A stretch of DNA of 64,000 bases from Crocinitomicaceae bacterium (GTDB lineage: Bacteria > Bacteroidota > Bacteroidia > Flavobacteriales_D > Crocinitomicaceae). Each line of letters begins with the position of its first letter. The first letter of the stretch is position 1. Below the pieces are notes generated by a model. The model ran no database searches. It was not told the origin of the DNA and saw nothing but the letters and a program-made list of their open reading frames with translations. Both the position numbers and the translations under genes were made by a program. This document shows positions 1 to 64,000 of the stretch, in pieces. The stretch is taken from assembly GCA_017983465.1 (NCBI GenBank), contig JAGOBK010000007.1, positions 33,685 to 97,684 on the forward strand. Direction: 5' to 3'.

Positions 1-164
1 TTTCATTGGATCAATACGAGCAATCATTTAAAGTTTCGGAAACTGATTTTCCACAAGTTGAGCAATTGGAGTCACTCATTCAAGGAACCTTTTTAACAAA
101 ATGCATTCAACGCTTTATCGAGATGAGAGGCGATTGGATGGAAATAATAAACTTAAAATCTTAA
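1..164 (+). CDS. 3' end of an unidentified CDS (partial, continues upstream of the window)
   Basis: Frame 3 is open from the window edge to TAA at 162-164 (...RFIEMRGDWMEIINLKS*). No recognisable motif. Confidence 0.35.
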   Translation, partial: SLDQYEQSFKVSETDFPQVEQLESLIQGTFLTKCIQRFIEMRGDWMEIINLKS

Positions 165-165
165 C

Positions 166-762
166 ATGAAATCACTGATCGTTTCAGCTTCCATTCTTGG
201 AATTTCACTATTCACATCTTGTGGTGATAAACCAGCGCCAAAAAAGGACACTACACCAAAAGTAGCAGTTCGTTCTTTGGGTGGATTAAAAATTGCTTAC
301 TTTTCAAATGATAGCATTAAAGCAAACTTTGCCTACTTCGTGAAAGAGGAAGGAATCATCAAGAAAAAACAAAAGGCCTTTGAATCTGAAGTGGAACGAA
401 GAACAAAAGCCTACGAGGCATTTATTACTAAAAAGGATGCGGAAGCTCGTGGAGGACTTTTATCGCAGAACGAGATTGCACAAGTTCAACAACGCGCGCA
501 AGAAATGCAAAATCAAATCATGCAGTACCAACAAACAGAAGGTGCTAAAATTGAAGAACTTGCAATGAAATCCCTGGAGACAGTGAATAAAAAAATTGAA
601 GCCTTAGGTAAAAAGTATTGTGAAAAACACCAGATTGATATCTTGTTAATGCATGGTCCGGGTGGACAAATAAATTACATCAATGATCGAATGGATGTAA
701 CGACTGAATTCGTGAACTTCTTAAATGAAAATCAGGCACAAATCGAAAAGGAATTAAACTAA
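166..762 (+). CDS. OmpH/Skp-family periplasmic chaperone, lipoprotein
   Basis: 198 aa. Signal peptide with lipobox LFTSC. K/E/Q-rich coiled-coil body typical of the OmpH family. Confidence 0.7.
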   Translation: MKSLIVSASILGISLFTSCGDKPAPKKDTTPKVAVRSLGGLKIAYFSNDSIKANFAYFVKEEGIIKKKQKAFESEVERRTKAYEAFITKKDAEARGGLLSQNEIAQVQQRAQEMQNQIMQYQQTEGAKIEELAMKSLETVNKKIEALGKKYCEKHQIDILLMHGPGGQINYINDRMDVTTEFVNFLNENQAQIEKELN

Positions 763-763
763 C

Positions 764-1315
764 ATGCGTCCAACAGAATCAAAAAAAGTAGAGAATGTAG
801 CTGAATACATTTTGTATTTATTTCAAATTGAAGATTTAGTTCGATCCCTAAATTTGGATATTGAGTTAATAAAATCTAAAGTGTTGGAGCCTGCAATTCG
901 CGACGAATTCCAATTGAATGAACAAATTTCTTGGTATCAGAATTTGGTTCAGGAAATGAATAGGAAGGGACTCGAAAAGGAAGGACATATAGATGAGGTT
1001 CAAGAGATTTTAGTTGAGTTGACCTACTTACATAATAGTTTATTGACCATCATGAACGATGCAAAGTATAAATCTTTATGTGAAAATGCCCACGAAGCTT
1101 TAGAAGAATTTAAGCAAAAGTCCAATATGGTTCAACGTCAAGACGTAGAAATTTTGATGCATGCCATGTTTATGAAATTGCAATTAAAAATGCGTCAAAA
1201 GGAAATCAGTGCGGAAACGGAAGCGGCATTCGACCTAATGCGTATTCAATTGGCTTATCTTGCTCGAGAATACCAACGCATGAAATCTGGTGATTGGGAT
1301 TATTTAAATAATTGA
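764..1315 (+). CDS. DUF4924-like protein, function unknown
   Basis: 183 aa. N-terminal NVAEYILYLFQIEDLVRS motif as remembered for Bacteroidota DUF4924. Starts 1 nt after the upstream stop. Confidence 0.5.
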   Translation: MRPTESKKVENVAEYILYLFQIEDLVRSLNLDIELIKSKVLEPAIRDEFQLNEQISWYQNLVQEMNRKGLEKEGHIDEVQEILVELTYLHNSLLTIMNDAKYKSLCENAHEALEEFKQKSNMVQRQDVEILMHAMFMKLQLKMRQKEISAETEAAFDLMRIQLAYLAREYQRMKSGDWDYLNN

Positions 1316-1768
1316 GGAACTGTCAAACGGTAGTTTTTCTAGGACTGTCAAACGTTTATTTTCCGCATCAACTTCATAGAAGGCATGGATTAATCCGTTA
1401 CTCAGTGCGATAAACTTTCCTTGCATCTCTTTCTGATACGTTAATGCTTGGTACAAAGTATCCATTGAAATTGGAATATGTGGGGCTTTACATTCTACAA
1501 GAACAAACGGCTGAAAATCTATGTCATAAACAACAATGTCCCAGCGTTTGGTTAATCCTGCATATTGAATCGATTTTTCCACAGCTATTCGAGAAAGGGG
1601 GAAATGATTTTCCTGATGGAGGTAAGCAATAAAGTGTTGACGAACCCATTCTTCTGGTGTCAATTTTATTTTTTTTCTACGAATAAGACATTGCACGTAA
1701 ATCTCTTCATCTATCCGACTCAATTGAAGGGAAGTTTTTGGAAGATTTAAGGGGATAATTGGACTCAT
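1304..1768 (-). CDS. stand-alone HsdR-N-terminal-like PD-(D/E)xK fold protein
   Basis: 154 aa. WDIVVYD ... VLVECK (D...ExK nuclease-fold signature). PEEWVRQHF motif typical of HsdR_N domain proteins. Confidence 0.65.
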   Translation of the reverse strand: MSPIIPLNLPKTSLQLSRIDEEIYVQCLIRRKKIKLTPEEWVRQHFIAYLHQENHFPLSRIAVEKSIQYAGLTKRWDIVVYDIDFQPFVLVECKAPHIPISMDTLYQALTYQKEMQGKFIALSNGLIHAFYEVDAENKRLTVLEKLPFDSSSII

Positions 1769-2988
1769 TACATGCCTGGAAGTAGGAGGTGAATGTCCTT
1801 GTATTTTAAATCAAATACCTTTCCAAGTACTTCATTTGTTAAAATACCTTTGTACATATACACTCCGTTACGGAATCCACTATGTGTTCTGATCAAATCA
1901 ACAACGCCACCTTTTTCACCCATTTCAAGTATCATTGGGGAGAAGGTGTTCGACAATGCGAAGGAAGCTGTTCGGGAAACGCGTGAGGCAATGTTTGGCA
2001 CACAATAATGAACGACACCATGCTTCACGAAGGTTGGGTCATTGTGATTCGTTACGCGTGAAGTTTCAAAACAACCACCTTGGTCAATGCTCACATCGAC
2101 TAACACGGAGCCAGATTTCATTTCTTGAATCATTTCTTCACTTACCACACAAGGAGTTCTGCCAATTGGTGAGCGCAATGCTCCAATGACTACATCTGCA
2201 CGACGAATGGCTTTTGCTAAAACTTTAGGCTGAATGATGGAGGTATAAACGCGTAAACTTAAGTCGTTTTGTAAGCGACGTAAGCGTGTCAATGAATTGT
2301 CAAATACTTTAACCGAAGCGCCAAGTCCAAGTGCTGCTCTCGTTGCAAATTCACCAACGGTTCCAGCGCCAATTACCACCACTTCGGCAGGTTGTACACC
2401 GGCTATTCCACCAAGCATCAATCCTTTTCCTTGGGAGAAGGATGATAGCAATTCACCTGCGACTAAAATGGATGTTGTTCCCGCAATTTCGCCCATTGTT
2501 CGCACAATAGAGAATACACCTTCTTCATCTTGTATGTAGTCCCAAGCGATGGCAGTGATTTTTTTCGCTGTTAATTTTTGAAGTATTTCTTTCGGTTGTG
2601 TTGAAATTTGTAGCGCCGAAATAAATGTTTGATTACCAATCATCAATTCAACTTCCTCTTCAGAAGGTGGAGCGACTTTCAGGATAATGTCACAACTATA
2701 AATGGATTTTCGATCGTAAACAATTTGTGCTCCTGCTTCGCTGTATTCGTTATCCGTGAAATTTGATCCTTCTCCCGCGTTTGTTTCCATTAAAACTTGG
2801 TGTCCGTTGGAAACGAGCAAGGTTACGGCTTCAGGAACTAAGGCTACGCGTCTCTCTTGAAAGGAAGTTTCCTTTGGAATACCGATAAACAAGTTTCCTT
2901 TTTTCTTGCGCACTTCTAGCATTTCCTCTTTTGGAAGAAGACTACCTTTTTGAATAAGTGTTTTTAATAATTCAGGATCAGTTATCAT
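1768..2988 (-). CDS. alanine dehydrogenase / PNT-alpha family NAD-dependent enzyme
   Basis: 406 aa. IGIPKE..ERRVALVPE N-terminus, Rossmann VVVIGAGTVG, VDVSIDQGGCFETS and VHYCVPNI motifs. Confidence 0.75.
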   Translation of the reverse strand: MITDPELLKTLIQKGSLLPKEEMLEVRKKKGNLFIGIPKETSFQERRVALVPEAVTLLVSNGHQVLMETNAGEGSNFTDNEYSEAGAQIVYDRKSIYSCDIILKVAPPSEEEVELMIGNQTFISALQISTQPKEILQKLTAKKITAIAWDYIQDEEGVFSIVRTMGEIAGTTSILVAGELLSSFSQGKGLMLGGIAGVQPAEVVVIGAGTVGEFATRAALGLGASVKVFDNSLTRLRRLQNDLSLRVYTSIIQPKVLAKAIRRADVVIGALRSPIGRTPCVVSEEMIQEMKSGSVLVDVSIDQGGCFETSRVTNHNDPTFVKHGVVHYCVPNIASRVSRTASFALSNTFSPMILEMGEKGGVVDLIRTHSGFRNGVYMYKGILTNEVLGKVFDLKYKDIHLLLPGM

Positions 2989-3421
2989 AATTCAGGACGA
3001 TTTCTCTTAGTTCACCTTCTGGTTCACAACGAATATACAGCCAATTCGCGTGTTCTGGAAGAATATTTTCAATTTTATCTGGCCACTCCACAAAGAAATA
3101 GGCATTTTCTTCAAATAATTCGTCTAATCCAAGTTGGGCAAGATCGCGTTCATTTTCAATGCGATAGCAATCAAGGTGAAAGGCCTTTGTTCCTAGCTTA
3201 GTCACATATTCGTGAACAATCGCATACGTCGGTGATCCATCGGGATGTTCGATTCCTAATTCCCGAAGTAAAGCCTGAACAAAGGTTGTTTTTCCAGCGC
3301 CCATTTCGCCTTGAATGGCGACAAAGCTTGGCTTGGAAAGGAGTGTTACAAGTTCAGTTGCGACCATGGGTAGTGATTCCAACGGAACATGTTCCCAACG
3401 TTTAGTTTGGTCTTTTTGCAT
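2978..3421 (-). CDS. tsaE: tRNA t6A biosynthesis ATPase TsaE
   Basis: 147 aa. P-loop GEMGAGKTTF, followed by SPTYAIVHEY and HLDCYR motifs. Confidence 0.85.
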   Translation of the reverse strand: MQKDQTKRWEHVPLESLPMVATELVTLLSKPSFVAIQGEMGAGKTTFVQALLRELGIEHPDGSPTYAIVHEYVTKLGTKAFHLDCYRIENERDLAQLGLDELFEENAYFFVEWPDKIENILPEHANWLYIRCEPEGELREIVLNYDN

Positions 3422-4190
3422 CGTAGGATTCTATTATTCCATTTTTCCATGAACACATTTCCAATTGTTTTCCATCGAATCGAGCAAAGGTTTGAGCGTA
3501 TAACCATTCACCAGTATTGAGGTAAACAGCTTGGTCAATAGTCAATTCTAATGGCAAATGTCGGTGTCCAAAAATATAGTAGTCTTGCGGATTTGTTTTT
3601 TGATGTTCAACAGCGAAGTGATACAGCCATTCCTTTTCTTTTCCCGAATAGATCATGTCCTTCGCCATTCCACTTTTGCGGCTGCTACGGGAGAAAAAAT
3701 TCGCTAATGAAATTCCGAAATTCGGATGAATGCGGGCAAAAGCCCATTGACACAATGGATTTCTAAAAACACGTTTGATGAACTTGTATTTATAATCACC
3801 CGGACCTAATCCATCACCGTGAGCGACAAAAAATCGTTTGCCATTTTTCTCAAAGCAATATTCATCGGCATGTAATTGAACGCCTAATTCTTCTTGAAAG
3901 TAGTGGAACATCCACATATCGTGGTTCCCTTTGAAGAAATGCACAGGAATCCCTTTGTCAACAAGTCCAGCGATTTTCGCTTGCAAACGGACGAATCCTT
4001 TTGGAATAACGGTTTTGTATTCAAACCAGAAGTCAAAGATGTCACCAATTAAAAAAATTTCTTCGGCATCTTTTTCAATGCATTCAAGCCAAGCCACGAT
4101 AGCTGACTCGCGTTCTCGACTTTTAGCTAAATCAGGAGTGCCCAGATGGAAATCTGAAGCAAAATACGTGTATTTAGCCGTAACGTCCAT
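3402..4190 (-). CDS. lpxH: UDP-2,3-diacylglucosamine diphosphatase (LpxH-type metallophosphoesterase)
   Basis: 262 aa. SDFHLG, GDIFDFWFEY, GNHD and GHRH calcineurin-like motifs in LpxH order. Confidence 0.8.
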   Translation of the reverse strand: MDVTAKYTYFASDFHLGTPDLAKSRERESAIVAWLECIEKDAEEIFLIGDIFDFWFEYKTVIPKGFVRLQAKIAGLVDKGIPVHFFKGNHDMWMFHYFQEELGVQLHADEYCFEKNGKRFFVAHGDGLGPGDYKYKFIKRVFRNPLCQWAFARIHPNFGISLANFFSRSSRKSGMAKDMIYSGKEKEWLYHFAVEHQKTNPQDYYIFGHRHLPLELTIDQAVYLNTGEWLYAQTFARFDGKQLEMCSWKNGIIESYDAKRPN

Positions 4191-5302
4191 TAATGACCAA
4201 AAATGCGTTTTAACTCTTCTTCCAAAGCTGGACCTCTTAAATTCGTTTTGATCACATGTCCTTCACGATCGATAAGTACCGTAAATGGAACACTTGAAAC
4301 TTTGTATAATTGAGCAACTTTGCTATTCCATCCTCCTAAATCACTTACGTGATTTGGCCATGATAATTGATCTTGTTCAATGGCGTTTTTCCATTTTTGT
4401 GCGTCGGTATCTAGAGAAACACTTACAATGGTAAATCCATCTTTTTTATATTTTTCGTATGTCTGAACCACATTTGGGTTTTCTCTGCGACAAGGACCAC
4501 ACCACGACGCCCAGAAATCAATGAGTACAATTTGTCCATGCAAAGAAGAAAGGGTCAAGGTCTTTTTTCCATCTGTTTTTAACTCTGTAAAATCAGGAGC
4601 GATTTTCCCAGGCGCTAAAAAGTTTGCATCCTCGATGCGTTTTTTGATTTGGGAGAAATGATTGTAGAATGATTGCACGGTTGGACTTTCATTAAAAACA
4701 GCATACAATTGATTCAGTACGTTTTCATAGGATGCCATATCCTGTTCAGCATTCATATTCGCCAATGCAAGTATTAAAACGGGTGAATTTGCGTTGGCTC
4801 CGATAAAACCTTGAAGTTCACTATTGAATTTATAAAACTCTTGGGTCATGTAGTCATTCACCGCCTGCTCGCGAGAAGGATCCGCTTTGATCGCTGTTAA
4901 TGCAGAATCACTTTTTGCTGTCCATTTTTCCGCAACATGGGAAAAGTCATTCATTGCTTTTGATTCATCTGAACCAACGAAATTGCAAAAGTCCTTCAGT
5001 TTTTTTCCGTCACCGTATACCTTGATGTCACTATTGTTTTTCAAAATAAGGTGAATGTTGTCATTTCCAACGCGTAGGTAATAGTAATCTGGATTCGGTA
5101 ATTCAAGGGTAAGTTTAAAATTCCCTTTTTTATCCATGGCCGCAGATCCGTAGTCTTTGTAAGCATTCCCGAAGTTTTGAGAAATTCGAACAGAATCTAC
5201 ATTAGCGTTAAAGATCATGCCTGAAACAGTCACTTTAATGGCTTTTTGACCAAATATTCCAAACGGAAAAAAGGCTAAAAGTATAATTCCTAAGTTTTTC
5301 AT
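4190..5302 (-). CDS. TlpA-like thiol:disulfide oxidoreductase with N-terminal beta-rich domain
   Basis: 370 aa. Signal peptide. C-terminal thioredoxin fold with DFWASWCGPCRRENP. Confidence 0.8.
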   Translation of the reverse strand: MKNLGIILLAFFPFGIFGQKAIKVTVSGMIFNANVDSVRISQNFGNAYKDYGSAAMDKKGNFKLTLELPNPDYYYLRVGNDNIHLILKNNSDIKVYGDGKKLKDFCNFVGSDESKAMNDFSHVAEKWTAKSDSALTAIKADPSREQAVNDYMTQEFYKFNSELQGFIGANANSPVLILALANMNAEQDMASYENVLNQLYAVFNESPTVQSFYNHFSQIKKRIEDANFLAPGKIAPDFTELKTDGKKTLTLSSLHGQIVLIDFWASWCGPCRRENPNVVQTYEKYKKDGFTIVSVSLDTDAQKWKNAIEQDQLSWPNHVSDLGGWNSKVAQLYKVSSVPFTVLIDREGHVIKTNLRGPALEEELKRIFGH

Positions 5303-6495
5303 TTTAAAAGTTCGTTTAAGGTTTCTTCTAATTTTTCACCACGAAGGTTTTTTCCAATGATCTTTCCTTCTTTGTTCAAAAGAACGGTATATGGAATCCC
5401 TTCTATGCCAAAGTTTGCAACAACGGAGGATTTCCATCCTTTCAAATCACTTACATGGTTTGTCCAAGTGAGTTTATCTTTAACAATGGCTTCTTTCCAT
5501 TTCGTAGCATCTTCATCTAAGGAAACAGAATAGATCGTAAATCCTTTGTCCTTAAATTTTTCATACATTTTCACAACGTTCGGATTCTCTGCTCGACATG
5601 GTCCACACCACGACGCCCAGAAATCTACAAGAACAACCTTCCCTTTGAGGTCTGATAGTTTCAAGATTTTCCCTGATGGATTGGTTAAGGCAATTTCGGG
5701 AGCTGGAACGGTACCATTGACAGATGAAGCAAATTCAAAATAGGCATTTTCAATTTGTGCATATTGATTTCTGAACGTCTCAGCTGCTGGTTGACCAGCA
5801 TATTTATCTTCAAACGCTTCGGTTACCTTTTTCAGTGCTTCCAAATTTGTTGCGTCCCAATCATCAAAACTAACACTTGGAAGCAAGTCCATGGAAAGAA
5901 TGATGTTGTATGCATTGCTTGGGTCTTTTAGCATGTGTATTCTGGAAAAAGATTCCATTTTACTTTTGGCTTGAAGGAAAAGTTTGGAAACTTCTTCCTT
6001 ACTGCGGTTTTCAGCGTTTAACTGCAAGCGAGCTTGGGTTTGTTGAAACGCATCGAATTCACTTAAATAGCGATTCATGGTTTTGCTCCAACTTGTTCCA
6101 CCTGCATTCGGTTTGGAAACGAAGGAACTTACGGAAGTGTTGATGGTCAAATGATCTCCCGGAATAAGGGTGATTGGAATTAAGCTGTTTTTTTCATCGC
6201 TCAATCTCAAGAAATAATACCCCAAACCTGGAATATTTCCGCTAATGTTAAAACTTCCATCCTCATTGATTTGTCCCTCAGCTACAGGAATTGTTCCTTT
6301 GTCACTTGGAGCTTCGATAAACAAAGTCAAACCGGGAACACCTGTAATTTTTCCTGATATTTCAAAATTCGCTTCAAGTCCACCGGTTTCTGCTAAGTCT
6401 TTTTGGTATTTGTTGTACCAAATAATACTACCAACTAGTGCGACAATAGCCACAAGGATTACCCAGGTTTTATTTTTGATTATCCAATCTTTCAT
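5299..6495 (-). CDS. TlpA-like thiol:disulfide oxidoreductase (tandem paralogue)
   Basis: 398 aa. N-terminal TM anchor. DFWASWCGPCRAENP. Same domain order as the neighbouring gene. Confidence 0.8.
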   Translation of the reverse strand: MKDWIIKNKTWVILVAIVALVGSIIWYNKYQKDLAETGGLEANFEISGKITGVPGLTLFIEAPSDKGTIPVAEGQINEDGSFNISGNIPGLGYYFLRLSDEKNSLIPITLIPGDHLTINTSVSSFVSKPNAGGTSWSKTMNRYLSEFDAFQQTQARLQLNAENRSKEEVSKLFLQAKSKMESFSRIHMLKDPSNAYNIILSMDLLPSVSFDDWDATNLEALKKVTEAFEDKYAGQPAAETFRNQYAQIENAYFEFASSVNGTVPAPEIALTNPSGKILKLSDLKGKVVLVDFWASWCGPCRAENPNVVKMYEKFKDKGFTIYSVSLDEDATKWKEAIVKDKLTWTNHVSDLKGWKSSVVANFGIEGIPYTVLLNKEGKIIGKNLRGEKLEETLNELLK

Positions 6496-7946
6496 GCATC
6501 GAGTAGTTGACGTAATAATCCATTCGCTAATTTCGGATCCGCTTTACCTTGCGACACTTTCATCAATTGTCCCATAAAGAATCCAGTCAATTGTTTTTCT
6601 CCGCCTCTGTAACGAGCTACTTCGTCTGGATTTAATTCAAATACTTTCAAAATGAATCCTTTCAAGGCATCTTCATCCGAGTTTTGAATCAAATTCAATC
6701 GTTCTGCCACCTGTAAAGGTGATTCCTCTGTTGAGAATAAGGCTGGGAAAATGTTTTGTGAAGCGACGGTACTAGAAACTTTACCTTCTTCCACTAAGTG
6801 AATTAATTCTGCAATCACTAGCGGTTTTAAGGGGAATTTTTCCATGTCAACTCCGTATTCATTCAAATAGGATTTGATGTCTCCCATTAACCAATTGGCA
6901 GCGGATTTATAGTTTTTTGTATGCGCTAGAATGGATTCGTAATAAAGAGCAATTCCTTTATTGTCCGTAATGTTGTAGGCGTCGTATTCCGACAAGCCAT
7001 ATTCTTTTGTATAGCGTTGAAACAAGGCGCGTGGCAATGCTGGCATCTCCTGTGCAACGGTTTCAATTTGTTCTTTGGTGATCGTAATTGGTGGAAGATC
7101 TGGTTCCGGAAAATAACGGTAGTCATTTGCCGCTTCTTTGGAACGCATAGAAATTGTAATTCCTTTCAATGCATCAAATGCTCTTGTTTCTTGAGAAAGT
7201 GATCCGCCGGATTCCAAAACTTCAATTTGACGAAGAATTTCAAATTCAATTGCGCGTTGAACATTTCGAATGGAGTTCATGTTTTTCACCTCGACCTTTG
7301 TTCCAAATTCGGAAACCCCGACAAGTCGTACAGAAACATTCGCATCGCAGCGTAAAGATCCTTCTTCCATGTTCCCATCACAAATATCTAGGTAGCGAAC
7401 AAGTTTACGCACTTCCGTCAAGTAATGGTAAGCTTCCATGGATGAACGCATATCAGGTTCAGAAACGATTTCGAGTAGGGGAGTCCCCGCACGATTTAAG
7501 TCCACCAATGTATCGTAAACGTCCACGTCGTGAATGCTTTTACCAGCATCTTCTTCCATGTGAATACGTGTCAATCCTATGGATTTCTCTGTTCCATCAT
7601 CCGTTCGAATGACAATACTTCCACCTGTACATATTGGTGTTGTATCTTGGGTGATTTGGTATCCTTTCGGTAAATCGGGATAGAAATAATTTTTTCGTGC
7701 AAAATGCTGAGCTGGAGCGATATGTGCATCGCAAGCAAGTCCTAGTTTAATAGCGAATTCAATCGTTTTTTTGTTCATCACTGGTAATGTACCCGGATGT
7801 CCGAGTGTCACCACGCTAATGTTTGAATTTGGCGCGGAACCATATTCATTAACGTCGTTTGAATACGCTTTGGTTTTGGTCAACATTTGTGCATGGACTT
7901 CAAGTCCAATAACAACTTCGTATTTATCGCGAATGGATGCTTCCAT
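6492..7946 (-). CDS. gatB: Asp/Glu-tRNA amidotransferase subunit B
   Basis: 484 aa. KYEVVIGLEVHAQ N-terminus. Full-length collinear GatB core plus C-terminal helical tail. Confidence 0.92.
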   Translation of the reverse strand: MEASIRDKYEVVIGLEVHAQMLTKTKAYSNDVNEYGSAPNSNISVVTLGHPGTLPVMNKKTIEFAIKLGLACDAHIAPAQHFARKNYFYPDLPKGYQITQDTTPICTGGSIVIRTDDGTEKSIGLTRIHMEEDAGKSIHDVDVYDTLVDLNRAGTPLLEIVSEPDMRSSMEAYHYLTEVRKLVRYLDICDGNMEEGSLRCDANVSVRLVGVSEFGTKVEVKNMNSIRNVQRAIEFEILRQIEVLESGGSLSQETRAFDALKGITISMRSKEAANDYRYFPEPDLPPITITKEQIETVAQEMPALPRALFQRYTKEYGLSEYDAYNITDNKGIALYYESILAHTKNYKSAANWLMGDIKSYLNEYGVDMEKFPLKPLVIAELIHLVEEGKVSSTVASQNIFPALFSTEESPLQVAERLNLIQNSDEDALKGFILKVFELNPDEVARYRGGEKQLTGFFMGQLMKVSQGKADPKLANGLLRQLLDA

Positions 7947-7952
7947 AATTTT

Positions 7953-8765
7953 TTAGATGCGGGAGATTAGTTCTTTCATGATTTGAGTCATTTTCGGCTC
8001 TTGACGACTAGCCACTTCAATAACGTCTTGAACACTCACTTTTTTGATTTTTCCAGGTACCCCTAAGTCTGTGATGATGGAAATAGCAAAACAAGGAATG
8101 CTCATATGTCGAGCAACGATTACTTCAGGAACAGTTGACATTCCAACAGCATCAGCGCCAATTACGCGTACGTATTTGTATTCGGATGGCGTTTCCAATG
8201 TTGGACCAGTAAGTCCTGCGTAACATCCAACAGATACTTTGATGGACATTTCTTCGGCAATTGTTTTTGCTATTTGAATCATGGATTCATCGTATGGATC
8301 ACTCATATCTGGAAAACGTGGACCTAATTCGTCGATGTTTTTACCAATCAATGGATTTCCGGGAAATAAATTGATGTGGTCGTTCATAATCATGATTTCT
8401 CCTACCGCGAAGTCTGGATTCACACCACCTGAAGCATTGCTCACAAAAAGTCGCTCAATGCCTAATAATTTCATGACACGAACGGGAAAAGTTACTTGTT
8501 GTAAATCATAACCCTCGTAATAGTGAAAACGTCCTTGCATCGCGACAACATTTTTTCCGCCAAGGCGACCAAAAATGAGTTTTCCAGAGTGACTTTCCAC
8601 TGTTGATACAGGGAAATTTGGAATGGTTTCGTATGGAATTTCGTCCACGATTTCGATTTCTTTCACGAGTCCACCTAGACCTGTTCCTAAAATAATTCCA
8701 ATCGTTGGTTGAATACTTGTTTTGGCTTGAATAAATGCCGCTGTTTCTTTAATTGCTTGTAACAT
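7953..8765 (-). CDS. purine nucleoside phosphorylase (trimeric PunA type)
   Basis: 270 aa. GRFHYYEGY, VSNASGG and GMSTVPE motifs. Confidence 0.85.
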   Translation of the reverse strand: MLQAIKETAAFIQAKTSIQPTIGIILGTGLGGLVKEIEIVDEIPYETIPNFPVSTVESHSGKLIFGRLGGKNVVAMQGRFHYYEGYDLQQVTFPVRVMKLLGIERLFVSNASGGVNPDFAVGEIMIMNDHINLFPGNPLIGKNIDELGPRFPDMSDPYDESMIQIAKTIAEEMSIKVSVGCYAGLTGPTLETPSEYKYVRVIGADAVGMSTVPEVIVARHMSIPCFAISIITDLGVPGKIKKVSVQDVIEVASRQEPKMTQIMKELISRI

Positions 8766-9771
8766 AATCTTTTATCATCGAGTTAAACGCTTCTTCTTCC
8801 GCCATTTTTACGGTAATTGGAAGAACATACCAAGGATAGGTTTGTCGATCATGTTCAGATAGAAGTCCTTGGATTTTCACGAGGTCCTTTTCTGTTGTGA
8901 TGATGGCCATTTCCTTGCTTGCAAAGGTATCAAATTTTCTGTGAATTTCTTGGATATCTCCACGTGTAAACGAGTGATGGTCACCAAATTTAAGTTCCTC
9001 CACTTCATAAGATTCCATCAAGTGACTTTTCAAGGATGTCGAAGTAGAGATTCCAGTTACTAATAACACCGATTTCATTTGCTCTATTGGTGTCCCTACA
9101 GCTTGAAAATCAGCGTATTCGATTCTGGAGAAAAAAACTGGTTTTTCGTAATCTTCATAGCGTTTTCGATGAAACATCATCTCATCTTCCGTTAGATTCG
9201 GACATTTAGTTAAAATGATGGCATCCGCACGATGAGCACCTTGTTTGGATTCTCTTAGGTTTCCAGAAGGCAAGTGCCAATCGTATAGGAATTGCTCGTG
9301 AAATGGAGTTAACAATAGTTGTAGTCCGGGTTGTACATATCGGTGCTGAAAAGCATCGTCCAAAATAATGATTGCTGCAGCATTCATTTCCTTCATTCGG
9401 ACAATCGCATGTTGACGTTTTTCGCACACAAACACATCCGTTTTTGGCGCAAATTTCTGAAAGTAGGAAAGTGGCTCGTCACCTACCGAGGCTGCATTAT
9501 CTGTGCTGTTAAGTAGTCTAAAACCTTTTGTTTTACGACCATAGCCGCGACTAAGAATTTGAATGGAATGTTCGTTCTGTAAAAGGGAAGTCAAATAAAT
9601 GACCATCGGTGTTTTTCCAGTTCCGCCAACGGATAAATTGCCTACTGAAATCGATTTACCTGGAATGATGGTTGATTTCAGAACACCCACATCAAAGAGG
9701 ATATTCCGAGTATATGTGATGAGCCAATATAAAATCGTAAAGGGAAGTAGTCCGATTTTTCTCATCCTCAA
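8749..9771 (-). CDS. lpxK: tetraacyldisaccharide 4'-kinase
   Basis: 340 aa. P-loop VGNLSVGGTGKTP, SRGYGRK and ILDDAFQH motifs. Confidence 0.88.
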   Translation of the reverse strand: MRMRKIGLLPFTILYWLITYTRNILFDVGVLKSTIIPGKSISVGNLSVGGTGKTPMVIYLTSLLQNEHSIQILSRGYGRKTKGFRLLNSTDNAASVGDEPLSYFQKFAPKTDVFVCEKRQHAIVRMKEMNAAAIIILDDAFQHRYVQPGLQLLLTPFHEQFLYDWHLPSGNLRESKQGAHRADAIILTKCPNLTEDEMMFHRKRYEDYEKPVFFSRIEYADFQAVGTPIEQMKSVLLVTGISTSTSLKSHLMESYEVEELKFGDHHSFTRGDIQEIHRKFDTFASKEMAIITTEKDLVKIQGLLSEHDRQTYPWYVLPITVKMAEEEAFNSMIKDYVTSN

Positions 9772-9780
9772 AGATACGCT

Positions 9781-10455
9781 TTATTGGTTGTTGTAGTCCG
9801 AAAAAGCTTGATCGTTTGCAAAATAATAAATGCGTATTAAAGCTGTATCGTTTAAAAAGTCAATCTTGCCAATCTCTACTCGGTTGATGGATAAACCTGT
9901 TCGTTTTTCCAAATCTGCTTTCATTTCCTCGTATTTGTCCGGCGTAATCAAATCGATGCGTTCGTAATTGATTGTCTTGCGGGTTTCGTGTTTCATCAAC
10001 CAAAGATTCTCCAAAATGAAGGTCAGTAAAATCACCGATACATTGATCACTGCTACCTCTGAAACACTTAATTCATTAGATGCAAGTGCATTCACTACAC
10101 TTATTCCGATGATCATGAACAAGTAGGTCATCTCCTTAATTTCGATGGCATCCGTACGGTAGCGGATAATTCCAAAAATAGCGAATAATCCGAGCCCCAT
10201 TCCTGTGTCAATGTCCATTTGCATCAATCCGAAACACAAGAAAAACGTAATCGTTCCAATTAAGTAATACGTGAATAAATAATCCTTACGCTGCGTTTTT
10301 GGGTAATACAAAAAGCGAATTAAGATGGTTAAAAACAGCAAATTGATACCAAGACGGACAAGCAACACATAAAAGTCATCACTAAACCAAGTCAGAGTTG
10401 AACTGCTCAACGCAGCTTTTTTTAATGGCAGAAGTAGGGAATTAAATAGCATCAT
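9781..10455 (-). CDS. DUF4956-like polytopic membrane protein
   Basis: 224 aa. About 4 hydrophobic helices. GLFAIFGIIRYRT and EMTYLF motifs. Soluble C-terminal tail of about 75 aa. Overlaps the upstream gene by 14 nt. Confidence 0.7.
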   Translation of the reverse strand: MMLFNSLLLPLKKAALSSSTLTWFSDDFYVLLVRLGINLLFLTILIRFLYYPKTQRKDYLFTYYLIGTITFFLCFGLMQMDIDTGMGLGLFAIFGIIRYRTDAIEIKEMTYLFMIIGISVVNALASNELSVSEVAVINVSVILLTFILENLWLMKHETRKTINYERIDLITPDKYEEMKADLEKRTGLSINRVEIGKIDFLNDTALIRIYYFANDQAFSDYNNQ

Positions 10456-11200
10456 GGTTTATTTTCTTTAAATAAAGTAATTTTTTCTTGAAACGGTTGA
10501 ATTTTAATTTGTCCTCGCCGTAAATTTCCACGGATCCAAGGCAATATTTGCTTAAACGATAAGGACGAATTCGTTGTTCTTTCATTAATTGATAGAAAAC
10601 GGAATTTCGATTGAGGTCCTCTTGCTTTAATTCGGCGATGACGAGTTGTTTGAATGATTTCTTTACTCCGTCTTTTTCAAAAAGTATGTTAAAGTCAAGA
10701 GTTAATCGTTCGTTCTCTGTTTTTGAAACCAAAGTGATTCGCTGAAAGGAATTCCACATGGTTGGCACCAAATTTTTATTGGCTTGTAGTTCATTTTGGA
10801 CAAACGCGAGGTCGCTTTCTGGAAGTACTTCATTAAATTGATCGGTGACAATTCGTTTTTTGTCCGTACGGCCTTTTATTTTATGTTTTATCTCTAAAAA
10901 AAACAGATTTGATTCGACATATTTTCGAATGCGCACCTTGAAACGATCTCCTTTTCCATTGTGATGATCTCTAAAAAACGAAAAGCGTTCGTCATCGAAA
11001 TACAGACTTTCGTAATGAGGTGTATTTGTACCCTCGATAGTTAGAACACGGTAGTTTAACGTGAGCAAAGGAAGTAGTGTGTTGAGATCGCTGAAACGGA
11101 AAGCAAATTTGGTGTCCATTCGATTCATCAACTTTACACGATCCATTTCTTGTAAAGTGATGGGTTCAAATGGGTCTAGTAATTCCTTGATTTCGTTCAT
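10442..11200 (-). CDS. VTC-domain (triphosphate tunnel metalloenzyme, polyphosphate-polymerase-like) protein
   Basis: Start re-set to ATG 11200 (M33 of the tracked ORF), which has a TAACTTTG box 11 nt upstream. Charged beta-strand motifs RMDTKF, YFDD, KVRIRKY, LEIKHK, AELK and SKY. Confidence 0.7.
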
Positions 11201-11211
11201 AGATGTTAAGC

Positions 11212-11219
11212 CAAAGTTA
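11212..11219 (-). promoter_or_regulatory. Bacteroidota -7 promoter box TAACTTTG (VTC/DUF4956 array)
   Basis: Exact match to TAnnTTTG, 11 nt upstream of ATG 11200. Confidence 0.45.
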
Positions 11220-11303
11220 ACAAAATTTGTTTTCCTTTTCCTGACTTGGATGTCTAATGTCAGGAATACTTGTTTCTTCATTGAAAAGTTTTTCATGTTT
11301 CAC

Positions 11304-11311
11304 TACTTTTG
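11304..11311 (+). promoter_or_regulatory. -7 promoter box TACTTTTG (purT)
   Basis: TAnnTTTG match 4 nt upstream of ATG 11316. A TTG lies 20 nt upstream (11281-11283) as a possible -33 element. Confidence 0.5.
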
Positions 11312-11315
11312 TTCT

Positions 11316-12476
11316 ATGAATAAAAAGATCCTACTATTGGGTTCTGGTGAACTCGGAAAAGAATTTGTCATCGCTTGTCAACGTTATGGACAACACGTGA
11401 TTGCTGTCGATAGTTATGCTGGCGCGCCAGCGATGCAAGTAGCAGATGACTTCGAAGTCATCAATATGTTGGACGGTGCAGAACTTGATCGCATCGTTGC
11501 TAAGCATCATCCGGACCTCATCGTTCCTGAAATTGAAGCCATTCGGACAGAGCGTTTTTATGATTATGAGCAACAAGGAATTCAAGTTGTGCCAAGTGCA
11601 AAAGCAGCTAATTTCACCATGAATCGCAAAGCCATTCGCGATTTAGCATCGAAAGATGTAGGGGTTCGCACGGCAACGTATCGATATGCAACTAGTTTTG
11701 AAGAGCTTGCGGCAGGTGTTGAAGTATGTGGAATTCCATGTGTGGTAAAACCTTTAATGTCCAGTTCTGGGAAAGGACAATCGGTGATAAAATCGAAAGA
11801 AGATATTCAAAAAGCATGGGACTATGCCATGGAGGGTTCTCGTGGAGATTTGAAAGAAGTCATCGTCGAAGGATTTATTGATTTCGATTATGAAATCACA
11901 CTTTTAACCGTGACGCAGAAAGATGGTGAAACATTGTTTTGTCCACCAATTGGACACCGTCAAGAGCGCGGTGATTACCAAGAAAGTTGGCAACCAATGC
12001 CGATGAATCCGGAACACCTTGCTGAAGCGCAAGAAATGGCCGCAAAAGTCACTTCTGCTTTAGGTGGAGCTGGAATTTGGGGTGTGGAATTTTTCATCAC
12101 CAAAGAAGGAGCGTATTTCTCTGAGTTATCTCCTCGTCCACACGACACTGGAATGGTGACCCTAGCTGGAACACAAAACTTATCAGAATTCGAATTGCAT
12201 GCACGAGCTATTTTAGGATTGCCTATTCCAAAAATTGAACACATTCAAAATGGCGCGAGTGCTGTTATTTTGGCATCTGAGTCTTCAGATCAAACTCCTT
12301 ATTTTGTTGGACTTGAAAATGCCTTATCCATAGAAAACACGGAAATACGAATCTTTGGTAAACCATCCACAAGACCATATCGACGTATGGCTGTTGCCCT
12401 CGCTTTTGGCACAGAATCTGTTGAAGACTTAGTCGGAAAAGCAAAGTTAACCGCTGCTAAAATCCAAATAAAATGA
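11316..12476 (+). CDS. purT: formate-dependent phosphoribosylglycinamide formyltransferase
   Basis: Start re-set to [19 protein letters not shown]-grasp with SPRPHDTG. 386 aa. The tracked ORF carries an 85-codon antisense-overlap extension. Confidence 0.88.
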
Positions 12477-14236
12477 AATTTTTCATCCTCCTTTTAATTT
12501 GTATTCCCTTCAGTTCATTTGGAATGTCCATTTCGTATGAATTACGAATGCCAAAACCTCAAAATCACTATTTCGAGGTGCAAATGAATATTGCAGAAAA
12601 CGACGATAAACAAATCGAAGTGAAATTGCCCGTTTGGACTCCAGGTTCTTATTTGGTGCGTGAGTTCTCCAAAAACATCAACTTAGTCAAGGTATTCACC
12701 AAAGATGGAAAAGCACTTAAAGTTTCCAAAAAATCTAAAAATGCTTGGTTGATAGATGCCGGAAATGAAAAGAATATTCAAGTGAAATATGAAGTGTATT
12801 CCTTTGAAGTTTCGGTACGTACACCATTTTTAGATTTAAGTCATGGGTTTGTTAGTGGCTCTGGTGTATTTATGTATGTGGAAAAAGCGAAAAATCAAGC
12901 AGGATCAGTGACCGTTTTTCCTCATGAATCGTTTAAGCGAATTTCTACTTCTTTGCCGTTAGATCAAACGTTAAAAGGTGCTGGACAACGATTCACTTTT
13001 GAAAACTACGATCAATTGGTAGATTGTCCGATGGAAATTGGAAATCAAGAAATCTTTGAGTTTTCAGCGGCGGGTGTCTTGCACACGGTTGCGATGTACG
13101 GTGATGCCAATTTTAACGTAGAGCAGCTTAAGAAGGACATGGCGAAAATTGTCGAGGCAGAAACAGCGGTGATTGGAAAAAATCCGAATAAAAATTATAC
13201 GTTTATTGTGCACAATGTTGTCGATGGACAAGGTGGACTTGAGCACATGAACTCGACAGTGTTGAGCGTCAATCGCTGGACTTATGCTGGAAAACAATAT
13301 GTGGATTTTCTCAATTTAGTCGCACATGAATATTTCCATTTATGGAATGTGAAACGCATTCGTCCAATTGAATTAGGTCCATTCAATTACGATGAGGAAA
13401 ATTACACCACATTGCTATGGGTCATGGAAGGATTTACCTCCTATTACGATGAATTGATTCTTCGTCGAACTGGCTTTTATACTGAAGATGAGTTCCTGGC
13501 AAAATTGCAATCTTCCATTAATTATGTGGAAGGATCCCCGGGTTCACGTGTTCAACCTGTTGCACATGCGAGTTTTGATGCATGGGTAAAAGCGTATCGT
13601 CCAAATGAAAACAGTTCTAATACGAGCATGACATATTATTCTCGTGGTTCGGTGCTTGCTTCTGTGATTGATGCGATGATAGTTGCTGATTCAGACGGCA
13701 AAAAATGCTTAGACCACTTTATGCAACAGTTGTATGCCACTTATTACGAAGGATTAAAGCGAGGATTTTCGGAAGCGGAATTCAAGGCGGAATTATCCAA
13801 ATTCGTTGGGAAAAACATGGACGATTTCTTTGCTAAATATGTGGATGGAACGGAGATTATTCCTTACAAGGAATTCTATGCACCTGTTGGATTAAACGTT
13901 CAGGACATCACCACAAATAACCCATCTTTTGGAGCGAATGTACGAGAAGAAGGAGGAAAGGTTATCGTGAAATCCGTTCGATTTGGTTCGAGTGCAGAAG
14001 AAGCAGGAATCAGTGTTGGAGACGAAATCGTCGGCTGCAATGCCTACCGTGTTGATCAATCTATGTTGGAAGGAATGATGAACGGAATGGGGAACATGGA
14101 AAGTTGTGATTTATTAATCGCAAGAGAGGAAAAGTTGTTTTCTGTTCATGTGACCATTCATCCATACAAAAAGCCACAATTTTTATTGACTAAATCGACA
14201 TCGAATGAAAAACGCCTTCATTATTGGCTTCGTTAA
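12473..14236 (+). CDS. M61 family metallopeptidase with C-terminal PDZ domain
   Basis: 587 aa. Signal peptide. [14 protein letters not shown] zinc motif. PDZ-like [10 protein letters not shown]. Confidence 0.8.
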
Positions 14237-15506
14237 TTTTTGGATACTAGGTTTCACTTTTTTATTTGGACAAAGTCCTTTTAAGAATGTACAGATTCCT
14301 CCTGTTAATTCGAAATATGCGTTTAACGAATGTGAACCTTCTATTGCAATCAATCCACGTAACACTAATGAAATTGCTGCTGGATCTGTACTAAAAGGAT
14401 ATCATTATTCCATTGATGGTGGCCATACTTGGACCAGTAAAAAAATGTCAAGTACATACGGTGTTTACGGTGATCCAGTTTTACAATTTGACCAACTGGG
14501 ACGCTTGTACTACTTTCATTTATCGGATTATTCGAAAGGAACACATCTGGATCGTATCGTTTGCCAAACGTCCAACACAATTATAGGAAAATTTACCTCA
14601 GGAACATTTCCCGCGCCGAATGGAACGAAAGTTCAAGACAAACATTGGGTGGTCATTGATCCAAAAACGAATGTACTTTACATGACTTGGACACAGTTCG
14701 ATGCGTATGATTCAGCAGACCCAAAAGATACATCGATCATTGTTTTCTCGAAATCAATTGACCGAGGAAAATCATGGACAACTCCGAAGCGCATTTCTAA
14801 ATTTGGTGGTGACTGCTTGGACGGAGATAATACCGTGGAAGGTGCTGTTCCAGCCTTAGGTCCGAATGGAGAAATTTATGTGACATGGACCGGTCCAAAG
14901 GGACTGATGTTCCAAAAATCCTTAGATGGTGGCAAAACATGGTTTAGTGAAGAAAAACATTTATCCAAGCAAGTTGGAGGATGGGATTTGCACATTCCAG
15001 GATTCTACCGTGCCAATGGATTGCCTTTTTTAATGTCGGATATGAGTAATGGTCCAAATCGCGGAAACCTTTATTTGAATTGGTGCGACCAACGAAATGG
15101 CGAAGAAAATACGGATGTATGGTTACTGAAGTCAACGGATGGAGGTCAATCATGGTCGGAGCCGATTAAAGTCAATCAAGATCAAACCAAAACCCATCAG
15201 TTTTTAACGACAATGGGAATTGATCAATCGAATGGAAATTTACATTTCGTTTATTACGATCGTCGAAAATACAAGGGTAATTCAACAGATGTCGTTTGGG
15301 CAACAAGTACCGATGGAGGAATAAGTTTCAAGGAAGAAACCATTTCAGAAAAGCCATTTACACCAGACAAAAAAGTATTCTTTGGTGATTATTTGGGTGT
15401 TTCTGCTATCAATGGTCATGTTCGTCCGATTTGGCCGCGCATGGATGAAGGAAAAATTACACTTTGGACTGCCATCATTGACCAACAAAACCAAGATAAA
15501 AAATAA
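14205..15506 (+). CDS. Asp-box (BNR) beta-propeller protein, sialidase-like fold
   Basis: 433 aa. Signal peptide. Five SxDxGxTW-type boxes (SIDGGHTW, SIDRGKSW, SLDGGKTW, STDGGQSW, STDGGISF). I saw no RIP catalytic motif. Confidence 0.7.
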   Translation: MKNAFIIGFVNFWILGFTFLFGQSPFKNVQIPPVNSKYAFNECEPSIAINPRNTNEIAAGSVLKGYHYSIDGGHTWTSKKMSSTYGVYGDPVLQFDQLGRLYYFHLSDYSKGTHLDRIVCQTSNTIIGKFTSGTFPAPNGTKVQDKHWVVIDPKTNVLYMTWTQFDAYDSADPKDTSIIVFSKSIDRGKSWTTPKRISKFGGDCLDGDNTVEGAVPALGPNGEIYVTWTGPKGLMFQKSLDGGKTWFSEEKHLSKQVGGWDLHIPGFYRANGLPFLMSDMSNGPNRGNLYLNWCDQRNGEENTDVWLLKSTDGGQSWSEPIKVNQDQTKTHQFLTTMGIDQSNGNLHFVYYDRRKYKGNSTDVVWATSTDGGISFKEETISEKPFTPDKKVFFGDYLGVSAINGHVRPIWPRMDEGKITLWTAIIDQQNQDKK

Positions 15507-16177
15507 TGAGTATTGCCATACATGATTCATGGAAAGTAGTGTTGGAAGGTGAGTTTCAAAAACCGTACTTTTCTCACTTAACCGAACAAGTTCGCTTGGC
15601 ATATATTGAACATAAAGGAAGTGTTTTCCCAAAAGGATCTCAGATTTTTCGCGCCTTTGATTTGTGTCCATTTGATCAATTGAAAGTCGTGATTTTGGGA
15701 CAAGACCCATATCCAACAAAAGGTCATGCGCACGGACTCTGTTTTTCAGTGGAACCAGAGGTGAAGCCATTTCCAAAGAGTTTATTGAATATTTTCAAAG
15801 AAATTCAATTGGATCTGGGCATCCCAATGCCCGATAACGGCAACCTAGCTCGTTGGGCCGAACAAGGTGTTTTGCTATTAAATTCATCGCTAACTGTAGA
15901 AGAAGGAAAACCCGATTCGCACAAAGGATTTGGTTGGGAAAAGTTCACAGACGCGGTGATTCAAACAATAAATGAACAAAAAACAGGAATTGTTTTCATT
16001 TTATGGGGAGCGAAAGCCATTTCGAAGGAATCCTTCATTGATCATTCGAAGCACCTCATTTTGAAGTCCGTGCATCCATCGCCATTGTCCGCACACCGTG
16101 GATTTTTTGGCTGCAAGCATTTCAGTAAAACAAATGAATTCTTGCGCATGATGGAACAAAGTGAAATTCAATGGTAA
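15506..16177 (+). CDS. ung: uracil-DNA glycosylase
   Basis: 223 aa. GQDPYP, GVLLLN and HPSPLSA motifs. The start overlaps the upstream stop (TAATG). Confidence 0.92.
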
Positions 16178-16182
16178 TTCCC

Positions 16183-16190
16183 TAACTTTG
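16183..16190 (+). promoter_or_regulatory. -7 promoter box TAACTTTG (hemE)
   Basis: Exact TAnnTTTG match 6 nt upstream of ATG 16197, inside the 19-nt ung-hemE spacer. No clear -33 TTG. Confidence 0.35.
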
Positions 16191-16196
16191 CACGCG

Positions 16197-17228
16197 ATGA
16201 AATTACAGAACGATTTATTTTTAAGAGCAGCTAGAGGAGAGCAAATCGAACGTTATCCCGTTTGGTTAATGCGTCAAGCTGGAAGAATTTTGCCAGAATA
16301 TAGAGCCGTTAGAGCAAAATTATCTGGATTCAAGGAATTAGTGGAGACACCTGAATTTGCTTCAGAGGTAACGATTCAACCCGTCGACTTACTCGGGGTT
16401 GATGCCGCTATTATTTTTTCGGATATTTTAGTGGTTCCAGAGGCAATGGGACTAACCTATGAAATGATTGAACAGAAAGGACCTTGGTTTGAAAAAACCA
16501 TTCGTTCTCGCGAGCAATTATCGTTCATTGATCGAAATATTGATGTACAGGATCGTTTATCCTATGTAATGGAAGCGATTCGTTTAACGAAGCGTGACTT
16601 AGCTGGACGCGTTCCATTAATTGGATTTGCCGGTGCACCGTGGACCATCCTTTGCTACATGGTGGAAGGAAAAGGATCTAAAACGTTTTCAGAGTCCCGC
16701 AAAATGCTTTACACGGAACCTGAATTAGCTCATGAGTTGCTACAAGAAATCACCAATGTCACCATCGCCTATTTGAAAGCACAAATCGAAGCAGGAGCGG
16801 ATGCCCTCCAATTATTCGATTCATGGGCTGGAATTTTGGGTGATGATCAATATGAAGAATTTGGAATCAAGTACATTCGTCAAATTACGGAGGCCATTTC
16901 CAATGTTCCATTTACAGTGTTTTCGAAAGGAGCAATTAGTTCTTTGCCAAGTTTAGCGACACTTCCATGTACAACTCTTGGTTTAGATTGGAACATGTCC
17001 GTTGATGTGGCACGAACTTTGGTTCAGGAAACAAAGACATTACAAGGCAATTTAGATCCTTGTGTGTTGTATGGCTCAAACGATTTAATTGAAAAGGAAA
17101 CAAGAAAATTGTTAAAATCATTTAAAAGTCAAAGACATATTGTAAATTTGGGACACGGGGTGTATCCCGATATTGACCCAGAAAAAGTAAAAGTTTTTAT
17201 AAATACAGTGAAAAGTTATGAAATTTAA
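16197..17228 (+). CDS. hemE: uroporphyrinogen decarboxylase
   Basis: Start re-set to [25 protein letters not shown] signature. 343 aa. Confidence 0.9.
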
Positions 17229-18465
17229 CCAAAGAACTTTTGGATGTGTTGCCCTTTCATTTGTGGCGATTATGTCTGTTTCAACGAGCTTTGCTCAGAA
17301 AAGTAAAAAGACAAATGAGAAGGAAATTCTCAACATTACCTTCGAAAATGTGAAAGGTGAAGATGTAACGGAACTTAACAATATTGATATTGTAGGGAAG
17401 GGTGTGACGTCTCCAACGGAATTGAAAGCAGACATTTTCCACAAATCTGGATCAGGAGATGTTGCTATTCCATCAAATGTTTATGGAAAAGAAGATCCAA
17501 CGACAGAAAATGGTGGAGAAGTTTATGCTGGAATCGTAACGTACAAGCCTGGTAAAACGGCTGGTGAGCGTTCATATGTAACGATTCAGTTAATGAAAAA
17601 TGATTCACCGGTTACCTTGAAAAAAGGATTAACGTATTGTGTGGAATACTCTTTGTCTTTAAGTGAGTCTTCGAAGTTTGCTTGTAATAACATGGCAGCT
17701 TACTTTTCTAAAGAAAATCCAGGGACAGGAGAGCCGGGAGCGATTTATGTTGCTACAGATCACGTGTTAAAAGGACAAATGAATAAGGTTCATAACGGTT
17801 TCTTTGGATGGGAGAAAGTATGTAACACATACATTGCAAAAGGAGATGAGAAGTACATCACTATTGGAAATTTTGACCGAAATGAGACAACACGATTTGA
17901 AGCGGTAAAAAAACCGAAGGAAAGTGAAGCTGATCCAATTGCTCATGCTTATTACTACATTGATAACGTGATTATCCGTTTAGTTGACAATGTCTCTGAA
18001 TGTGCTTGTTTCAACGCACGTCCACCGAAAATCGAAGATGCATTCTCTACTTTGATTTATGACAAAGCTCCTGAGGTTACGGATAAAATGACTGTGGACA
18101 AGAAAATTGAGGCACATTCAATTTACTTCCGTCAAGGTAAAGCATCGTTAACTGAGAATGCGAAGGAAAATATGAACTTCGTAATCGAGCAAATGAATGC
18201 GAATCCAGCAATGAAAATTGAAATCTCTGGTAATAATGATGAACTTGAGGTTAAAGCAAGTAAAGAAAACGAAGAATACCTTGATTTAGATAGAAAACGT
18301 GTGGCGATTGCCGTGAAGTACTTTGTTGCTCAAGGAATTGCAGAAGAACGAATCATCAAAACATACAAAGGAACATCTACACCAAGTTCTGAAATCGTTG
18401 AAGATGATGAACAAGACGTGAAAGACGCAAAATGCCGTCGAGTAGAGTTTAGAGTGAAAATGTAA
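17218..18465 (+). CDS. OmpA-family protein (C-terminal peptidoglycan-binding domain)
   Basis: 415 aa. Signal peptide. C-terminal OmpA-like region ending in CRRVEFRV. Confidence 0.7.
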
Positions 18466-18484
18466 GTAAATACTTAAGATAAGT

Positions 18485-18512
18485 AAAAAGCCATCGTCAG
18501 ATGGCTTTTTTT
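18485..18512. terminator. bidirectional intrinsic terminator
   Basis: AGCCATC-gtca-GATGGCT stem-loop flanked by an A5 run and a T7 run, between convergent genes. Confidence 0.75.
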
Positions 18513-19074
18513 ATGCCTTGAAATCTTGTAATGCCAGGTAAAGTTCTTGGGTTGGAAGTCCCATCACATTTGTATACGAGCCTTCTATTTTTTCCACACC
18601 AATGAATCCGATCCAATCTTGAATTCCGTAAGAACCAGCTTTATCAAATGGTTCATAGTTCTTGACGTAGTGAGCTATTTCATTAGCAGTTAATGTGCGA
18701 AAATAAACAGACGTTTTAACGCAAAATGAAGTTGAAAGCCCATTCAAAGAGAGTACAAGCCCTGTGTAGACCTCGTGTTTCTTTCCGGATAGTTTATTGA
18801 GTAATCGAATGGCATCTTTTTCATCTGTAGGTTTGCCGATCACCTCATTTGCTAAGTAGACGATGGTGTCTGCGCAAATTAATAGTTCAGTTGAATCTAA
18901 GTCGTTTTGAAGAGCATTGGCTTTTTGCTGAGCAATCGAAAGAACAATTTGTTCAGGAGTCTCGGACTCGTCAAATTCCTCCGAACAATCGGCTTTTAAA
19001 ATTCGGAATTCAAATCCCATTTGACGCAATAACTCACTTCGTCTGGGAGAAGCAGAACCTAAAACAATTTTCAT
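18511..19074 (-). CDS. maf: Maf-family nucleoside triphosphate pyrophosphatase
   Basis: 187 aa. LGSASPRR N-terminus, KAGSYGIQ motif. Confidence 0.88.
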   Translation of the reverse strand: MKIVLGSASPRRSELLRQMGFEFRILKADCSEEFDESETPEQIVLSIAQQKANALQNDLDSTELLICADTIVYLANEVIGKPTDEKDAIRLLNKLSGKKHEVYTGLVLSLNGLSTSFCVKTSVYFRTLTANEIAHYVKNYEPFDKAGSYGIQDWIGFIGVEKIEGSYTNVMGLPTQELYLALQDFKA

Positions 19075-20000
19075 AAACTATTGGAAAATAAACAGATTAA
19101 GCCAAAGAACATAGACCATTTCATGAGGTGATTAATCCACGTTAATGTGGATTCCTTCTTGATGATATACAACAAGGCACTCGTGAAATTCACCGCTCCA
19201 GACAGTAATAATAGAATCATTGTCACCTTGTTAACCTGAAACCAATCGAAAAAGTAATAACCGAAGATGAACAGAATTAATGGAATTTGGATCAATATGA
19301 TAGTCAAATACGCTGCTTTCTCCTTTCCAATTTTCATTGGTAAGGATTCAACACGAGCGACTAAATCTCCTTGAATGTCGTGAATGTCCTTGTTGATTTC
19401 ACGGGCAAAATTTTGAATGAACGCACAGATAGCAAGGAAGTAAATGAAGGAATAATCGAGGTAAGTAGACCAGGACTCCTCTCGGTAAGGTGAAAAAGGA
19501 ATGGAACTTTCGTTCAGAACTTTGAAGAACCATACGGAAAGTAGCGGAACAAGTGCTGTTAAAAAAGCAATGATTAGGTTGCTAATGATGAGCTTGCGTT
19601 TCAATTGAACACTATAGAACCAAAGTAAATTAATGGAGAGTAGGTGAACGAAAACGAAGATCAATGTAGCGTATTTAACGGATAGATACACGGCAATCAA
19701 AAATGCGATCAGATTAAAACTCCAATGCCATAAAATTGCCCATCTGGACTTCATGAATTTAGAGATTATAACCTTCTCTGGTTTATTGATTCGGTCGGCT
19801 TTCACATCAAAGTAATCATTGATGACATTTCCAGCTGCCGCAATGATCATCGTTGAAAAGATCAGTAGAAAGTAATCCGCATAGTGAAAATCTACTTTTT
19901 GATAACTATTGCTTTTCATAAGGTAAAACGCTACCCCAATCATGGTCATCACAATAATGAGGAGGTTTTTCGCTCGAATGAGTTTTAAAAAGTACTTCAT
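19071..20000 (-). CDS. UbiA-superfamily prenyltransferase (DGGGP-synthase-like)
   Basis: 309 aa, about 8-9 TM helices. Asp-rich motifs NDYFDVKAD and DIHDIQGD. Confidence 0.75.
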   Translation of the reverse strand: MKYFLKLIRAKNLLIIVMTMIGVAFYLMKSNSYQKVDFHYADYFLLIFSTMIIAAAGNVINDYFDVKADRINKPEKVIISKFMKSRWAILWHWSFNLIAFLIAVYLSVKYATLIFVFVHLLSINLLWFYSVQLKRKLIISNLIIAFLTALVPLLSVWFFKVLNESSIPFSPYREESWSTYLDYSFIYFLAICAFIQNFAREINKDIHDIQGDLVARVESLPMKIGKEKAAYLTIILIQIPLILFIFGYYFFDWFQVNKVTMILLLLSGAVNFTSALLYIIKKESTLTWINHLMKWSMFFGLICLFSNSL

Positions 20001-22012
20001 GGTTTCAAGGTGTATGTCGTTCGACGATTTTTTTGATGGGCTTTTTCTTTTTCGTTCACATCACTAATGGCGTTAATTGCGGCATCTGTCATGATCGGTG
20101 TCGATGAGCCGTATCCTTTGTAACTCAATTGTGTTTCAGGGATTCCTTTACTTGTTAGGAAATCTTTAACCGCTTTCGCACGATTGGTCGATAAGAGTAA
20201 ATTGTCTTGTGCATTACCACGTGAATCGGTATGTCCACCAATTTCAATTTTCAAATTTGGATGTGCCTTCAAGTAATTTGCAAAGGATGTTAATTCCACA
20301 ATCGATTCTGGACGTAATTTAGCTTGATTTAAATCAAAGAATACATTCGAAAGAACATTTTCTGTGGAGGAATTTTCAGGATTCAATGGGATTTGAAGGT
20401 GGTAGCTTTGTTCGTTTTCCTTCAAGGTCATATTGAAATTCAAAGAATAGGGTAGGTAGCCGGGATAATTGACTTCAATTGCATAATCCGTATTGATTGG
20501 CAATGGAACCATGAACGTTCCGTCTGTTGCATCTGCTTTGGATTGAATAACAACTTGACCAGTAGAAAGATTGGTCAATTGGAAACTTGCTCCAAGTGAC
20601 TTTTTCGTTTTGGCATCGAATACGAATCCATCGAAATAAAGCGTTTTAATTGGTTGATCTTCCTTCGGTAACTCGAAATAATAGATGTCCATTAGGCCAT
20701 ATCCACCCGGACGATCAGAAGCAAAATAGGCAATGTCGCCTTCTGGAGAAACCATCAGCGAATTTTCATCTGAAAGCGTATTAATAGGATACCCTAAGTT
20801 CTGTGGTAGTCCCCAATTTCCTTTTGCATCCATACGGGAAACATAAAGGTCAGAACCTCCCATACCCACGTGTCCACGGGATGCAAAATACAAAGTTTTT
20901 CCATCGGGATGAATGAGTACTGATTCTTCGTTTTGGTTCGAATTGATGTGCGGAGGCAATGGTTCAGCGGCACTCCAGGTACCATCAGCTAATAAACGTG
21001 ATACGTATATGTCTGAGTCTCTTTTGCCTTCTCGGCTGCGTAATCCTCGTATGAAATACAGAGTTTTTCCATCTGCAGAGAGCGATGGTTGTGTTTCCCA
21101 GTGTGTGGAATTCACTTTTCCCGGAAGATTCACGGGATTACTCCATAATTTACCAAGTTGCTCGGTAACGAATAAGTCGCAACTTCCTTTTCCTTGACGA
21201 TTTGCGCCATAATCTACGCCACTTTCATCCGTACATGCCACGAAGATTAACTTCTTTCCATCCGGCGAAATGCTTGGAGCACCTTCGTTGTAAGGTGTGT
21301 TGACATTTCGAGGCATGGGATAAGATCTACTCCAGGCTTTGTCGATTTGATGCGTTATGTAAAAGTCTTCTTGTTCTCGTTTGTTTTCTCCCTGAAATTC
21401 AACAAGTCTTCGGGTGAAAAGCATGGTGTTTCCATCAACGGTAATGGTGGGATAGTATTCAGAGAAATTCGTATTGACCGATGGACCAATATTCTTTGGT
21501 TCAAAGGGTTTTGGGTTTTTCATTGCTTGAATGGCAAAGTTTGCACAGTCTTGCATGCGACGAACCGTTCCTAAATTCTCTTCTTTTGCGTTTGGATTTT
21601 TTAAGTAACGCGAACAACTTAGAATGGCGCCATTGTAATCAGCCGTAGCCATTTGACAGGTCGCTAAATGGTAAACGGTGGATCCACTTATACTGTGATT
21701 TGGATCAATCTCCAAGGCACGGTTATAGTGAAAAATAGCTTGCTTGTAATTTCGTTGAATTTCATTGAATTCCGCACTCAACAAATGTGCTTCCCAAAAA
21801 TTAGAGTCCTTTTCTAAGGACTTGTCTAGAAGTTCGATGCCACTTTTGAAGTCGTAGGCACCAGTCATCGGATTCATTCCTTCCTTGGGTGCTTTCTCTG
21901 CCAATTCAAAATAATGAATCGCTTTTTTATTAGAACTTGAATAAGGGAACTGCGCTGTCGAACAACCGTAAAAGAATAGGATAAAGATGGGTAATAGTAG
22001 CGCGTTTCTCAT
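19997..22012 (-). CDS. TPR / TolB-like beta-propeller / OmpA-domain outer-membrane-associated protein
   Basis: 671 aa. Lipobox-like FFYGC. TPR region, PD40-type repeats, and a C-terminal OmpA-like domain (GHTDSRG...NRRTTY). Confidence 0.7.
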   Translation of the reverse strand: MRNALLLPIFILFFYGCSTAQFPYSSSNKKAIHYFELAEKAPKEGMNPMTGAYDFKSGIELLDKSLEKDSNFWEAHLLSAEFNEIQRNYKQAIFHYNRALEIDPNHSISGSTVYHLATCQMATADYNGAILSCSRYLKNPNAKEENLGTVRRMQDCANFAIQAMKNPKPFEPKNIGPSVNTNFSEYYPTITVDGNTMLFTRRLVEFQGENKREQEDFYITHQIDKAWSRSYPMPRNVNTPYNEGAPSISPDGKKLIFVACTDESGVDYGANRQGKGSCDLFVTEQLGKLWSNPVNLPGKVNSTHWETQPSLSADGKTLYFIRGLRSREGKRDSDIYVSRLLADGTWSAAEPLPPHINSNQNEESVLIHPDGKTLYFASRGHVGMGGSDLYVSRMDAKGNWGLPQNLGYPINTLSDENSLMVSPEGDIAYFASDRPGGYGLMDIYYFELPKEDQPIKTLYFDGFVFDAKTKKSLGASFQLTNLSTGQVVIQSKADATDGTFMVPLPINTDYAIEVNYPGYLPYSLNFNMTLKENEQSYHLQIPLNPENSSTENVLSNVFFDLNQAKLRPESIVELTSFANYLKAHPNLKIEIGGHTDSRGNAQDNLLLSTNRAKAVKDFLTSKGIPETQLSYKGYGSSTPIMTDAAINAISDVNEKEKAHQKNRRTTYTLKP

Positions 22013-22636
22013 TTAAGGAATGTTCATGAATTTATGAGTTTGTAACGAAATCTTCCATTTTTGGTTACCTTTCACATAATCGATGATGAGTGGGAGTAAT
22101 TTATCCTGTTTTTCCCATTCTGGTTGCAAGTATAACTGACAGTTCGAAGACACTTTTTCTGCGTGTTCTTCTGCCCAGGTAAAATCAGAAACATGATTAA
22201 TAACCACCTTTAATTCTTTGGCTTTTTCGTATGCTTCCTCAATAGGTTTCATGAATTTCTTTGGAGAAAAACAATACCAATCGATGGGTACATCAAGGTT
22301 GTGAACTCCTGCCGTTTCAATGGCTACTTCAATGCCATGTTCGTGTAAACAATTCACTAGTTCCAATAAGGAATGCATTGTAGGTTCACCTCCTGTAATC
22401 ACAACAAACCGAGCATGAACAGATAGTACTTCTGCTAAAATGGCATCCAATGTCATCAACTGATCAGGAGTACTTGTCCAGCTTTCTTTTACATCACACC
22501 ACACGCAACCAACATCACATCCTGCTGTACGAATGAAATAGGCCGCACGTCCAGTATGAAAACCTTCACCTTGTATCGTGAAGAAATGTTCCATGATTGG
22601 CAGTTGGGTGTTTGAAGTAGATCGATGGTTTGACAT
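22013..22636 (-). CDS. queE: 7-carboxy-7-deazaguanine synthase (radical SAM)
   Basis: 207 aa. FTIQGEG and CDVGCVWCD (CX3CX2C-type cluster). Confidence 0.85.
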   Translation of the reverse strand: MSNHRSTSNTQLPIMEHFFTIQGEGFHTGRAAYFIRTAGCDVGCVWCDVKESWTSTPDQLMTLDAILAEVLSVHARFVVITGGEPTMHSLLELVNCLHEHGIEVAIETAGVHNLDVPIDWYCFSPKKFMKPIEEAYEKAKELKVVINHVSDFTWAEEHAEKVSSNCQLYLQPEWEKQDKLLPLIIDYVKGNQKWKISLQTHKFMNIP

Positions 22637-22640
22637 AAGG

Positions 22641-22648
22641 CAAAGTTA
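22641..22648 (-). promoter_or_regulatory. -7 promoter box TAACTTTG (queE)
   Basis: Exact TAnnTTTG match 4 nt upstream of ATG 22636. No clear -33 element. Confidence 0.35.
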
Positions 22649-22832
22649 AGCAATTCTACTTGTTAATTTTGGTGCTTTTCAGTTCTAATTTCCCTTGTTC
22701 CTCAAATAGTAGAAGTTCTATTTGGCGTGGAGACTTTTGTAGGTATGAACGAAACTTAAACTCAATAAAATTAGTTCACCTTCAGACAAGATATGAATTC
22801 AATTTTATGGTGTTTATAATTGTTTGAAGCGC

Positions 22833-24071
22833 TTATCCTTTGGCTAATTCGTAGCGCAACCAGTTTAAGGCGCATAAAACGGTCATTTGAATGTTTCTTT
22901 CTCGGTTGTCTCCGAATTGAAATTTGCGTGCAACGGTTTTACCGGAAATACACAATCCTATCCAAACCAATCCTACCGGTTTATCAACGGAACCCCCATT
23001 TGGTCCGGCAATGCCAGTGGTAGAGATGCATACATCCACGCCTAATTTTTTCGCACCATTTTCAGCCATTTCGATGGCAACTTTTTCACTCACGGCTCCT
23101 TCCGACAATATTGCGTTTACCGAAACGTCACAAAGACGATGCTTCAAATCGTTGGAATAGGTGAGAAGTGAACCCATAAAATAATCGGACGCTCCAGAAA
23201 CACTGGTGATTTGCTGAGCTAGAAGTCCGCTTGTAAGGCTTTCCACTGTACCAATTGTTTTTCCTTTGGTTTTCAATATCGAACCAATCACATCTGGCAA
23301 GGTGTCATTTTCATAACCAAAAACAGCTTCTGGAAGTCGATTTGCTAATTCCTGGAAAAACTCCATGATTTCAGACTGATCTACTTTTCCTTCGAAGGAG
23401 GTAATGCGCAGTTTGACTAGTCCTGGTGAAGGAAGGTAGGCTAAACCAAATCCCCTTTCTCGAATGCGGTCTTCCCAATCGCAAATCTGTTCAGCCAGAA
23501 AGGATTCGCCAATTCCTTGTGTTAGCGCCGTGTAATGGTACATTGCTTTTAGTTGGAAGCGTTGCATCAATCGAGGAATTAATTCTTCCATGACGATGCC
23601 TTTCATCTCGTAGGGAACACCTGGTAAGGAAACACAATAGCGACCATTTTTCTCAAACATCATTCCTGCGGCAGTACCATAATTGTTTGTCAAAATTTCA
23701 CAATCGACCGGTAAGGCTGCTTGTTGAATATTCGATTCCAACATCGGACGATTACGAGAGGCGAAATATGCTTCGATTTTCGTTAGTGTTGGTTGATGTA
23801 TTTCTAGTGTTGTTCCAATATATTCACACAACGTATGTTTGGTGATGTCATCCTTCGTTGGACCTAGTCCGCCGGTAATAATCACACAATTTGTTTCTGG
23901 ATAACATTGATCGAGTGCCTCAAGAATTCGCTGCTTGTCATCGGCAACAACAAGGGAACGCGTTACACGAGCACCAATTTTTGATAATTCTTGTCCTAGC
24001 CACGAAGCGTTTGTGTTAATGGTTTGTCCAATCAACAACTCATCGCCGATGGCTAATATTTCAATGTTCAT
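22833..24071 (-). CDS. cinA: CinA-family competence/damage-inducible protein (NMN amidohydrolase type)
   Basis: 412 aa. N-terminal MoCF-binding domain (ILAIGDELLIGQ, GGLGPTKDD) plus the CinA C-terminal domain. Confidence 0.85.
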   Translation of the reverse strand: MNIEILAIGDELLIGQTINTNASWLGQELSKIGARVTRSLVVADDKQRILEALDQCYPETNCVIITGGLGPTKDDITKHTLCEYIGTTLEIHQPTLTKIEAYFASRNRPMLESNIQQAALPVDCEILTNNYGTAAGMMFEKNGRYCVSLPGVPYEMKGIVMEELIPRLMQRFQLKAMYHYTALTQGIGESFLAEQICDWEDRIRERGFGLAYLPSPGLVKLRITSFEGKVDQSEIMEFFQELANRLPEAVFGYENDTLPDVIGSILKTKGKTIGTVESLTSGLLAQQITSVSGASDYFMGSLLTYSNDLKHRLCDVSVNAILSEGAVSEKVAIEMAENGAKKLGVDVCISTTGIAGPNGGSVDKPVGLVWIGLCISGKTVARKFQFGDNRERNIQMTVLCALNWLRYELAKG

Positions 24072-25495
24072 TTTCGAACGAATTTAGCAATGGATTCGAT
24101 GTGTCCTGTATGTGGGAATTGATCAGCTAACGCATATTTCTCTAGTACGTATCCTGCTTCATTCAAGGTGTTTGCATCCCTCGCTTGTGTGGATGGATTA
24201 CACGAAATATACACGATGTGTTGAGCGCCTAAATCAATGACTTTCTGCAATGTTTTTGGTGCAATTCCGGCTCTTGGCGGATCCAAAACAATACAAGAAA
24301 TATTCCCTTGGTAATGTGGGTATTCTTTCAGGAATTTACCTACATCCGCAGCATAGAAATCGATGCTGTGAATCCCATTTTTTTTCGCGTTTTCACGAGC
24401 ATCTTCAATCGCTTTCTCGATGATGTCGACACCAACGATTTTAACGTTTGGATTTCGTTTCGCTAATAATTGTCCAATTGTTCCTGTCCCACAAAATAAA
24501 TCCATAACTACTTTTTCAGCTGGAATTTCTTCCTCAAAAACGTAATCAAGTGCTTTTGCGTACAGTAATTCGGCGCAAGATGGATTTGTTTGAAAGAAAC
24601 TTTCCATCGAGATTTGAAAGGTCAAACCGGAAAGAACTTCTTCAATCACTTCTTGTCCAAAAATCAGTTTAGATGTCCCATTTTCAATCTTTGCACGGTC
24701 TGCAACATTGTCATTTTCGGTATGCCATAATCCAGCAATTCTTCCTGGAAGTAATTTTTGTAGAAAGTCTCCAAATTTAATAGCATCAAATTGCTTGTCA
24801 ACATCCGATGAAGTCACTAAATTCAGGAGGATTTGATTCGTGTGAAAGGATTTTCTTACAACAATATGACGAAAGAAACCGACTTTCTTTGGTGGATGCC
24901 AAGCGGGAAGATTCGTAGCTTTTAGGTATAACCGAATTTCACGAAGTTTGGTTTCCCATTCTTCATCAAACATACCAGAAGCCTTGTTCAAGCTTTCTAC
25001 TTTCCACCAAGTTCCTCTTCGTTTAAATCCTAAAGCGAATGCATCGTCTAACTCTTCATTCGTTTCTAAATCATGTTCAATACAGGAGAAACTGTATTCC
25101 ATTTTATTTCGATAGAAATAATGTTTCGGTGAAGAAATAAAAGAGTCGAAACGTTCGCGAACTTCTTTGATTCCACTGAGACGCTCAAATGTAGTCAGTG
25201 TAGATTCGCGTTTAACTTCTTCTTGTTTTTCAACAGGAACATGAATATAAGGTCCACCGGATATTTCTTGAAAGCGTTGTTCTGTTTCAAATTCCGAGCG
25301 TTTTTCTACTTCGATTAATTTCGCTTCTGCGTAGTTCTTTCGTTTCGTTTCAATGCGAACACGTACGGTTTGACCAGGGAAGGTGTTATCCACAAAAACA
25401 ACAAATTGACCATGTTCTGTTTCTAACTTCGCAATCCCTCTTCCACCAAAAGCATAGTCCGTAATTTCAACGGAAATTTCATCTCCTCTTTTCAT
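24068..25495 (-). CDS. rlmD: 23S rRNA (uracil-C5)-methyltransferase RlmD-like
   Basis: 475 aa. N-terminal TRAM domain. SAM-binding DLFCGTG. Catalytic ISCNPST. Confidence 0.8.
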   Translation of the reverse strand: MKRGDEISVEITDYAFGGRGIAKLETEHGQFVVFVDNTFPGQTVRVRIETKRKNYAEAKLIEVEKRSEFETEQRFQEISGGPYIHVPVEKQEEVKRESTLTTFERLSGIKEVRERFDSFISSPKHYFYRNKMEYSFSCIEHDLETNEELDDAFALGFKRRGTWWKVESLNKASGMFDEEWETKLREIRLYLKATNLPAWHPPKKVGFFRHIVVRKSFHTNQILLNLVTSSDVDKQFDAIKFGDFLQKLLPGRIAGLWHTENDNVADRAKIENGTSKLIFGQEVIEEVLSGLTFQISMESFFQTNPSCAELLYAKALDYVFEEEIPAEKVVMDLFCGTGTIGQLLAKRNPNVKIVGVDIIEKAIEDARENAKKNGIHSIDFYAADVGKFLKEYPHYQGNISCIVLDPPRAGIAPKTLQKVIDLGAQHIVYISCNPSTQARDANTLNEAGYVLEKYALADQFPHTGHIESIAKFVRK

Positions 25496-25496
25496 C

Positions 25497-26273
25497 TTAA
25501 ATCATTCCTCGAATTACGCCTTTATCAGAAGCTTGTATAAATCCAACGATTTCATCACGTAAAGGTGTTTTATCCATGCTTTGCAGCACTGCATCGATAC
25601 CTTTCGACAAGTTGCTATTTTGCACATAAATCGTGCGGTAGATATCTTCGATTTCGCGTACTTGCTCATCTGAATACCCTCTTCTTCTCAATCCCACTGA
25701 ATTCACACCTGCAAAAGTAAGTGGCTCTCGAGCCGCTTTGATGTAGGGAGGGACATCTTTACGAATGAGTGATGCTCCACCAATAAAAGCGTGTTTTCCA
25801 ATATGAGCGAATTGTTGTGCCGCCACTTTTCCTTCAAGAATGGCAAAATCATCGATGATGACATGTCCAGAAAGTCCAGTATAACTCGCTAAAATCACGT
25901 TGTTGCCAATTTGACAATCATGCGCAATGTGTACGTAAGTCATCAAAAGACAATTGTCTCCAACAGAGGTTTTCATTTTATCACTTGTGCCACGGTGAAT
26001 CGTCACGCATTCACGGATTTTCGTGTTGTTGCCAATTTCGACAGTTGTGTATTCATTGTCGAATTTCAAATCCTGAGGGATAACACCAACTACTGCTCCT
26101 GGGAAAACTTCACAATCCTCACCAATTCGTGTACCGGGATACAAAGCTACATTTGAATGAATTCTCGTTCCATTTCCAATGATGACATCCTCGTGAATGA
26201 CAGCGAATGGATCAATTCGGACGTTTTGTCCAATCTGGGCATCTTTCGAGACCGAGGCTAAAGATGAAATCAT
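25497..26273 (-). CDS. lpxA: acyl-ACP--UDP-GlcNAc O-acyltransferase
   Basis: 258 aa. Left-handed beta-helix hexapeptide repeats plus the helical LpxA C-terminal domain. Confidence 0.88.
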   Translation of the reverse strand: MISSLASVSKDAQIGQNVRIDPFAVIHEDVIIGNGTRIHSNVALYPGTRIGEDCEVFPGAVVGVIPQDLKFDNEYTTVEIGNNTKIRECVTIHRGTSDKMKTSVGDNCLLMTYVHIAHDCQIGNNVILASYTGLSGHVIIDDFAILEGKVAAQQFAHIGKHAFIGGASLIRKDVPPYIKAAREPLTFAGVNSVGLRRRGYSDEQVREIEDIYRTIYVQNSNLSKGIDAVLQSMDKTPLRDEIVGFIQASDKGVIRGMI

Positions 26274-27674
26274 TTATTCTTTGTCTTTAATAATTTGTGC
26301 GAGCATACTTGCTTCGGAAACAACTTTTCCATTTACATATGCTTTACCACTCATTTCCACTAATCCACGTCGGATCGGTGATGTCAATACCAATTCAAAT
26401 ACAACTGTATCTCCAGGCATTACTTTTTGTTTAAATCGCACATTGTCGATTTTCATGAAATACGTAGAATACAAATGTGGATCCTCGACTTTCGTTAAAG
26501 CGAAAATACCACCAACTTGTGCCATTGCCTCAATTTGCAAAACACCTGGAAAAACTGGATTACCAGGGAAGTGTCCAGTGAATTGAGGTTCGTTCATAGT
26601 GATATTTTTCACACCTAAGATCGAGTTTTCCTGTATTTCAATGATCTTATCGACCATTAAAAATGGATATCTATGTGGTAAAATACGTTCAATATCATTG
26701 ATATCGTATACCGGATCTTTGGTTAAATCGAAATGACGTCCTTGATTTTGTTGTTTTTTAATCTGCTCTTTCAACACTTTTGCAAAACGAACATTCCCAG
26801 AATGTCCGGGACGTGCAGCTAAAATGTGTGCTTTGATCGGTTTCCCAACTAAGGCTAAGTCACCGACAATGTCTAACAGTTTATGGCGAGCTGGCTCATT
26901 TTCGTACTGAAGTTTCGTGCTATTCAACACCCCAATTCCATCAATGGATACTTGAAGTTTATCTTTCCCTAACAATTTTGCCAGGCGATCCAATTCTTCT
27001 TGTGCGACTTCTGGACGATCAACCAAAACAATTGCATTGTCCAAGTCTCCTCCTTTGATGAGGTTGTTACTTGCTAAATATTCTAGTTCTCTTAGAAATA
27101 CAAATGTTCTACATTTTGCAATTTCCTTTTTAAAATCACCAAGTTGGTACATGCTTGCATGCTGTGTTCCTAGAACTGGTGAATTGTAGTCAACCATCAC
27201 CGTTAAACGATAATTGACATCTGGAATCGCTAAGAATTCAATTCCTTTTTCCAGGTCTTCCCATGGAATGTTCTCATTTAATTCAAAATAATCTCTATCA
27301 GCAGTTTGATCTTCGAATCCAACGCGTTCAATTTCATTGACAAAAAGAATCGCACTTCCATCCATGATTGGAATTTCAGGCCCGTTGATTTTGATCAGTG
27401 CATTGTCCACTTGACATGCGTACAAGGCTGCAAGCACATGCTCAGTTGTATACACACGTGCACCATGTTGCTCAAGTGTAGTACCACGGTCAGTCGCTAC
27501 AACATAGTCCACATCGGCTTTGATAATTGGTTGATTTTCTAAGTCAACACGTTGAAATTTATATCCATGATTATCAGCAGCTGGACAAATTTCCATTGTT
27601 ACCGCTTCTCCTGTATGGAGTCCAACCCCGTTAAAAACAATGGATTCTTTGAGTGTGCGTTGTTTTTCTGTCAT
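26274..27674 (-). CDS. lpxC/fabZ: bifunctional UDP-3-O-acyl-GlcNAc deacetylase / 3-hydroxyacyl-ACP dehydratase
   Basis: 466 aa. N-terminal LpxC (GVGLHTGE, HKLLD). C-terminal FabZ hot-dog (HFPGNPVFPGVL). This fusion is typical of Bacteroidota. Confidence 0.92.
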   Translation of the reverse strand: MTEKQRTLKESIVFNGVGLHTGEAVTMEICPAADNHGYKFQRVDLENQPIIKADVDYVVATDRGTTLEQHGARVYTTEHVLAALYACQVDNALIKINGPEIPIMDGSAILFVNEIERVGFEDQTADRDYFELNENIPWEDLEKGIEFLAIPDVNYRLTVMVDYNSPVLGTQHASMYQLGDFKKEIAKCRTFVFLRELEYLASNNLIKGGDLDNAIVLVDRPEVAQEELDRLAKLLGKDKLQVSIDGIGVLNSTKLQYENEPARHKLLDIVGDLALVGKPIKAHILAARPGHSGNVRFAKVLKEQIKKQQNQGRHFDLTKDPVYDINDIERILPHRYPFLMVDKIIEIQENSILGVKNITMNEPQFTGHFPGNPVFPGVLQIEAMAQVGGIFALTKVEDPHLYSTYFMKIDNVRFKQKVMPGDTVVFELVLTSPIRRGLVEMSGKAYVNGKVVSEASMLAQIIKDKE

Positions 27675-27679
27675 TCTGT

Positions 27680-28720
27680 TTATTTTTTCATGAGTTCTTT
27701 AAACTGTCTTTCGAACTCATTTATTTTAGATAGGATAAATGGTAATTTTCTAAATCCGATGTAGGAACGTTTGAAATCGTTGTGGTTAAATGCAGGAGAC
27801 CCCATCAGTGTGTCCGCAGATTTTATCGTGGAAGGAATTCCAGATTGCGCAACGATTTTTGTATCATCCGCGATGTGCAAGTGTCCTGCGATTCCTGTTT
27901 GACCACCAATCATGACATGCTTGCCAATTTTAGCGGAACCAGCGATTCCAACTTGCGCAGCCATTGCTGTGTGCTGATCTACATCCACATTGTGTGCAAT
28001 TTGACATAAGTTGTCAATTTTAACACCTTTACGGATGTATGTCGAGCCCATTGTTGCTCGGTCTATGGAACAATTGGATCCGATTTCTACGTCATCCTCA
28101 ATGATGACATTCCCAATTTGAGGAATTTTTTGATAAACGCGATGTTCATCCGGCGCATAACCAAATCCATCTGAACCAATTACTGTTCCCGAGTGGATGA
28201 TCACATTGTTGCCAATTTGACAATCTGCATAAATGCTCACATTCGCGAAAAGAATGGAGTTGTCGCCAATTTGAACATGATCACCTAAGACAACATTTGG
28301 ATAGATTTGAACATTGTTACCGATTTTCACGTGCTTACCAATATAGGCGAAAGCTCCAATGTAAGGATCGCTTCCAACTGTTGCTGAATCGTGAATAAAA
28401 GATGGTTGTTCTATCTCCGGCTCTTTGCGATTCATGCTATTGTAAATCTCCAATAATTTCGCAAAGCATGCATAAGCATCGTCTACACGAATAAGCGTCA
28501 ATGTTGTAGGTAGCGCTTTCGAAGGACTGAACGTTTTATTGACAATACAAATGCTGGATCCAGTTGTATAGATGAATTCCTCGTATTTAGGATTGGAAAG
28601 AAAACTCAAAGAACCTTCGTTTCCTTCTTCAATTTTGGCTAGTCCATTGACACTGGCAGATGGATTCCCATCAACATCTCCTTGTAAAAGGCCAGCGATT
28701 TGTTCGGCTGTAAATTCCAT
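27680..28720 (-). CDS. lpxD: UDP-3-O-acylglucosamine N-acyltransferase
   Basis: 346 aa. MEFTAEQIAGLL N-terminus and a long hexapeptide-repeat helix. Confidence 0.9.
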   Translation of the reverse strand: MEFTAEQIAGLLQGDVDGNPSASVNGLAKIEEGNEGSLSFLSNPKYEEFIYTTGSSICIVNKTFSPSKALPTTLTLIRVDDAYACFAKLLEIYNSMNRKEPEIEQPSFIHDSATVGSDPYIGAFAYIGKHVKIGNNVQIYPNVVLGDHVQIGDNSILFANVSIYADCQIGNNVIIHSGTVIGSDGFGYAPDEHRVYQKIPQIGNVIIEDDVEIGSNCSIDRATMGSTYIRKGVKIDNLCQIAHNVDVDQHTAMAAQVGIAGSAKIGKHVMIGGQTGIAGHLHIADDTKIVAQSGIPSTIKSADTLMGSPAFNHNDFKRSYIGFRKLPFILSKINEFERQFKELMKK

Positions 28721-28724
28721 TAAT

Positions 28725-28732
28725 CAAAGTTA
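28725..28732 (-). promoter_or_regulatory. -7 promoter box TAACTTTG (lpxD array)
   Basis: Exact TAnnTTTG match 4 nt upstream of ATG 28720. Confidence 0.4.
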
Positions 28733-28797
28733 CAAAAAGGTAGAACGAAGAAACGGGGGTGAAAGTCAATTTATCAACAATAAAAAGTCCAATTTTG

Positions 28798-29508
28798 TTA
28801 GAAATCGAGGGTATCGATCGTTAAATCGTAAACTTTGATCTTGTCTTTGTACCAAATGCACTTAACGAACAAGGTTTCTTTTGACCTTTTGGAGACGTTA
28901 AATTGAAGGCAATGAACAGGTTTCGGATGTTGTGAAAGGTAAGAACGGTTAAAGTTGAAGCGTGCATTTTTGCGAATCAAACTGTTTAGTTCTTTATCGT
29001 TTTTGATTCCAATTGACTTCATTTTTTCCGTCAAAACACTGGAGGAATCCATGTAAAATAAGAACTCATTTTTCGGGATAAATAGAATTTTCCCAGGTAC
29101 TGATTTTTCTGAATTGGTTGGGGTAATTTGCTTCGCTTTTTTTGGAGAGAAAATAATTTCAGTCACAAAACTTTCGTCACCCATCGTCATGAAACAATGT
29201 TGTTTTTTCCCTTTTGACGATTCATAATCTATTCGGTAAACTTTGTCCAAACCTTGTTTTTTACTTTTTCCAAAGTCGACTGTACCTTCTTGTACGGTTT
29301 TCAAAAATTGTGCTTCAGTGAATCCTTGTTCTTCGATTTCAGCAACGGCTTCTTGGTTCACGACAATCATTCGGTTGAATAAATTGTCCTTCACGCGATT
29401 AGAAGGAAACCAGCTACATCCTTTGTTGTCGAACATAAACACCACCATGATTGCACCAATGGTAAATCCTAGTCCGTAATATTTTAATCTTCTAAAAAAA
29501 TCTTTCAT
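28798..29508 (-). CDS. membrane-anchored hypothetical protein
   Basis: 236 aa. Single N-terminal TM (YYGLGFTIGAIMVVFMF). No recognised motif. Confidence 0.55.
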   Translation of the reverse strand: MKDFFRRLKYYGLGFTIGAIMVVFMFDNKGCSWFPSNRVKDNLFNRMIVVNQEAVAEIEEQGFTEAQFLKTVQEGTVDFGKSKKQGLDKVYRIDYESSKGKKQHCFMTMGDESFVTEIIFSPKKAKQITPTNSEKSVPGKILFIPKNEFLFYMDSSSVLTEKMKSIGIKNDKELNSLIRKNARFNFNRSYLSQHPKPVHCLQFNVSKRSKETLFVKCIWYKDKIKVYDLTIDTLDF

Positions 29509-29513
29509 GGCAT

Positions 29514-29537
29514 AAAAAAAGGGAGCGAACTCCCTTT
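29514..29537 (-). terminator. intrinsic terminator of trxA (UUCG tetraloop)
   Basis: On the minus strand: AAAGGGAG-TTCG-CTCCCTTT followed by a T-run. It begins 4 nt after the trxA stop. Confidence 0.8.
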
Positions 29538-29541
29538 GAAA

Positions 29542-29859
29542 TTACATTAATGAATTTAGTTTTTCTTCCAGTACTGCTTTTGGAACAGCTCCAACTGATT
29601 TATCAACTACTTCACCATTTTTAATGAATAATACTGTTGGAATGCTACGAACACCAAATTGAGCAGAAACGCCTGAATTTAAATCCACGTTTACTTTACC
29701 AATAACCGCTTTTCCTTCATATTCGTTTGCCATTTCTTCGATAACTGGACCAATCATGCGGCAAGGACCACACCACTCAGCCCAAAAATCAACAACAACT
29801 GGTTTATCTGACTTCATGACTAATTCGTCAAAGTTCGCATCTGTGATTTCTAATGCCAT
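29542..29859 (-). CDS. trxA: thioredoxin
   Basis: Start re-set to [12 protein letters not shown] (105 aa). Active site WAEWCGPCR. The tracked ORF begins at an upstream TTG. Confidence 0.92.
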
Positions 29860-29964
29860 TTTATTTTGTTTTAAGTATTTAAATTCCCTTTTCGGGCGTA
29901 AAATTAAGTCAATTTCTTTAATCAAAGGTTACGCCAAACGCTTTTCTCGGTCAAAATGTCTGAA

Positions 29965-32787
29965 TTATGCTAATTCCATGTCCAAATATTTCGCCGTATA
30001 TGATTTTTCTTTTGCCTTTTTAATCATTTGTTCAGGAGTTCCGGTAAAAAGAATTTCACCTCCTCTGAATCCACCTTCTGGACCTAGGTCAATGATATGA
30101 TCCGCAATTTTGATGATATCCATGTTGTGTTCAATGACCAAAACGGTATTTCCTTCATCCACCAATCGTTGCAGTACTTCTAGTAACATGCGGATGTCTT
30201 CGAAATGCAATCCTGTGGATGGTTCATCTAAAATATAAATGGTTTTTCCAGTGGCTTTTTTTGCGAGTTCACTTGCCAATTTAATGCGTTGGGCTTCTCC
30301 TCCAGATAAGGTAGTTGATGATTGTCCTAACTTGATGTAGCCTAGTCCAACTTGCAGTAACGTATGAAGTGTTCGGTATATTTTCGGGTGTTTTTCAAAG
30401 AAAGGCACGGACTCTTCGATGGTCATATTTAGGACATCCGAAATGCTTTTTCCTTTGTATCGTACCTCCAAGGTTTCTGGATTGTACCGTTTTCCATTAC
30501 AGGTTTCACATTCGACATAAACATCCGGAAGGAAGTTCATTTCAATCAGTTTTAATCCACCGCCATTGCAGGTTTCGCATTTGCCACCAGCAACATTAAA
30601 CGAAAATCTCCCGGCTTTGTATCCACGTATTTGGGATTCAGGTAATGCAGCAAAAAGACTACGGATTTCATCAAAGACTTTTGTATAGGTAACTGGATTT
30701 GAACGAGGTGTTCTTCCAATTGGACTTTGATCAATTTCAATGACCTTGTCTAAATGTTCTAGTCCATCAATGGACTTATAGCTCAGTGGTTTGCGAATAT
30801 CTTGATGAAAATGGTTCATCAAAAGTGGATAGAGTGTTTGATTGATCAAAGACGATTTCCCACTTCCAGAAACGCCAGTCACACAAGTTAAGGTTCCCAA
30901 AGGTATGCTGAAATTCACATTTTTTAGGTTGTGTCCATTCGCACCTTTCAGTGTAAGCTGCAATCCATTTCCTTTGCGGCGACTTTTCGGCACTTCAATT
31001 TTACGGGTGCCATTTAAGTATTGCGCTGTCAGTGAGTTGCTGGTTAATACGGAGTTTAAATCGCCAGCACTGACAATGTTGCCGCCAAAGGAACCAGCAC
31101 CTGGACCAATATCTACGATAAAGTCGGCTGCCTCAATCATTTCTTTGTCATGTTCAACGACTAAAACGGAATTCCCTACATCCCTCAATCTTTTTAATGA
31201 CTGAATGAGTTTGGTGTTGTCGCGTTGATGCAATCCAATTGATGGTTCATCTAACACATATAATACATTGATTAATTCCGTTCCAATTTGAGTTGCTAGT
31301 CGAATGCGCTGTGCTTCCCCTCCTGACAAACTTTTTGCACTTCGGTGTAAGGTTAAGTAATCCAATCCAACTTCTAAAATGAAGCGAATACGTGTTCGAA
31401 TTTCTTTTAAAATCTCTGCGCCGATTTGCTTTTGATCCGCTGTTAAATGGGATTCAATATCCGTTGCCCAACGATTTAATTGCTCAAAATCCATGAAGGC
31501 AATATCCCCGATGGTTTGATTGTTTAATTTGAACTGTAATGCTTCTTTTCGAATACGTGCACCATGACATTCTGTACATGTTTTTTTATTCATGAATCCC
31601 TGTGCCCAACGTTGAATTCCGGCGGTGCTATCTTCGGAATGACGCGTCATAAAATTGGCAATTCCCTCAAAACGATCTTCGGTGGATTTGGTATTCATTT
31701 CCATGTCCTCATTTCCATACAGAAACAATTGAATCAACTCTTCATCCAAGTCGGCAATCGGCGTATTGAGAGAATATCCTTGTTTGATGAGGATGGCTTC
31801 CATTTTTTCGAAAATCCATACGCGTTTGTATTCGCCAAGCGGTGCAAATCCTCCCTTACGAATCGACAAACTAGGATTTGGAATGATTTTTTCAATATCG
31901 ATTTCACTGACTTCACCTAATCCTTTGCAACTTGGACAAGCACCATAAGGAGAGTTGAAAGAGAAAAGGCTAGGTTCTGGTTCAGGGTAACTAATTCCAC
32001 TTGTTGGACACATGAGGGAACGACTGTAATGTTTTACTTTATCGGATTCGAGGTCCATCACCATCATTGTCGATTCGCCCATTTTCATAGCTACCAAAAC
32101 GGAGTCATAAACACGTTTCTCATCCACTTGTCCAATTAGCATCCGGTCGACAACGACCTCAATATCGTGAATTTTGTAGCGGTCTAATTTCATGCCTTTC
32201 ACGATGTCCTTGATTTCTCCATCCACGCGAACTTTCGTGTATCCATTGCGGAGAATTTGTTCGAAAAGCTCTCGGTAATGTCCTTTTCGGCCTTTAATTT
32301 TTGGCGCAAGAAAGGCTACTTTCTTCCCTTGGAAATCCGAGTGTAATCGTTCGCAAATGGCTTCGTCAGAATATTTTACCATCGGTTCATTCGTGACATA
32401 TGAATATGCAGTGCCGATTCGCGCAAAAAGAAGGCGAAAGAAATCGTAAAGTTCTGTGATGGTTCCAACCGTTGAACGCGGTGAACGGGAAACTGTTTTT
32501 TGTTCAATGGAAATTACCGGACTTAATCCATCAATTTTATCAACGTCTGGACGCTCGAGTCCACCGATAAATTGTTTGACATAACTCGAAAATGTATCGA
32601 TGTAGCGTCGTTGGCCTTCCGCAAAGATGGTGTCAAAAGCAAGGCTTGATTTCCCACTGCCACTTAACCCTGTGAAAACGATTAGCTTGTTTCTGGGTAT
32701 TTGGATGTTAATGTTCTTTAAGTTGTGCTCACGTGCGCCATAAATATCAATGGTTTCTTGTGTGCCTTTATTGGAGTTTTTTGACAT
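29965..32787 (-). CDS. uvrA: excinuclease ABC subunit A
   Basis: 940 aa. Two ABC modules (GLSGSGKSS, GVSGSGKSS), LSGGE signatures and CxxC zinc modules. Confidence 0.95.
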   Translation of the reverse strand: MSKNSNKGTQETIDIYGAREHNLKNINIQIPRNKLIVFTGLSGSGKSSLAFDTIFAEGQRRYIDTFSSYVKQFIGGLERPDVDKIDGLSPVISIEQKTVSRSPRSTVGTITELYDFFRLLFARIGTAYSYVTNEPMVKYSDEAICERLHSDFQGKKVAFLAPKIKGRKGHYRELFEQILRNGYTKVRVDGEIKDIVKGMKLDRYKIHDIEVVVDRMLIGQVDEKRVYDSVLVAMKMGESTMMVMDLESDKVKHYSRSLMCPTSGISYPEPEPSLFSFNSPYGACPSCKGLGEVSEIDIEKIIPNPSLSIRKGGFAPLGEYKRVWIFEKMEAILIKQGYSLNTPIADLDEELIQLFLYGNEDMEMNTKSTEDRFEGIANFMTRHSEDSTAGIQRWAQGFMNKKTCTECHGARIRKEALQFKLNNQTIGDIAFMDFEQLNRWATDIESHLTADQKQIGAEILKEIRTRIRFILEVGLDYLTLHRSAKSLSGGEAQRIRLATQIGTELINVLYVLDEPSIGLHQRDNTKLIQSLKRLRDVGNSVLVVEHDKEMIEAADFIVDIGPGAGSFGGNIVSAGDLNSVLTSNSLTAQYLNGTRKIEVPKSRRKGNGLQLTLKGANGHNLKNVNFSIPLGTLTCVTGVSGSGKSSLINQTLYPLLMNHFHQDIRKPLSYKSIDGLEHLDKVIEIDQSPIGRTPRSNPVTYTKVFDEIRSLFAALPESQIRGYKAGRFSFNVAGGKCETCNGGGLKLIEMNFLPDVYVECETCNGKRYNPETLEVRYKGKSISDVLNMTIEESVPFFEKHPKIYRTLHTLLQVGLGYIKLGQSSTTLSGGEAQRIKLASELAKKATGKTIYILDEPSTGLHFEDIRMLLEVLQRLVDEGNTVLVIEHNMDIIKIADHIIDLGPEGGFRGGEILFTGTPEQMIKKAKEKSYTAKYLDMELA

Positions 32788-32792
32788 TGAAG

Positions 32793-33335
32793 TTAGAATG
32801 GACTAATGAAATCTTTGAACAACGTTCCTGCTTGGTCTTTGGGTGAAATGAGGGGATTTTCCATTTTCCAATCAATTTGCAAGTCGGAATCATTCCATAA
32901 AATACAGCCTTCGTGTTCTTTGGAATAAGTATTTGTGCATTTGTAAGAAAAAATAGTGTCGTCTTCCAAGCTTACAAATCCATGTGCAAATCCAGGGGGA
33001 ATCCAAAGTTGATTGCGTTCGTTGGTGTTTAAGACGATTTTGAAATGTTGTCCATAACTTGGTGAATTCTTGCGAATATCAACTGCCACATCTAGAACAC
33101 TTCCAGAAATTACTTGAACTAATTTTCCTTGATCAAAAGGCGGTGCTTGAAAATGTAAACCGCGCAAAACTCCTTTTTTTGATTTGGAAAGGTTATCTTG
33201 AACAAAGGTTAAATCGGGAATGAATTCCTTATAAGTCTCTTTGTTGAATGATTCAAGAAAAAAGCCTCTTTCATCACCAAACACAGTTGGATAAACGGAC
33301 ACAAGTCCTTTTGGAAATTCGTGTATTGTTTTCAC
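32793..33335 (-). CDS. rfbC: dTDP-4-dehydrorhamnose 3,5-epimerase
   Basis: 180 aa. Cupin fold with DERGFFLESF, RGLHFQ and GFAHGF. Apparent GTG start. Confidence 0.85.
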   Translation of the reverse strand: MKTIHEFPKGLVSVYPTVFGDERGFFLESFNKETYKEFIPDLTFVQDNLSKSKKGVLRGLHFQAPPFDQGKLVQVISGSVLDVAVDIRKNSPSYGQHFKIVLNTNERNQLWIPPGFAHGFVSLEDDTIFSYKCTNTYSKEHEGCILWNDSDLQIDWKMENPLISPKDQAGTLFKDFISPF

Positions 33336-33400
33336 TTTTTATTCTAATTTTTGAACACCCGCAATATTACACGTTTTTAGCGATATCTGCGTTATGGCAA

Positions 33401-33408
33401 TATTTTTG
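33401..33408 (+). promoter_or_regulatory. -7 promoter box TATTTTTG (dacB)
   Basis: TAnnTTTG match 32 nt upstream of ATG 33441. Confidence 0.4.
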
Positions 33409-33440
33409 CATCTTTGTTTTCTCAAATTTTAACATACGAT

Positions 33441-34886
33441 ATGCGCTTTTTGTTCTGCTTGTGTTTTATCCAAATATCATGGAGTCAAGTGAACGTTCAA
33501 CAAACGATGAACGCGTTCGTACAAGATGCGGTTAATCGTCATGCAAAGATTACTTTTCAAGCCGTGGATGTCGAATCAGGACAGGTGATTGCTTCCTACA
33601 ACGAGAATCAAGCGATTCCTGGTGCATCTACCACAAAATTATTTTCAACAGCGACAGCTTTTGAGCTTTTGGGTGAGGATTATCGCATGAAAACACGCGT
33701 TTATTCCGATGGATTCATTGATAAGGACAGTGTGCTACATGGAAACATTTGGATCAGAGGTGGGGGAGACGTGAGTTTAGGAAGTAAATTTTTCTCCTTT
33801 GAAAATCAGGAGTTGAATTTCTTAAATGCCTGGACCGACACCCTTAAATCTAAAGGAATCAAGTTTGTTGAAGGAGCAGTCATCGCAGATGCATCCGAAT
33901 TTGGATACGAAGGAACGCCAGCAAGTTGGCATTCAGGTGATGTTGGAAATTATTATGGAGCGTTTGTCGGAGGAATAAATTTTTACGATAATACCGTTAA
34001 GTTGAAGTTTAATACAGGGAATTCAGGTACGAAAGCACAATTTATTGGAATGTTTCCCGAAGTACCTGGATTTCAGTTAGATAACCAAGTGTTAGCTTCA
34101 AACGTCGCTAGTGATGAAACCATCGTTTATGGTGGAGCATTTGAATTGAATCGTACTATCAAAGGAAGTTTACCGAGTCACGCAACAAATTTCATTGTCA
34201 AAGGAAGCATGCCAGATCCGGAAAATCAATTAGCGATTGAATGGGTAAAGGTGTTGCTTCAGAATGGAATCCAAGTAGAAGACGGTGCGAAGGGCTATCG
34301 TATACATCAGAAAGAATTGCATGCCAACACCTATGATAACAAAACCTTACTTTTTCAAGTGGAAGGAGAAACCGTTAAGGATATAGCGAACTGGACGAAT
34401 TTAAAAAGTGTGAATGTTTTTGCAGATGGACTCGTGTATGCATTGGCGTATCATAAAACGGGAAAGGGAGATTTGACCGTTGGAATAAATATGATCAAAG
34501 ATTTTTGGAAAGACACCATCAACTTAGATGGATTTGAGATTTATGATGGTTGTGGCTTATCACGTTCAAATAGTATTTCAGCTGCTCATTTTTGTAGTTT
34601 GCTGAGGTATATGACAAGTTCGACTAATGCCAACTCTTATAAAAACACATTGCCGATTGCTGGAAAAACGGGAACAGCAAAATCCTTGTGCAAAGGTGAT
34701 GTAGGTGAGGGTAGGGTATTTGCCAAGAGCGGATCCATGCAAGGAGTGAAGTCGTATGCGGGATATATTGATTCAACTTCCGGAAAGAAAATAGCCTTTG
34801 CGATTACGGTGAATGACTTTTCCTGTACAGGAAATCAATTGACTATGAGAATGGAGAAAATTCTCAATGCTTTAGCACAGTATTAG
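33441..34886 (+). CDS. dacB: D-alanyl-D-alanine carboxypeptidase/endopeptidase (PBP4, S13 family)
   Basis: Start re-set to MRFLFCLCF (signal peptide). SxxK motif ASTTKL. KSGSM (KTG-like) box. Confidence 0.8.
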   Translation: MRFLFCLCFIQISWSQVNVQQTMNAFVQDAVNRHAKITFQAVDVESGQVIASYNENQAIPGASTTKLFSTATAFELLGEDYRMKTRVYSDGFIDKDSVLHGNIWIRGGGDVSLGSKFFSFENQELNFLNAWTDTLKSKGIKFVEGAVIADASEFGYEGTPASWHSGDVGNYYGAFVGGINFYDNTVKLKFNTGNSGTKAQFIGMFPEVPGFQLDNQVLASNVASDETIVYGGAFELNRTIKGSLPSHATNFIVKGSMPDPENQLAIEWVKVLLQNGIQVEDGAKGYRIHQKELHANTYDNKTLLFQVEGETVKDIANWTNLKSVNVFADGLVYALAYHKTGKGDLTVGINMIKDFWKDTINLDGFEIYDGCGLSRSNSISAAHFCSLLRYMTSSTNANSYKNTLPIAGKTGTAKSLCKGDVGEGRVFAKSGSMQGVKSYAGYIDSTSGKKIAFAITVNDFSCTGNQLTMRMEKILNALAQY

Positions 34887-35851
34887 TCCTTCAATTCAAA
34901 TTCAACAATCGATTTCCAGAAAGATTCAATGCTGATTTCAGCAACAGACAACATCTGTGGGACAATGCTCGCCGGAGAGAATCCAGGAGTTGTATTCACT
35001 TCAATGACGTGCGGTTCATCACCGACAATCATGAAGTCGATGCGAGATATTGAACGTAATTGGAGTAATTGATAGATTTTTTTTGCGCGCTCCTGCACCT
35101 TGATTGCTATTTCCTTAGGAATACGAGCTGGAGTGATTTCTTGAGATTTCCCATTGTATTTGGCTTCGTAGTCAAAAAACTCGTTCTCAGAAGCAATTTC
35201 AGTTAATGGCAAAGCTTGAATTCCATCATTGGTCTGATAAACACCGCAGGTAACTTCTGTTCCATCTAGAAAAGATTCCAAAACGACCGTTTTCCCTTCC
35301 TGAAAAGCACTTTTCAAGGCTTGATCGAGTTCAGAAACGTGTTTTACTTTCGAAATCCCATAACTTGAACCGGAGTCTGAAGGTTTAACAAAGATGGGAA
35401 GTCCGAGCGTGTTGATGATTTCTTCTGCAGATTTCTCGTGTATAGTTGTTAAAAAGATGGATTTGGCTACCGGAATATCAAAAGCGCGTAAAAACTGATT
35501 ACAATACCATTTGTCAAACGACAACGATGAAGCAAGTGGTCCGGCGTTTAAATAAGGAATTTCGTGCATGTCCAAAAAGGCTTGAATTTTCCCATTTTCA
35601 CCTGGATTTCCATGTATGTAAACGAGTCCGACATCAATTTTATGTTGGATACCTTCATGAGTGAATTGACATGTGTTTAAATCGAATGGTACAGATGTCC
35701 CTTGAAATTCAACGAGCCATTGATCCTTCGAAACAACAATTTTAACGACTTCAAATGTTTTTGGAAAGTTCGCTTGGATGGTGTTAGCGCTTAATATGGA
35801 TATAGCATATTCCGAAGAAAATCCCCCGCAAAATAAACCGATTCGTTTCAT
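34883..35851 (-). CDS. ddl: D-alanine--D-alanine ligase
   Basis: 322 aa. ATP-grasp fold. GENGKIQ and EVNTTPG motifs. Confidence 0.88.
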   Translation of the reverse strand: MKRIGLFCGGFSSEYAISILSANTIQANFPKTFEVVKIVVSKDQWLVEFQGTSVPFDLNTCQFTHEGIQHKIDVGLVYIHGNPGENGKIQAFLDMHEIPYLNAGPLASSLSFDKWYCNQFLRAFDIPVAKSIFLTTIHEKSAEEIINTLGLPIFVKPSDSGSSYGISKVKHVSELDQALKSAFQEGKTVVLESFLDGTEVTCGVYQTNDGIQALPLTEIASENEFFDYEAKYNGKSQEITPARIPKEIAIKVQERAKKIYQLLQLRSISRIDFMIVGDEPHVIEVNTTPGFSPASIVPQMLSVAEISIESFWKSIVEFELKD

Positions 35852-35971
35852 ATCTTTCGTTTAGGTAGCGAAGGTAGTATTAACTTATTTACCAATAAAT
35901 GGAATGCATTAAAAGTTATTATACTAAGGATTGTTAAAACAGAATTTTGAAAATTCGTACCTTCGCGGCCT

Positions 35972-37294
35972 ATGCGTTTATTATACTTTGTTTTTAACAT
36001 TTTCTTGGGTTATTCACTCCGTATGTTTTTTCGTAAAATACGTTTAGTGAATGCCACAAAAAGCCGATTTAGCAGCACTATTTTTGTGAGTAACCATCCT
36101 TCGGCATTTATGGATCCTCTCATCATTTCTGTTTTGAGAAAACCGATAGTGTTCTTTATGACTAGGTCCGATGTGTTTACAAAGTTTTCAAAGCCTTTTT
36201 TAAGGAGTGCGCACATGATTCCGATTTACCGTCAACATGATGGGGGAAATTCGACTGAAAAAAACATAGAGTCCTTTCGAAAAGCGACGGAGGTCTTAAA
36301 CGGAAATCGTAGTTTATTGATTTTTGGTGAAGGAATGACGGATGATGTATTTGAACGACGTATGAAGCCTTTGAAAAAAGGTGCTTTACGCATTGGATTT
36401 ACAGCATTGGAAGGGACGAATTGGAAAAAAGAAATTCGCTTGGTTGCCGTTGGTTGTAATTACACGAATCCAAATGTGATGAGGAGTGATTTGTTAATTG
36501 CGGAATCAAATCCAATCATCCTAAACGACTATAAGGATCAATATTTAGAAAATCCCACAAAAACGATTAACGAATTAAATCGAATGTTGGAATCAGCACT
36601 TATCGGTGTAATTACGCATATTAAATCCGAAAATGATTTTGCCTTTCATGAGCAAGTAATGATGTTGACCCGGAAAGGAATGAATCCAACTTGTTTTGAT
36701 GATCACTATTCCTTGCAACAACGATGGGCTTATTCAAAAGACCTGGCTCATTTTTTAAATCAATTTGAAGGAGTCTTGCCTTCCGAAATTGAGGAGTTAA
36801 AATCTGAACTATCCCTTTATTTTCAGTGCTTAGCGTCAAATGGACTATCGGAAAAAGAACTTTATGAAAACCATGAGCGGCATTCCTTGATGCTTTTCTT
36901 GAAAGTTGTGTTATTAGCGCCTTTTGCGTTTTTAGGAATGCTCCACGCTTATATTCCTTACTATTTTGTCAAGAGATTTGTAGAGAAAACCTTTAAACGT
37001 CAGGTGTTTTGGAACTCCACTAAAATGGTTATTACCATGCTTGCCATGCAGATATTGAATTTGCCGCTGTTGTTTATCCTTCCGGACTTATTAGGTGTAG
37101 ATTTTTGGATTGTTTTTGCTTATTACGTATCCATTGGCTTACTTGGACTGGCATGGTACCAAAGTCGTAAAATGATTAAGCAGCTTATAGCCGCTAGGGA
37201 TTCATCAAAATCTCCAATCGTTACGGAGATGTGGTCAGAGCGCCAGGCATTATTAAAAAGAATTCAGGAGTTAATTCCTGTGAACATTTCATAA
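35972..37294 (+). CDS. PlsC-family acyltransferase with C-terminal membrane extension
   Basis: 440 aa. NHPSAFMDP (HX4D) and FGEGMT motifs. Hydrophobic helices in the C-terminal third. Confidence 0.7.
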   Translation: MRLLYFVFNIFLGYSLRMFFRKIRLVNATKSRFSSTIFVSNHPSAFMDPLIISVLRKPIVFFMTRSDVFTKFSKPFLRSAHMIPIYRQHDGGNSTEKNIESFRKATEVLNGNRSLLIFGEGMTDDVFERRMKPLKKGALRIGFTALEGTNWKKEIRLVAVGCNYTNPNVMRSDLLIAESNPIILNDYKDQYLENPTKTINELNRMLESALIGVITHIKSENDFAFHEQVMMLTRKGMNPTCFDDHYSLQQRWAYSKDLAHFLNQFEGVLPSEIEELKSELSLYFQCLASNGLSEKELYENHERHSLMLFLKVVLLAPFAFLGMLHAYIPYYFVKRFVEKTFKRQVFWNSTKMVITMLAMQILNLPLLFILPDLLGVDFWIVFAYYVSIGLLGLAWYQSRKMIKQLIAARDSSKSPIVTEMWSERQALLKRIQELIPVNIS

Positions 37295-37315
37295 TTCAAC
37301 TTGTTATTGAAACGC

Positions 37316-38188
37316 ATGGAAAATCAAACCGACCAACCTAATATTCGCATTAAAAAACCCAAATGGCTGCGTGTAAAATTACCGACAGGTGAGAATTACC
37401 GCACGGTCCGTGGATTAGTGGACGAACATAAACTACATACCATTTGCGAAAGTGGCAGTTGTCCAAACATGGGTGAATGCTGGGGCGAGGGAACAGCAAC
37501 ATTTATGATTCTGGGCAACATTTGCACGAGATCCTGTGGATTCTGTGCCGTTCAAACTGGAAAACCGGAAGAGGTGGATGAGTTTGAGCCAGGAAGAGTA
37601 GCAAACAGTGTAAAAATCATGGGGGTTAAGCATGCGGTTGTCACTTCTGTGGACCGAGATGACTTAAAAGATGGTGGCGCTGGAATTTGGGCACAAACCG
37701 TTCGAGCAATTCGTCAACAGTCACCTGGAACGACATTAGAAACCTTAATTCCTGATTTTGCTGGAAAATGGGAGAACTTACAGGTACTGATTGATGTCGC
37801 GCCTGAAATTATTTCACATAATTTAGAAACCGTACGACGCCTGACAAAACAAGTGCGAATTCAAGCAAAATACGACAGAAGTTTAGAGGTGCTTTTCCGC
37901 TTAAAAAAAGGTGGAATGAGAACGAAATCAGGTGTGATGCTCGGACTCGGAGAAAGTGAGGATGAGGTCATAGAAACCATGCAGGATTTAAGGTCTGTTG
38001 GGGTAGATATATTAACCTTAGGACAATACCTACAGCCAACACCAAAACATTTGCCGGTGGTTGAATTCATTGAACCTATGCAATTTGAAAAATACCGCAT
38101 CTTAGGTTTGGAAATGGGATTCAGATTCGTAGAAAGTGGACCACTTGTGCGTTCCTCTTATCACGCTGAAAAACATTTGTTCGATTGA
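37316..38188 (+). CDS. lipA: lipoyl synthase
   Basis: Start re-set to [29 protein letters not shown] and CTRSCGFC clusters. Confidence 0.92.
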
Positions 38189-38305
38189 TTAGTTGATTTT
38201 TGGTTTAAATTCAGTTTTAAATTTTTTTTGAAGTTAATTTTGTATTAATTTTAAGGAATATTGCTTATTTTGGCAGTCGTAATTAGTAAAGTAAAAAAAT
38301 AGTCT

Positions 38306-41236
38306 ATGAATAAGAAAGTCTATGTATTTGGTTCTCTGATGCTTGCAGGAATTGTTTCCGCTGCAGTTGGTGCTTTTATGTTGTTTCCATCTGAAGGAAA
38401 ATACAAACAGGAAAGTTTGACTTCATTACAAGAGAAATCTTCCGATGATGCCATGGCTTGGTTGAGAGCGCGTTATATTGACGTTACTACAGGTCAACCA
38501 GTTTCTTCTGAGAAATTAGCTCAGATAGATGGTCAAATACGCAAAATGAAGAAATCCAAATCCATCGTTTTTGAATCTATGGGTCCAGATAATATTGGTG
38601 GACGTACACGTGCGATTCAACCAGATAGATCGAACATCAACCGTTTATGGGCTGGTGGTGTTTCTGGTGGATTATTCGTTTCCTCGAATAAAGGTAATAC
38701 TTGGGACCGCGTTGAATCTTATTTTGCTGCTGGAGGAAATCCATTTATTTCATCAATGACACAAACTCCTGATAATACAATTTTTGTTGCAACTGGTTCA
38801 AATAACGAAGGTTGGAATGGAAATGGTGTTTGGTATTCAACAGATTTCGGAACGACTTGGGCTTCTATTCCAGGGACTTCTAGCTGTACGGAAATTGTTA
38901 GTTCAAATGCAGACAATTATGTTTGGTTGGCTACAGCAACTGGTTTGAAAAAATGGAAATTAGGTGATACAGCCTTGACATCAGTAACAATTACCGGTGC
39001 GAACGGAGGTTGTGCAGCATTGCAAATGTCAAAAGATGGAAACATTGTTGTTGCTTCATTCGGAGCAAACAAAACGTATGTTTCATCTAACGCAGGTGTG
39101 TCATTTGTCGATAAATCAGGGACTGCGGCTAACAATTTAGTACCGAATGGTGCAGCTCGTATTGAGTATGCTATTTCACCAATTAAAAATTCTTCAAATC
39201 ACTACTCAATTTATGCTGTTCGAACAAATAGCAATTTAATGAGTATGCATGTTTCTCACAACGATGGTGAGACATGGAGTCAATTTGTTGGTGCTTCTGC
39301 GCCACCAAATGAATTCGATATTTACAGAGATCAAGGTACGTATAATAGCATTGTTTCAGTTAAACCTACGGACCCTGAAATGATTTTTATTGGTGGTATC
39401 GATATTTGGAAATGGAAACAAATGGTGAACAATCCTCCTCAAGGTGGTTTCGAAAAAATTAGCCAGTGGTTTGTTGCTCCAAACTCTCCAATTTATGCTC
39501 ATGCTGATAACCACGAAATGAAATGGGATGCTAATAATCGTTTGTACATAGGTAACGATGGTGGTATTGGTGTTTCTAACAATTTCGGTGAAACGTGGTA
39601 TCCATCGAATAGAGGATATAACGTAACACAATTCTACGGAATTGCTTTTGATAGAACCGGAGCAGTTATGGGTGGAGCACAGGATAACGGAACACTTTAC
39701 AACGACTTCAGTTTGTCTACACCTCAAGAGTTTAGAGAAGTAGGTGGTGGAGATGGATTTGAATGTGAGATTTCATTCTTCAATCCTCGTGTAATGTTCT
39801 CAACAGTATATTACAACTCGATCTCTCGTTCAGGAGACAAAGGACAAACATTTACTTCTTTTGTTCCCACTTTACCAGCTTCTTATGATCCTGCCGGAAC
39901 AGATGGAAGTCCAAATCACCCCTTCCACTCTGAAATATTCCTTGCAGAGAATTATGACTTGAATTCACAAGATTCAGTGACGTTGATTCCAACTAAAAAT
40001 TATGCTGCAGGATCAATTATCCGTGTTCCTTCATTATCTTCTGGGGATTCAATCACATTTGTTGCTCCAACAGCGTATTACTTTGATGATACGTTGGCGT
40101 GGGAGCCATCTTTAACAGTTGGTAACGAAAACTTTGGTTTGAACGCTGCAACTGGAGAAACAGTTTCTATGGGTAGTGATACCGTAATCTACAACGTTGC
40201 TTGGGATACAGTTCGCGTTCAAGATCCTTATCAATCATGGTTCCTTGTTTATGTAAACGCTAACAACGGTGAACTTTGGGGAACAAGAAATGCATTGAGA
40301 TTGGCGGTAACAAATGCTCAGTGGGTTTGTATTGCGAAAAACATTGGCGGTGGAACATTTAACTCAGTTGATGTAGAATTTTCTAAGGATTTGAATCATT
40401 GTTATGTAAGTTCTGGTAACGGAATTTGGAGAATTGATGGATTAGGTTCTGTTTATACAAGTGATCCGAACTTTGTTTCGAAAGTTGCTTATGTTACCTC
40501 AGGTACTACGACAACAAGTCCGACGTTTACAACCGCAACGAAAATTACATCTACATCTTACGAAGGAATAGCAGTCAACCCAAATAATGGAAACGACATC
40601 ATTTGTTTCGCTGGATTCGGAGGAGTGAATCGTCGTAGTGTAAATGCAAATGTGACGACACCTTCCTTCACAGCTTTGACAGCGATTACTACTCCAGGAG
40701 TTGCTTGTTACGATGGTATCATTGACCGTAATAATCCTGATATCATTGTAGTGGGAACTTCAAGTGGTGCATTCATCTCAACAAATGGTGGAGCTTCTTG
40801 GGAGAATTCGTCTGCAGGATTTGAAGGTACTCCAGTTTATGAAGTACGTCAAGCATGGAGATCATTTAACGAAGGAAATGACCGACCAGGTGAAATTTAC
40901 TTAGGTACATTTGGACGTGGAATTTGGAGAACGACAGCATTCCTAGGTTTAGATCAAAATGGTTCAACAGGTACCGTGAATTTTGATTCTAAATTAAAAA
41001 CATACCCGAATCCAACACGCGACAATACAACGGTAACGTTTGAATTGGCAAATGCTGGAATGGTTGAAATTCAAGTTTACTCGATTACAGGACGTTTAGT
41101 TAAATCTATCAGAAAATCGATGGATGAAGGAACGAACTCACTTCAAATTGAAGGAGACAATCTTGCTAATGGAACATACATCGTGAAATTCAATTCAGGT
41201 AAACAATCTGAATCTGTGAAATTCATCAAAATGTAA
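38306..41236 (+). CDS. large Asp-box beta-propeller protein with T9SS type-A C-terminal sorting domain
   Basis: 976 aa. N-terminal signal/anchor. Repeated S.N.G.TW boxes. C-terminus KTYPNPTRDNTTVTFEL...NGTYIVKF. Confidence 0.75.
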   Translation: MNKKVYVFGSLMLAGIVSAAVGAFMLFPSEGKYKQESLTSLQEKSSDDAMAWLRARYIDVTTGQPVSSEKLAQIDGQIRKMKKSKSIVFESMGPDNIGGRTRAIQPDRSNINRLWAGGVSGGLFVSSNKGNTWDRVESYFAAGGNPFISSMTQTPDNTIFVATGSNNEGWNGNGVWYSTDFGTTWASIPGTSSCTEIVSSNADNYVWLATATGLKKWKLGDTALTSVTITGANGGCAALQMSKDGNIVVASFGANKTYVSSNAGVSFVDKSGTAANNLVPNGAARIEYAISPIKNSSNHYSIYAVRTNSNLMSMHVSHNDGETWSQFVGASAPPNEFDIYRDQGTYNSIVSVKPTDPEMIFIGGIDIWKWKQMVNNPPQGGFEKISQWFVAPNSPIYAHADNHEMKWDANNRLYIGNDGGIGVSNNFGETWYPSNRGYNVTQFYGIAFDRTGAVMGGAQDNGTLYNDFSLSTPQEFREVGGGDGFECEISFFNPRVMFSTVYYNSISRSGDKGQTFTSFVPTLPASYDPAGTDGSPNHPFHSEIFLAENYDLNSQDSVTLIPTKNYAAGSIIRVPSLSSGDSITFVAPTAYYFDDTLAWEPSLTVGNENFGLNAATGETVSMGSDTVIYNVAWDTVRVQDPYQSWFLVYVNANNGELWGTRNALRLAVTNAQWVCIAKNIGGGTFNSVDVEFSKDLNHCYVSSGNGIWRIDGLGSVYTSDPNFVSKVAYVTSGTTTTSPTFTTATKITSTSYEGIAVNPNNGNDIICFAGFGGVNRRSVNANVTTPSFTALTAITTPGVACYDGIIDRNNPDIIVVGTSSGAFISTNGGASWENSSAGFEGTPVYEVRQAWRSFNEGNDRPGEIYLGTFGRGIWRTTAFLGLDQNGSTGTVNFDSKLKTYPNPTRDNTTVTFELANAGMVEIQVYSITGRLVKSIRKSMDEGTNSLQIEGDNLANGTYIVKFNSGKQSESVKFIKM

Positions 41237-41255
41237 TTTTAGATAAACGAAATTC

Positions 41256-41283
41256 AAGGCGGCCAAATGGTCGCCTTTTTTTT
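41256..41283 (+). terminator. intrinsic terminator
   Basis: GGCGGCC-aaat-GGTCGCC stem (one G-U pair) followed by T8. Confidence 0.8.
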
Positions 41284-41356
41284 GTTCCAATCTTTTTTGA
41301 TTCTCCAGCATATGCACTGATGATTACCACAAGTAATAGCGTAAGAAGTTCATTGC

Positions 41357-42097
41357 TTATTCAGGGGTAACCTTGCAGGTATCATCACAACATTCGAGCG
41401 AAGGTGTTTGATGGGTTGTCGTAAGTTCCGTATTCATTTTAGGACTCACATAAGGAATTCCAAGATTCATTCCCCTGATGATGGTTAAGGTACCAATAAG
41501 TGTTAATACCAAAGCAATCACAATTTTTGGAATTCGTACCTGCCATTTGCTATGTGCAATCAACGGCATGAAAAACATGGCGGGTAATGTTCCTATACCG
41601 AATGCAAGCATGGAAAGAATCGATGATAATAGCGTTCCACTGCCTAGCGCATTTGTCAATCCAAGGTAAACCATTCCACATGGCAAAAGTCCATTCGCCA
41701 TACCGAAGGAAAAGGAACGATAGGCGAGAGGAAGTTCTTTTGTTCTTCGGAAAATGAGTTGAATCAAAGTGGTCATTTTTTTAGTCCATATTCCGATGAT
41801 TGGCCATCGTTCAACTTGATCTGACCAGGCCATTCCAATAATCAGTATTCCACTTAAAATACTTAGCCATTGCATGGTACTGAAAAGTAAAACACTGAAT
41901 CCAAACATCCCGACTATCATCCCCAAAAAACCATACGTAAACAATCTTCCGAAATTGTATTTGAATACGCTTAGAATGCTTTTAAAAGCACTAGAACGAT
42001 CGATGGGAAGAGCAAATGCCAAAGGACCGCACATTCCAATACAATGGAAATTAGAGGCCAAGCCTATGAGAAAACCAAAAAATAAGAAAGAGGTCAT
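41357..42097 (-). CDS. DsbD_2 / TauE-SafE-like membrane protein of the cbb3 locus
   Basis: 246 aa, about 6 TM helices. CIGMCGP motif in TM1. Cys-rich tail (ECCDDTC). Confidence 0.65.
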   Translation of the reverse strand: MTSFLFFGFLIGLASNFHCIGMCGPLAFALPIDRSSAFKSILSVFKYNFGRLFTYGFLGMIVGMFGFSVLLFSTMQWLSILSGILIIGMAWSDQVERWPIIGIWTKKMTTLIQLIFRRTKELPLAYRSFSFGMANGLLPCGMVYLGLTNALGSGTLLSSILSMLAFGIGTLPAMFFMPLIAHSKWQVRIPKIVIALVLTLIGTLTIIRGMNLGIPYVSPKMNTELTTTHQTPSLECCDDTCKVTPE

Positions 42098-42516
42098 TTA
42101 TTATACCAAGTAACAACTTGCAAAAAGTCTTGATTCTTGACTTTATAGCGCATTTGAATCTCGTAATTTCCTTGTTCAAGCTTTTTGGACAAAAGACATG
42201 TTTGTAGGTTTTGATTTTTCATTGTAAAATCTGCTTTGCCGTGATTCATTCGAATAAATTCTAAATCTAGTTTTTGAATGTCTAGTTTAGATGTGTTGAC
42301 AAAACAGATTAACTCATCGCGATTAACAACTTGAATGGGATTTTTATAATCTGCAGCACGTTGTTGTGCATCAAAGTCCTCGTTAAAGGATTTTTCTTTG
42401 ATGTAATAATCCTCACTAATTAACTCTGAATCTTTTGAACTTATGACAACTGCCAACGTGACTATAAACGTCACAAAAGCAATCATGGCAATAATAATTC
42501 CGTTTCTAAATCTCAT
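42094..42516 (-). CDS. FixH-family protein
   Basis: 140 aa. One N-terminal TM plus a beta-rich periplasmic domain. Lies directly after ccoG. Confidence 0.65.
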   Translation of the reverse strand: MRFRNGIIIAMIAFVTFIVTLAVVISSKDSELISEDYYIKEKSFNEDFDAQQRAADYKNPIQVVNRDELICFVNTSKLDIQKLDLEFIRMNHGKADFTMKNQNLQTCLLSKKLEQGNYEIQMRYKVKNQDFLQVVTWYNK

Positions 42517-42519
42517 ATG

Positions 42520-43917
42520 TTAAAGCATTGGTCCAATAAATTTGGTTTGAATCACTTCTATTTCCTGATGATTACCAAAAATATGGATGTTAAATTTTTT
42601 CGTTCCATTTTCTAAAGCGGCATTCGGCATCTTCACAACGATGAGCACCTTCGCTTTGGATTCACTTTTTAATATGACGGCTTTACCTACTGTTTCAATT
42701 TTTGCTTCGTCACCTTCTATTTCAAAGTGAATGTAATAACGTTTATGTGTCTTGTTCAACATGTTGATCTCAAAAATATTGGAGACCATTCCATGTTCAT
42801 CCACTTGGAAAGTGGATCCTTTTTGACGTAAAATGTTCGTCTCGAATGACTTTCTGGAGATTAACAGGATACTTAAGGTTATGAGAAGTCCAATTAACAA
42901 TACACTATAAGCTTTGACGCGTCTGGTCCATTGAAAAGGTGTTCTGTTTTTCACTCCGTTTTCAGAAACAAAGCGAATCAAACCTTTTTCGTGTCCAACA
43001 GCATCCATCATGTGATCACATGCATCGATACAAGCGGTACAATTGACACATTCTAATTGTGTCCCGTTTCTAATGTCAATTCCGGTCGGACAAACATGAA
43101 CGCAGTGTCCACAATCAATACAGTCGCCTTTTCCAACAGCTTGACGATCCTCGCCTTTGTGAATTTTTGCACGCTCTTCTCCACGTACTTCGTCGTAAGC
43201 CACGACCATGGTGTTTTGATCCAATAAAACTCCTTGCAAACGTCCATATGGACAAATCGTTGTACACACTTGTTCTCTCAAGAAGGCAAAAACACCGTAA
43301 AACACATACGTAAAAATGATGATGGCAATAAGTCCGCCAAGGTGTTTCCCAAATGGGTCCGTTTGAATGTGCCATAAGGAATCAGATCCAATGATGTACG
43401 CTAAAAATGTATTGGCAATAAAGAACGAAATCCACCAGAATATGACATGTTTAAGCGTGCGTTTGAAGATTTTTTCTTTTGTCCATGGACTTTTTTCAAG
43501 TCGCTTTTGCTCCGTCCAATCACCATCGATCAAATATTCAATTCGACGAAAAAGCATTTCCATGAAAATCGTTTGCGGACAAACCCAACCACAAAACAAG
43601 CGTCCAAAAATGATGGTAAAGAAAATAATGAAGACAACACCAACAATCACCAATATGGCAAAAAGGTACATGTCCTGAGGCCAAAAAACTTGACCAAAGA
43701 TGACGAATTTACGGTGAATGATGTCTAGTAAAAGAAAAGGTTCTGATCCAATTCGGATGTGTGGCCCACCAAAAAGCAACGCGAGTAGAAAGTAACTTAG
43801 GATCTTTCGCTTGTTATAGAAGGACCCGAATGGTTTCTTGGGGAAAATCCAAATGCGTCTACCTTTTTCATTCACTGTGGCTATCCGGTCACGGAAGGCC
43901 TCATCCTGCTCACTCAT
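42520..43917 (-). CDS. ccoG: cbb3 oxidase accessory ferredoxin-like membrane protein CcoG
   Basis: 465 aa. CIDCGHCVHVCP and CVNCTACIDAC 4Fe-4S motifs between TM segments. Confidence 0.88.
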   Translation of the reverse strand: MSEQDEAFRDRIATVNEKGRRIWIFPKKPFGSFYNKRKILSYFLLALLFGGPHIRIGSEPFLLLDIIHRKFVIFGQVFWPQDMYLFAILVIVGVVFIIFFTIIFGRLFCGWVCPQTIFMEMLFRRIEYLIDGDWTEQKRLEKSPWTKEKIFKRTLKHVIFWWISFFIANTFLAYIIGSDSLWHIQTDPFGKHLGGLIAIIIFTYVFYGVFAFLREQVCTTICPYGRLQGVLLDQNTMVVAYDEVRGEERAKIHKGEDRQAVGKGDCIDCGHCVHVCPTGIDIRNGTQLECVNCTACIDACDHMMDAVGHEKGLIRFVSENGVKNRTPFQWTRRVKAYSVLLIGLLITLSILLISRKSFETNILRQKGSTFQVDEHGMVSNIFEINMLNKTHKRYYIHFEIEGDEAKIETVGKAVILKSESKAKVLIVVKMPNAALENGTKKFNIHIFGNHQEIEVIQTKFIGPML

Positions 43918-43931
43918 ATTGATGGATTTAC

Positions 43932-45356
43932 TTATTTCTTAAGGATGTCACCTTGTGCGGGTTTTCCGTTAGCAACTTCCTTTAAAGACAGAACATAAGA
44001 CGCTACTTGTTGAATTTGAATTGGATTCAATAAGGCATCATGTGTTGGCATTCCATTTGGACGACCTAATTTGATCGTTGCAAATACATCTTTAATATCG
44101 TAACCGTAAATCCAGTTTTTGTCAGTTAAGTTTGGACCAACATCTCCTGAACCATCGGCTTTATGACACGTGACACAATTCACTCCAAAGGCTACTTTTC
44201 CAGCGGCTAAATCCGCACTTCCCGTCATTAAAGTAGCATTCGTTTCATCCACATTCATGGCCATTTTCTCACGGTAGGCAGCAATTTCTCTTTCTGCTTT
44301 CGCCATTTCTTTTTTGTAAGCTTTCTCCTGCAAATCAGATGTTCCCAAAACATGGTAATTGATGATGTAGATGAACGCAAATACAATAGTTGCAAAGAAA
44401 CCCCATACCCACCAAGGTGGAAGGTTATTATCTAATTCACGAATTCCATCGTATTCATGATCCATTAAAATGGTATGTTCTTCTTCAATAGGAACTGCGT
44501 CGGTCAAAATAGCATTGACTTTTTTAAATGTCTCCGCAACAACCGGAACTTGTTGTACTTCCTCTTTCTTAGGACGAACCATAGCTACCATCTGATAAAA
44601 CAAGTGGCGTAAGTAAAGAACGACGATTAATAGAATGATGTTCACTACTAATAAGGCGTACAAATCTGTGTTTTCAACTTGCAACCACGGCATTCCTTTT
44701 TCCGCCTCTCCCGCTTGCATGAAGTTCAAAGCATGACTTTCATTACTAATGAATAAAGACCCAGTCGTGATGACAATGATGAGTAATTTGGATTTATCAC
44801 CCATCTCAGCCACTTTTGTTCGGAAATAATCGGATTTCACATACGTCATAATTGCTCCAGCCAAAACGATAATGATCAAAATAAGGATCACCATTAAGAA
44901 AATCATCCAATTGAACATAGATAAATTTGCGACATAATCAGGTTTAGTTTCGGTACCGACTGTTGCTGTAGCGGTTGTATCGCTGGGAGTTGTAGTTACA
45001 ACCGGCGGAGCATCCACAAACGTTAAAATGGCATCGATTTCTTCTTTGGAAACGGTTTGTGGTGGCATGGCAGTTGGACTAAATCCAGACACTTCCTTCC
45101 CTCGGGCACTTTTACCAGATGCAATGAGTGCAGATGAATTCGTAATCCAATCGTAAATTAGATCACCTTCGCCAGCATCCACCCATTTTTGTTTGGCACC
45201 TTGTAGTTTTGGTCCAGTTGAGTTTTTGTCCACCATGTGACACGTATTACAACGGGACTTAAATAATTGTCCACCATCAGCGGCATACATTTTTCCCTGC
45301 GCGACCAAGCTGATTAAAAGCGCAACAAACGTCAGTTGTGTGAATTTAATTTTCAT
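43932..45356 (-). CDS. ccoP: CcoP-like cbb3 oxidase subunit with split haem-c domains
   Basis: 474 aa. Signal peptide, CNTCH domain, hydrophobic segments, FixP_N motif DHEYDGIRELDNNLPPWW, then the CVTCH domain. Confidence 0.75.
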   Translation of the reverse strand: MKIKFTQLTFVALLISLVAQGKMYAADGGQLFKSRCNTCHMVDKNSTGPKLQGAKQKWVDAGEGDLIYDWITNSSALIASGKSARGKEVSGFSPTAMPPQTVSKEEIDAILTFVDAPPVVTTTPSDTTATATVGTETKPDYVANLSMFNWMIFLMVILILIIIVLAGAIMTYVKSDYFRTKVAEMGDKSKLLIIVITTGSLFISNESHALNFMQAGEAEKGMPWLQVENTDLYALLVVNIILLIVVLYLRHLFYQMVAMVRPKKEEVQQVPVVAETFKKVNAILTDAVPIEEEHTILMDHEYDGIRELDNNLPPWWVWGFFATIVFAFIYIINYHVLGTSDLQEKAYKKEMAKAEREIAAYREKMAMNVDETNATLMTGSADLAAGKVAFGVNCVTCHKADGSGDVGPNLTDKNWIYGYDIKDVFATIKLGRPNGMPTHDALLNPIQIQQVASYVLSLKEVANGKPAQGDILKK

Positions 45357-45552
45357 GATGTGTTTGATTTGTGTTCGTATTCTCTTCTAGATCTAAAGGC
45401 ATGGCGCTCATTTCTGTCACTCTGTTATTCGACATTTTAATGACATACCATAACATTACTGCGAAGAATAGGGTAAACATGATTAGCGAAATCAAAGGGT
45501 AAATCTCGACACCGAGCATGCCCGTAAGGTTGTGTTTGATGAATCTTAACAT
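45346..45552 (-). CDS. ccoQ: CcoQ/FixQ-like small membrane subunit
   Basis: 68 aa with a single TM. Position between ccoNO and ccoP. Confidence 0.65.
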   Translation of the reverse strand: MLRFIKHNLTGMLGVEIYPLISLIMFTLFFAVMLWYVIKMSNNRVTEMSAMPLDLEENTNTNQTHHEN

Positions 45553-45557
45553 GTCGT

Positions 45558-47732
45558 TTATTTCGTTGGTTTCACTTTAACATCTGTTCCAAGTCGCTGC
45601 AAGTAGGCAATAATCGCAACGATGTCCTTCTGTTCGATTTCTTTAATCAAATCGTTTTTGTTTCGTCCCTTCAAGGCAATTTGATTGGTCGTATTCACGA
45701 TGTCTAATGCAATCAGATGTGCTTGAGCTTGAAGATCCTTTTTCGCTTTCTTATCATATCCCTCTGGATAAGGAACACCTAGCGTTTGCATTGCACGGAT
45801 TTTCGCACCGATGTTTTCAATATCCATATCGTCTTCACGCATCCATGGATATGCAGGCATGATGGATCCTGGAGTAATGACTTTTGGACGAATCATGTGG
45901 TTAAAGTGCCATAGGTTTCCACGAACGCCTCCTTCACGTGCCAAATCTGGACCAGTTCGTTTTGAGCCCCATTGGAATGGATGATCGTAAACGAATTCAC
46001 CGGATTTTGAATAAGCTCCGTAGCGTACTGTTTCAAAGCGCAATGGTCGAATTAACTGTGAGTGACAATTGTAACATCCTTCACGGATGTAAATATCTCG
46101 TCCATACAATTCAAGTGGCGTGTACGGTTTCACACTTTTAATGGTTGGAACATTGCTTTTAACGATCATCGTTGGAATGATCTCCACAATTCCACCAATG
46201 GCAACAATGACTAAACTGAGGATCATGAATTGAATTGGTTTACGTTCGATGACCTTGTGCCAATATTCTCCTTTCGTATTGACGTGTAATTCTTTGGTTA
46301 CAACTGCTTCTGTTTCTTCATTGGCAACTAATTTTCCAGATTTTGCTGTTTTCACTAAGTTGTAGAACATCAGGATGGCGCCACTTAGGTATAATAAACC
46401 TCCAAGAGATCTTAGATAGAAGAATGGTTTCATTTCAATGACAGTATCGACAAAGTTGTTCGCTAATGTTCCGTCTGGTTTGAATTCCTGCCACATTAAT
46501 CCTTGCATGAATCCGGCGATATACATTGGAATCGCATAAAGAATGATTCCTAAAGTGGCAATCCAGAAATGTTGGTTTGCCATTTTTGTAGAATACAATT
46601 TTGTGTTGTACAAACGAGGGAACAACCAATACAACATACCGAAGGTTAACATACCATTCCATCCTAGTCCACCGATGTGTACGTGAGCGATAGTCCAATC
46701 TGTAAAGTGAGAAATGACATTGATGTTTTTCAAAGAAAGCAATGGTCCTTCAAAGGTGGACATTCCATAACATGTTAATGCGACCACCATGAATTTCAAC
46801 AAAATATCATCGCGAACACGGTCCCAAGCTCCTCTTAAGGTAAGTAATCCATTCAACATTCCACCCCAAGACGGAGCGATTAACATGACAGAAAAGACAA
46901 CGCCCAAACTTTGCGCCCAATCCGGAAGGGTAGAGTACAATAAATGGTGTGGTCCAGCCCAGATGTACAAGAAAATCAAGGCCCAAAAGTGAATAATTGA
47001 TAAACGGTAAGAGTAAACTGGACGATTTGCAGCTTTCGGTACGAAGTAATACATCAAGCCCAAATACGGTGTAGTCAAGAAGAAGGCAACGGCATTGTGT
47101 CCATACCACCATTGAACCAATGCGTCTTGAACTCCGGCGTACCAAGAGTAGCTTTTTAAGAAAGAAACAGGTAATTCAAAGGAGTTGAAAATGTGCAGCA
47201 TCGCAACGGTTACGAATGTTGCAATGTAGAACCAAATGGCCACGTAAAGGTGTTTCACACGTCGAACCATGATCGTCGCGAACATGTTCCATCCCCAAAC
47301 TACCCAAATTCCAGCAATCATGATGTCGATCCACCATTCTAACTCTGCATATTCTTTTCCAGTGGTAATCCCGAAGGGCAATGTTGCAACCGCACAAACG
47401 ATGATTGTTTGCCATCCCCAGAAATGAATTTTACTGAGTTTGTCACTCCACAACCTCGTTTTTAACAAGCGCTGAAGGGAATAGTAAATTCCCATGAACA
47501 TTCCATTTCCAACAAAGGCAAAGATGACAGCATTGGTGTGAAGTGGACGCAAACGTCCAAAAGTCAGGTATTTAAATCCTAAATAGTCATTGAAAAATTC
47601 CGGAAATGCCAGCTGTAGTGCGGCGATTAATCCAACCAACATTCCTGTTACACCCCAAATAACAGTGGCGTAGGCAAAATTCCGAACGATTCGGTTGTCG
47701 TAACTAAACTTTTCTGCTTCCATATTACTCAT
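45558..47732 (-). CDS. ccoNO: cbb3-type cytochrome c oxidase, fused subunits I and II
   Basis: 724 aa. Haem-copper core with about 12 TM helices, followed by CcoO with CYNCH. Confidence 0.92.
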   Translation of the reverse strand: MSNMEAEKFSYDNRIVRNFAYATVIWGVTGMLVGLIAALQLAFPEFFNDYLGFKYLTFGRLRPLHTNAVIFAFVGNGMFMGIYYSLQRLLKTRLWSDKLSKIHFWGWQTIIVCAVATLPFGITTGKEYAELEWWIDIMIAGIWVVWGWNMFATIMVRRVKHLYVAIWFYIATFVTVAMLHIFNSFELPVSFLKSYSWYAGVQDALVQWWYGHNAVAFFLTTPYLGLMYYFVPKAANRPVYSYRLSIIHFWALIFLYIWAGPHHLLYSTLPDWAQSLGVVFSVMLIAPSWGGMLNGLLTLRGAWDRVRDDILLKFMVVALTCYGMSTFEGPLLSLKNINVISHFTDWTIAHVHIGGLGWNGMLTFGMLYWLFPRLYNTKLYSTKMANQHFWIATLGIILYAIPMYIAGFMQGLMWQEFKPDGTLANNFVDTVIEMKPFFYLRSLGGLLYLSGAILMFYNLVKTAKSGKLVANEETEAVVTKELHVNTKGEYWHKVIERKPIQFMILSLVIVAIGGIVEIIPTMIVKSNVPTIKSVKPYTPLELYGRDIYIREGCYNCHSQLIRPLRFETVRYGAYSKSGEFVYDHPFQWGSKRTGPDLAREGGVRGNLWHFNHMIRPKVITPGSIMPAYPWMREDDMDIENIGAKIRAMQTLGVPYPEGYDKKAKKDLQAQAHLIALDIVNTTNQIALKGRNKNDLIKEIEQKDIVAIIAYLQRLGTDVKVKPTK

Positions 47733-47883
47733 CTTTTAATTTTGGTTCGTCTTCAAAGAGCATGCGCACTGATGGCGTGTAGTCATCGTCAAACTGTCCG
47801 TTTTTTGTTGCCCACAAAAAGAAAAGCAAGAAAAAGCCAGCAATACAAAGGCTTACAATTAACATCAGATAGATCATTCCCAT
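47725..47883 (-). CDS. ccoS: cbb3 oxidase maturation protein CcoS/FixS (absent from the ORF track)
   Basis: Hand translation gives MGMIYLMLIVSLCIAGFFLLFFLWATKNGQFDDDYTPSVRMLFEDEPKLKDE* (52 aa). One TM followed by the GQFDD motif. The stop overlaps the ccoNO start (ATGAGTAA). Confidence 0.8.
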   Translation of the reverse strand: MGMIYLMLIVSLCIAGFFLLFFLWATKNGQFDDDYTPSVRMLFEDEPKLKDE

Positions 47884-47910
47884 GATGCAAATTTCCAAAA
47901 AGGTGCAACG

Positions 47911-47918
47911 AATAAGTA
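47911..47918 (-). promoter_or_regulatory. degenerate -7 box TACTTATT (ccoS operon)
   Basis: Six of eight positions match TACTTTTG. Its last base is 36.5 nt from the centre of the upstream palindrome, the same spacing as at hemN. Confidence 0.4.
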
Positions 47919-47941
47919 TGATGTAGATGTTTGAAAAAAAC

Positions 47942-47953
47942 TGATTTATATCA
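47942..47953. promoter_or_regulatory. FNR/CRP-type palindrome TGAT-TTAT-ATCA
   Basis: Perfect core of the TTGAT-N4-ATCAA consensus. It lies 3 nt after the ccoI stop, and its centre is 64.5 nt upstream of the ccoS ATG. Confidence 0.55.
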
Positions 47954-47956
47954 TGT

Positions 47957-50311
47957 TTATTCCAATCCTCGCCAATACTTGAAATGAATCAAGCTGGAAC
48001 TGAGAAAGACAACCGTTATGGAACTAATGGGCATTAAGATTGCCGCCACGATTGGTGATAGGGATGCGGAAATCGCAAAGGAAAGACCGATCAAGTTATA
48101 GGTAATAGAAAATCCGAGGCATACTTTTAACACGACTTTTGCGTACGTAGAAACTTGAAAAAACCGAGCGAGCAAATGAACATGCTTCGCATCTAAAATG
48201 GCATCAGAGGATGGGGTAAAACGAAACATGTCCTCCGATAAGGCAATACCGACATTCGCTGTTCCCAATGCGCCAACATCGTTAAGTCCATCACCCAACA
48301 TGAGGACTTTTTCACCTAATTTCTGTCTTTCTGCAATAAATGCAGCTTTGTCTTTTGGTTCCTGTTTGAAAAAACACTGATCCGCATGGAAGCCGAGTGA
48401 GATTAATTCGGGTAAGTCTTTCTCATCATCTCCTGAGAGGACAAAAATGCGTTTGTCAGTCAATTGTCCTAATACCGAAGAAACGGAAGCGCGAAAAGCA
48501 CTCTTGATGTGAATTTCTTGAATTACTTTTCCATCTTGAGCAAAAAATACGGTACCGTTTTCAGTTGAAGAAGAGACAGCTCCAACAAATGCAGAGCTTC
48601 CCAATTGATAGGATTTCTCATTGTATGTTGCTTGAATACCTTTTCCTTTGTGTTCGATGAAATGAGTGAGTTTTATAACGTGATTTTTGTCCTTCAACTG
48701 TTGATGAATTAATTTGGACAAGGGATGAGTGGAGTGGCTTGATAGCTCTCTCAAAACGTGCCATAATTCCTCGGTCATATTTTCATCTGAGAAATGGACT
48801 TGATGAGCCATTGGATCAGTCAAGGTGCCTGTTTTATCAAAAATGATGGTCGTGATTTCACTGAGTGCTTCTACAACTGTGGTGTTTTTTAAGTATAATC
48901 CATTTTTACCCAGAACACTCAGGGTATTTCCCAAAGTAAAAGGACTCGACAATGCAAGGGCGCAGGGACAAGCAACAATTAAAATGGAAACGATGACCGT
49001 CATGATTTTACTCGGATCGATGAAAGCCCATGTAATACCTGCAACGATGGCCACCATGATCAAAATGAGTAAAAAGTAGCGAGAGATTCGATCTTGGTAT
49101 CGTTCAAGAGTGTTGGATTCTTTTTTATCCTTGGTTTCGTTCCATAATTGGGTTAAATGGCTGCGGTTGGTTTCTGATTTCACCGCCAATTCAATGCTCA
49201 TTCCGATTAACTTTCCACCAGCATAGATCAAATCTCCTTTTTTCTTAGTGACTAAGGCCGATTCACCTGTGACAAAACTAAAGTCAAGTTGTGCTTCATC
49301 TGAAACTAAAATGCTATCACATGGAATGATTTCTTCATTTCTGACTTGAATTCGATCCCCTTCTTTCAGTTGCTCGATGGGAATGATTTCTGACCCTTTT
49401 TCAGAAATACGGTGAATAGCCACCGGAAAATAAGAAGAATAATCGCGGTCAAAGGAAAGCGACTGATACGTTCTATTTTGAAACCATTTTCCAATCAACA
49501 GGAAGAAAATGAATCCGGCAAAGCTATCCATGTATCCAGGTCCTTGCTGTGTGAAAATCTGATAGGTGCTTTGTGCGTAAAGGGCGAGTATTCCTAAGGT
49601 AATTGGTACATCTAAGTTGATGCTTCGACTTCGAACGGCTTTATAAGCGGATAAATAATATTCATTAGCGGAATAAAGAAAAACGGGCAATGACACAATG
49701 AAGGACAAATACGCCGTGAAATTCCGGAAGGATAAATTATCCAAGGTGATGCCAAAATAATCGGGCGCGCTCCAAAGCATGATGCTTCCAAAGGCAAATC
49801 CCGCAAGTCCAATTTTCAATAAAAATGATTTTTGAATCCCTTTTGCTTCTGTTTTTCGTCCAAAATCAGGCTCGTAACCGATGAATTGCAACAAATCGGC
49901 AATTTCGGAAAGGGAAATGGCATTTCGATCAAAAACAATGGTCGCTTCTTTTTTGGCGAAATGCACCTGAGAAGTGAGGACTTGGTTATTTATTTTGGAT
50001 AAATTTTCAAGAAGGTAAATACACGAAGAACAGTGAATGCTTGGTAAGGATAATTTTACACGGGCAATTTTTTCATCTTCGTATTGAATGTAACGAGCGC
50101 GAATTTCAGGAATATCTAAAAATTGGAATTTATCGCTGCGTCCTTTGTTTGGTTTGATTCCAGGTGTTTTCTCAAATTGGTAAAAATCCTTCAGGGAATT
50201 TGAATTCAACAAGGAATAAACGTTGGCGCAACCTTGACAACAAAATTCTTTTTGATCGAGTAGGATGGAAGGAGTTGGAAGGACATCTCCGCAGTGGTAA
50301 CAATTTTCCAT
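47957..50311 (-). CDS. ccoI: copper-translocating P-type ATPase CcoI/FixI
   Basis: 784 aa. N-terminal CYHCG...CCQGC metal-binding domain, HMA CSSC, CPC, DKTGT and GDGLND motifs. Confidence 0.9.
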   Translation of the reverse strand: MENCYHCGDVLPTPSILLDQKEFCCQGCANVYSLLNSNSLKDFYQFEKTPGIKPNKGRSDKFQFLDIPEIRARYIQYEDEKIARVKLSLPSIHCSSCIYLLENLSKINNQVLTSQVHFAKKEATIVFDRNAISLSEIADLLQFIGYEPDFGRKTEAKGIQKSFLLKIGLAGFAFGSIMLWSAPDYFGITLDNLSFRNFTAYLSFIVSLPVFLYSANEYYLSAYKAVRSRSINLDVPITLGILALYAQSTYQIFTQQGPGYMDSFAGFIFFLLIGKWFQNRTYQSLSFDRDYSSYFPVAIHRISEKGSEIIPIEQLKEGDRIQVRNEEIIPCDSILVSDEAQLDFSFVTGESALVTKKKGDLIYAGGKLIGMSIELAVKSETNRSHLTQLWNETKDKKESNTLERYQDRISRYFLLILIMVAIVAGITWAFIDPSKIMTVIVSILIVACPCALALSSPFTLGNTLSVLGKNGLYLKNTTVVEALSEITTIIFDKTGTLTDPMAHQVHFSDENMTEELWHVLRELSSHSTHPLSKLIHQQLKDKNHVIKLTHFIEHKGKGIQATYNEKSYQLGSSAFVGAVSSSTENGTVFFAQDGKVIQEIHIKSAFRASVSSVLGQLTDKRIFVLSGDDEKDLPELISLGFHADQCFFKQEPKDKAAFIAERQKLGEKVLMLGDGLNDVGALGTANVGIALSEDMFRFTPSSDAILDAKHVHLLARFFQVSTYAKVVLKVCLGFSITYNLIGLSFAISASLSPIVAAILMPISSITVVFLSSSLIHFKYWRGLE

Positions 50312-50313
50312 AG

Positions 50314-51681
50314 TTAGATGGTTGCTGAAAACAAGGGTTTTCCTCCTTGGTATTTATGTAAATCTAGGTCAAAAGCCATGCAGATATTTCGTACAAACGG
50401 ATAACCTTTTTCGGTCACCGTAACGGTTGATCCATTCACGGTCACAAGTCCGTCTTCGACTAATGGTTTGAGCTTTTCTCGAATGAAATCATGCGTATCA
50501 GTATGTTTTGATTCTGCTACAAAGGATGTTTCGAAATGACACATCAAATCCAAAATGTAAGAACGGATTTCCAGTTCTAATTCATTAAGAAGGTGTCCGC
50601 GAAAAACAGCTAATTCTCCACGATTGATTTGTTCCTGATACGACTCGACAGTCTTGTCATTTTGTGCAAATCCAGTCCAGCTGTCTGAAATCGCAGACAT
50701 TCCCAGTCCGAGTAAGAACTTCGTCGTTTGAGTCGTATATCCCATGAAATTGCGGTGCAAACGTTTTTCATGAAATGCTTGTGCTAATTTGTCGCTTGGT
50801 AAGGCGAAATGATCCATTCCAATCGCCACGTATCCACTAGAAATCAATTTTTCACAGGCCAACTCATACAGCGCACGTTTTTCGCTGTCCTGAGGTAAAT
50901 CCTTCTCATCGTATCCGCGTTGTCCAGTACCTTTAATCCATGGGACATGCGCATACCCGTAAAGTGCAATGCGTTCAGGATGAAATTGAATGGTATAATC
51001 AATGGTTTGCTCAAATCCTTCTAGACTTTGGTGGGGCAATCCGTAGACCAGGTCATGGTTGACGGAAACATATCCAATTCTTTTCGAATGAGCATGGACC
51101 GCTTGAATTTCTTCAAATGTCTGCATGCGGTGAATCGCTTTTTGAACGATTGGGTTGTAATCCTGAATACCAAAACTCACACGTCTAAAACCAAAGTCAT
51201 AGAGTGTTTGTAAGTGTAATTCACTTGTTGAATTCGGATGTGCTTCGAAACTTAAATCACAGAGAATTGGATCAATTTTATTCGTTTGAAAAATCCCCTT
51301 CAATAAACGCACTAATTCCGTTGGATGAAAAAAGGTTGGAGTCCCACCGCCAAAATGCAATTCAGAAATATGGATGTCTTTTGGCAAGTGTTTTTTGTAC
51401 AAATTCCATTCTTTTAAGACCGCATCGATGTACGGTGATTCTACTTCATGGTTTTTGGTGATGCGTTTATGGCAACCGCAAAAAGTACAAAGTGACTCGC
51501 AAAATGGTAAATGGATATAAATGCCGATAGATGAATCTGGAAATTCTCGGAAAGCATGCTTCAATTCTGTTAACCATTCGCTCGAATTCAGCTGGTCTTT
51601 TTTCCAAAATGGGACCGTTGGATAGGAAGTATACCTTGGTCCGGGAACATTGTATTTTTGAATTAACGCTTTGGCATCCAT
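50314..51681 (-). CDS. hemN: oxygen-independent coproporphyrinogen III oxidase (radical SAM)
   Basis: Start re-set to MDAKALIQKYNVPGPRYTSYPT. CESLCTFCGC cluster. 455 aa. Confidence 0.9.
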   Translation of the reverse strand: MDAKALIQKYNVPGPRYTSYPTVPFWKKDQLNSSEWLTELKHAFREFPDSSIGIYIHLPFCESLCTFCGCHKRITKNHEVESPYIDAVLKEWNLYKKHLPKDIHISELHFGGGTPTFFHPTELVRLLKGIFQTNKIDPILCDLSFEAHPNSTSELHLQTLYDFGFRRVSFGIQDYNPIVQKAIHRMQTFEEIQAVHAHSKRIGYVSVNHDLVYGLPHQSLEGFEQTIDYTIQFHPERIALYGYAHVPWIKGTGQRGYDEKDLPQDSEKRALYELACEKLISSGYVAIGMDHFALPSDKLAQAFHEKRLHRNFMGYTTQTTKFLLGLGMSAISDSWTGFAQNDKTVESYQEQINRGELAVFRGHLLNELELEIRSYILDLMCHFETSFVAESKHTDTHDFIREKLKPLVEDGLVTVNGSTVTVTEKGYPFVRNICMAFDLDLHKYQGGKPLFSATI

Positions 51682-51685
51682 AGGA

Positions 51686-51693
51686 CAAAAGTA
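51686..51693 (-). promoter_or_regulatory. -7 promoter box TACTTTTG (hemN)
   Basis: TAnnTTTG match 4 nt upstream of ATG 51681. Identical octamer and spacing to purT. Confidence 0.5.
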
Positions 51694-51716
51694 AAGGCTG
51701 TAAATTGTTGAAAAAA

Positions 51717-51728
51717 TGACCTTTATCA
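51717..51728. promoter_or_regulatory. FNR/CRP-type palindrome TGAC-CTTT-ATCA
   Basis: Seven of eight core positions of TGAT-N4-ATCA. The centre is 41.5 nt upstream of the hemN ATG and 36.5 nt from the end of the -7 box. Confidence 0.5.
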
Positions 51729-51754
51729 TATTTCAAAAAATCACTTAAAATCCG

Positions 51755-51762
51755 TACATTTG
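51755..51762 (+). promoter_or_regulatory. -7 promoter box TACATTTG (fnr-like gene)
   Basis: TAnnTTTG match 19 nt upstream of ATG 51782. Confidence 0.4.
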
Positions 51763-51781
51763 ATAGACAAAATCCAATCTA

Positions 51782-52471
51782 ATGCTCGAAAAATCACACA
51801 AACATATCACTTGTTCGACCTGTGTTGGAAGAAAAAATTCACTATTAGGATCGTTGTGCAACGAAGAGATGGACCATGTCAACGCGCACAAGGCTTGTAA
51901 TTACTACAAAAAACACCAATCTCTGTTTTTAGAAGGTTCTTTTCCAAGGGGTGTTTTTTGCATCAATGAGGGAATGGTGAAGGTATTTCAACGTGGAGAC
52001 GAAGGCAAGGAGCAAATCATTCACATTGCAAAATCAGGTGAAATGGTTGGATTTAGATCAATGTTTAGTGAAACGCCTTACCGTGTTGCTGCTGAAACGC
52101 TAGAGGAAAGCAACATTTGTTTTATCAGTAAGGATGATTTTTTAAACATGATGGACTCCAATCCTGTTTTGCGTAATGGAATTATCAAAGAGCTTTCGAA
52201 GGAGTTATCAGATCGAGCAGATTTCATTACCAACATGGCTCAAAAGTCGGTACGTGAACGTCTGGCATTTACCATGATCATCCTCATGGAGATTTATGAA
52301 AAGGAACCAATCAACCTCTCTCGTGAGGATTTAGCTAATTTTGTTGGGACGGCTACAGAAACCTTAATTCGTCTTTTAAAGGACTTTAAAGAAGAAGGAA
52401 TCATCGAAGTTCACACACGAAAAATCAGTGTCCTGAACAAGGAAAAGTTATTTACCATCGCAGGGAAATAG
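51782..52471 (+). CDS. Crp/Fnr-family transcriptional regulator with N-terminal Cys cluster
   Basis: 229 aa. Cys at positions 11, 14, 26 and 39. cNMP-binding-like barrel. C-terminal HTH (REDLANFVGTATETLIRLL). Confidence 0.8.
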   Translation: MLEKSHKHITCSTCVGRKNSLLGSLCNEEMDHVNAHKACNYYKKHQSLFLEGSFPRGVFCINEGMVKVFQRGDEGKEQIIHIAKSGEMVGFRSMFSETPYRVAAETLEESNICFISKDDFLNMMDSNPVLRNGIIKELSKELSDRADFITNMAQKSVRERLAFTMIILMEIYEKEPINLSREDLANFVGTATETLIRLLKDFKEEGIIEVHTRKISVLNKEKLFTIAGK

Positions 52472-52473
52472 TT

Positions 52474-53031
52474 CTATTTCTCACAAATAAAATAAAAGTT
52501 TTCCAGTAGGATATTTCCATAGTTGCCTGATACTTCGGGGTGGAATTGTACACCGAAAATAGGTTTCGTCTCGTGCTGCATGCATTCATTAATGCAGGCA
52601 TCTGACGCAGCCATTAGTTTGAATTGAGGTGGAATAGTGATGTGTTCACAGTGATCTTCCATCATTTCAAAACAATCAGGAAGGCGATTGAAAAAAGGCG
52701 ATTCCTCGATGATTTCTATTTCTTGCCAATCCCGGTCCTCACGCATTTTTGCTCCTTTTGCTCCCCAAAGTAAGCCCAGTAATTGATGTCCAAAACAGAT
52801 GCCTAAAATTGGCTTTTGAAAGGATTTCAACCAACTGACATGTTCCAGATACTTGGACATGTCAATATCAGTAATTAATAAAGGTGCACCTGAAAAAACG
52901 ATCCCGATGCAGTCCAGGGCCATTTCTTCGGTTAAATCATGGAAACCAATGCTTTTCGTGTCGCAAAACTCTTCAAAAGCCGAAACTATTTGAGGGGTTT
53001 TTGAACTACCACAATCGACAATCAACATCAT
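52474..53031 (-). CDS. class I glutamine amidotransferase-like protein
   Basis: Start re-set to MMLIVDCG (ATGA overlap with the upstream stop). Nucleophile elbow GICFGHQLL and FHPE. Confidence 0.7.
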   Translation of the reverse strand: MMLIVDCGSSKTPQIVSAFEEFCDTKSIGFHDLTEEMALDCIGIVFSGAPLLITDIDMSKYLEHVSWLKSFQKPILGICFGHQLLGLLWGAKGAKMREDRDWQEIEIIEESPFFNRLPDCFEMMEDHCEHITIPPQFKLMAASDACINECMQHETKPIFGVQFHPEVSGNYGNILLENFYFICEK

Positions 53032-54137
53032 TTTTGGCGGGAAAAAGTACACACAAGTGCACGGTGATCACTCAATTCCTCTTTTTGAATCTTAAATCCA
53101 CTCGTTATTAGTCGTGGGTCATAAAATAGGTAATCAATTCTTCCTGCAGGAAGTCTACCGATGTACGTTGATCCAATTCCACTGCTTGTTTGACGAAAAG
53201 CATCCTTCAAGAATCGATTGAACTGATTGTAGGTATAGGACATTGGTGTGTCGTTAAAGTCCCCACAAACGATCACCGGATAAGGAGAGGTTTTGATGTG
53301 TTCTACTACACGTCGTGCTTGTTCTGCACGTTTCAGATAAGCCAGTCGTAATTTGGAAAAGACACTGCGTAGCGCGCGCTCACTCGCCATTCCTTCCTCG
53401 TCCGTCGCTGCCTCGATATTTGGTTCGGTGTGCAAGCGAATGGACTGCAGGTGAACATTGTAAACACGAAAGGTATCTTGATTTTTGATGATATCAGCGT
53501 ATATGCAGTAGTTGAAGTCATTACTTCCTTGTGATTCAAACATGACATCCCCTTTCGAAATTATCGGATACTTCGAAAACATAGCGATGCCATAATTTTG
53601 ACGCGTACTGCGTTTGTGGGCGCTGCGCTCGTGGTAATTACGATTGCCCATAATGGAAAACAAAGAATCGACCACTTCGAAATCTGTGGGTTTATCCTGG
53701 CGGTAATATTCCTGCAAGCAAAGCACATCCGGATCCGTACGACGGATATAGTCGAAAATTTTGTTGCGATTTTCAATGGATTTGGTAAAGGATGGGTTGA
53801 ATAAATCAAACAAACGAACATTGTACGTTAGTACCTTCATTCCTTTTGAATCTGCTGTTGGATTACTGGAGAAAGCTAAGCTTCTAAAGTGCATTTTTCC
53901 TCCTAGTCCTAAAACGATGAGTGTGTAAATTGCCCATTTGGAGCGAGCGAGTCCCCAAAGGAGAAGCCAACCAAGATTAATCCCCAATAAAACGGGATAG
54001 AGTAATCCGAAAAAAGGTAAAATCGATAACGTTTTCGGGTGAATGAACGGTGCTAAGTAGCACAAAATCATAGCGCCAAAGCTGATCAAGCTGGCCACTT
54101 TGAAAATGGAAGAAAAACGAAAAAGTCTTTGTAGCAT
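53028..54137 (-). CDS. membrane-anchored endonuclease/exonuclease/phosphatase (EEP) family protein
   Basis: 369 aa. About 3 N-terminal TM helices. VLTYNV, CLQE, GDFND and SDHRAL motifs. Confidence 0.75.
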   Translation of the reverse strand: MLQRLFRFSSIFKVASLISFGAMILCYLAPFIHPKTLSILPFFGLLYPVLLGINLGWLLLWGLARSKWAIYTLIVLGLGGKMHFRSLAFSSNPTADSKGMKVLTYNVRLFDLFNPSFTKSIENRNKIFDYIRRTDPDVLCLQEYYRQDKPTDFEVVDSLFSIMGNRNYHERSAHKRSTRQNYGIAMFSKYPIISKGDVMFESQGSNDFNYCIYADIIKNQDTFRVYNVHLQSIRLHTEPNIEAATDEEGMASERALRSVFSKLRLAYLKRAEQARRVVEHIKTSPYPVIVCGDFNDTPMSYTYNQFNRFLKDAFRQTSSGIGSTYIGRLPAGRIDYLFYDPRLITSGFKIQKEELSDHRALVCTFSRQK

Positions 54138-54138
54138 C

Positions 54139-55032
54139 TTAGCTGTTTTTACTTTGATGAAACAAGAAATCTTTCTCTGTTTTACTCAGCGAATCATAGC
54201 CGGATTTGGAGATTTTATCCAAAATCTGGTCCATTTTCACCTGTTTTTGACGTTTTTCGGTATTAAATTCCTCATCCGTCTTAAATCGTGTCCGTGTGGA
54301 CTTTGCCTTTTTTTCACGTTTAAAAACTGTTTTGAAGCGCGATAGTAGGCCATCAATTTTGTTTAAAATGTTTTTCGGGGAATGTAGGTTTTGTATGGAC
54401 AATAATCCAAAAATGGCACCACCCAAATGGGCGAAGTGGGCGATTTGATCATCCGTACCAATATTGATCAAGTCCTTGAATAAAAAGAACAAAGCCAAGA
54501 AGTAAATACGGATTGGAAAAATGCCAAATAAGTTGACTTGTAGATTCGGTTGATAGAAAGCCAGTGCAGTAAAAATGGCCATGATGGAACCGGAAGCTCC
54601 GAGAATAACGACATTTGTCCCTTGCAATGCGGGAAAAAGATTATTGGCTAAAAGTTCCAATATCCCACCAGCAATTCCTCCGAATAAATAGGTCAACCAC
54701 AACTTTTTTCTACTGAAGTATTGTTCGAAAAATCGTCCCGAAAAATAGAGAAACAACATGTTGAACAATAAATGTCCAAATTGTTCATGCGTAAAGATAC
54801 TGGTTACGAGTCCCCATGGCGCACGTATAAATGCTGAAAATGAACTATTTAAGTCAAATAATTGATGAATCCATCCATCGCTCATTAATGGATCGATGTT
54901 GAAAAGCAATAAACTCTTTTTGATCAATAGTAGCGATAGAAAAACACAGACATTGACGATAATCAAGCGATTAGTCATTGTCCCGGAACGCAATTGGAAC
55001 CTTAGTTCATCTATGAAATTTCTACCTTGCAT
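54139..55032 (-). CDS. rhomboid-family intramembrane serine protease
   Basis: 297 aa. HLLFNM, GASGSI and AHLGGAIFG catalytic motifs. Charged C-terminal tail. Confidence 0.8.
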   Translation of the reverse strand: MQGRNFIDELRFQLRSGTMTNRLIIVNVCVFLSLLLIKKSLLLFNIDPLMSDGWIHQLFDLNSSFSAFIRAPWGLVTSIFTHEQFGHLLFNMLFLYFSGRFFEQYFSRKKLWLTYLFGGIAGGILELLANNLFPALQGTNVVILGASGSIMAIFTALAFYQPNLQVNLFGIFPIRIYFLALFFLFKDLINIGTDDQIAHFAHLGGAIFGLLSIQNLHSPKNILNKIDGLLSRFKTVFKREKKAKSTRTRFKTDEEFNTEKRQKQVKMDQILDKISKSGYDSLSKTEKDFLFHQSKNS

Positions 55033-55767
55033 TTACCAAAAGTTTGATCGGTCCGCTTTTCTCCAAAACAGGACAATGATTGCTCCTACGATTGCTCCAC
55101 CGACATGTGCTAAATGAGCCGTGCTGTCGTTTGCGTTATTCTGAAAAGAAAGGTAAACTTCGATCAAGAAATAAGCAGCGACGAAGTATTTCGCTTTTAC
55201 TGGAATGGCAAAATAAAGTCGAAACTCCGTATTTGGAAAAAGAATCGCGAAGGCCGCCATCACACCAAAAATTGCTCCTGATGCTCCAACCATTGGCGTG
55301 AACGATTGTTGCGCGTATCCGATAACGGCAGAGCTGTTAGTTGCAAGTAATGCGTCTCGGTCATTGTTCAAGATCAGTTGATTGATTTCTGAAATACTGA
55401 ATCCTTGGTCAATGATCATTGCTTTGAATTCCATTACTTCCATGACACCCATGATGTTATACAGGGCAAATGCGCCAAGTGCAGTGGAAATATAGAAAAT
55501 GAAAAAGCGTTTTGGTCCCCAAATATGTTCTAAGTATGCGCCTAAAATCGCAAAGAGGTACATGTTGAAGAGTATGTGAAAAAATCCACCATGCATAAAG
55601 AAATGCGTGACAATTTGAAAGGGTTTAAATAGCGGAGTATTCACGATGTGCGCTCCAAGACTATCGGTTAAGTCAATTCCTTGTGTTTGAAGCACCACGG
55701 TCGCTAAAAAGAACATGATGTTCAGTAGGATGATGTTTTTCGTTACTTGAGGAAGGTTGTTTAACAT
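55033..55767 (-). CDS. rhomboid-family intramembrane serine protease
   Basis: 244 aa. HILFNM, GASGAIFG and AHVGGAIVG motifs. Confidence 0.8.
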   Translation of the reverse strand: MLNNLPQVTKNIILLNIMFFLATVVLQTQGIDLTDSLGAHIVNTPLFKPFQIVTHFFMHGGFFHILFNMYLFAILGAYLEHIWGPKRFFIFYISTALGAFALYNIMGVMEVMEFKAMIIDQGFSISEINQLILNNDRDALLATNSSAVIGYAQQSFTPMVGASGAIFGVMAAFAILFPNTEFRLYFAIPVKAKYFVAAYFLIEVYLSFQNNANDSTAHLAHVGGAIVGAIIVLFWRKADRSNFW

Positions 55768-55770
55768 AGC

Positions 55771-57600
55771 TTAAAAGTTTGATGCAATATCCGTTAATAA
55801 GACAGTATGCATGATTTTTTTTCCGTTTGGAGCAACCGTATGTTCCTCACATTGAAACAAGGCTTCAACGAGTGCCTGCGCTTCTTCTGGACGTCGAACG
55901 ACTGCATCCTTGGATGCGTTTTGAGTCAAACGTCGAACCAAATGATGCGCCACATCTCCTTGATCGATATCTCTGTCCTGTAAATCTGCAAGCAAGGAAT
56001 TCACGCATGCGTCGATGCTGTTTTCTGGAAGTACGGTTGGAACACCATGAATGAAAAGTGTTTCTTGTTGATATTCACATTGAAATCCAAGTTGTTTCAG
56101 TAACTTTTCATGACTCATCCAAAGATCCATTTCAACCTTAGAAAGTTCTTTCTCAATCGGAAAAAGCATTTGTTGGCTATCGAGTGCTTGGTGAATGAAT
56201 TTCCCGATTAACTCGGTATATAAAATGCGCCATTTCGCTCGTTTTACATCGATAACGAGCAAGCCTGATTTTGTTGGCGAAAAGATATAACGATCATGAA
56301 TCAAGTAGTTCCCGACTTCATTTTTTTCTTCAAATCCTATCGTCTGTGTGGAAATGATCCCTTGTCCAGATGTTTCCTCTTCAATTTGATAAAACTGTTC
56401 CCAATCGGCCGGACTTGGCATTGCTTGTCCGAATCCCTCGTTTTTCATCGCCTTCGAAAATCCATTTCCAGTTGATCCGCCTGTGGGCTTTTGAGTTTGA
56501 AAAGGATTAAAGCTGGGGTCCACCATGATCTGCGGCTCCATTGGTTCATTTTTCCGAAAAGAACTTGGGACATCAAAACTGGTTTCTGCTTCAAAATCAA
56601 GGGTAGGGAAGATGTTGTATTTCCCAAGAGCTTGACGGACACTACTCAACAAAATGGAATAGATGAAGCGGTCCTCTTCGAACTTAATTTCTGTTTTTGT
56701 GGGATGAATGTTGACATCGATTTTTGCTGGATCAACATCCAAATAAATGCAATAACTCGGATAATGTTTGTCGCTAATCATGCCATCAAATGCCTTTGTT
56801 ATCGCATGATGGAAGTAAGAATCCTTGAAAAATCGGTTGTTGACAAAGAAAAATTGTTCTCCCCTTGTCTTCTTTGCTGCATCTGGTTTACCCAGGAATC
56901 CTTTAATGGATACGATATTCGTTTGCTCCTCAATTGGGACCAATCGTTCGTTGCTGTTTCGTCCAAAAATACTCGCTACACGCATGCGCAGCACTCCAGC
57001 TTGCAGTTGGTAGGTTTCTTGTCCGTTGTGATGCAAACTAAATTTAATGTCTGGATGAGCCAAGGCAACACGTTCAAATTCGTCGCGAATGTGTCCAAAC
57101 TCAATGCTTTCGGATTTTAAAAAATTTCTTCTCGCCGGAACATTGTAAAAAAGATTTTTCACCTCGAAAACCGTTCCTTTGGAACACACAATTTGTTCGT
57201 TGGTCTTAATCGTATTTCCTTCTACTTCGATGAGTGTTCCGGTGTCGGAATCTTCTTTTTTGGTCCGCATGCTCACATGAGCAATAGAGGCGATGGAAGC
57301 CAAAGCTTCACCACGAAATCCTTTTGTTTGCAGGCGGAATAAATCATCCGCACTTTTTAATTTGCTGGTCGCATGACGCTGAAAACACTTGACAGCGTCT
57401 TCTGGAGTCATTCCGTTACCGTCATCCACCACTTGGATTAAGGTCTTTCCAGCATCTTTCACATGAAGTTGAACGAATGACGCGCCAGCATCGATGGAAT
57501 TCTCCATGAGTTCTTTGACCACAGAGGCTGGACGCTGAATCACTTCACCGGCAGCAATCTGATTCGCAATGTGTTCAGGAAGAAGTTGGATGATACTCAT
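55771..57600 (-). CDS. mutL: DNA mismatch repair protein MutL
   Basis: 609 aa. GHKL ATPase N-terminus (IAAGEVIQRPASVVKELMENSIDAG) and the C-terminal dimerisation domain. Confidence 0.93.
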   Translation of the reverse strand: MSIIQLLPEHIANQIAAGEVIQRPASVVKELMENSIDAGASFVQLHVKDAGKTLIQVVDDGNGMTPEDAVKCFQRHATSKLKSADDLFRLQTKGFRGEALASIASIAHVSMRTKKEDSDTGTLIEVEGNTIKTNEQIVCSKGTVFEVKNLFYNVPARRNFLKSESIEFGHIRDEFERVALAHPDIKFSLHHNGQETYQLQAGVLRMRVASIFGRNSNERLVPIEEQTNIVSIKGFLGKPDAAKKTRGEQFFFVNNRFFKDSYFHHAITKAFDGMISDKHYPSYCIYLDVDPAKIDVNIHPTKTEIKFEEDRFIYSILLSSVRQALGKYNIFPTLDFEAETSFDVPSSFRKNEPMEPQIMVDPSFNPFQTQKPTGGSTGNGFSKAMKNEGFGQAMPSPADWEQFYQIEEETSGQGIISTQTIGFEEKNEVGNYLIHDRYIFSPTKSGLLVIDVKRAKWRILYTELIGKFIHQALDSQQMLFPIEKELSKVEMDLWMSHEKLLKQLGFQCEYQQETLFIHGVPTVLPENSIDACVNSLLADLQDRDIDQGDVAHHLVRRLTQNASKDAVVRRPEEAQALVEALFQCEEHTVAPNGKKIMHTVLLTDIASNF

Positions 57601-57692
57601 AGTCTGACAGGGATGAAGTGGTTCGATTCATTCCCGACACAAGTTAGAAAAATGTCCTGAAGAGTATAGTAATTTGTTCGCATCGTTACCTG

Positions 57693-57700
57693 CAAAAATA
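57693..57700 (-). promoter_or_regulatory. -7 promoter box TATTTTTG (mutL array)
   Basis: TAnnTTTG match about 93 nt upstream of the mutL ATG, in a 150-nt gap. Confidence 0.35.
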
Positions 57701-57750
57701 ACGATAATCCACGGGAATTTTCTCCCTCTCACACAACTTAAGCGATTTTT

Positions 57751-59004
57751 TTACATTCGAACAATAGTACCGCGGTATTCACCTTTCTCCCCTTGAACAG
57801 GATGTTGAATAACGACCTTCCAAATGTACGCCTTGTTACCTGGTACAAGTTTTCCATCTCGGCGATCAATTCCATCCCACGCATTACCTGCGTCAGTTGA
57901 TTCGAATACGAGTCCACCGTTATCTGGATCCAAAACGATTAATTTGAACGGTGTTTGACGAATGGTTAATGCAAAAGGCATAAACGTGTTGTTTCGGCTA
58001 TCCTGTGATTGTGGATTAAATGCATTCACTGCGAGAAGATTGTAGTCAGATGGAATCTGTATCATTTCTTTTTCTTTCGCGATACAGCCGTTACTGCCAA
58101 TGGCTTGCACTTCAACGATGGCATATCCTTTATCGAACGCCAATAACTCAACATTTTTTCCTGTATTCGTATTGAGGATATTTGTCGAATGCCATGTGAT
58201 TTGTCCTTCACTAGATTCAGCTTGAATGCTCATTTTTGGCAATCCATCTTCGTAATTTAGGATGCGATCCGAATTGATGTTTAAGGTAGGAGTTGCGCTC
58301 ACGACAAAACTTCCAAATTCTTCAAATTGTCCGTAGGGACCTGAATTCGCGGTCAAGGTTACTTTTCCTGGCTCCGTTAATTTCAATGAAATGACTTCGT
58401 TGTAAGAAAAATGAAGTTCTTTTCCAGCATAACTAACCATTCGTTCATGGCGTTTATCTGCCTCCAACTGCAACGTTTCACCTTGACATCTATTTTTGAA
58501 ATCAATGATCGCTACGCGTCCGTTATAGGATGGTGTTGGTTCTTGATGGTCAATTGTTTGATCCGTTAAACCTAAGACGTCCATTTGATCTAAAATGAGT
58601 GGGATCGAATGAGGGATAAGTTCAGTGATGACAACTGGTGGTGTAAATCTTGGGCTCATCAAAGGCTCGGTCTCATTTGGATTCGTTCCATTAACAGCTG
58701 CACTTTGTGGAGTTGAAGAGGATGTTTTACTTTGATTAGGTGCAACAGTAGTGGGGGAATTCGTTTCCTTTTTGGCAGTTTTATTGTGTGTTTCTTTGAT
58801 GCTGCGGTTAGCCGAAGTAGGCAGGACAACATACGCCGCAATGACTATGGCAATAACCAAAGCAGCGGACCATTTGATCTGTGTTGCCTGATACCATTTT
58901 TTAGCGCTCAATTTTTTATTCAAGGATTCCCATGCTTGTGCATCGTAAGGAATCTCGAAATGATTCAAGGCCTCTTTAAAGCTATTTTCTAAACCATCTT
59001 TCAT
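57751..59004 (-). CDS. anti-sigma-positioned single-pass membrane protein with T9SS type-B (CHU_C-like) C-terminal domain
   Basis: 417 aa. No cleavable signal peptide. TM at about residues 46-61. S/T/P/N-rich linker. C-terminus NAFNP..NNTFMP..LVFES..WDG..Y.W.V...GTIV. Confidence 0.65.
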   Translation of the reverse strand: MKDGLENSFKEALNHFEIPYDAQAWESLNKKLSAKKWYQATQIKWSAALVIAIVIAAYVVLPTSANRSIKETHNKTAKKETNSPTTVAPNQSKTSSSTPQSAAVNGTNPNETEPLMSPRFTPPVVITELIPHSIPLILDQMDVLGLTDQTIDHQEPTPSYNGRVAIIDFKNRCQGETLQLEADKRHERMVSYAGKELHFSYNEVISLKLTEPGKVTLTANSGPYGQFEEFGSFVVSATPTLNINSDRILNYEDGLPKMSIQAESSEGQITWHSTNILNTNTGKNVELLAFDKGYAIVEVQAIGSNGCIAKEKEMIQIPSDYNLLAVNAFNPQSQDSRNNTFMPFALTIRQTPFKLIVLDPDNGGLVFESTDAGNAWDGIDRRDGKLVPGNKAYIWKVVIQHPVQGEKGEYRGTIVRM

Positions 59005-59573
59005 TTGTCGATGTTTACAAATTTTTCATTTAATATGCGTTGAAGGTTCATTTTCGCCTTCGCCAAATTGGATTTTGAGGTTCCTTCGTTGATACCTAAA
59101 AGTTCAGCAATCTCTTTATGAGTGTGATCTTCCAAAACAAACAAGTTAAAAACAGTTCGGTAAGCTGGAGAAAGTTTTGCAATAGCTTCCATGGCTATTT
59201 CAGCCTTTAAATCAATAACATCTAATTCTTCTCGCTCCACTAACTCATCGCGTGCCGCTTGTTTAAAGTCGGTGTCCTGGTCACTCAAAAATGGATTTCG
59301 TTTGGCTTTTCGAAGAGCGTCTATCGCTGTGTTTGCCACGATGCGACGAATCCATCCCTCCAATGAACCTTTGAAATCAAAAACCTCCAATTTGTCAAAG
59401 ACCTTTAAAAATGCCTCTTGAAGAACCTCTTGTGCGGTGTCGCGATCCGTCATGTAGCGCAAACAAACCACCATCATTTTTCCGTAAAATTGCTTAAATA
59501 ACACCTCCTGCGAACGTCGTTCGCCACGGATGCATCCCTCCACAATTTCTCTTAAATGACCCTGGTTCTCCAA
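59001..59573 (-). CDS. ECF-type RNA polymerase sigma-70 factor
   Basis: 190 aa. Region 2 (FKQFYGKMMVVCLRY..DTAQEVLQEAF) and region 4 HTH (HKEIAELLGINEGTSKSNL). Apparent TTG start. ATGA overlap with the downstream gene. Confidence 0.85.
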   Translation of the reverse strand: MENQGHLREIVEGCIRGERRSQEVLFKQFYGKMMVVCLRYMTDRDTAQEVLQEAFLKVFDKLEVFDFKGSLEGWIRRIVANTAIDALRKAKRNPFLSDQDTDFKQAARDELVEREELDVIDLKAEIAMEAIAKLSPAYRTVFNLFVLEDHTHKEIAELLGINEGTSKSNLAKAKMNLQRILNEKFVNIDK

Positions 59574-59722
59574 TTTTCAACAATTTTAAAACGACGCTAA
59601 GGTACGTCGGTTGCCTCTTAGAATAAATAAAATGGAAAAATACGTCCAAATAAACTAAATTTTCCTCAAATTCACTAAATTCGTGTCGCTATTAAGCAAG
59701 TACGAACTAATACATAGATCAA

Positions 59723-60661
59723 ATGAAAGTAACCGTAGTAGGTGCAGGTAATGTAGGTGCAACCTGTGCAGATGTGTTGGCACAAAGAGAAATTGCTAAC
59801 GAAATTGTTTTACTAGATATTAAAGAGGGATTTGCCGAAGGTAAAGCGCTTGATATCTGGCAAACATCTCCGATTAATTTGTACGATTCACGTACGATTG
59901 GATCAACAAATGATTACGCAAAAACAGCGGATTCTGACGTAGTTGTGATTACTTCAGGTTTGCCAAGAAAACCAGGAATGTCTCGTGACGACCTTATCGC
60001 TACCAATGCTGGTATTGTTAAGACCGTGACAGAGAACATCGTGAAGTATTCACCAAATGCAATCATTGTTGTTGTTTCTAATCCATTAGATGTGATGACA
60101 TACTGTGCGTATTTGAATGCAAACACAGATCCAAGCAAAGTATTCGGAATGGCAGGTGTACTTGATACAGCTCGTTACCGTGCATTTTTAGCAACGGAGT
60201 TAAATGTTTCCCCGAAAGATATTCAAGCAGTATTGATGGGTGGACATGGTGACACAATGGTTCCGCTTCCTCGTTACACGACTGTAGGTGGAATTCCAGT
60301 AACAGAATTAATCGAAGAATCTAAATTGAACGAAATCATCGAACGCACGAAATTCGGTGGTGGTGAAATCGTGAAATTATTAGGTACTTCAGCATGGTAC
60401 GCTCCAGGAGCTGCTGCTGCTCAAATGGTAGAAGCAATTGTACGTGATCAAAAACGTATTTTTCCAGTTTGTGCTTGGTTACAAGGTGAATACGGAATGA
60501 ACGATATCTACCTAGGTGTACCAGTAGTACTTGGTAAAAACGGTATTGAGAAAATCATCGAATTGCAATTGAACGATGCAGAACGCGCTCTTTTAGTAGA
60601 GTCAGCAGAAGCAGTGAAAAGTGTGATGGAAGTGTTGGATAATATGATTGCTAACGCATAA
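59723..60661 (+). CDS. mdh: malate dehydrogenase (LDH-like type)
   Basis: 312 aa. VVGAGNVGA. Full-length MDH/LDH fold motifs (ITSGLPRKPGMSRDDL, GGHGD). Confidence 0.93.
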   Translation: MKVTVVGAGNVGATCADVLAQREIANEIVLLDIKEGFAEGKALDIWQTSPINLYDSRTIGSTNDYAKTADSDVVVITSGLPRKPGMSRDDLIATNAGIVKTVTENIVKYSPNAIIVVVSNPLDVMTYCAYLNANTDPSKVFGMAGVLDTARYRAFLATELNVSPKDIQAVLMGGHGDTMVPLPRYTTVGGIPVTELIEESKLNEIIERTKFGGGEIVKLLGTSAWYAPGAAAAQMVEAIVRDQKRIFPVCAWLQGEYGMNDIYLGVPVVLGKNGIEKIIELQLNDAERALLVESAEAVKSVMEVLDNMIANA

Positions 60662-60679
60662 GTCCAATTCAACGAAATA

Positions 60680-60715
60680 AAAAATGCGGGTCAATCTTGA
60701 TCCGCATTTTTTTTG
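60680..60715. terminator. bidirectional intrinsic terminator
   Basis: 10-bp stem ATGCGGGTCA-atct-TGATCCGCAT, preceded by an A-run and followed by T8, between convergent genes. Confidence 0.8.
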
Positions 60716-60726
60716 TTGTCATTTTT

Positions 60727-62118
60727 TTAGTTCAGTTCAATCGCACCAATATCCGGTGGATTGTTTCGGGGATTCCCGAGAATATCCGTTACTACGCTGG
60801 TGTTCACCCCAGTTCCTTGTAAATCTGAATTACTTCCAAAGGTAAAATCAAATTCAGTTGGATTCGTGAAAAGAGCGCTTCCATTCCAGATTACGCTTGC
60901 ATCGTAGAAGGAGTCTGTGTAAACTTCTTCGGAGCGTAACAGCGTGTTTTTAAAGTCAAAATTTAACACCACTCCGGACATCTGAATGGTATCCATGGCG
61001 AATTCAGTTGTTAAGTTTCCTGTTACGACACAATTGTATAGTTTTCCTTCGTCAATAGAAGACACGTTGGTTTGTCCGGCATTATAGTCCGTGTAATAAT
61101 TACTGATTCCAACTGCTGGATTCGTTGAACTGCCGTATCCAAGTAGGTCACAATGATTGAAGTTGAAGTCGCCGCCTTGAAGGACAAACAAGGCATGTGT
61201 CCCGTTTTTTGCAACGATGCAATTCTCAGCTTTCACTTTCGCTCCAGCAAAAATGAAGACACCGTAGCGTGCTTGATTTTTGATGATCGTGTTGGTCATT
61301 GTGAGCGTGTATCCGGAATTCGTTGGGTCTTCGTCATACAAGTGAACACCGGATGTCCCATTTTTTATAATAGCATAGTCGATGGTACATGGACGCGCTT
61401 GTTGAAAGTAAATGCCGTAAAATTGTCCACTGACATTTTGATAATCTTGCTCCAAGCGATCTCCTTCGATGATGACTTCATTGCCAAGCGTCCCTTGAAT
61501 GTTTAAGGTCGATTTGTACACATACAAAATGGCGTTTTTGTGCATGTAAATATGTGTCCCAGCTTGAATGTTTAATGTTTTTGCAGAGTCAACCGCTGCG
61601 TAGCCATAGACAACATGTGGTTTGTCGTTTGGCCAAATGCCTTCATTTAAATCTTTGTAATGAAAATAAGCGTCTTGTCCCCATGCAGCAAGTTTCACGT
61701 ATTGGTTTTTTTCGTTGGACTTAAACCGTATGGAATCCTCTATAACCAAGGGTAAATTCGTTCCGTTTGGATCCAAGGTAACTTCAACAAATACAAACAA
61801 ACTATCTCCTCCTTCGATATAGAGGTCCTCGATTTGCGTTCCTTGTAGTCCATCAACATTCATGGAAAATTTGGAATTCGTTCCACCCATTAATTCGATT
61901 TCGTCAATTTTAATCGTTTTGGAGTCCTTGTTGTAAATTTTAAATTGCTGTGTCGTTGATCCGATGGTCGTAAACACGGTATCAAAAACAACGGTATCCT
62001 TTGAGAAACTCAAATTATTTTTTGATAATATGACATGCTTTCCACAAGAGCTTGTGCTCAAGGTGAAAAGAACGAGTAAGCAGCCGAAAATGGTAGAAAA
62101 GAATAATCTCATGTGCAT
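60727..62118 (-). CDS. lipoprotein with Ig-like N-terminal domain and right-handed beta-helix
   Basis: 463 aa. Lipobox LSTSSC. Repetitive beta-helix-like turns. C-terminus DILGNPRNNPPDIGAIE. Confidence 0.6.
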   Translation of the reverse strand: MHMRLFFSTIFGCLLVLFTLSTSSCGKHVILSKNNLSFSKDTVVFDTVFTTIGSTTQQFKIYNKDSKTIKIDEIELMGGTNSKFSMNVDGLQGTQIEDLYIEGGDSLFVFVEVTLDPNGTNLPLVIEDSIRFKSNEKNQYVKLAAWGQDAYFHYKDLNEGIWPNDKPHVVYGYAAVDSAKTLNIQAGTHIYMHKNAILYVYKSTLNIQGTLGNEVIIEGDRLEQDYQNVSGQFYGIYFQQARPCTIDYAIIKNGTSGVHLYDEDPTNSGYTLTMTNTIIKNQARYGVFIFAGAKVKAENCIVAKNGTHALFVLQGGDFNFNHCDLLGYGSSTNPAVGISNYYTDYNAGQTNVSSIDEGKLYNCVVTGNLTTEFAMDTIQMSGVVLNFDFKNTLLRSEEVYTDSFYDASVIWNGSALFTNPTEFDFTFGSNSDLQGTGVNTSVVTDILGNPRNNPPDIGAIELN

Positions 62119-62199
62119 ATAACGAACAAATCTACGGATTATTGAGACTTTTTTTGAACCTTTGAAGAACTTGGTTGTAAATAGCTAAAAATCATCCCG

Positions 62200-63408
62200 A
62201 TGAAACAAACTATTTTTTTTAGTTTACTCTTACTTTTTTCCTTTATTTCCTTTGGTCAACCACCGAATGGAACCCTGAATACACCACAAAGCACCAATCA
62301 TATGGGTGTTACTGAAAATGGGCTAAACTTGTCCAAAGAAAAACTGAATGTCAATGTAAATTTCGAATCCAATTCACTGTTGAAACTAGACTCCAGTTAT
62401 TTCAATGTGAATCAAAAATTCGAGGAGCGAGAAGATTCAAACGAACAAGATGATACGAAGGACCTTCGTGAGACGGACAAAACAGTTCAGGTTTTTTCCG
62501 CTTTTTCGCTTGTTCGTCAAAACTCTAAATTGAATAAATTTCAGCGTACACCATTAGCAGCTGAACAAGCCGAAATGGATGCCAAAGTAAAGCAACTTGA
62601 ATTAATTTCCCCTCATTCATGGGAATATCCATTGGCGTATTATTTAGCTGGAAATTACAATTTGGATCGATCACCGGCACTTGAAAAAGCGTATCAGATG
62701 AATCCGGAAAATCTCGAAGTTCAAAAACAATATGTTTCACTTAAATTGATGAATGGCGATACCATCAGTGTTCAAAACGCGCTTGCCGTGATGTCCGTCA
62801 ATAATGTCATTACGTTGGAAGTAGAAACCTACACAAGTGATGTATTGACCTCTTGTGCCATGAACTCCACGTTGATTACGCATGGCTTTGAGGACACCTA
62901 TGGCGCTTTGCTCAATCAATTTAGTTACCAACAACGATTGGACGTCAATGTGGTTTCCTTGGATTTCATGCAAAGTCCACAATACCGAAAAGCCTTAGAG
63001 GGAAAAGGGTATGTCCTGCCGAAGTCGACCAAAATTGACGTTGGATACTTGAGTCAATTCTGTTACTTAAATGCCGACAAGGGACTTTTTCTTTCGGTGA
63101 CGATTCCAAGGAATTACTTAGAGCCAATTTCCAAAAAACTATTTCCCGTCGGACTTACCTTTCAGTACGCGAATGCACCGGCACTAGATTTACCTTCAAG
63201 ACAAGAGACTTTTTGGTTTGAACAATTCAATAAGTACGGATTGACCGAATCGGAGGAGCGCAGCAAATTCGCCATGAATTACATTCCCATGTTGATGTAT
63301 TTGGAACAGAAATACATTCAGGAAGGAAATGAAGTTTTGTTGCTGCAAATCCGAGAAAGCATGGATTTTATTCTTGGAAAGAAAGTCATAAAAAAGGCGG
63401 GTAATTAG
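62200..63408 (+). CDS. exported hypothetical protein
   Basis: 402 aa. Signal peptide (LLLLFSFISFGQ). No recognised motif. Its stop abuts the sigma gene start (TAGATG). Confidence 0.55.
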   Translation: MKQTIFFSLLLLFSFISFGQPPNGTLNTPQSTNHMGVTENGLNLSKEKLNVNVNFESNSLLKLDSSYFNVNQKFEEREDSNEQDDTKDLRETDKTVQVFSAFSLVRQNSKLNKFQRTPLAAEQAEMDAKVKQLELISPHSWEYPLAYYLAGNYNLDRSPALEKAYQMNPENLEVQKQYVSLKLMNGDTISVQNALAVMSVNNVITLEVETYTSDVLTSCAMNSTLITHGFEDTYGALLNQFSYQQRLDVNVVSLDFMQSPQYRKALEGKGYVLPKSTKIDVGYLSQFCYLNADKGLFLSVTIPRNYLEPISKKLFPVGLTFQYANAPALDLPSRQETFWFEQFNKYGLTESEERSKFAMNYIPMLMYLEQKYIQEGNEVLLLQIRESMDFILGKKVIKKAGN

Positions 63409-63987
63409 ATGAAATTCTTTCGTAAATCGATATCAGACTGGAGTGATGAGTCCTTGATGCATGCATTGGGACAAGGGAATCAGTCTGCTTTTACGGAATT
63501 GTATGATCGTTATTCAGGGAAATTAAAAGGGTATTTCCGAAACATGCTTTGGCGTGATGACGAAAAAGCGGAGGATTTTGTCCATGATTTGTTTGCGAAA
63601 ATCATTCAGCATCCGGAATCGTTTGACACTTCTCGCTCCTTTAAAACATGGCTTTTCTCTGTAGCAAGTAATATGTGTAAAAATGAGTACAAACGAATGG
63701 AAGTAAGAAAAAACACGATTCACGGTGTGGATACATCTTTCGCTCCGTCCAACGAAAATGTCTTAAATCAAGTTCAGGATGCACAGTTCTTAGCTGAATT
63801 CGAAGAGAAATTACAAGAATTAGATGAAAAACACCGATCGGTGTTTACCTTGCGTCACCTCGATGGACTTGCCTTAAAAGAAATTGCCGAGATTTTAGAC
63901 ATTAATGAGGGAACAGTGAAGTCGCGCCTGTTTTATGCGACAAAATTTTTAGCGAATCAACTAAGTGTTTATCAATTAGCACAATAA
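63409..63987 (+). CDS. ECF-type RNA polymerase sigma-70 factor
   Basis: 192 aa. Region 2 (FTELYDRYSGKLKGYF..AEDFVHDLF) and region 4 HTH (LKEIAEILDINEGTVKSRL). Confidence 0.85.
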   Translation: MKFFRKSISDWSDESLMHALGQGNQSAFTELYDRYSGKLKGYFRNMLWRDDEKAEDFVHDLFAKIIQHPESFDTSRSFKTWLFSVASNMCKNEYKRMEVRKNTIHGVDTSFAPSNENVLNQVQDAQFLAEFEEKLQELDEKHRSVFTLRHLDGLALKEIAEILDINEGTVKSRLFYATKFLANQLSVYQLAQ

Positions 63988-63989
63988 AG

Positions 63990-64000
63990 ATGGAAGAACA
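63990..64000 (+). CDS. possible start of the next gene (candidate anti-sigma), truncated by the window end
   Basis: An ATG lies 2 nt after the sigma gene stop, but only 11 nt are visible. Confidence 0.2.

Follow-up and report, generated by a model that had tools for sequence, protein, structure and literature searches.

A VTC-type tunnel protein paired with a DUF4956 membrane protein as a candidate bacterial polyphosphate synthase

Two overlapping genes encode a VTC-domain protein and a DUF4956 membrane protein

The window analyzed here is a 64,000-nucleotide stretch of a freshwater Flavobacteriales genome (Crocinitomicaceae), in which the two genes of interest both lie on the minus strand. 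The upstream gene (10442..11200, minus strand) encodes a VTC-domain (triphosphate tunnel) protein of 252 aa, counted from the ATG at 11200, which is a candidate polyphosphate polymerase. The downstream gene (9781..10455, minus strand) encodes a 224-aa DUF4956 inner-membrane protein with five predicted helices and a C-terminal soluble domain. The open reading frame coordinates confirm the 14-nt overlap of the two genes (10442..10455, minus strand) given in a first-pass annotation of this DNA, with the VTC stop codon at 10442-10444 and the DUF4956 ATG at 10453-10455. This overlap suggests translational coupling. Overlap or near abutment of the two genes is also seen in related loci and, in reversed order, in Shinella and Aminobacter. 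Purifying selection is strong on both genes, with omega values of 0.02-0.10 for VTC and 0.01-0.02 for DUF4956.

The full VTC open reading frame (10442..11296, minus strand) would give a 284-aa reading if its N-terminal extension were included. This extension (11201..11296, minus strand) lies inside the 114-bp divergent spacer to purT, contains TAACTTTG, and is probably untranslated. We place the start at ATG 11200 because relatives at 64-92% identity, and more distant homologs as well, begin at this Met, because the 114-bp spacer is then left, and because TAACTTTG (11212-11219) falls within that spacer. This sequence resembles a Bacteroidota -7 box, and from this resemblance we infer that it may be a -7 promoter element. 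The Pfam match of the protein is the same with or without the extension. A sigma-70 promoter and terminator scan returned fewer sites than shuffled sequence did, and the sigma-70 model is uninformative for Bacteroidota.

At 9 nt beyond the DUF4956 gene lies lpxK (8749..9771, minus strand), identified by both Pfam and NCBIfam LpxK models and treated here as context only, outside the system; past it come genes for purine nucleoside phosphorylase and GatB. No PPK gene was found among 20 of the 55 open reading frames of at least 100 aa in the 64-kb window, the six longest included. Neither the VTC nor the DUF4956 protein matched a PADLOC defense model, and an anti-phage defense role for the pair was rejected on that basis.

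The upstream protein resembles Vtc4 in family, predicted fold and active site

The upstream protein belongs to Pfam PF09359 (1.2e-26, 94.1 bits against a cut-off of 23), with residues 26-222 matching profile positions 1-230 of 235. It has no signal peptide and no transmembrane or hydrophobic segment, and its C-terminal helix (residues 233-247) is basic. The motifs that had led the first-pass annotation to propose a VTC-type tunnel domain are all present, namely RMDTKF (27-32), YFDD (67-70), KVRIRKY (88-94), LEIKHK (102-107), RTDKKR (111-116), AELK (189-192) and SKY (217-219). There is no SPX domain: the stretch before the VTC domain is only 25 residues long, and a second Pfam domain is absent from the 252-aa and the 284-aa readings alike. 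CYTH (PF01928) gave no match in this protein at E up to 0.01.

The AF2 model of the VTC protein, which is of moderate confidence (pLDDT 74, pTM 0.75), has long antiparallel strands and helices, and the tunnel fold was judged from Foldseek matches and secondary structure. All of the top nine Foldseek matches are central domains of Vtc4 or of the VTC complex (E 6.5e-9 to 4.4e-7), and the Vtc4 structures 3g3r/3g3q match with a probability of 1.00, a TM of 0.59 and a best E of 6.5e-9. A probability of 1.00 is also obtained for about 30 other TTM structures; ygiF, AtTTM3 and the CYTH cyclases rank below Vtc4 and are still significant (E 5e-6 to 1e-3). The model thus supports a VTC-type triphosphate-tunnel fold that is closest to Vtc4, in agreement with the domain first proposed from motifs. 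Searching PDB sequences with the VTC protein alone, or with a profile built from 26 sequences, did not reach Vtc4. The weak PDB matches to GID4 (E 0.03-0.3) were taken as chance.

Mutating K200, R264, R266, K281, R361, E426, S457 or K458 of Vtc4 lowers yeast polyphosphate, as does Y359F, and R264A/R266A/E426N is the standard catalytically dead mutant. K458 sets active Vtc4 apart from inactive Vtc2/3, which have Ile/Leu there. Eight of the nine essential Vtc4 residues are kept in the VTC protein, one as an Arg-to-Lys change and three as motif matches, the K458 equivalent among the latter. For the first part of the protein, the equivalences come from an HMM alignment to the PDB-verified Vtc4 sequence, in which the triphosphate ligands K200, R264, R266, K281 and R361 correspond to K31, K88 (a conservative Arg-to-Lys change), R90, K105 and R154. 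K31 ends the R27-M-D29-T-K31 segment of tunnel strand beta-1 (11108..11122, minus strand), and the invariant K88 and R90 lie in the basic strand R86-F-K88-V-R90-I-R92 (10924..10945, minus strand).

The remaining ligands are matched by motif only. E190 (IAELK) corresponds to Vtc4 E426 (LEVK), with order and secondary-structure context in agreement, and S217/K218 (LSKYCLG; codons at 10547..10552, minus strand), which fall inside the Pfam VTC match, correspond to S457/K458 (FSKFIHG). The E426 and K458 equivalences are motif-based because no significant alignment covers the C-terminal part: hhalign of narrow bacterial profiles with Vtc4 aligned beta-1 to beta-3 only, and Smith-Waterman alignments of the C-terminal segments of the VTC protein and Vtc4 were no better than those of shuffled sequences. 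K31, K88, R90, K105, R154, E190, S217 and K218 are all invariant in 16 diverse bacterial VTC proteins (alignment A4).

A difference between the bacterial proteins and Vtc4 lies in beta-1, which reads R-x-D-x-K here and R-Q-T-T-K in Vtc4, whereas CYTH hydrolases have ExExK. R27 corresponds to Vtc4 R196, so that the first Glu of ExExK is Arg in both proteins. D29, at the position of Vtc4 T198, is a bacterial-specific acidic residue; across bacterial VTC proteins the strand reads R-x-[DE]-x-K with the acidic position invariant (Glu in Deinococcus). The two proteins also differ at Vtc4 Y359, which aligns with F152, a position that is Phe, Cys or Tyr among bacterial homologs. Overall, the upstream gene encodes a cytoplasmic VTC-type tunnel protein with a ligand set like that of Vtc4, is probably translationally coupled with DUF4956, and has a likely polyphosphate polymerase as its product.

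The downstream protein is a five-helix DUF4956 member with an invariant arginine pair

The downstream protein matches Pfam PF16316 end to end (1.5e-56, 191.2 bits against a cut-off of 30.6), which upholds its first assignment to DUF4956. Its AF2 model (pLDDT 75) contains five hydrophobic helices rather than the four or so counted initially. The motif GLFAIFGIIRYRT, found as described at residues 89-101 (codons 10153..10191, minus strand), spans the boundary where helix 3 passes into a conserved loop. In an alignment of 70 representatives (29-57% identity), R98 and R100, in the sequence RYRT, are the only DUF4956 residues that never vary.

At least 12 of 20 N-extended DUF4956 homologs carry a cleavable signal peptide. 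From these signal peptides and the positive-inside charge pattern, we assign the N-terminus to the outer side of the membrane and both the RYRT loop and the C-terminal tail to the cytoplasmic side. The tail forms a beta-alpha-beta-beta domain (residues about 155-213; 9817..9993, minus strand) that is ACT-like in the secondary structure of the model and predicted to be cytoplasmic. Foldseek gave it weak local matches to the ACT domains of aspartate kinases (prob 0.85, E about 0.4). Searched against the PDB, the DUF4956 model matched no solved channel significantly (best E 0.26), and its MscS-like and ACT matches (E > 0.2) were set aside as not significant.

The first-pass annotation had likened the pair to the eukaryotic complex, in which the tunnel domain works with a transmembrane channel. 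Profile and structure comparisons uphold the catalytic half of this parallel, since the VTC protein is like Vtc4, but not the membrane half: hhalign of the 70-sequence DUF4956 profile with verified Vtc1 gave a probability of 0.7%, and DUF202 does not appear in the listed family matches of 70 diverse DUF4956 members. Judged by sequence, DUF4956 is unrelated to DUF202, the eukaryotic VTC membrane module. Because of this, and because no channel is matched, the idea of a tunnel enzyme coupled to a transmembrane channel is one of analogy and gene context only. MgtC is absent among the 25 families listed of 65 matched (E up to 5) by the same 70 diverse proteins. The predicted five helices and ACT-like domain would be as much in keeping with a regulator as with a conduit.

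The pair is conserved across phyla, and lpxK is a local neighbor

DUF4956 directly follows VTC in all 79 related genome loci. These loci are exclusively from Crocinitomicaceae because the search patterns were narrow, and other lineages are represented by metagenome, plasmid and contig look-ups. VTC lies directly upstream of DUF4956 on the same strand in 73 of 75 informative metagenome loci, and the pair is adjacent in five of six other Bacteroidota contigs. Beyond Bacteroidota, it is likewise adjacent in Deinococcus, Alphaproteobacteria and Streptomyces; in Shinella, Aminobacter, Nitratireductor and Streptomyces, DUF4956 comes before VTC. VTC and DUF4956 are co-encoded in nearly every genome that has either gene. 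Four proteins that looked like fusions contribute to this picture as adjacency evidence only. P0379 (VTC+DUF4956), read as a true fusion, is at odds with an outside N-terminus and may stem from a frameshift that joined two overlapping genes, and P0264 (DUF4956+CotH), P0279 and P0329 (both DUF4956+DUF2490) keep an internal signal-peptide-like segment and look like merged neighboring ORFs.

The gapless array with lpxK had suggested an envelope-related role, and in 56 of the 79 Crocinitomicaceae loci lpxK does come after the pair; most of the other 23 end too soon after the pair to judge. The distance of only 9 nt and the presence of lipid A-related genes close to the pair at L064 (PagL) and L084 (PAP2 and a PMT_2 glycosyltransferase) speak for a role in the envelope or lipid A. 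However, 14 of the 79 loci (L059-L062, L064-L072, L074) keep the pair without any of the window's flanking genes, lpxK among them, and no lpxK adjoins the pair in any locus examined in other lineages. Moreover, the pair is carried by Gram-positive and Deinococcus hosts, which have no lipid A. We therefore reject the lpxK-based hypothesis, regard the linkage as local synteny, and consider an envelope or lipid A role very improbable.

Other neighbors recur elsewhere. A DUF2490 outer-membrane barrel adjoins the pair in 25 of 80 metagenome loci, and the same cassettes contain CotH kinases, of which one carries a type IX secretion tail and another follows a lipoprotein signal sequence. Neither the window nor the 79 related loci gave a tblastn hit for DUF2490, CotH or the small upstream ORFs. 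Phosphate-related neighbors are found in unrelated phyla: an inorganic phosphate transporter and a phytase-like gene at one locus, phytase-like genes elsewhere, and an acid phosphatase with phnDCEE at another locus of the pair. An OprO/P phosphate-selective porin lies near DUF4956 once, in Pseudoalteromonas, where VTC is a remnant.

Comparison with known systems

The pair shares with the eukaryotic VTC complex (yeast Vtc4 with Vtc1, Vtc2/3 and Vtc5; PDB 3G3Q, 7YTJ, 8I6V) the Pfam domain and tunnel fold, the ligands K200, R264/R266, K281, R361, E426, S457 and K458 (the last three by motif here), and the combination of a cytoplasmic catalytic domain with a membrane partner that has conserved basic residues at its cytoplasmic face. 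It differs in that the bacterial catalytic protein has neither SPX nor a transmembrane segment, and in that its partner is DUF4956, with five helices and an ACT-like tail, instead of the three-helix DUF202. Other TTMs (E. coli YgiF, NeuTTM, AtTTM3, the class IV adenylate cyclase CyaB and thiamine triphosphatase) also have an eight-stranded beta-tunnel with a basic lining, but they use an ExExK two-metal site for hydrolysis or cyclization, are soluble and have no dedicated membrane partner. The VTC protein is set apart from these CYTH and classical TTMs by RMDTK in place of ExExK in beta-1 and by the lack of a Pfam CYTH match. PPK1 and PPK2 are alike in proposed product (polyphosphate from NTP) and proposed storage role, but their folds and mechanisms are unrelated to those of VTC, as PPK1 works through a phospho-histidine intermediate and PPK2 is a P-loop kinase. 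To our knowledge, neither needs a membrane subunit. In overall architecture, DUF4956 is like the MgtC family, which combines a five-helix membrane domain with a C-terminal ACT domain; however, the invariant RYRT motif is specific to DUF4956, and MgtC is not paired with a tunnel enzyme.

Both protein families are also adjacent in Gram-positive pel operons (CotH / 'polyphosphate polymerase' / DUF4956), whereas the Bacteroidota pair stands alone, without pel genes, CotH or DUF4832. In S. intermedius, SIR_1592-1594 are the CotH/VTC/DUF4956 accessory genes of the pel operon (Whitfield et al., bioRxiv 768473; bioRxiv 10.1101/2024.04.20.589940). The authors inferred a Vtc4-like polymerase bioinformatically, proposed that the polymer is cytoplasmic, reported the trio only within pel operons, and independently described the DUF4956 homolog as '4 TM + intracellular ACT domain'; deletion of the three homologous genes gave no clear phenotype, and polyphosphate was not assayed (bioRxiv 768473; bioRxiv 10.1101/2024.04.20.589940). 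The S. intermedius work also cites a link between Salmonella MgtC and phosphate and ATP homeostasis. C. perfringens NELoc-2 contains a further VTC-membrane protein-CotH cluster (PMC2879425).

NCBI names these proteins 'polyphosphate polymerase domain-containing protein', and because such product names and the descriptions of Gram-positive pel operons came earlier, the polymerase idea is not entirely new. Our literature search found no functional or enzyme assay of any bacterial VTC/DUF4956 member, which matches the first-pass statement that the pair has no experimentally defined function. A 2023 evolutionary review surveyed VTC-domain proteins among eukaryotes only. Extracellular polyphosphate in Bacillus cereus was reported in 2026, with no enzyme assigned (bioRxiv 10.64898/2026.08.04.742738).

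A tentative model for a membrane-docked polyphosphate synthase

We propose, with a probability of roughly 45%, that the pair is a two-component, membrane-docked polyphosphate synthase for phosphate storage and homeostasis. By homology, the tunnel enzyme would bind a nucleoside triphosphate (ATP in Vtc4) and one divalent metal via E190, and would add the gamma-phosphate to the terminus of a lengthening polyphosphate chain, which would exit at the far end of the tunnel. Topology and conservation suggest that the VTC protein docks with a DUF4956 oligomer from the cytoplasmic side, where a basic collar of R98/R100 and the neighboring R47, K53, R56, K57 and K107 could take up the anionic chain. The ACT-like tail may act as a ligand sensor that replaces the eukaryotic SPX domain. 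The least certain step is the last, in which DUF4956 would pass the chain across the inner membrane as the yeast VTC transmembrane domains do. This is plausible by analogy, and we give it about one chance in three. In Crocinitomicaceae, which have no outer-membrane partner near the pair, the polymer would then end in the periplasm. In favor of the model we count the fold, family and active-site matches of the VTC protein, the adjacency of the two genes across phyla, the phosphate-related neighbors in unrelated phyla, the hints of export in other lineages, the predicted topology and the strong purifying selection.

Several observations were counted against this best explanation. In the VTC protein they are F152 in place of Y359, the acidic beta-1 residue that recalls ExExK, and the motif-only matches to E426 and K458. 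Moderate model confidence and the lack of similarity of DUF4956 to Vtc1/DUF202 or to channels were also counted, as were the absence of DUF2490 and CotH near the pair in Crocinitomicaceae and the lack of a clear deletion phenotype in S. intermedius.

In other lineages, the DUF2490 barrels and CotH kinases beside the pair are hints of export. VTC, DUF4956 and a DUF2490 or OprO/P-type barrel might there form an envelope-spanning machine that extrudes polyphosphate to the periplasm or surface, where the polymer would store phosphate or metal, contribute to a matrix, or serve as phosphoryl donor for the co-encoded secreted CotH kinases. We regard this extension as improbable. The opposite simplification, without any transport, is doubtful but deserves more weight: VTC would make cytoplasmic polyphosphate granules, and DUF4956 would be only a membrane anchor and allosteric regulator whose ACT-like domain senses a metabolite. 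It accords with the lack of a significant match between the DUF4956 model and any solved channel or transporter, with the role of ACT domains as typical ligand-binding regulatory modules, and with the lack of an outer-membrane partner near the pair in Crocinitomicaceae. Polyphosphate that PPK1 makes in the cytoplasm is tolerated by bacteria. The S. intermedius authors read DUF4956 likewise and compared the protein with MgtC. However, none of the 70 diverse DUF4956 members matched Pfam MgtC among the families listed, and a purely cytoplasmic role leaves unexplained both the recurrent barrels (DUF2490 in 25/80, OprO/P once) with exported CotH kinases and the most conserved feature of DUF4956, the arginine pair at the membrane interface.

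The chemistry itself could be different, with the tunnel enzyme acting as a tri- or polyphosphatase or making another NTP-derived product and DUF4956 serving as its regulator or its partner in the membrane. The acidic residue that is invariant at K-2 of beta-1 (D29), which resembles the hydrolase ExExK metal site, the change of Tyr359 to Phe and the significant fold matches to ygiF, AtTTM3 and CYTH cyclases all lean this way. Yet Vtc4 comes first in the fold and Pfam rankings while CYTH is undetected, the first ExExK Glu is Arg as in Vtc4 (R27=R196), and the motif-based equivalent of K458, which the polymerase needs and Vtc2/3 lack, is invariant here. We consider this reading improbable. Lower again, and quite unlikely in our estimate, is scavenging in reverse, in which polyphosphate or phosphate enters by a porin and DUF4956 and the tunnel enzyme consumes the chain (polyP + ADP -> ATP, or hydrolysis). 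The host is a freshwater bacterium, lakes are often phosphorus-limited, and the neighbors elsewhere (OprO/P porin, phosphate transporter, phytase-like esterases, acid phosphatase and phnDCEE) would suit such a role. These uptake genes fit equally well with storage of imported phosphate as polyphosphate, for which the yeast PHO regulon offers a precedent; moreover, the Pseudoalteromonas porin locus has only a VTC remnant, and we know of no TTM enzyme that is a polyphosphate-driven kinase.

Implications

Bacterial polyphosphate is currently credited to PPK1 and PPK2, and the Vtc4-type polymerase is seen as a eukaryotic invention. The pair described here is, from its sequences, a candidate second bacterial route to polyphosphate, and a widespread one. 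The value of this proposal is tempered by two things: both families have been catalogued before, and NCBI names and one preprint already contain the inference of a polymerase. If the pair does make polyphosphate, it would be a third, unrelated bacterial synthase, present in Bacteroidota, Firmicutes, Actinomycetota, Deinococcota and Pseudomonadota, and the VTC protein would be a candidate prokaryotic relative of the eukaryotic polyphosphate polymerase. DUF4956 would then represent an independent answer to the problem of how a long polyanion is moved or anchored at a membrane. The pair would also give a handle on PPK-independent and extracellular polyphosphate and, should the envelope-spanning machine exist, would be a PPK-independent source of extracellular bacterial polyphosphate. 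In abundant freshwater Flavobacteriales, such a synthase may be a factor in phosphorus storage.

Organization and conservation of the gene pair

On the minus strand of the window, an ORF with its stop at 10442 and possible starts at 11296 or 11200 shares 14 nt with a second ORF (10455-9781), and the two genes are probably translationally coupled. The first product matches the Pfam VTC domain (PF09359, 94.1 bits, E 1.2e-26) and the second DUF4956 (PF16316, 191.2 bits, E 1.5e-56); no NCBIfam model matches either protein. Judged from the sequence, the start at 11200, which gives a VTC protein of 252 aa, appears to be the better reading, because homologues to as low as 64% identity start at this methionine, the 32 codons upstream show no conservation, and the resulting 114-bp divergent spacer holds TAACTTTG, which resembles a Bacteroidota -7 element and may act as a promoter. 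Upstream of the VTC gene lies the divergently transcribed purT. Downstream of the pair, also on the minus strand, come lpxK (after a 9-nt gap), purine nucleoside phosphorylase and gatB.

The window is ordinary chromosomal DNA (39% G+C) of a freshwater member of the Crocinitomicaceae (Flavobacteriales), about 93% identical to MAG Ww9 across 20 kb. Both genes are under strong purifying selection, with omega values (0.02-0.10 for VTC, 0.01-0.02 for DUF4956) on par with the adjacent phosphorylase and lower than lpxK (0.12). Elsewhere in the window, a single 724-aa ORF (45558-47732) carries both a COX1 (cytochrome oxidase subunit I) and a FixO/CcoO domain and resembles a CcoNO fusion of a cbb3-type oxidase; beside it, 47957-50311 encodes a P-type ATPase that includes a cation-ATPase metal-binding domain. 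Two tandem genes at 4190-6495 encode paralogous-looking products of 370 and 398 aa; the first has Pfam thioredoxin/redoxin domains and DUF4369, and a WCGPC motif can be read in the second.

The two genes form one unit. DUF4956 lies immediately downstream of VTC in 79/79 related Crocinitomicaceae genome loci. In 14 of these (L059-L062, L064-L072, L074) the flanks are wholly different, and purT, lpxK and PNP are all missing from them. It follows that the two genes travel together and that their linkage to lpxK is local synteny. This makes an lpxK-linked envelope role, which the first-pass annotation had found conceivable, a most improbable explanation. Nor does lpxK belong to a lipid A operon here, since lpxA, an lpxC-fabZ fusion and lpxD are clustered on their own 16 kb away (25497-28720). 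Lipid A-related genes do occur near the pair in three unrelated contexts, namely LpxK in the window (8749-9771), PagL in L064 (7434-8528, minus strand) and PAP2 with a PMT_2 glycosyltransferase in L084 (8895-11196); they are absent from most loci, and their proximity may be chance.

The co-occurrence that the first-pass annotation proposed to examine also extends beyond this family. We sampled 80 metagenome loci (L093-L172) with DUF4956 at 48-84% identity; among the 75 with sufficient flank, VTC is directly upstream of DUF4956 on the same strand in 73, and the pair is present in 5/6 contigs of other Bacteroidota. The remaining two metagenome loci have a DUF4956 gene on its own, flanked by unrelated genes (L159 2551-3246; L167 1403-2053), so the membrane protein can exist without an adjacent VTC gene. 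The solo neighbors are an M20 peptidase and citrate lyase, and a sulfatase and LytTR regulator. The pair also resides on large plasmids or chromids of Deinococcus (one with CotH), Shinella, Aminobacter, Nitratireductor and Streptomyces; in the last four the gene order is reversed and the genes still abut or overlap. CotH, VTC and DUF4956 occur together in Gram-positive pel operons (bioRxiv 768473; bioRxiv 10.1101/2024.04.20.589940), and two pairs of VTC and membrane protein genes adjoin CotH in C. perfringens NELoc-2 (PMC2879425). The VTC gene is thus near-obligately co-encoded with that of a membrane protein modeled with five helices.

Predicted fold and active site of the VTC protein

Because PDB sequence searches did not reach Vtc4, we predicted the structure of the VTC protein from a 26-sequence alignment (pLDDT 74, pTM 0.75). 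The nine best Foldseek matches in the PDB are Vtc4 catalytic or VTC central domains (E 6.5e-9 to 4.4e-7, TM ~0.59), comprising yeast Vtc4 (3G3R, 3G3Q, 3G3T) and the central domains of VTC cryo-EM complexes. Next come E. coli YgiF, plant TTM3, CYTH adenylate cyclases and thiamine triphosphatase. This ranking points to a triphosphate tunnel fold with Vtc4 as the nearest solved relative and agrees with the PF09359 match, so that both Pfam and fold place the protein in the VTC-domain family, as had been proposed from the sequence.

To compare active sites, a profile of diverse bacterial VTC proteins was aligned to the Vtc4 catalytic domain (query 100% identical to PDB chains 5IIQ, 3G3Q and 8I6V). 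The HMM alignment pairs Vtc4 R196, K200, R266, E279, K281, R361 and R373 with R27, K31, R90, E103, K105, R154 and R165 of the window protein; R264 is conservatively replaced by K88, and Y359 is lost to F152. E190 (IAELK versus LEVK) and S217-K218 (LSKYCLG versus FSKFIHG) correspond to E426 and S457-K458 by motif only: this region gave no statistically significant alignment to Vtc4, although order and secondary-structure context are as in Vtc4 and the residues are invariant in bacteria. A yeast cryo-EM study identified K200, R264, R266, K281, R361, K458, S457 and Y359 as triphosphate binders and E426 as a Mn2+ binder. In that study, mutation of the eight triphosphate ligands lowered cellular polyphosphate, and K458 was the sole residue not shared by Vtc2 and Vtc3, the paralogues without activity; the catalytically dead mutant in standard use is R264A/R266A/E426N.

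The VTC protein thus has an almost complete Vtc4 ligand set: 8/9 are retained, one as Arg to Lys and with E426 and S457-K458 matched by motif only, and it would fit an active Vtc4-type enzyme except at Y359. In addition to the Y359-to-Phe change, the sequence of strand β1 is R-x-[DE]-x-K; its acidic residue is invariant, is absent from Vtc4 and, in sequence, recalls the ExExK metal site of tunnel hydrolases. These two departures keep a different tunnel chemistry as a rival, which we consider improbable; the protein is probably a polyphosphate polymerase. Its C-terminal tail (residues 220-252, window 10442-10543) is strongly basic, kept to 37% identity and modeled with low confidence, and could be a helix that docks on the membrane or on DUF4956.

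Predicted topology of DUF4956

DUF4956 is a family of ~1,570 clusters at 50% identity. Across 70 representatives (29-57% identity), the sole invariant residues are R98 and R100 in the motif GLFAIFGI-RYRT, followed by a conserved EMTYLF and N122. In the AF2 model (pLDDT 75), five long hydrophobic helices are followed by a beta-alpha-beta-beta domain at the C-terminus; the first-pass annotation, otherwise correct in every checkable detail, had counted about four helices. Foldseek of the model against the PDB gave nothing significant, the best local resemblance being between the tail and ACT domains (prob 0.85, E ~0.4). In line with this, the Streptococcus intermedius homologue has independently been described as a membrane protein carrying an ACT domain inside the cell. 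The suggested comparison with VTC transmembrane subunits revealed no kinship: hhalign to verified Vtc1 gave a probability of 0.7%, and neither DUF202 nor MgtC was among the Pfam matches listed for the 70 members. At the sequence level, DUF4956 appears unrelated to the eukaryotic VTC membrane module.

The charge distribution obeys the positive-inside rule for an N-out, C-in, five-span protein, and at least 12 of 20 N-extended homologues have a classical cleavable signal peptide before the core. Together, these features would place R98/R100, along with R47, K53, R56, K57 and K107, on the side of the membrane that faces the cytoplasm, the expected docking site of a cytoplasmic tunnel enzyme. The lone VTC-DUF4956 'fusion' cluster (P0379) contradicts this topology and could have arisen where a frameshift merged two overlapping genes. 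Three database proteins joining DUF4956 to CotH (P0264) or DUF2490 (P0279, P0329) are probably merged calls of neighboring genes, not real fusions, because an internal signal-peptide-like segment is retained.

Phosphate and the cell exterior in neighboring genes

Two themes, phosphate and the cell exterior, recur around the pair in other lineages. An inorganic phosphate transporter and phytase-like esterase follow it in Nitratireductor, phytase-like genes follow it in Shinella and Aminobacter, and an acid phosphatase (HAD) and phnDCEE lie beside it in Deinococcus sp. QL22 (L091 7393-10008, L088 7362-8300, L092 7345-8280 and L090 6920-11210, from Alphaproteobacteria and Deinococcus). On a Pseudoalteromonas megaplasmid (L087 5754-5945 and 6572-7663), DUF4956 precedes an OprO/P-type phosphate-selective porin (PF07396, 2.4e-47); upstream is a VTC remnant of the last ~60 codons, with a transposase close by, and this locus looks decayed.

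A DUF2490 outer-membrane barrel follows the pair in 25/80 metagenome loci and 5/6 other Bacteroidota contigs (L080 8756-9436, L081 8593-9324, L082 8644-9324, L083 8724-9416, L085 8629-9282), and may be the outer-membrane leg of its system. Some cassettes include a CotH kinase (L082 3460-5817, L086 3796-5124, L137, L145, L152, L157, L160); one ends in a type IX secretion domain, and the CotH part of P0264 lies behind a lipoprotein signal sequence. The presence of exported CotH kinases beside a putative polyphosphate synthase makes one ask what phosphoryl donor these kinases use. Neither DUF2490 nor CotH was detected in the window or, in the 79 related loci, up to 10 kb from the pair; the Crocinitomicaceae lineage has the two-gene core only. 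Directly upstream of VTC, five Bacteroidota contigs have a small ORF of 131-163 aa (L080 6810-7205, L081 6809-7237, L082 6742-7149, L083 6750-7241, L084 6834-7259). The three products examined (L080-L082) have a signal-peptide-like N-terminus; the five have no significant Pfam match, and no counterpart in the window.

A model for the pair and its alternatives

We propose, at a probability of about 0.45, that the pair is a membrane-docked polyphosphate synthase serving phosphate storage and homeostasis, perhaps with transport of its product. By homology, the VTC protein would add phosphate from NTP, in a metal-dependent reaction, to a growing polyphosphate chain that exits via the tunnel. Topology and conservation suggest that it docks on a collar of basic residues on the cytoplasmic side of a DUF4956 oligomer, whose ACT-like tail may be a regulatory sensor replacing SPX. 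That the two proteins form a physical or functional complex is very likely. The least certain step is passage of the chain across the inner membrane, which we regard as doubtful: in its favor would be the parallel with VTC, the barrels of the outer membrane and the export of CotH kinases, and the lack of channel homology and of an outer-membrane partner in this lineage argue against it. Synthesis could instead be cytoplasmic, with DUF4956 as anchor and regulator, which we rate as rather unlikely; a machine running in reverse, for uptake and utilization, is less plausible still than a different tunnel chemistry.

Whereas the eukaryotic VTC complex has an SPX domain and a DUF202 module, the window system has neither. 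By analogy, the pair would be VTC-like in its predicted working, yet it is no VTC complex. Both gene families are already catalogued, the NCBI product name is 'polyphosphate polymerase domain-containing protein', and others have already described the cluster from Gram-positive pel operons. Single deletions in the S. intermedius pel cluster gave no clear phenotype (polyphosphate was not among the readouts). In agreement with the first-pass annotation, we found no biochemical or genetic demonstration of function for bacterial VTC/DUF4956 in the literature. A 2026 preprint describes PPK1/PPK2-independent extracellular polyphosphate in Bacillus cereus, in which it reports no VTC4 homologue (bioRxiv 10.64898/2026.08.04.742738), so that bacteria may have further polyphosphate synthases; the B. 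cereus polymer would need an enzyme other than the VTC4 type. The pair, which is not peculiar to this window, is a real, well-conserved and experimentally tractable candidate.

Follow-up and report, generated by a model that had tools for sequence, protein, structure and literature searches.

In the pairs RseA-sigmaE and RsiW-sigmaW, which are released by regulated proteolysis, the anti-sigma gene lies just downstream of the sigma gene and is co-transcribed with it, and the anti-sigma factor is a single-pass, N-in protein made from an autoregulated promoter of AAC/CGT type. Short two-helix anti-sigma modules, e.g., those of the CnrY class, are also known. In FecR-FecA-FecI and the SusC-linked systems of Bacteroidota, the anti-sigma factor touches a beta-barrel of the outer membrane with its periplasmic C-terminus and passes the state of the barrel on to an ECF sigma factor; the RsgI-type anti-sigma factors of Firmicutes, which act in a Gram-positive envelope, carry a short cytoplasmic sigma-binding end, one transmembrane helix, a long linker and an extracytoplasmic binding domain that can be exchanged, with carbohydrate-binding modules as sensors. 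FlgM, the partner of sigma28, is an anti-sigma factor bearing a secretion-machine signal; it is soluble and is wholly exported by the flagellar type III system, and expression follows the state of the machine. How Bacteroidota adjust gene expression to what their type IX secretion system (T9SS) and gliding apparatus are doing is, to our knowledge, poorly understood, and we know of only one worked case, PorXY-SigP in Porphyromonas. There, in P. gingivalis, the CTD protein PorA, a secreted type-A cargo, keeps an ECF sigma factor informed of the state of the T9SS (PMC7712824), signalling through a two-component system plus PorX rather than through a membrane anti-sigma factor (PMC7712824, PMC12152298). 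Type-B sorting domains remain uncleaved, bind PorP-like barrels and stand at the extreme C-terminus of their cargo, as in SprB-SprF and PG1035-PorP (PMC9143113); such cargo commonly has an adjacent porP/sprF-like gene. An ECF/anti-sigma pair of Flavobacterium psychrophilum, whose regulon includes T9SS genes (PMC9723704), was considered as a relative of the locus described here and set aside, because its anti-sigma factor is only ~150 aa and thus not of this architecture. We found no paper describing an ECF sigma factor paired with a membrane protein that carries a sorting-domain homologue.

We examined such a pair within a 64-kb stretch of DNA (the window). An ECF sigma gene is translationally coupled there to the gene of a single-pass inner-membrane protein of 417 aa, which ends in a domain almost certainly homologous to T9SS type-B sorting domains. 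The operon and the parts of the membrane protein are as follows.

59591..59615, minus strand: ECF-type operon promoter GGCAAC-N16-CGT, the sole match in the 64-kb window
59001..59573, minus strand: ECF (group IV) sigma-70 factor, 190 aa, TTG start; Sigma70_r2 and Sigma70_r4_2, TIGR02937
57751..59004, minus strand: 417-aa single-pass membrane protein, putative anti-sigma factor; ATGA joins its start codon to the stop codon of the sigma gene
58903..59004, minus strand: cytoplasmic N-terminal module, aa 1-34; predicted to form two amphipathic helices with a conserved E-x-P-Y-D turn between them
58822..58872, minus strand: transmembrane helix, aa 45-61; apolar segment WSAALVIAIVIAAYVVL
58513..58821, minus strand: periplasmic tether, aa 62-164; disordered, composed largely of T, N, S, E, K and P
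58054..58512, minus strand: two Ig/PKD-like beta-sandwich domains, aa 165-237 and 238-317, pLDDT ~90
57754..58053, minus strand: divergent T9SS type-B (CHU_C) sorting-domain homologue, aa 318-417, at the extreme C-terminus

A sequence-only reading of this DNA had proposed most of this layout, and it stood up well. The TTG start it placed at 59573 opens an ORF there, and sigma orthologues keep the start in an unchanged position, as TTG or GTG followed by Glu-Asn; the 4-nt ATGA overlap between the two genes is present. The product has sigma-2 and sigma-4 domains only (51 bits for Sigma70_r2 and 59 bits for Sigma70_r4_2 in the family scan) and scores 85.4 bits against TIGR02937, whose curated cut-off is 42.9, which places it in group IV. 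The 417-aa gene lies directly downstream, the position of an anti-sigma gene. In orthologous loci having upstream DNA, a sigma ORF directly precedes the partner gene in 77/77 cases, and the two overlap by 4 nt in 47 of these 77. The operon neighbours in the window are mdh and mutL; at locus L086 the neighbours are different and the pairing is retained. Rhomboid protease genes two genes downstream were weighed as a source of the releasing protease and discounted, since they do not accompany the operon at loci that lack mutL as a neighbour.

The arrangement recurs in a sister family, whose members share the N-terminal motif, the transmembrane helix and the ECF sigma neighbour, the latter in 5/5 loci with unrelated neighbourhoods. 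They carry a canonical type-B domain (TIGR04131, 41–51 bits; cut-off 35) and are named by NCBI as T9SS type B sorting domain proteins, while members of the window family are labelled only 'hypothetical protein'. The architecture occurs in hundreds of Flavobacteriales lineages, including the sequenced named species Parvicella tangerina. What could have been read as an oddity of one genome is one case of a large and apparently undescribed architecture of the Flavobacteriales.

In the window the CGT of the −10 element of the operon promoter lies 17 nt upstream of the sigma TTG start. GGCAAC-N16/17-CGT is seen again at 75 related loci, ~40 nt ahead of the sigma start and embedded in otherwise diverged intergenic DNA; elsewhere in 943 kb of related loci there are four further matches, which is the level expected by chance. 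The sister family has a related element, TGCAACC, followed after 16 or 17 nt by (G/A)TCT. With its AAC-type −35 and CGT-type −10, the window element has the form of an autoregulated ECF promoter, and the sigma gene is presumably transcribed by its own product. A search of the 64-kb window for further members of a regulon returned no second site. The reading that couples the ECF sigma gene to a neighbour placed as an anti-sigma gene therefore held, on the overlap, the 77/77 adjacency, the persistence of the pair in unrelated neighbourhoods and the conserved promoter, and we judge it likely that the two proteins are a sigma/anti-sigma pair.

At its cytoplasmic end the putative anti-sigma factor departs from RseA and RsiW. 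Its module is only ~35 aa, with helices predicted by AlphaFold2 at aa 2–15 and 22–32 (low pLDDT) and with invariant residues E6, E17, Y20 and W25. It shows 49% identity to distant family members and in conservation comes second among the parts of the protein. Residues 1–44 hold no Cys and therefore no HxxxCxxC motif, just as the sequence-only reading had said. The anti-sigma family models of Pfam and NCBIfam matched neither the 417-aa protein nor any of 32 relatives, so that neither a zinc motif nor a model-recognised class I or ZAS domain of ~80–90 aa was found; a sequence-profile search of the N-terminal motif against the PDB returned nothing, or only coiled-coil noise. These results, together with the small size of the module beside classical anti-sigma domains and its low AlphaFold2 confidence, would suit an explanation in which the 417-aa protein is no anti-sigma factor at all, but a sigma-dependent target in the same operon (a membrane-anchored or unusually signalled surface protein), with sigma controlled in some other way. 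We regard this as improbable: the first 34 residues are strongly conserved, the N-terminal motif is common to the window and sister families even though the regions between the two protein ends have diverged, adjacency to sigma is universal and accompanied by start/stop overlap, and two-helix modules as short as this exist in the CnrY class.

The single membrane helix claimed from the sequence is present, and a cleavable signal peptide appears to be lacking, as the same reading had said. Across 233 family members the apolar segment begins near residue 45 and spans 19 residues at the median, its length being a crude measure that does not discriminate a signal peptide from a membrane anchor; 3.5 Lys + Arg precede it and 2.3 follow, a bias that favours an N-in topology. 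The region in front of it is a conserved 44 aa, compared with 4 aa in the same genome's own T9SS cargo, and no cleavage motif is conserved family-wide. That cargo, a type-A protein, is also encoded in the window, and judging from it a T9SS is present in the source genome.

Beyond the membrane, the tether (the S/T/P/N-rich linker of the earlier description) belongs to the region, aa 35–154, in which AlphaFold2 pLDDT is below 50, and shows only 13% identity to distant members; its length is retained, with a median of ~104 aa, a minority of the length estimates being unreliable. It leads into what had been described as a beta-rich region, which the model resolves into two beta-sandwich domains as part of a well-predicted stretch (pLDDT ~90 across aa 170–417). 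These domains show 25–32% identity to distant members; PKD/PKD_4 matches in relatives are weak, and a fold search with the whole model returned generic tandem Ig-like proteins. The two ends of the protein are thus its best conserved parts, which argues that the ends are the constrained, partner-binding ones.

The C-terminal domain is the best conserved part of all (66% identity to distant members), and it ends at the last residue of the protein in 150/150 best profile matches. Its resemblance to the CHU_C/type-B sorting domain, claimed from the sequence alone, fared differently at the two levels of comparison. As a single sequence the window protein falls below both curated cut-offs: it scores 14.8 bits against Pfam PF13585 (CHU_C), where 27 are needed (E 0.033), and has no match to TIGR04131 at E<=1. 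Relatives reach 13–18 bits with TIGR04131, against its cut-off of 35, and one relative attains 28.2 bits with Pfam CHU_C. The sequence-only reading had named a sub-threshold score as grounds for abandoning its idea. Such a score does not refute homology here, because the comparison of profiles is decisive and because the sister family, of the same architecture, passes TIGR04131. When hhalign was given 253 C-termini of the family and, for comparison, 118 canonical domains verified with Pfam, the two groups matched over 96 columns with a probability of 98.4% (E 4.7e-15), while the protein's own two Ig domains gave 0.2–0.3% and column-shuffled alignments 0.1–12.6%. An HMM built from the canonical domains, which had been sought by a metagenome scan with a back-translated FTPNGDGIND pattern, matches 252/253 family C-termini (median 21.6 bits) and the window protein at aa 313–414 (19.7 bits); the best shuffled sequence reached 6.5 bits, and reversed sequences gave none. 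Canonical CHU_C proteins were absent from 0.94 Mb of related loci by both HMM and regular expression. Searches for structural relatives were less telling. With the C-terminal domain alone the fold search gave nothing at E<=0.001, the best match being PorZ (E 0.043), which fits an Ig-like CTD fold, short of settling it; a sequence-profile search of the domain against the PDB gave nothing, or only coiled-coil noise.

As noted from the sequence, the Asp-rich stretch is degenerate: the canonical PNGDGIND aligns with PQSQDSRNN, and in place of (F/V)(T/S)PNGDGIND the window protein has FNPQSQDSRNN and its family the consensus FNPNSxDxRNxTF. The failure of the curated models and the loss of this motif mean that the domain may no longer engage the T9SS. 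It could instead, as the sequence-only reading had suggested for one of its two mechanisms, be a sorting-domain descendant that now serves as a periplasmic Ig-like sensor or anchor, for a glycan, peptidoglycan or an unrelated protein, leaving the pair with no functional tie to the T9SS and making it another ECF envelope-stress system. Such an exaptation would agree with the family-specific invariant residues in the domain, with an operon that holds no T9SS gene, and with a window whose only promoter match is the operon's own; we nevertheless think it fairly unlikely, since the sister family, which keeps a canonical type-B domain in many lineages, shows that a bona fide type-B domain was there when the architecture arose, and since a tether conserved at ~100 aa looks suited to reaching the outer membrane more than to sensing within the periplasm.

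The opposite case, the secretion checkpoint of the sequence-only reading, would be that the domain is still a working export signal. The tethered ectodomain would be engaged by the T9SS, cleavage of the tether would then free the Ig-Ig-CTD part for export and surface anchoring, the membrane stub would be degraded and sigma freed, and sigma activity would therefore track T9SS throughput. The sister family, identical in architecture and with a domain that passes TIGR04131, speaks for this, as does a long, poorly conserved tether that could be a protease substrate; precedents are the export of FlgM by the flagellar type III system and PorA-PorXY-SigP (PMC7712824). Such release sits poorly with the window family's own domain, which lacks PNGDGIND and fails both curated models, and with its standing as the best-conserved part of the protein, unlike what is expected of a disposable export tag. 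No processing site is conserved family-wide, and a cognate porP-like gene is not adjacent. We consider secretion-coupled release quite unlikely. The neighbours of the window operon, mdh and mutL, include no porP/sprF-like gene; at one sister-family locus a PorP_SprF gene lies 4 kb away, which may be coincidence.

The reading we prefer is of an autoregulated ECF sigma/anti-sigma operon whose product docks, by its periplasmic tip, on a T9SS-associated partner. The 417-aa protein would sit N-in in the inner membrane, with its two-helix module of ~35 aa keeping sigma inactive as the cognate anti-sigma factor. The ~100-aa tether, which would be long enough to cross the periplasm, and the two Ig-like domains would bring the type-B-derived C-terminal domain to the outer membrane, where it would dock on a conserved partner, the likeliest being the usual type-B receptor, i.e., a PorP/SprF-like outer-membrane barrel or the T9SS translocon. 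Were this contact to change, by loss, pulling or engagement, the tether or the membrane helix might be opened to proteolysis, and proteolysis would release sigma. The system would then resemble FecR-FecA in relaying a signal across the envelope by way of an anti-sigma factor, the signal here being the state of the T9SS or the cell surface. Taken as a whole, we hold this to be nearly as probable as its negation. Against it stand an N-terminus that appears to match no known anti-sigma family or solved structure and is predicted by AlphaFold2 with low confidence; also against it, the C-terminal domain of the window protein passes neither curated type-B model, has lost PNGDGIND and gave no significant match in the fold search, no porP/sprF-like gene adjoins the operon, and the window holds no promoter match beyond the operon's own that might tie it to T9SS genes. 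The docking of the C-terminal domain onto a T9SS-associated partner, suggested by sequence comparison, is tentative and somewhat more probably wrong than right.

Set beside the described systems, the locus shares with RseA and RsiW the gene order, the co-transcription, the single-pass, probably N-in topology and the promoter type; its periplasmic part is instead a tether, two Ig domains and a sorting-domain homologue. It would share the logic of FecR-FecA-FecI, but has no FecR match and no TonB-dependent receptor or transducer adjoining the operon, and its outer-membrane partner is hypothetical. In its order of parts it resembles the RsgI type, with unrelated sequences. Compared with type-B cargo it has the homologous domain in the same terminal position; in place of a cleavable Sec signal peptide it has the conserved 44-aa cytoplasmic region and a membrane anchor, and its PNGDGIND is degenerate, its domain lies under the curated cut-offs, and the adjacent porP-like gene is missing. 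As in PorA, a T9SS CTD or its homologue would inform an ECF sigma factor, and as in FlgM an anti-sigma factor would bear a secretion-machine signal, although here it is fixed in the membrane and the T9SS would stand in for the type III system.

The arrangement hints that gene control may be connected to the machinery of secretion or gliding. In its strongest form, which we regard as doubtful, the tip would be engaged, and perhaps pulled or exported, by PorP/SprF-SprA, so that transcription would depend on how active or how loaded the secretion and gliding apparatus is. If true, this gating would amount to a membrane-tethered version of the FlgM checkpoint of flagella, carried by two sister families across the Flavobacteriales. 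That a putative anti-sigma factor should sense through a sorting-domain homologue is a hypothesis that can be tested genetically, and for annotation it means that among the proteins now listed as 'T9SS type B sorting domain-containing' some may act as regulators in the inner membrane and not as cargo.

The two genes below form an operon, a putative ECF sigma/anti-sigma pair whose periplasmic module is without precedent; it is flanked by a divergent malate dehydrogenase gene (mdh) and by mutL.

59001-59573, minus strand: ECF sigma gene, 190 aa, TTG start (ORF and family matches)
57751-59004, minus strand: 417-aa ORF, directly 3' of the sigma ORF

The features that the sequence-only reading had listed at the operon were all present in the sequence, and the start of the 417-aa ORF overlaps the stop of the sigma ORF at ATGA. 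From its domains (Sigma70_r2 and Sigma70_r4_2; 85 bits on TIGR02937 vs a cut-off of 43) the 190-aa protein is an ordinary ECF sigma factor. Among 84 loci of the window family, i.e., relatives of the 417-aa protein with a divergent CHU_C-like C-terminus, seven ended at a contig edge and the sigma ORF lay directly upstream in all 77 with upstream DNA (in 47 cases with a 4-nt overlap of the two ORFs); the pairing was kept where the wider neighbourhood changes (L004, L085, L086). The motif GGCAAC-N16/17-CGT was found about 40 nt before the sigma start in 75 loci, where the surrounding intergenic DNA had completely diverged; only 4 other matches occurred in 943 kb of loci, and the window held it once, at 59591-59615. 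Judged by sequence, this is the classic ECF -35/-10 pattern, and the operon is therefore most likely autoregulated. We give little credence to the view that the 417-aa protein has no anti-sigma role. The protein matched neither classical anti-sigma domains nor FecR; against that view, its pairing with sigma is constant.

Several other genes of the window were recorded. Just 3' of mutL, and thus two genes away from the putative anti-sigma gene, are two tandem genes for rhomboid-family intramembrane proteases (54139-55767, minus strand); their candidacy as the releasing protease was rejected as a probable coincidence, the linkage being lost in loci without mutL as neighbour. A second ECF sigma gene (63409-63987, plus strand) is abutted upstream by a 402-aa ORF with a weak TPR match (62200-63408), and its 3' partner falls outside the window; the counterpart in related loci combines ~100 cytoplasmic aa with a TM helix and lacks the window-family N-terminal motif. 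Between mdh and this second locus is a gene for a 463-aa right-handed beta-helix protein (60727-62118, minus strand) whose N-terminus is like a lipoprotein signal (…LSTSSCGK). A respiratory cluster at 41357-52471 carries cbb3-type cytochrome oxidase genes (fused CcoN/O, CcoP-like, FixG-like) along with genes for a P-type ATPase, a DsbD_2 membrane protein, a radical-SAM protein and a Crp/Fnr-type regulator.

The 417-aa protein begins with a charged N-terminus without Cys, in which amphipathic helices were predicted (low pLDDT) at aa 2-15 and 22-32. An apolar segment occupies aa 45-61, and the tether, in which T, N, S, E, K and P abound, was rendered as disordered by AlphaFold2 (pLDDT <50 for aa 35-154). 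The model is confident (pLDDT ~90) for the beta-sandwich domains, which extend from about aa 170 to the C-terminal residue. We infer an N-in topology because the conserved N-region spans 44 aa vs 4 aa in the genome's own T9SS cargo, and because K+R is 3.5 before the helix vs 2.3 after it. Cys residues at aa 173 and 307, one per Ig-like domain (window 57754-58512), were invariant in a 32-member alignment and would fit a periplasmic disulfide.

Profile searching with the C-terminal domain returned 823 clusters (50% identity) at E<=0.001 and 153 at E<=1e-30. In all of the best 150 matches the domain formed the very C-terminal end; complete proteins in this set were mostly ~360-500 aa, and nearly all had the N-terminal motif (consensus MKDNLEKSFKESLENFELPYDAKAWESLSKKLD) and an apolar segment near residue 45. 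Family members are named 'hypothetical protein' in the source databases and come from Crocinitomicaceae, Flavobacteriales and Bacteroidota MAGs. Conservation, measured by part against 18 members ~35% identical overall, is bipolar in these alignments and highest at both protein ends: identity was 49% for the N-terminal 34 residues, 25-32% for the Ig domains, 13% for the tether and 66% for the C-terminal domain. Tether length was kept despite the low identity (median ~104 aa, a minority of the estimates being unreliable). Seven relatives (P0171, P0173, P0204, P0209, P0214, P0224, P0230) carry two tandem copies of the cytoplasmic motif ahead of the TM helix, and would have two sigma-binding modules if the motif binds sigma. 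Members of a sub-branch (L044, L051, L054, L061-L078 and similar) are ~355-377 aa, falling about 50-60 residues short of the 417-aa protein, and occupy the same mdh-sigma-X-mutL locus.

The resemblance of the C-terminus to the CHU_C/type-B sorting domain, proposed from sequence alone, was upheld as homology by profile comparison, but curated cut-offs were not reached: Pfam CHU_C gave E 0.033 and 14.8 bits, below the gathering score of 27, and TIGR04131 gave no match at E<=1. A weak, collinear CHU_C match was seen in 15 of 32 relatives. Canonical type-B domains were absent from 0.94 Mb of related loci; for comparison, metagenome contigs were scanned for FTPNGDGIND-encoding DNA and 118 C-terminal domains were taken, a sample of which scored 38-95 bits on Pfam CHU_C. 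Profile-profile alignment of 253 family C-termini with this canonical set gave a probability of 98.4% (E 4.7e-15) over 96 columns, the entire domain, vs 0.2-0.3% when the protein's two Ig-like domains were compared with that set and 0.1-12.6% for column-shuffled alignments. The canonical HMM matched 252 of the 253 C-termini (median 21.6 bits, maximum 35.9), and in the 417-aa protein itself it matched aa 313-414 at 19.7 bits; shuffled controls reached 6.5 bits at best, and reversed sequences had no match. The Asp-rich stretch is indeed degenerate, PQSQDSRNN aligning to PNGDGIND. A fold search with the domain model (pLDDT 88.6) returned nothing at E<=0.001, and its best match, the T9SS protein PorZ (E 0.043), is compatible with the homology without being decisive. 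On these profile comparisons the domain truly derives from the type-B sorting domain, but it has diverged and fails the membership cut-offs.

The same architecture was found with a canonical domain. At L170, a randomly fetched canonical-domain locus, an ECF sigma gene is directly followed by a gene for a 366-aa protein. This protein has the family N-terminal motif, with 28 bits to the window-family N-terminal HMM; it also has a TM helix, a PKD domain and a long linker, and its VFTPNGDGINDF... domain is canonical. Its relatives (320-390 aa, full-coverage matches) share the motif and TM helix, score above the TIGR04131 cut-off (41-51 bits vs 35), and are named 'gliding motility-associated C-terminal domain-containing protein' or 'T9SS type B sorting domain-containing protein', e.g., in Parvicella tangerina. 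An ECF sigma gene was directly upstream in 4 of 4 further sister-family loci with unrelated neighbours, and the counterpart promoter motif is TGCAACC-N16/17-(G/A)TCT. The sigma factors of the window and sister families are 39-43% identical, vs 28% for the window's second ECF sigma. The architecture therefore most probably originated with a bona fide type-B domain, and the window family represents a divergent branch of it. At L211, a sister-family locus, a second CHU_C protein (607 aa, 6233-8056) is encoded directly 3' of the putative anti-sigma gene; this and L208 150-1151 are possible hints of T9SS linkage, each a single observation.

The genome uses T9SS, as indicated by a type-A Por_Secre_tail protein in the window (38306-41236, plus strand; 976 aa, 52.6 bits, Sortilin/Vps10-type repeats). 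Type-B domains remain uncleaved and bind PorP/SprF-like barrels (PMC9143113), for which reason we favour, tentatively, a trans-envelope relay with logic like FecR-FecA that would report on a partner associated with the T9SS, proteolysis bringing about release. The two amphipathic helices would bind the sigma factor, the tether may be long enough to span to the outer membrane, and the conserved C-terminal tip would dock onto a conserved partner. The checkpoint idea of the sequence-only reading, in which the ectodomain is cleaved and then exported by T9SS, appears unlikely, and is more attractive for the canonical sister family. As T9SS cargo the 417-aa protein fails on signal peptide, curated score, motif and adjacent porP gene, and agrees in domain homology and position only. 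That the C-terminal domain is an exapted Ig-like sensor, without any tie to T9SS, is somewhat less improbable than export after cleavage.

Of known systems, PorA-PorXY-SigP (PMC7712824) is the nearest concept, and the article full texts that were searched, supplementary ECF classification tables not among them, gave no description of an anti-sigma factor or sigma partner with a type-B C-terminal domain. If coupling to T9SS were shown, the pair would represent a new link from transcription to the secretion and motility machine.
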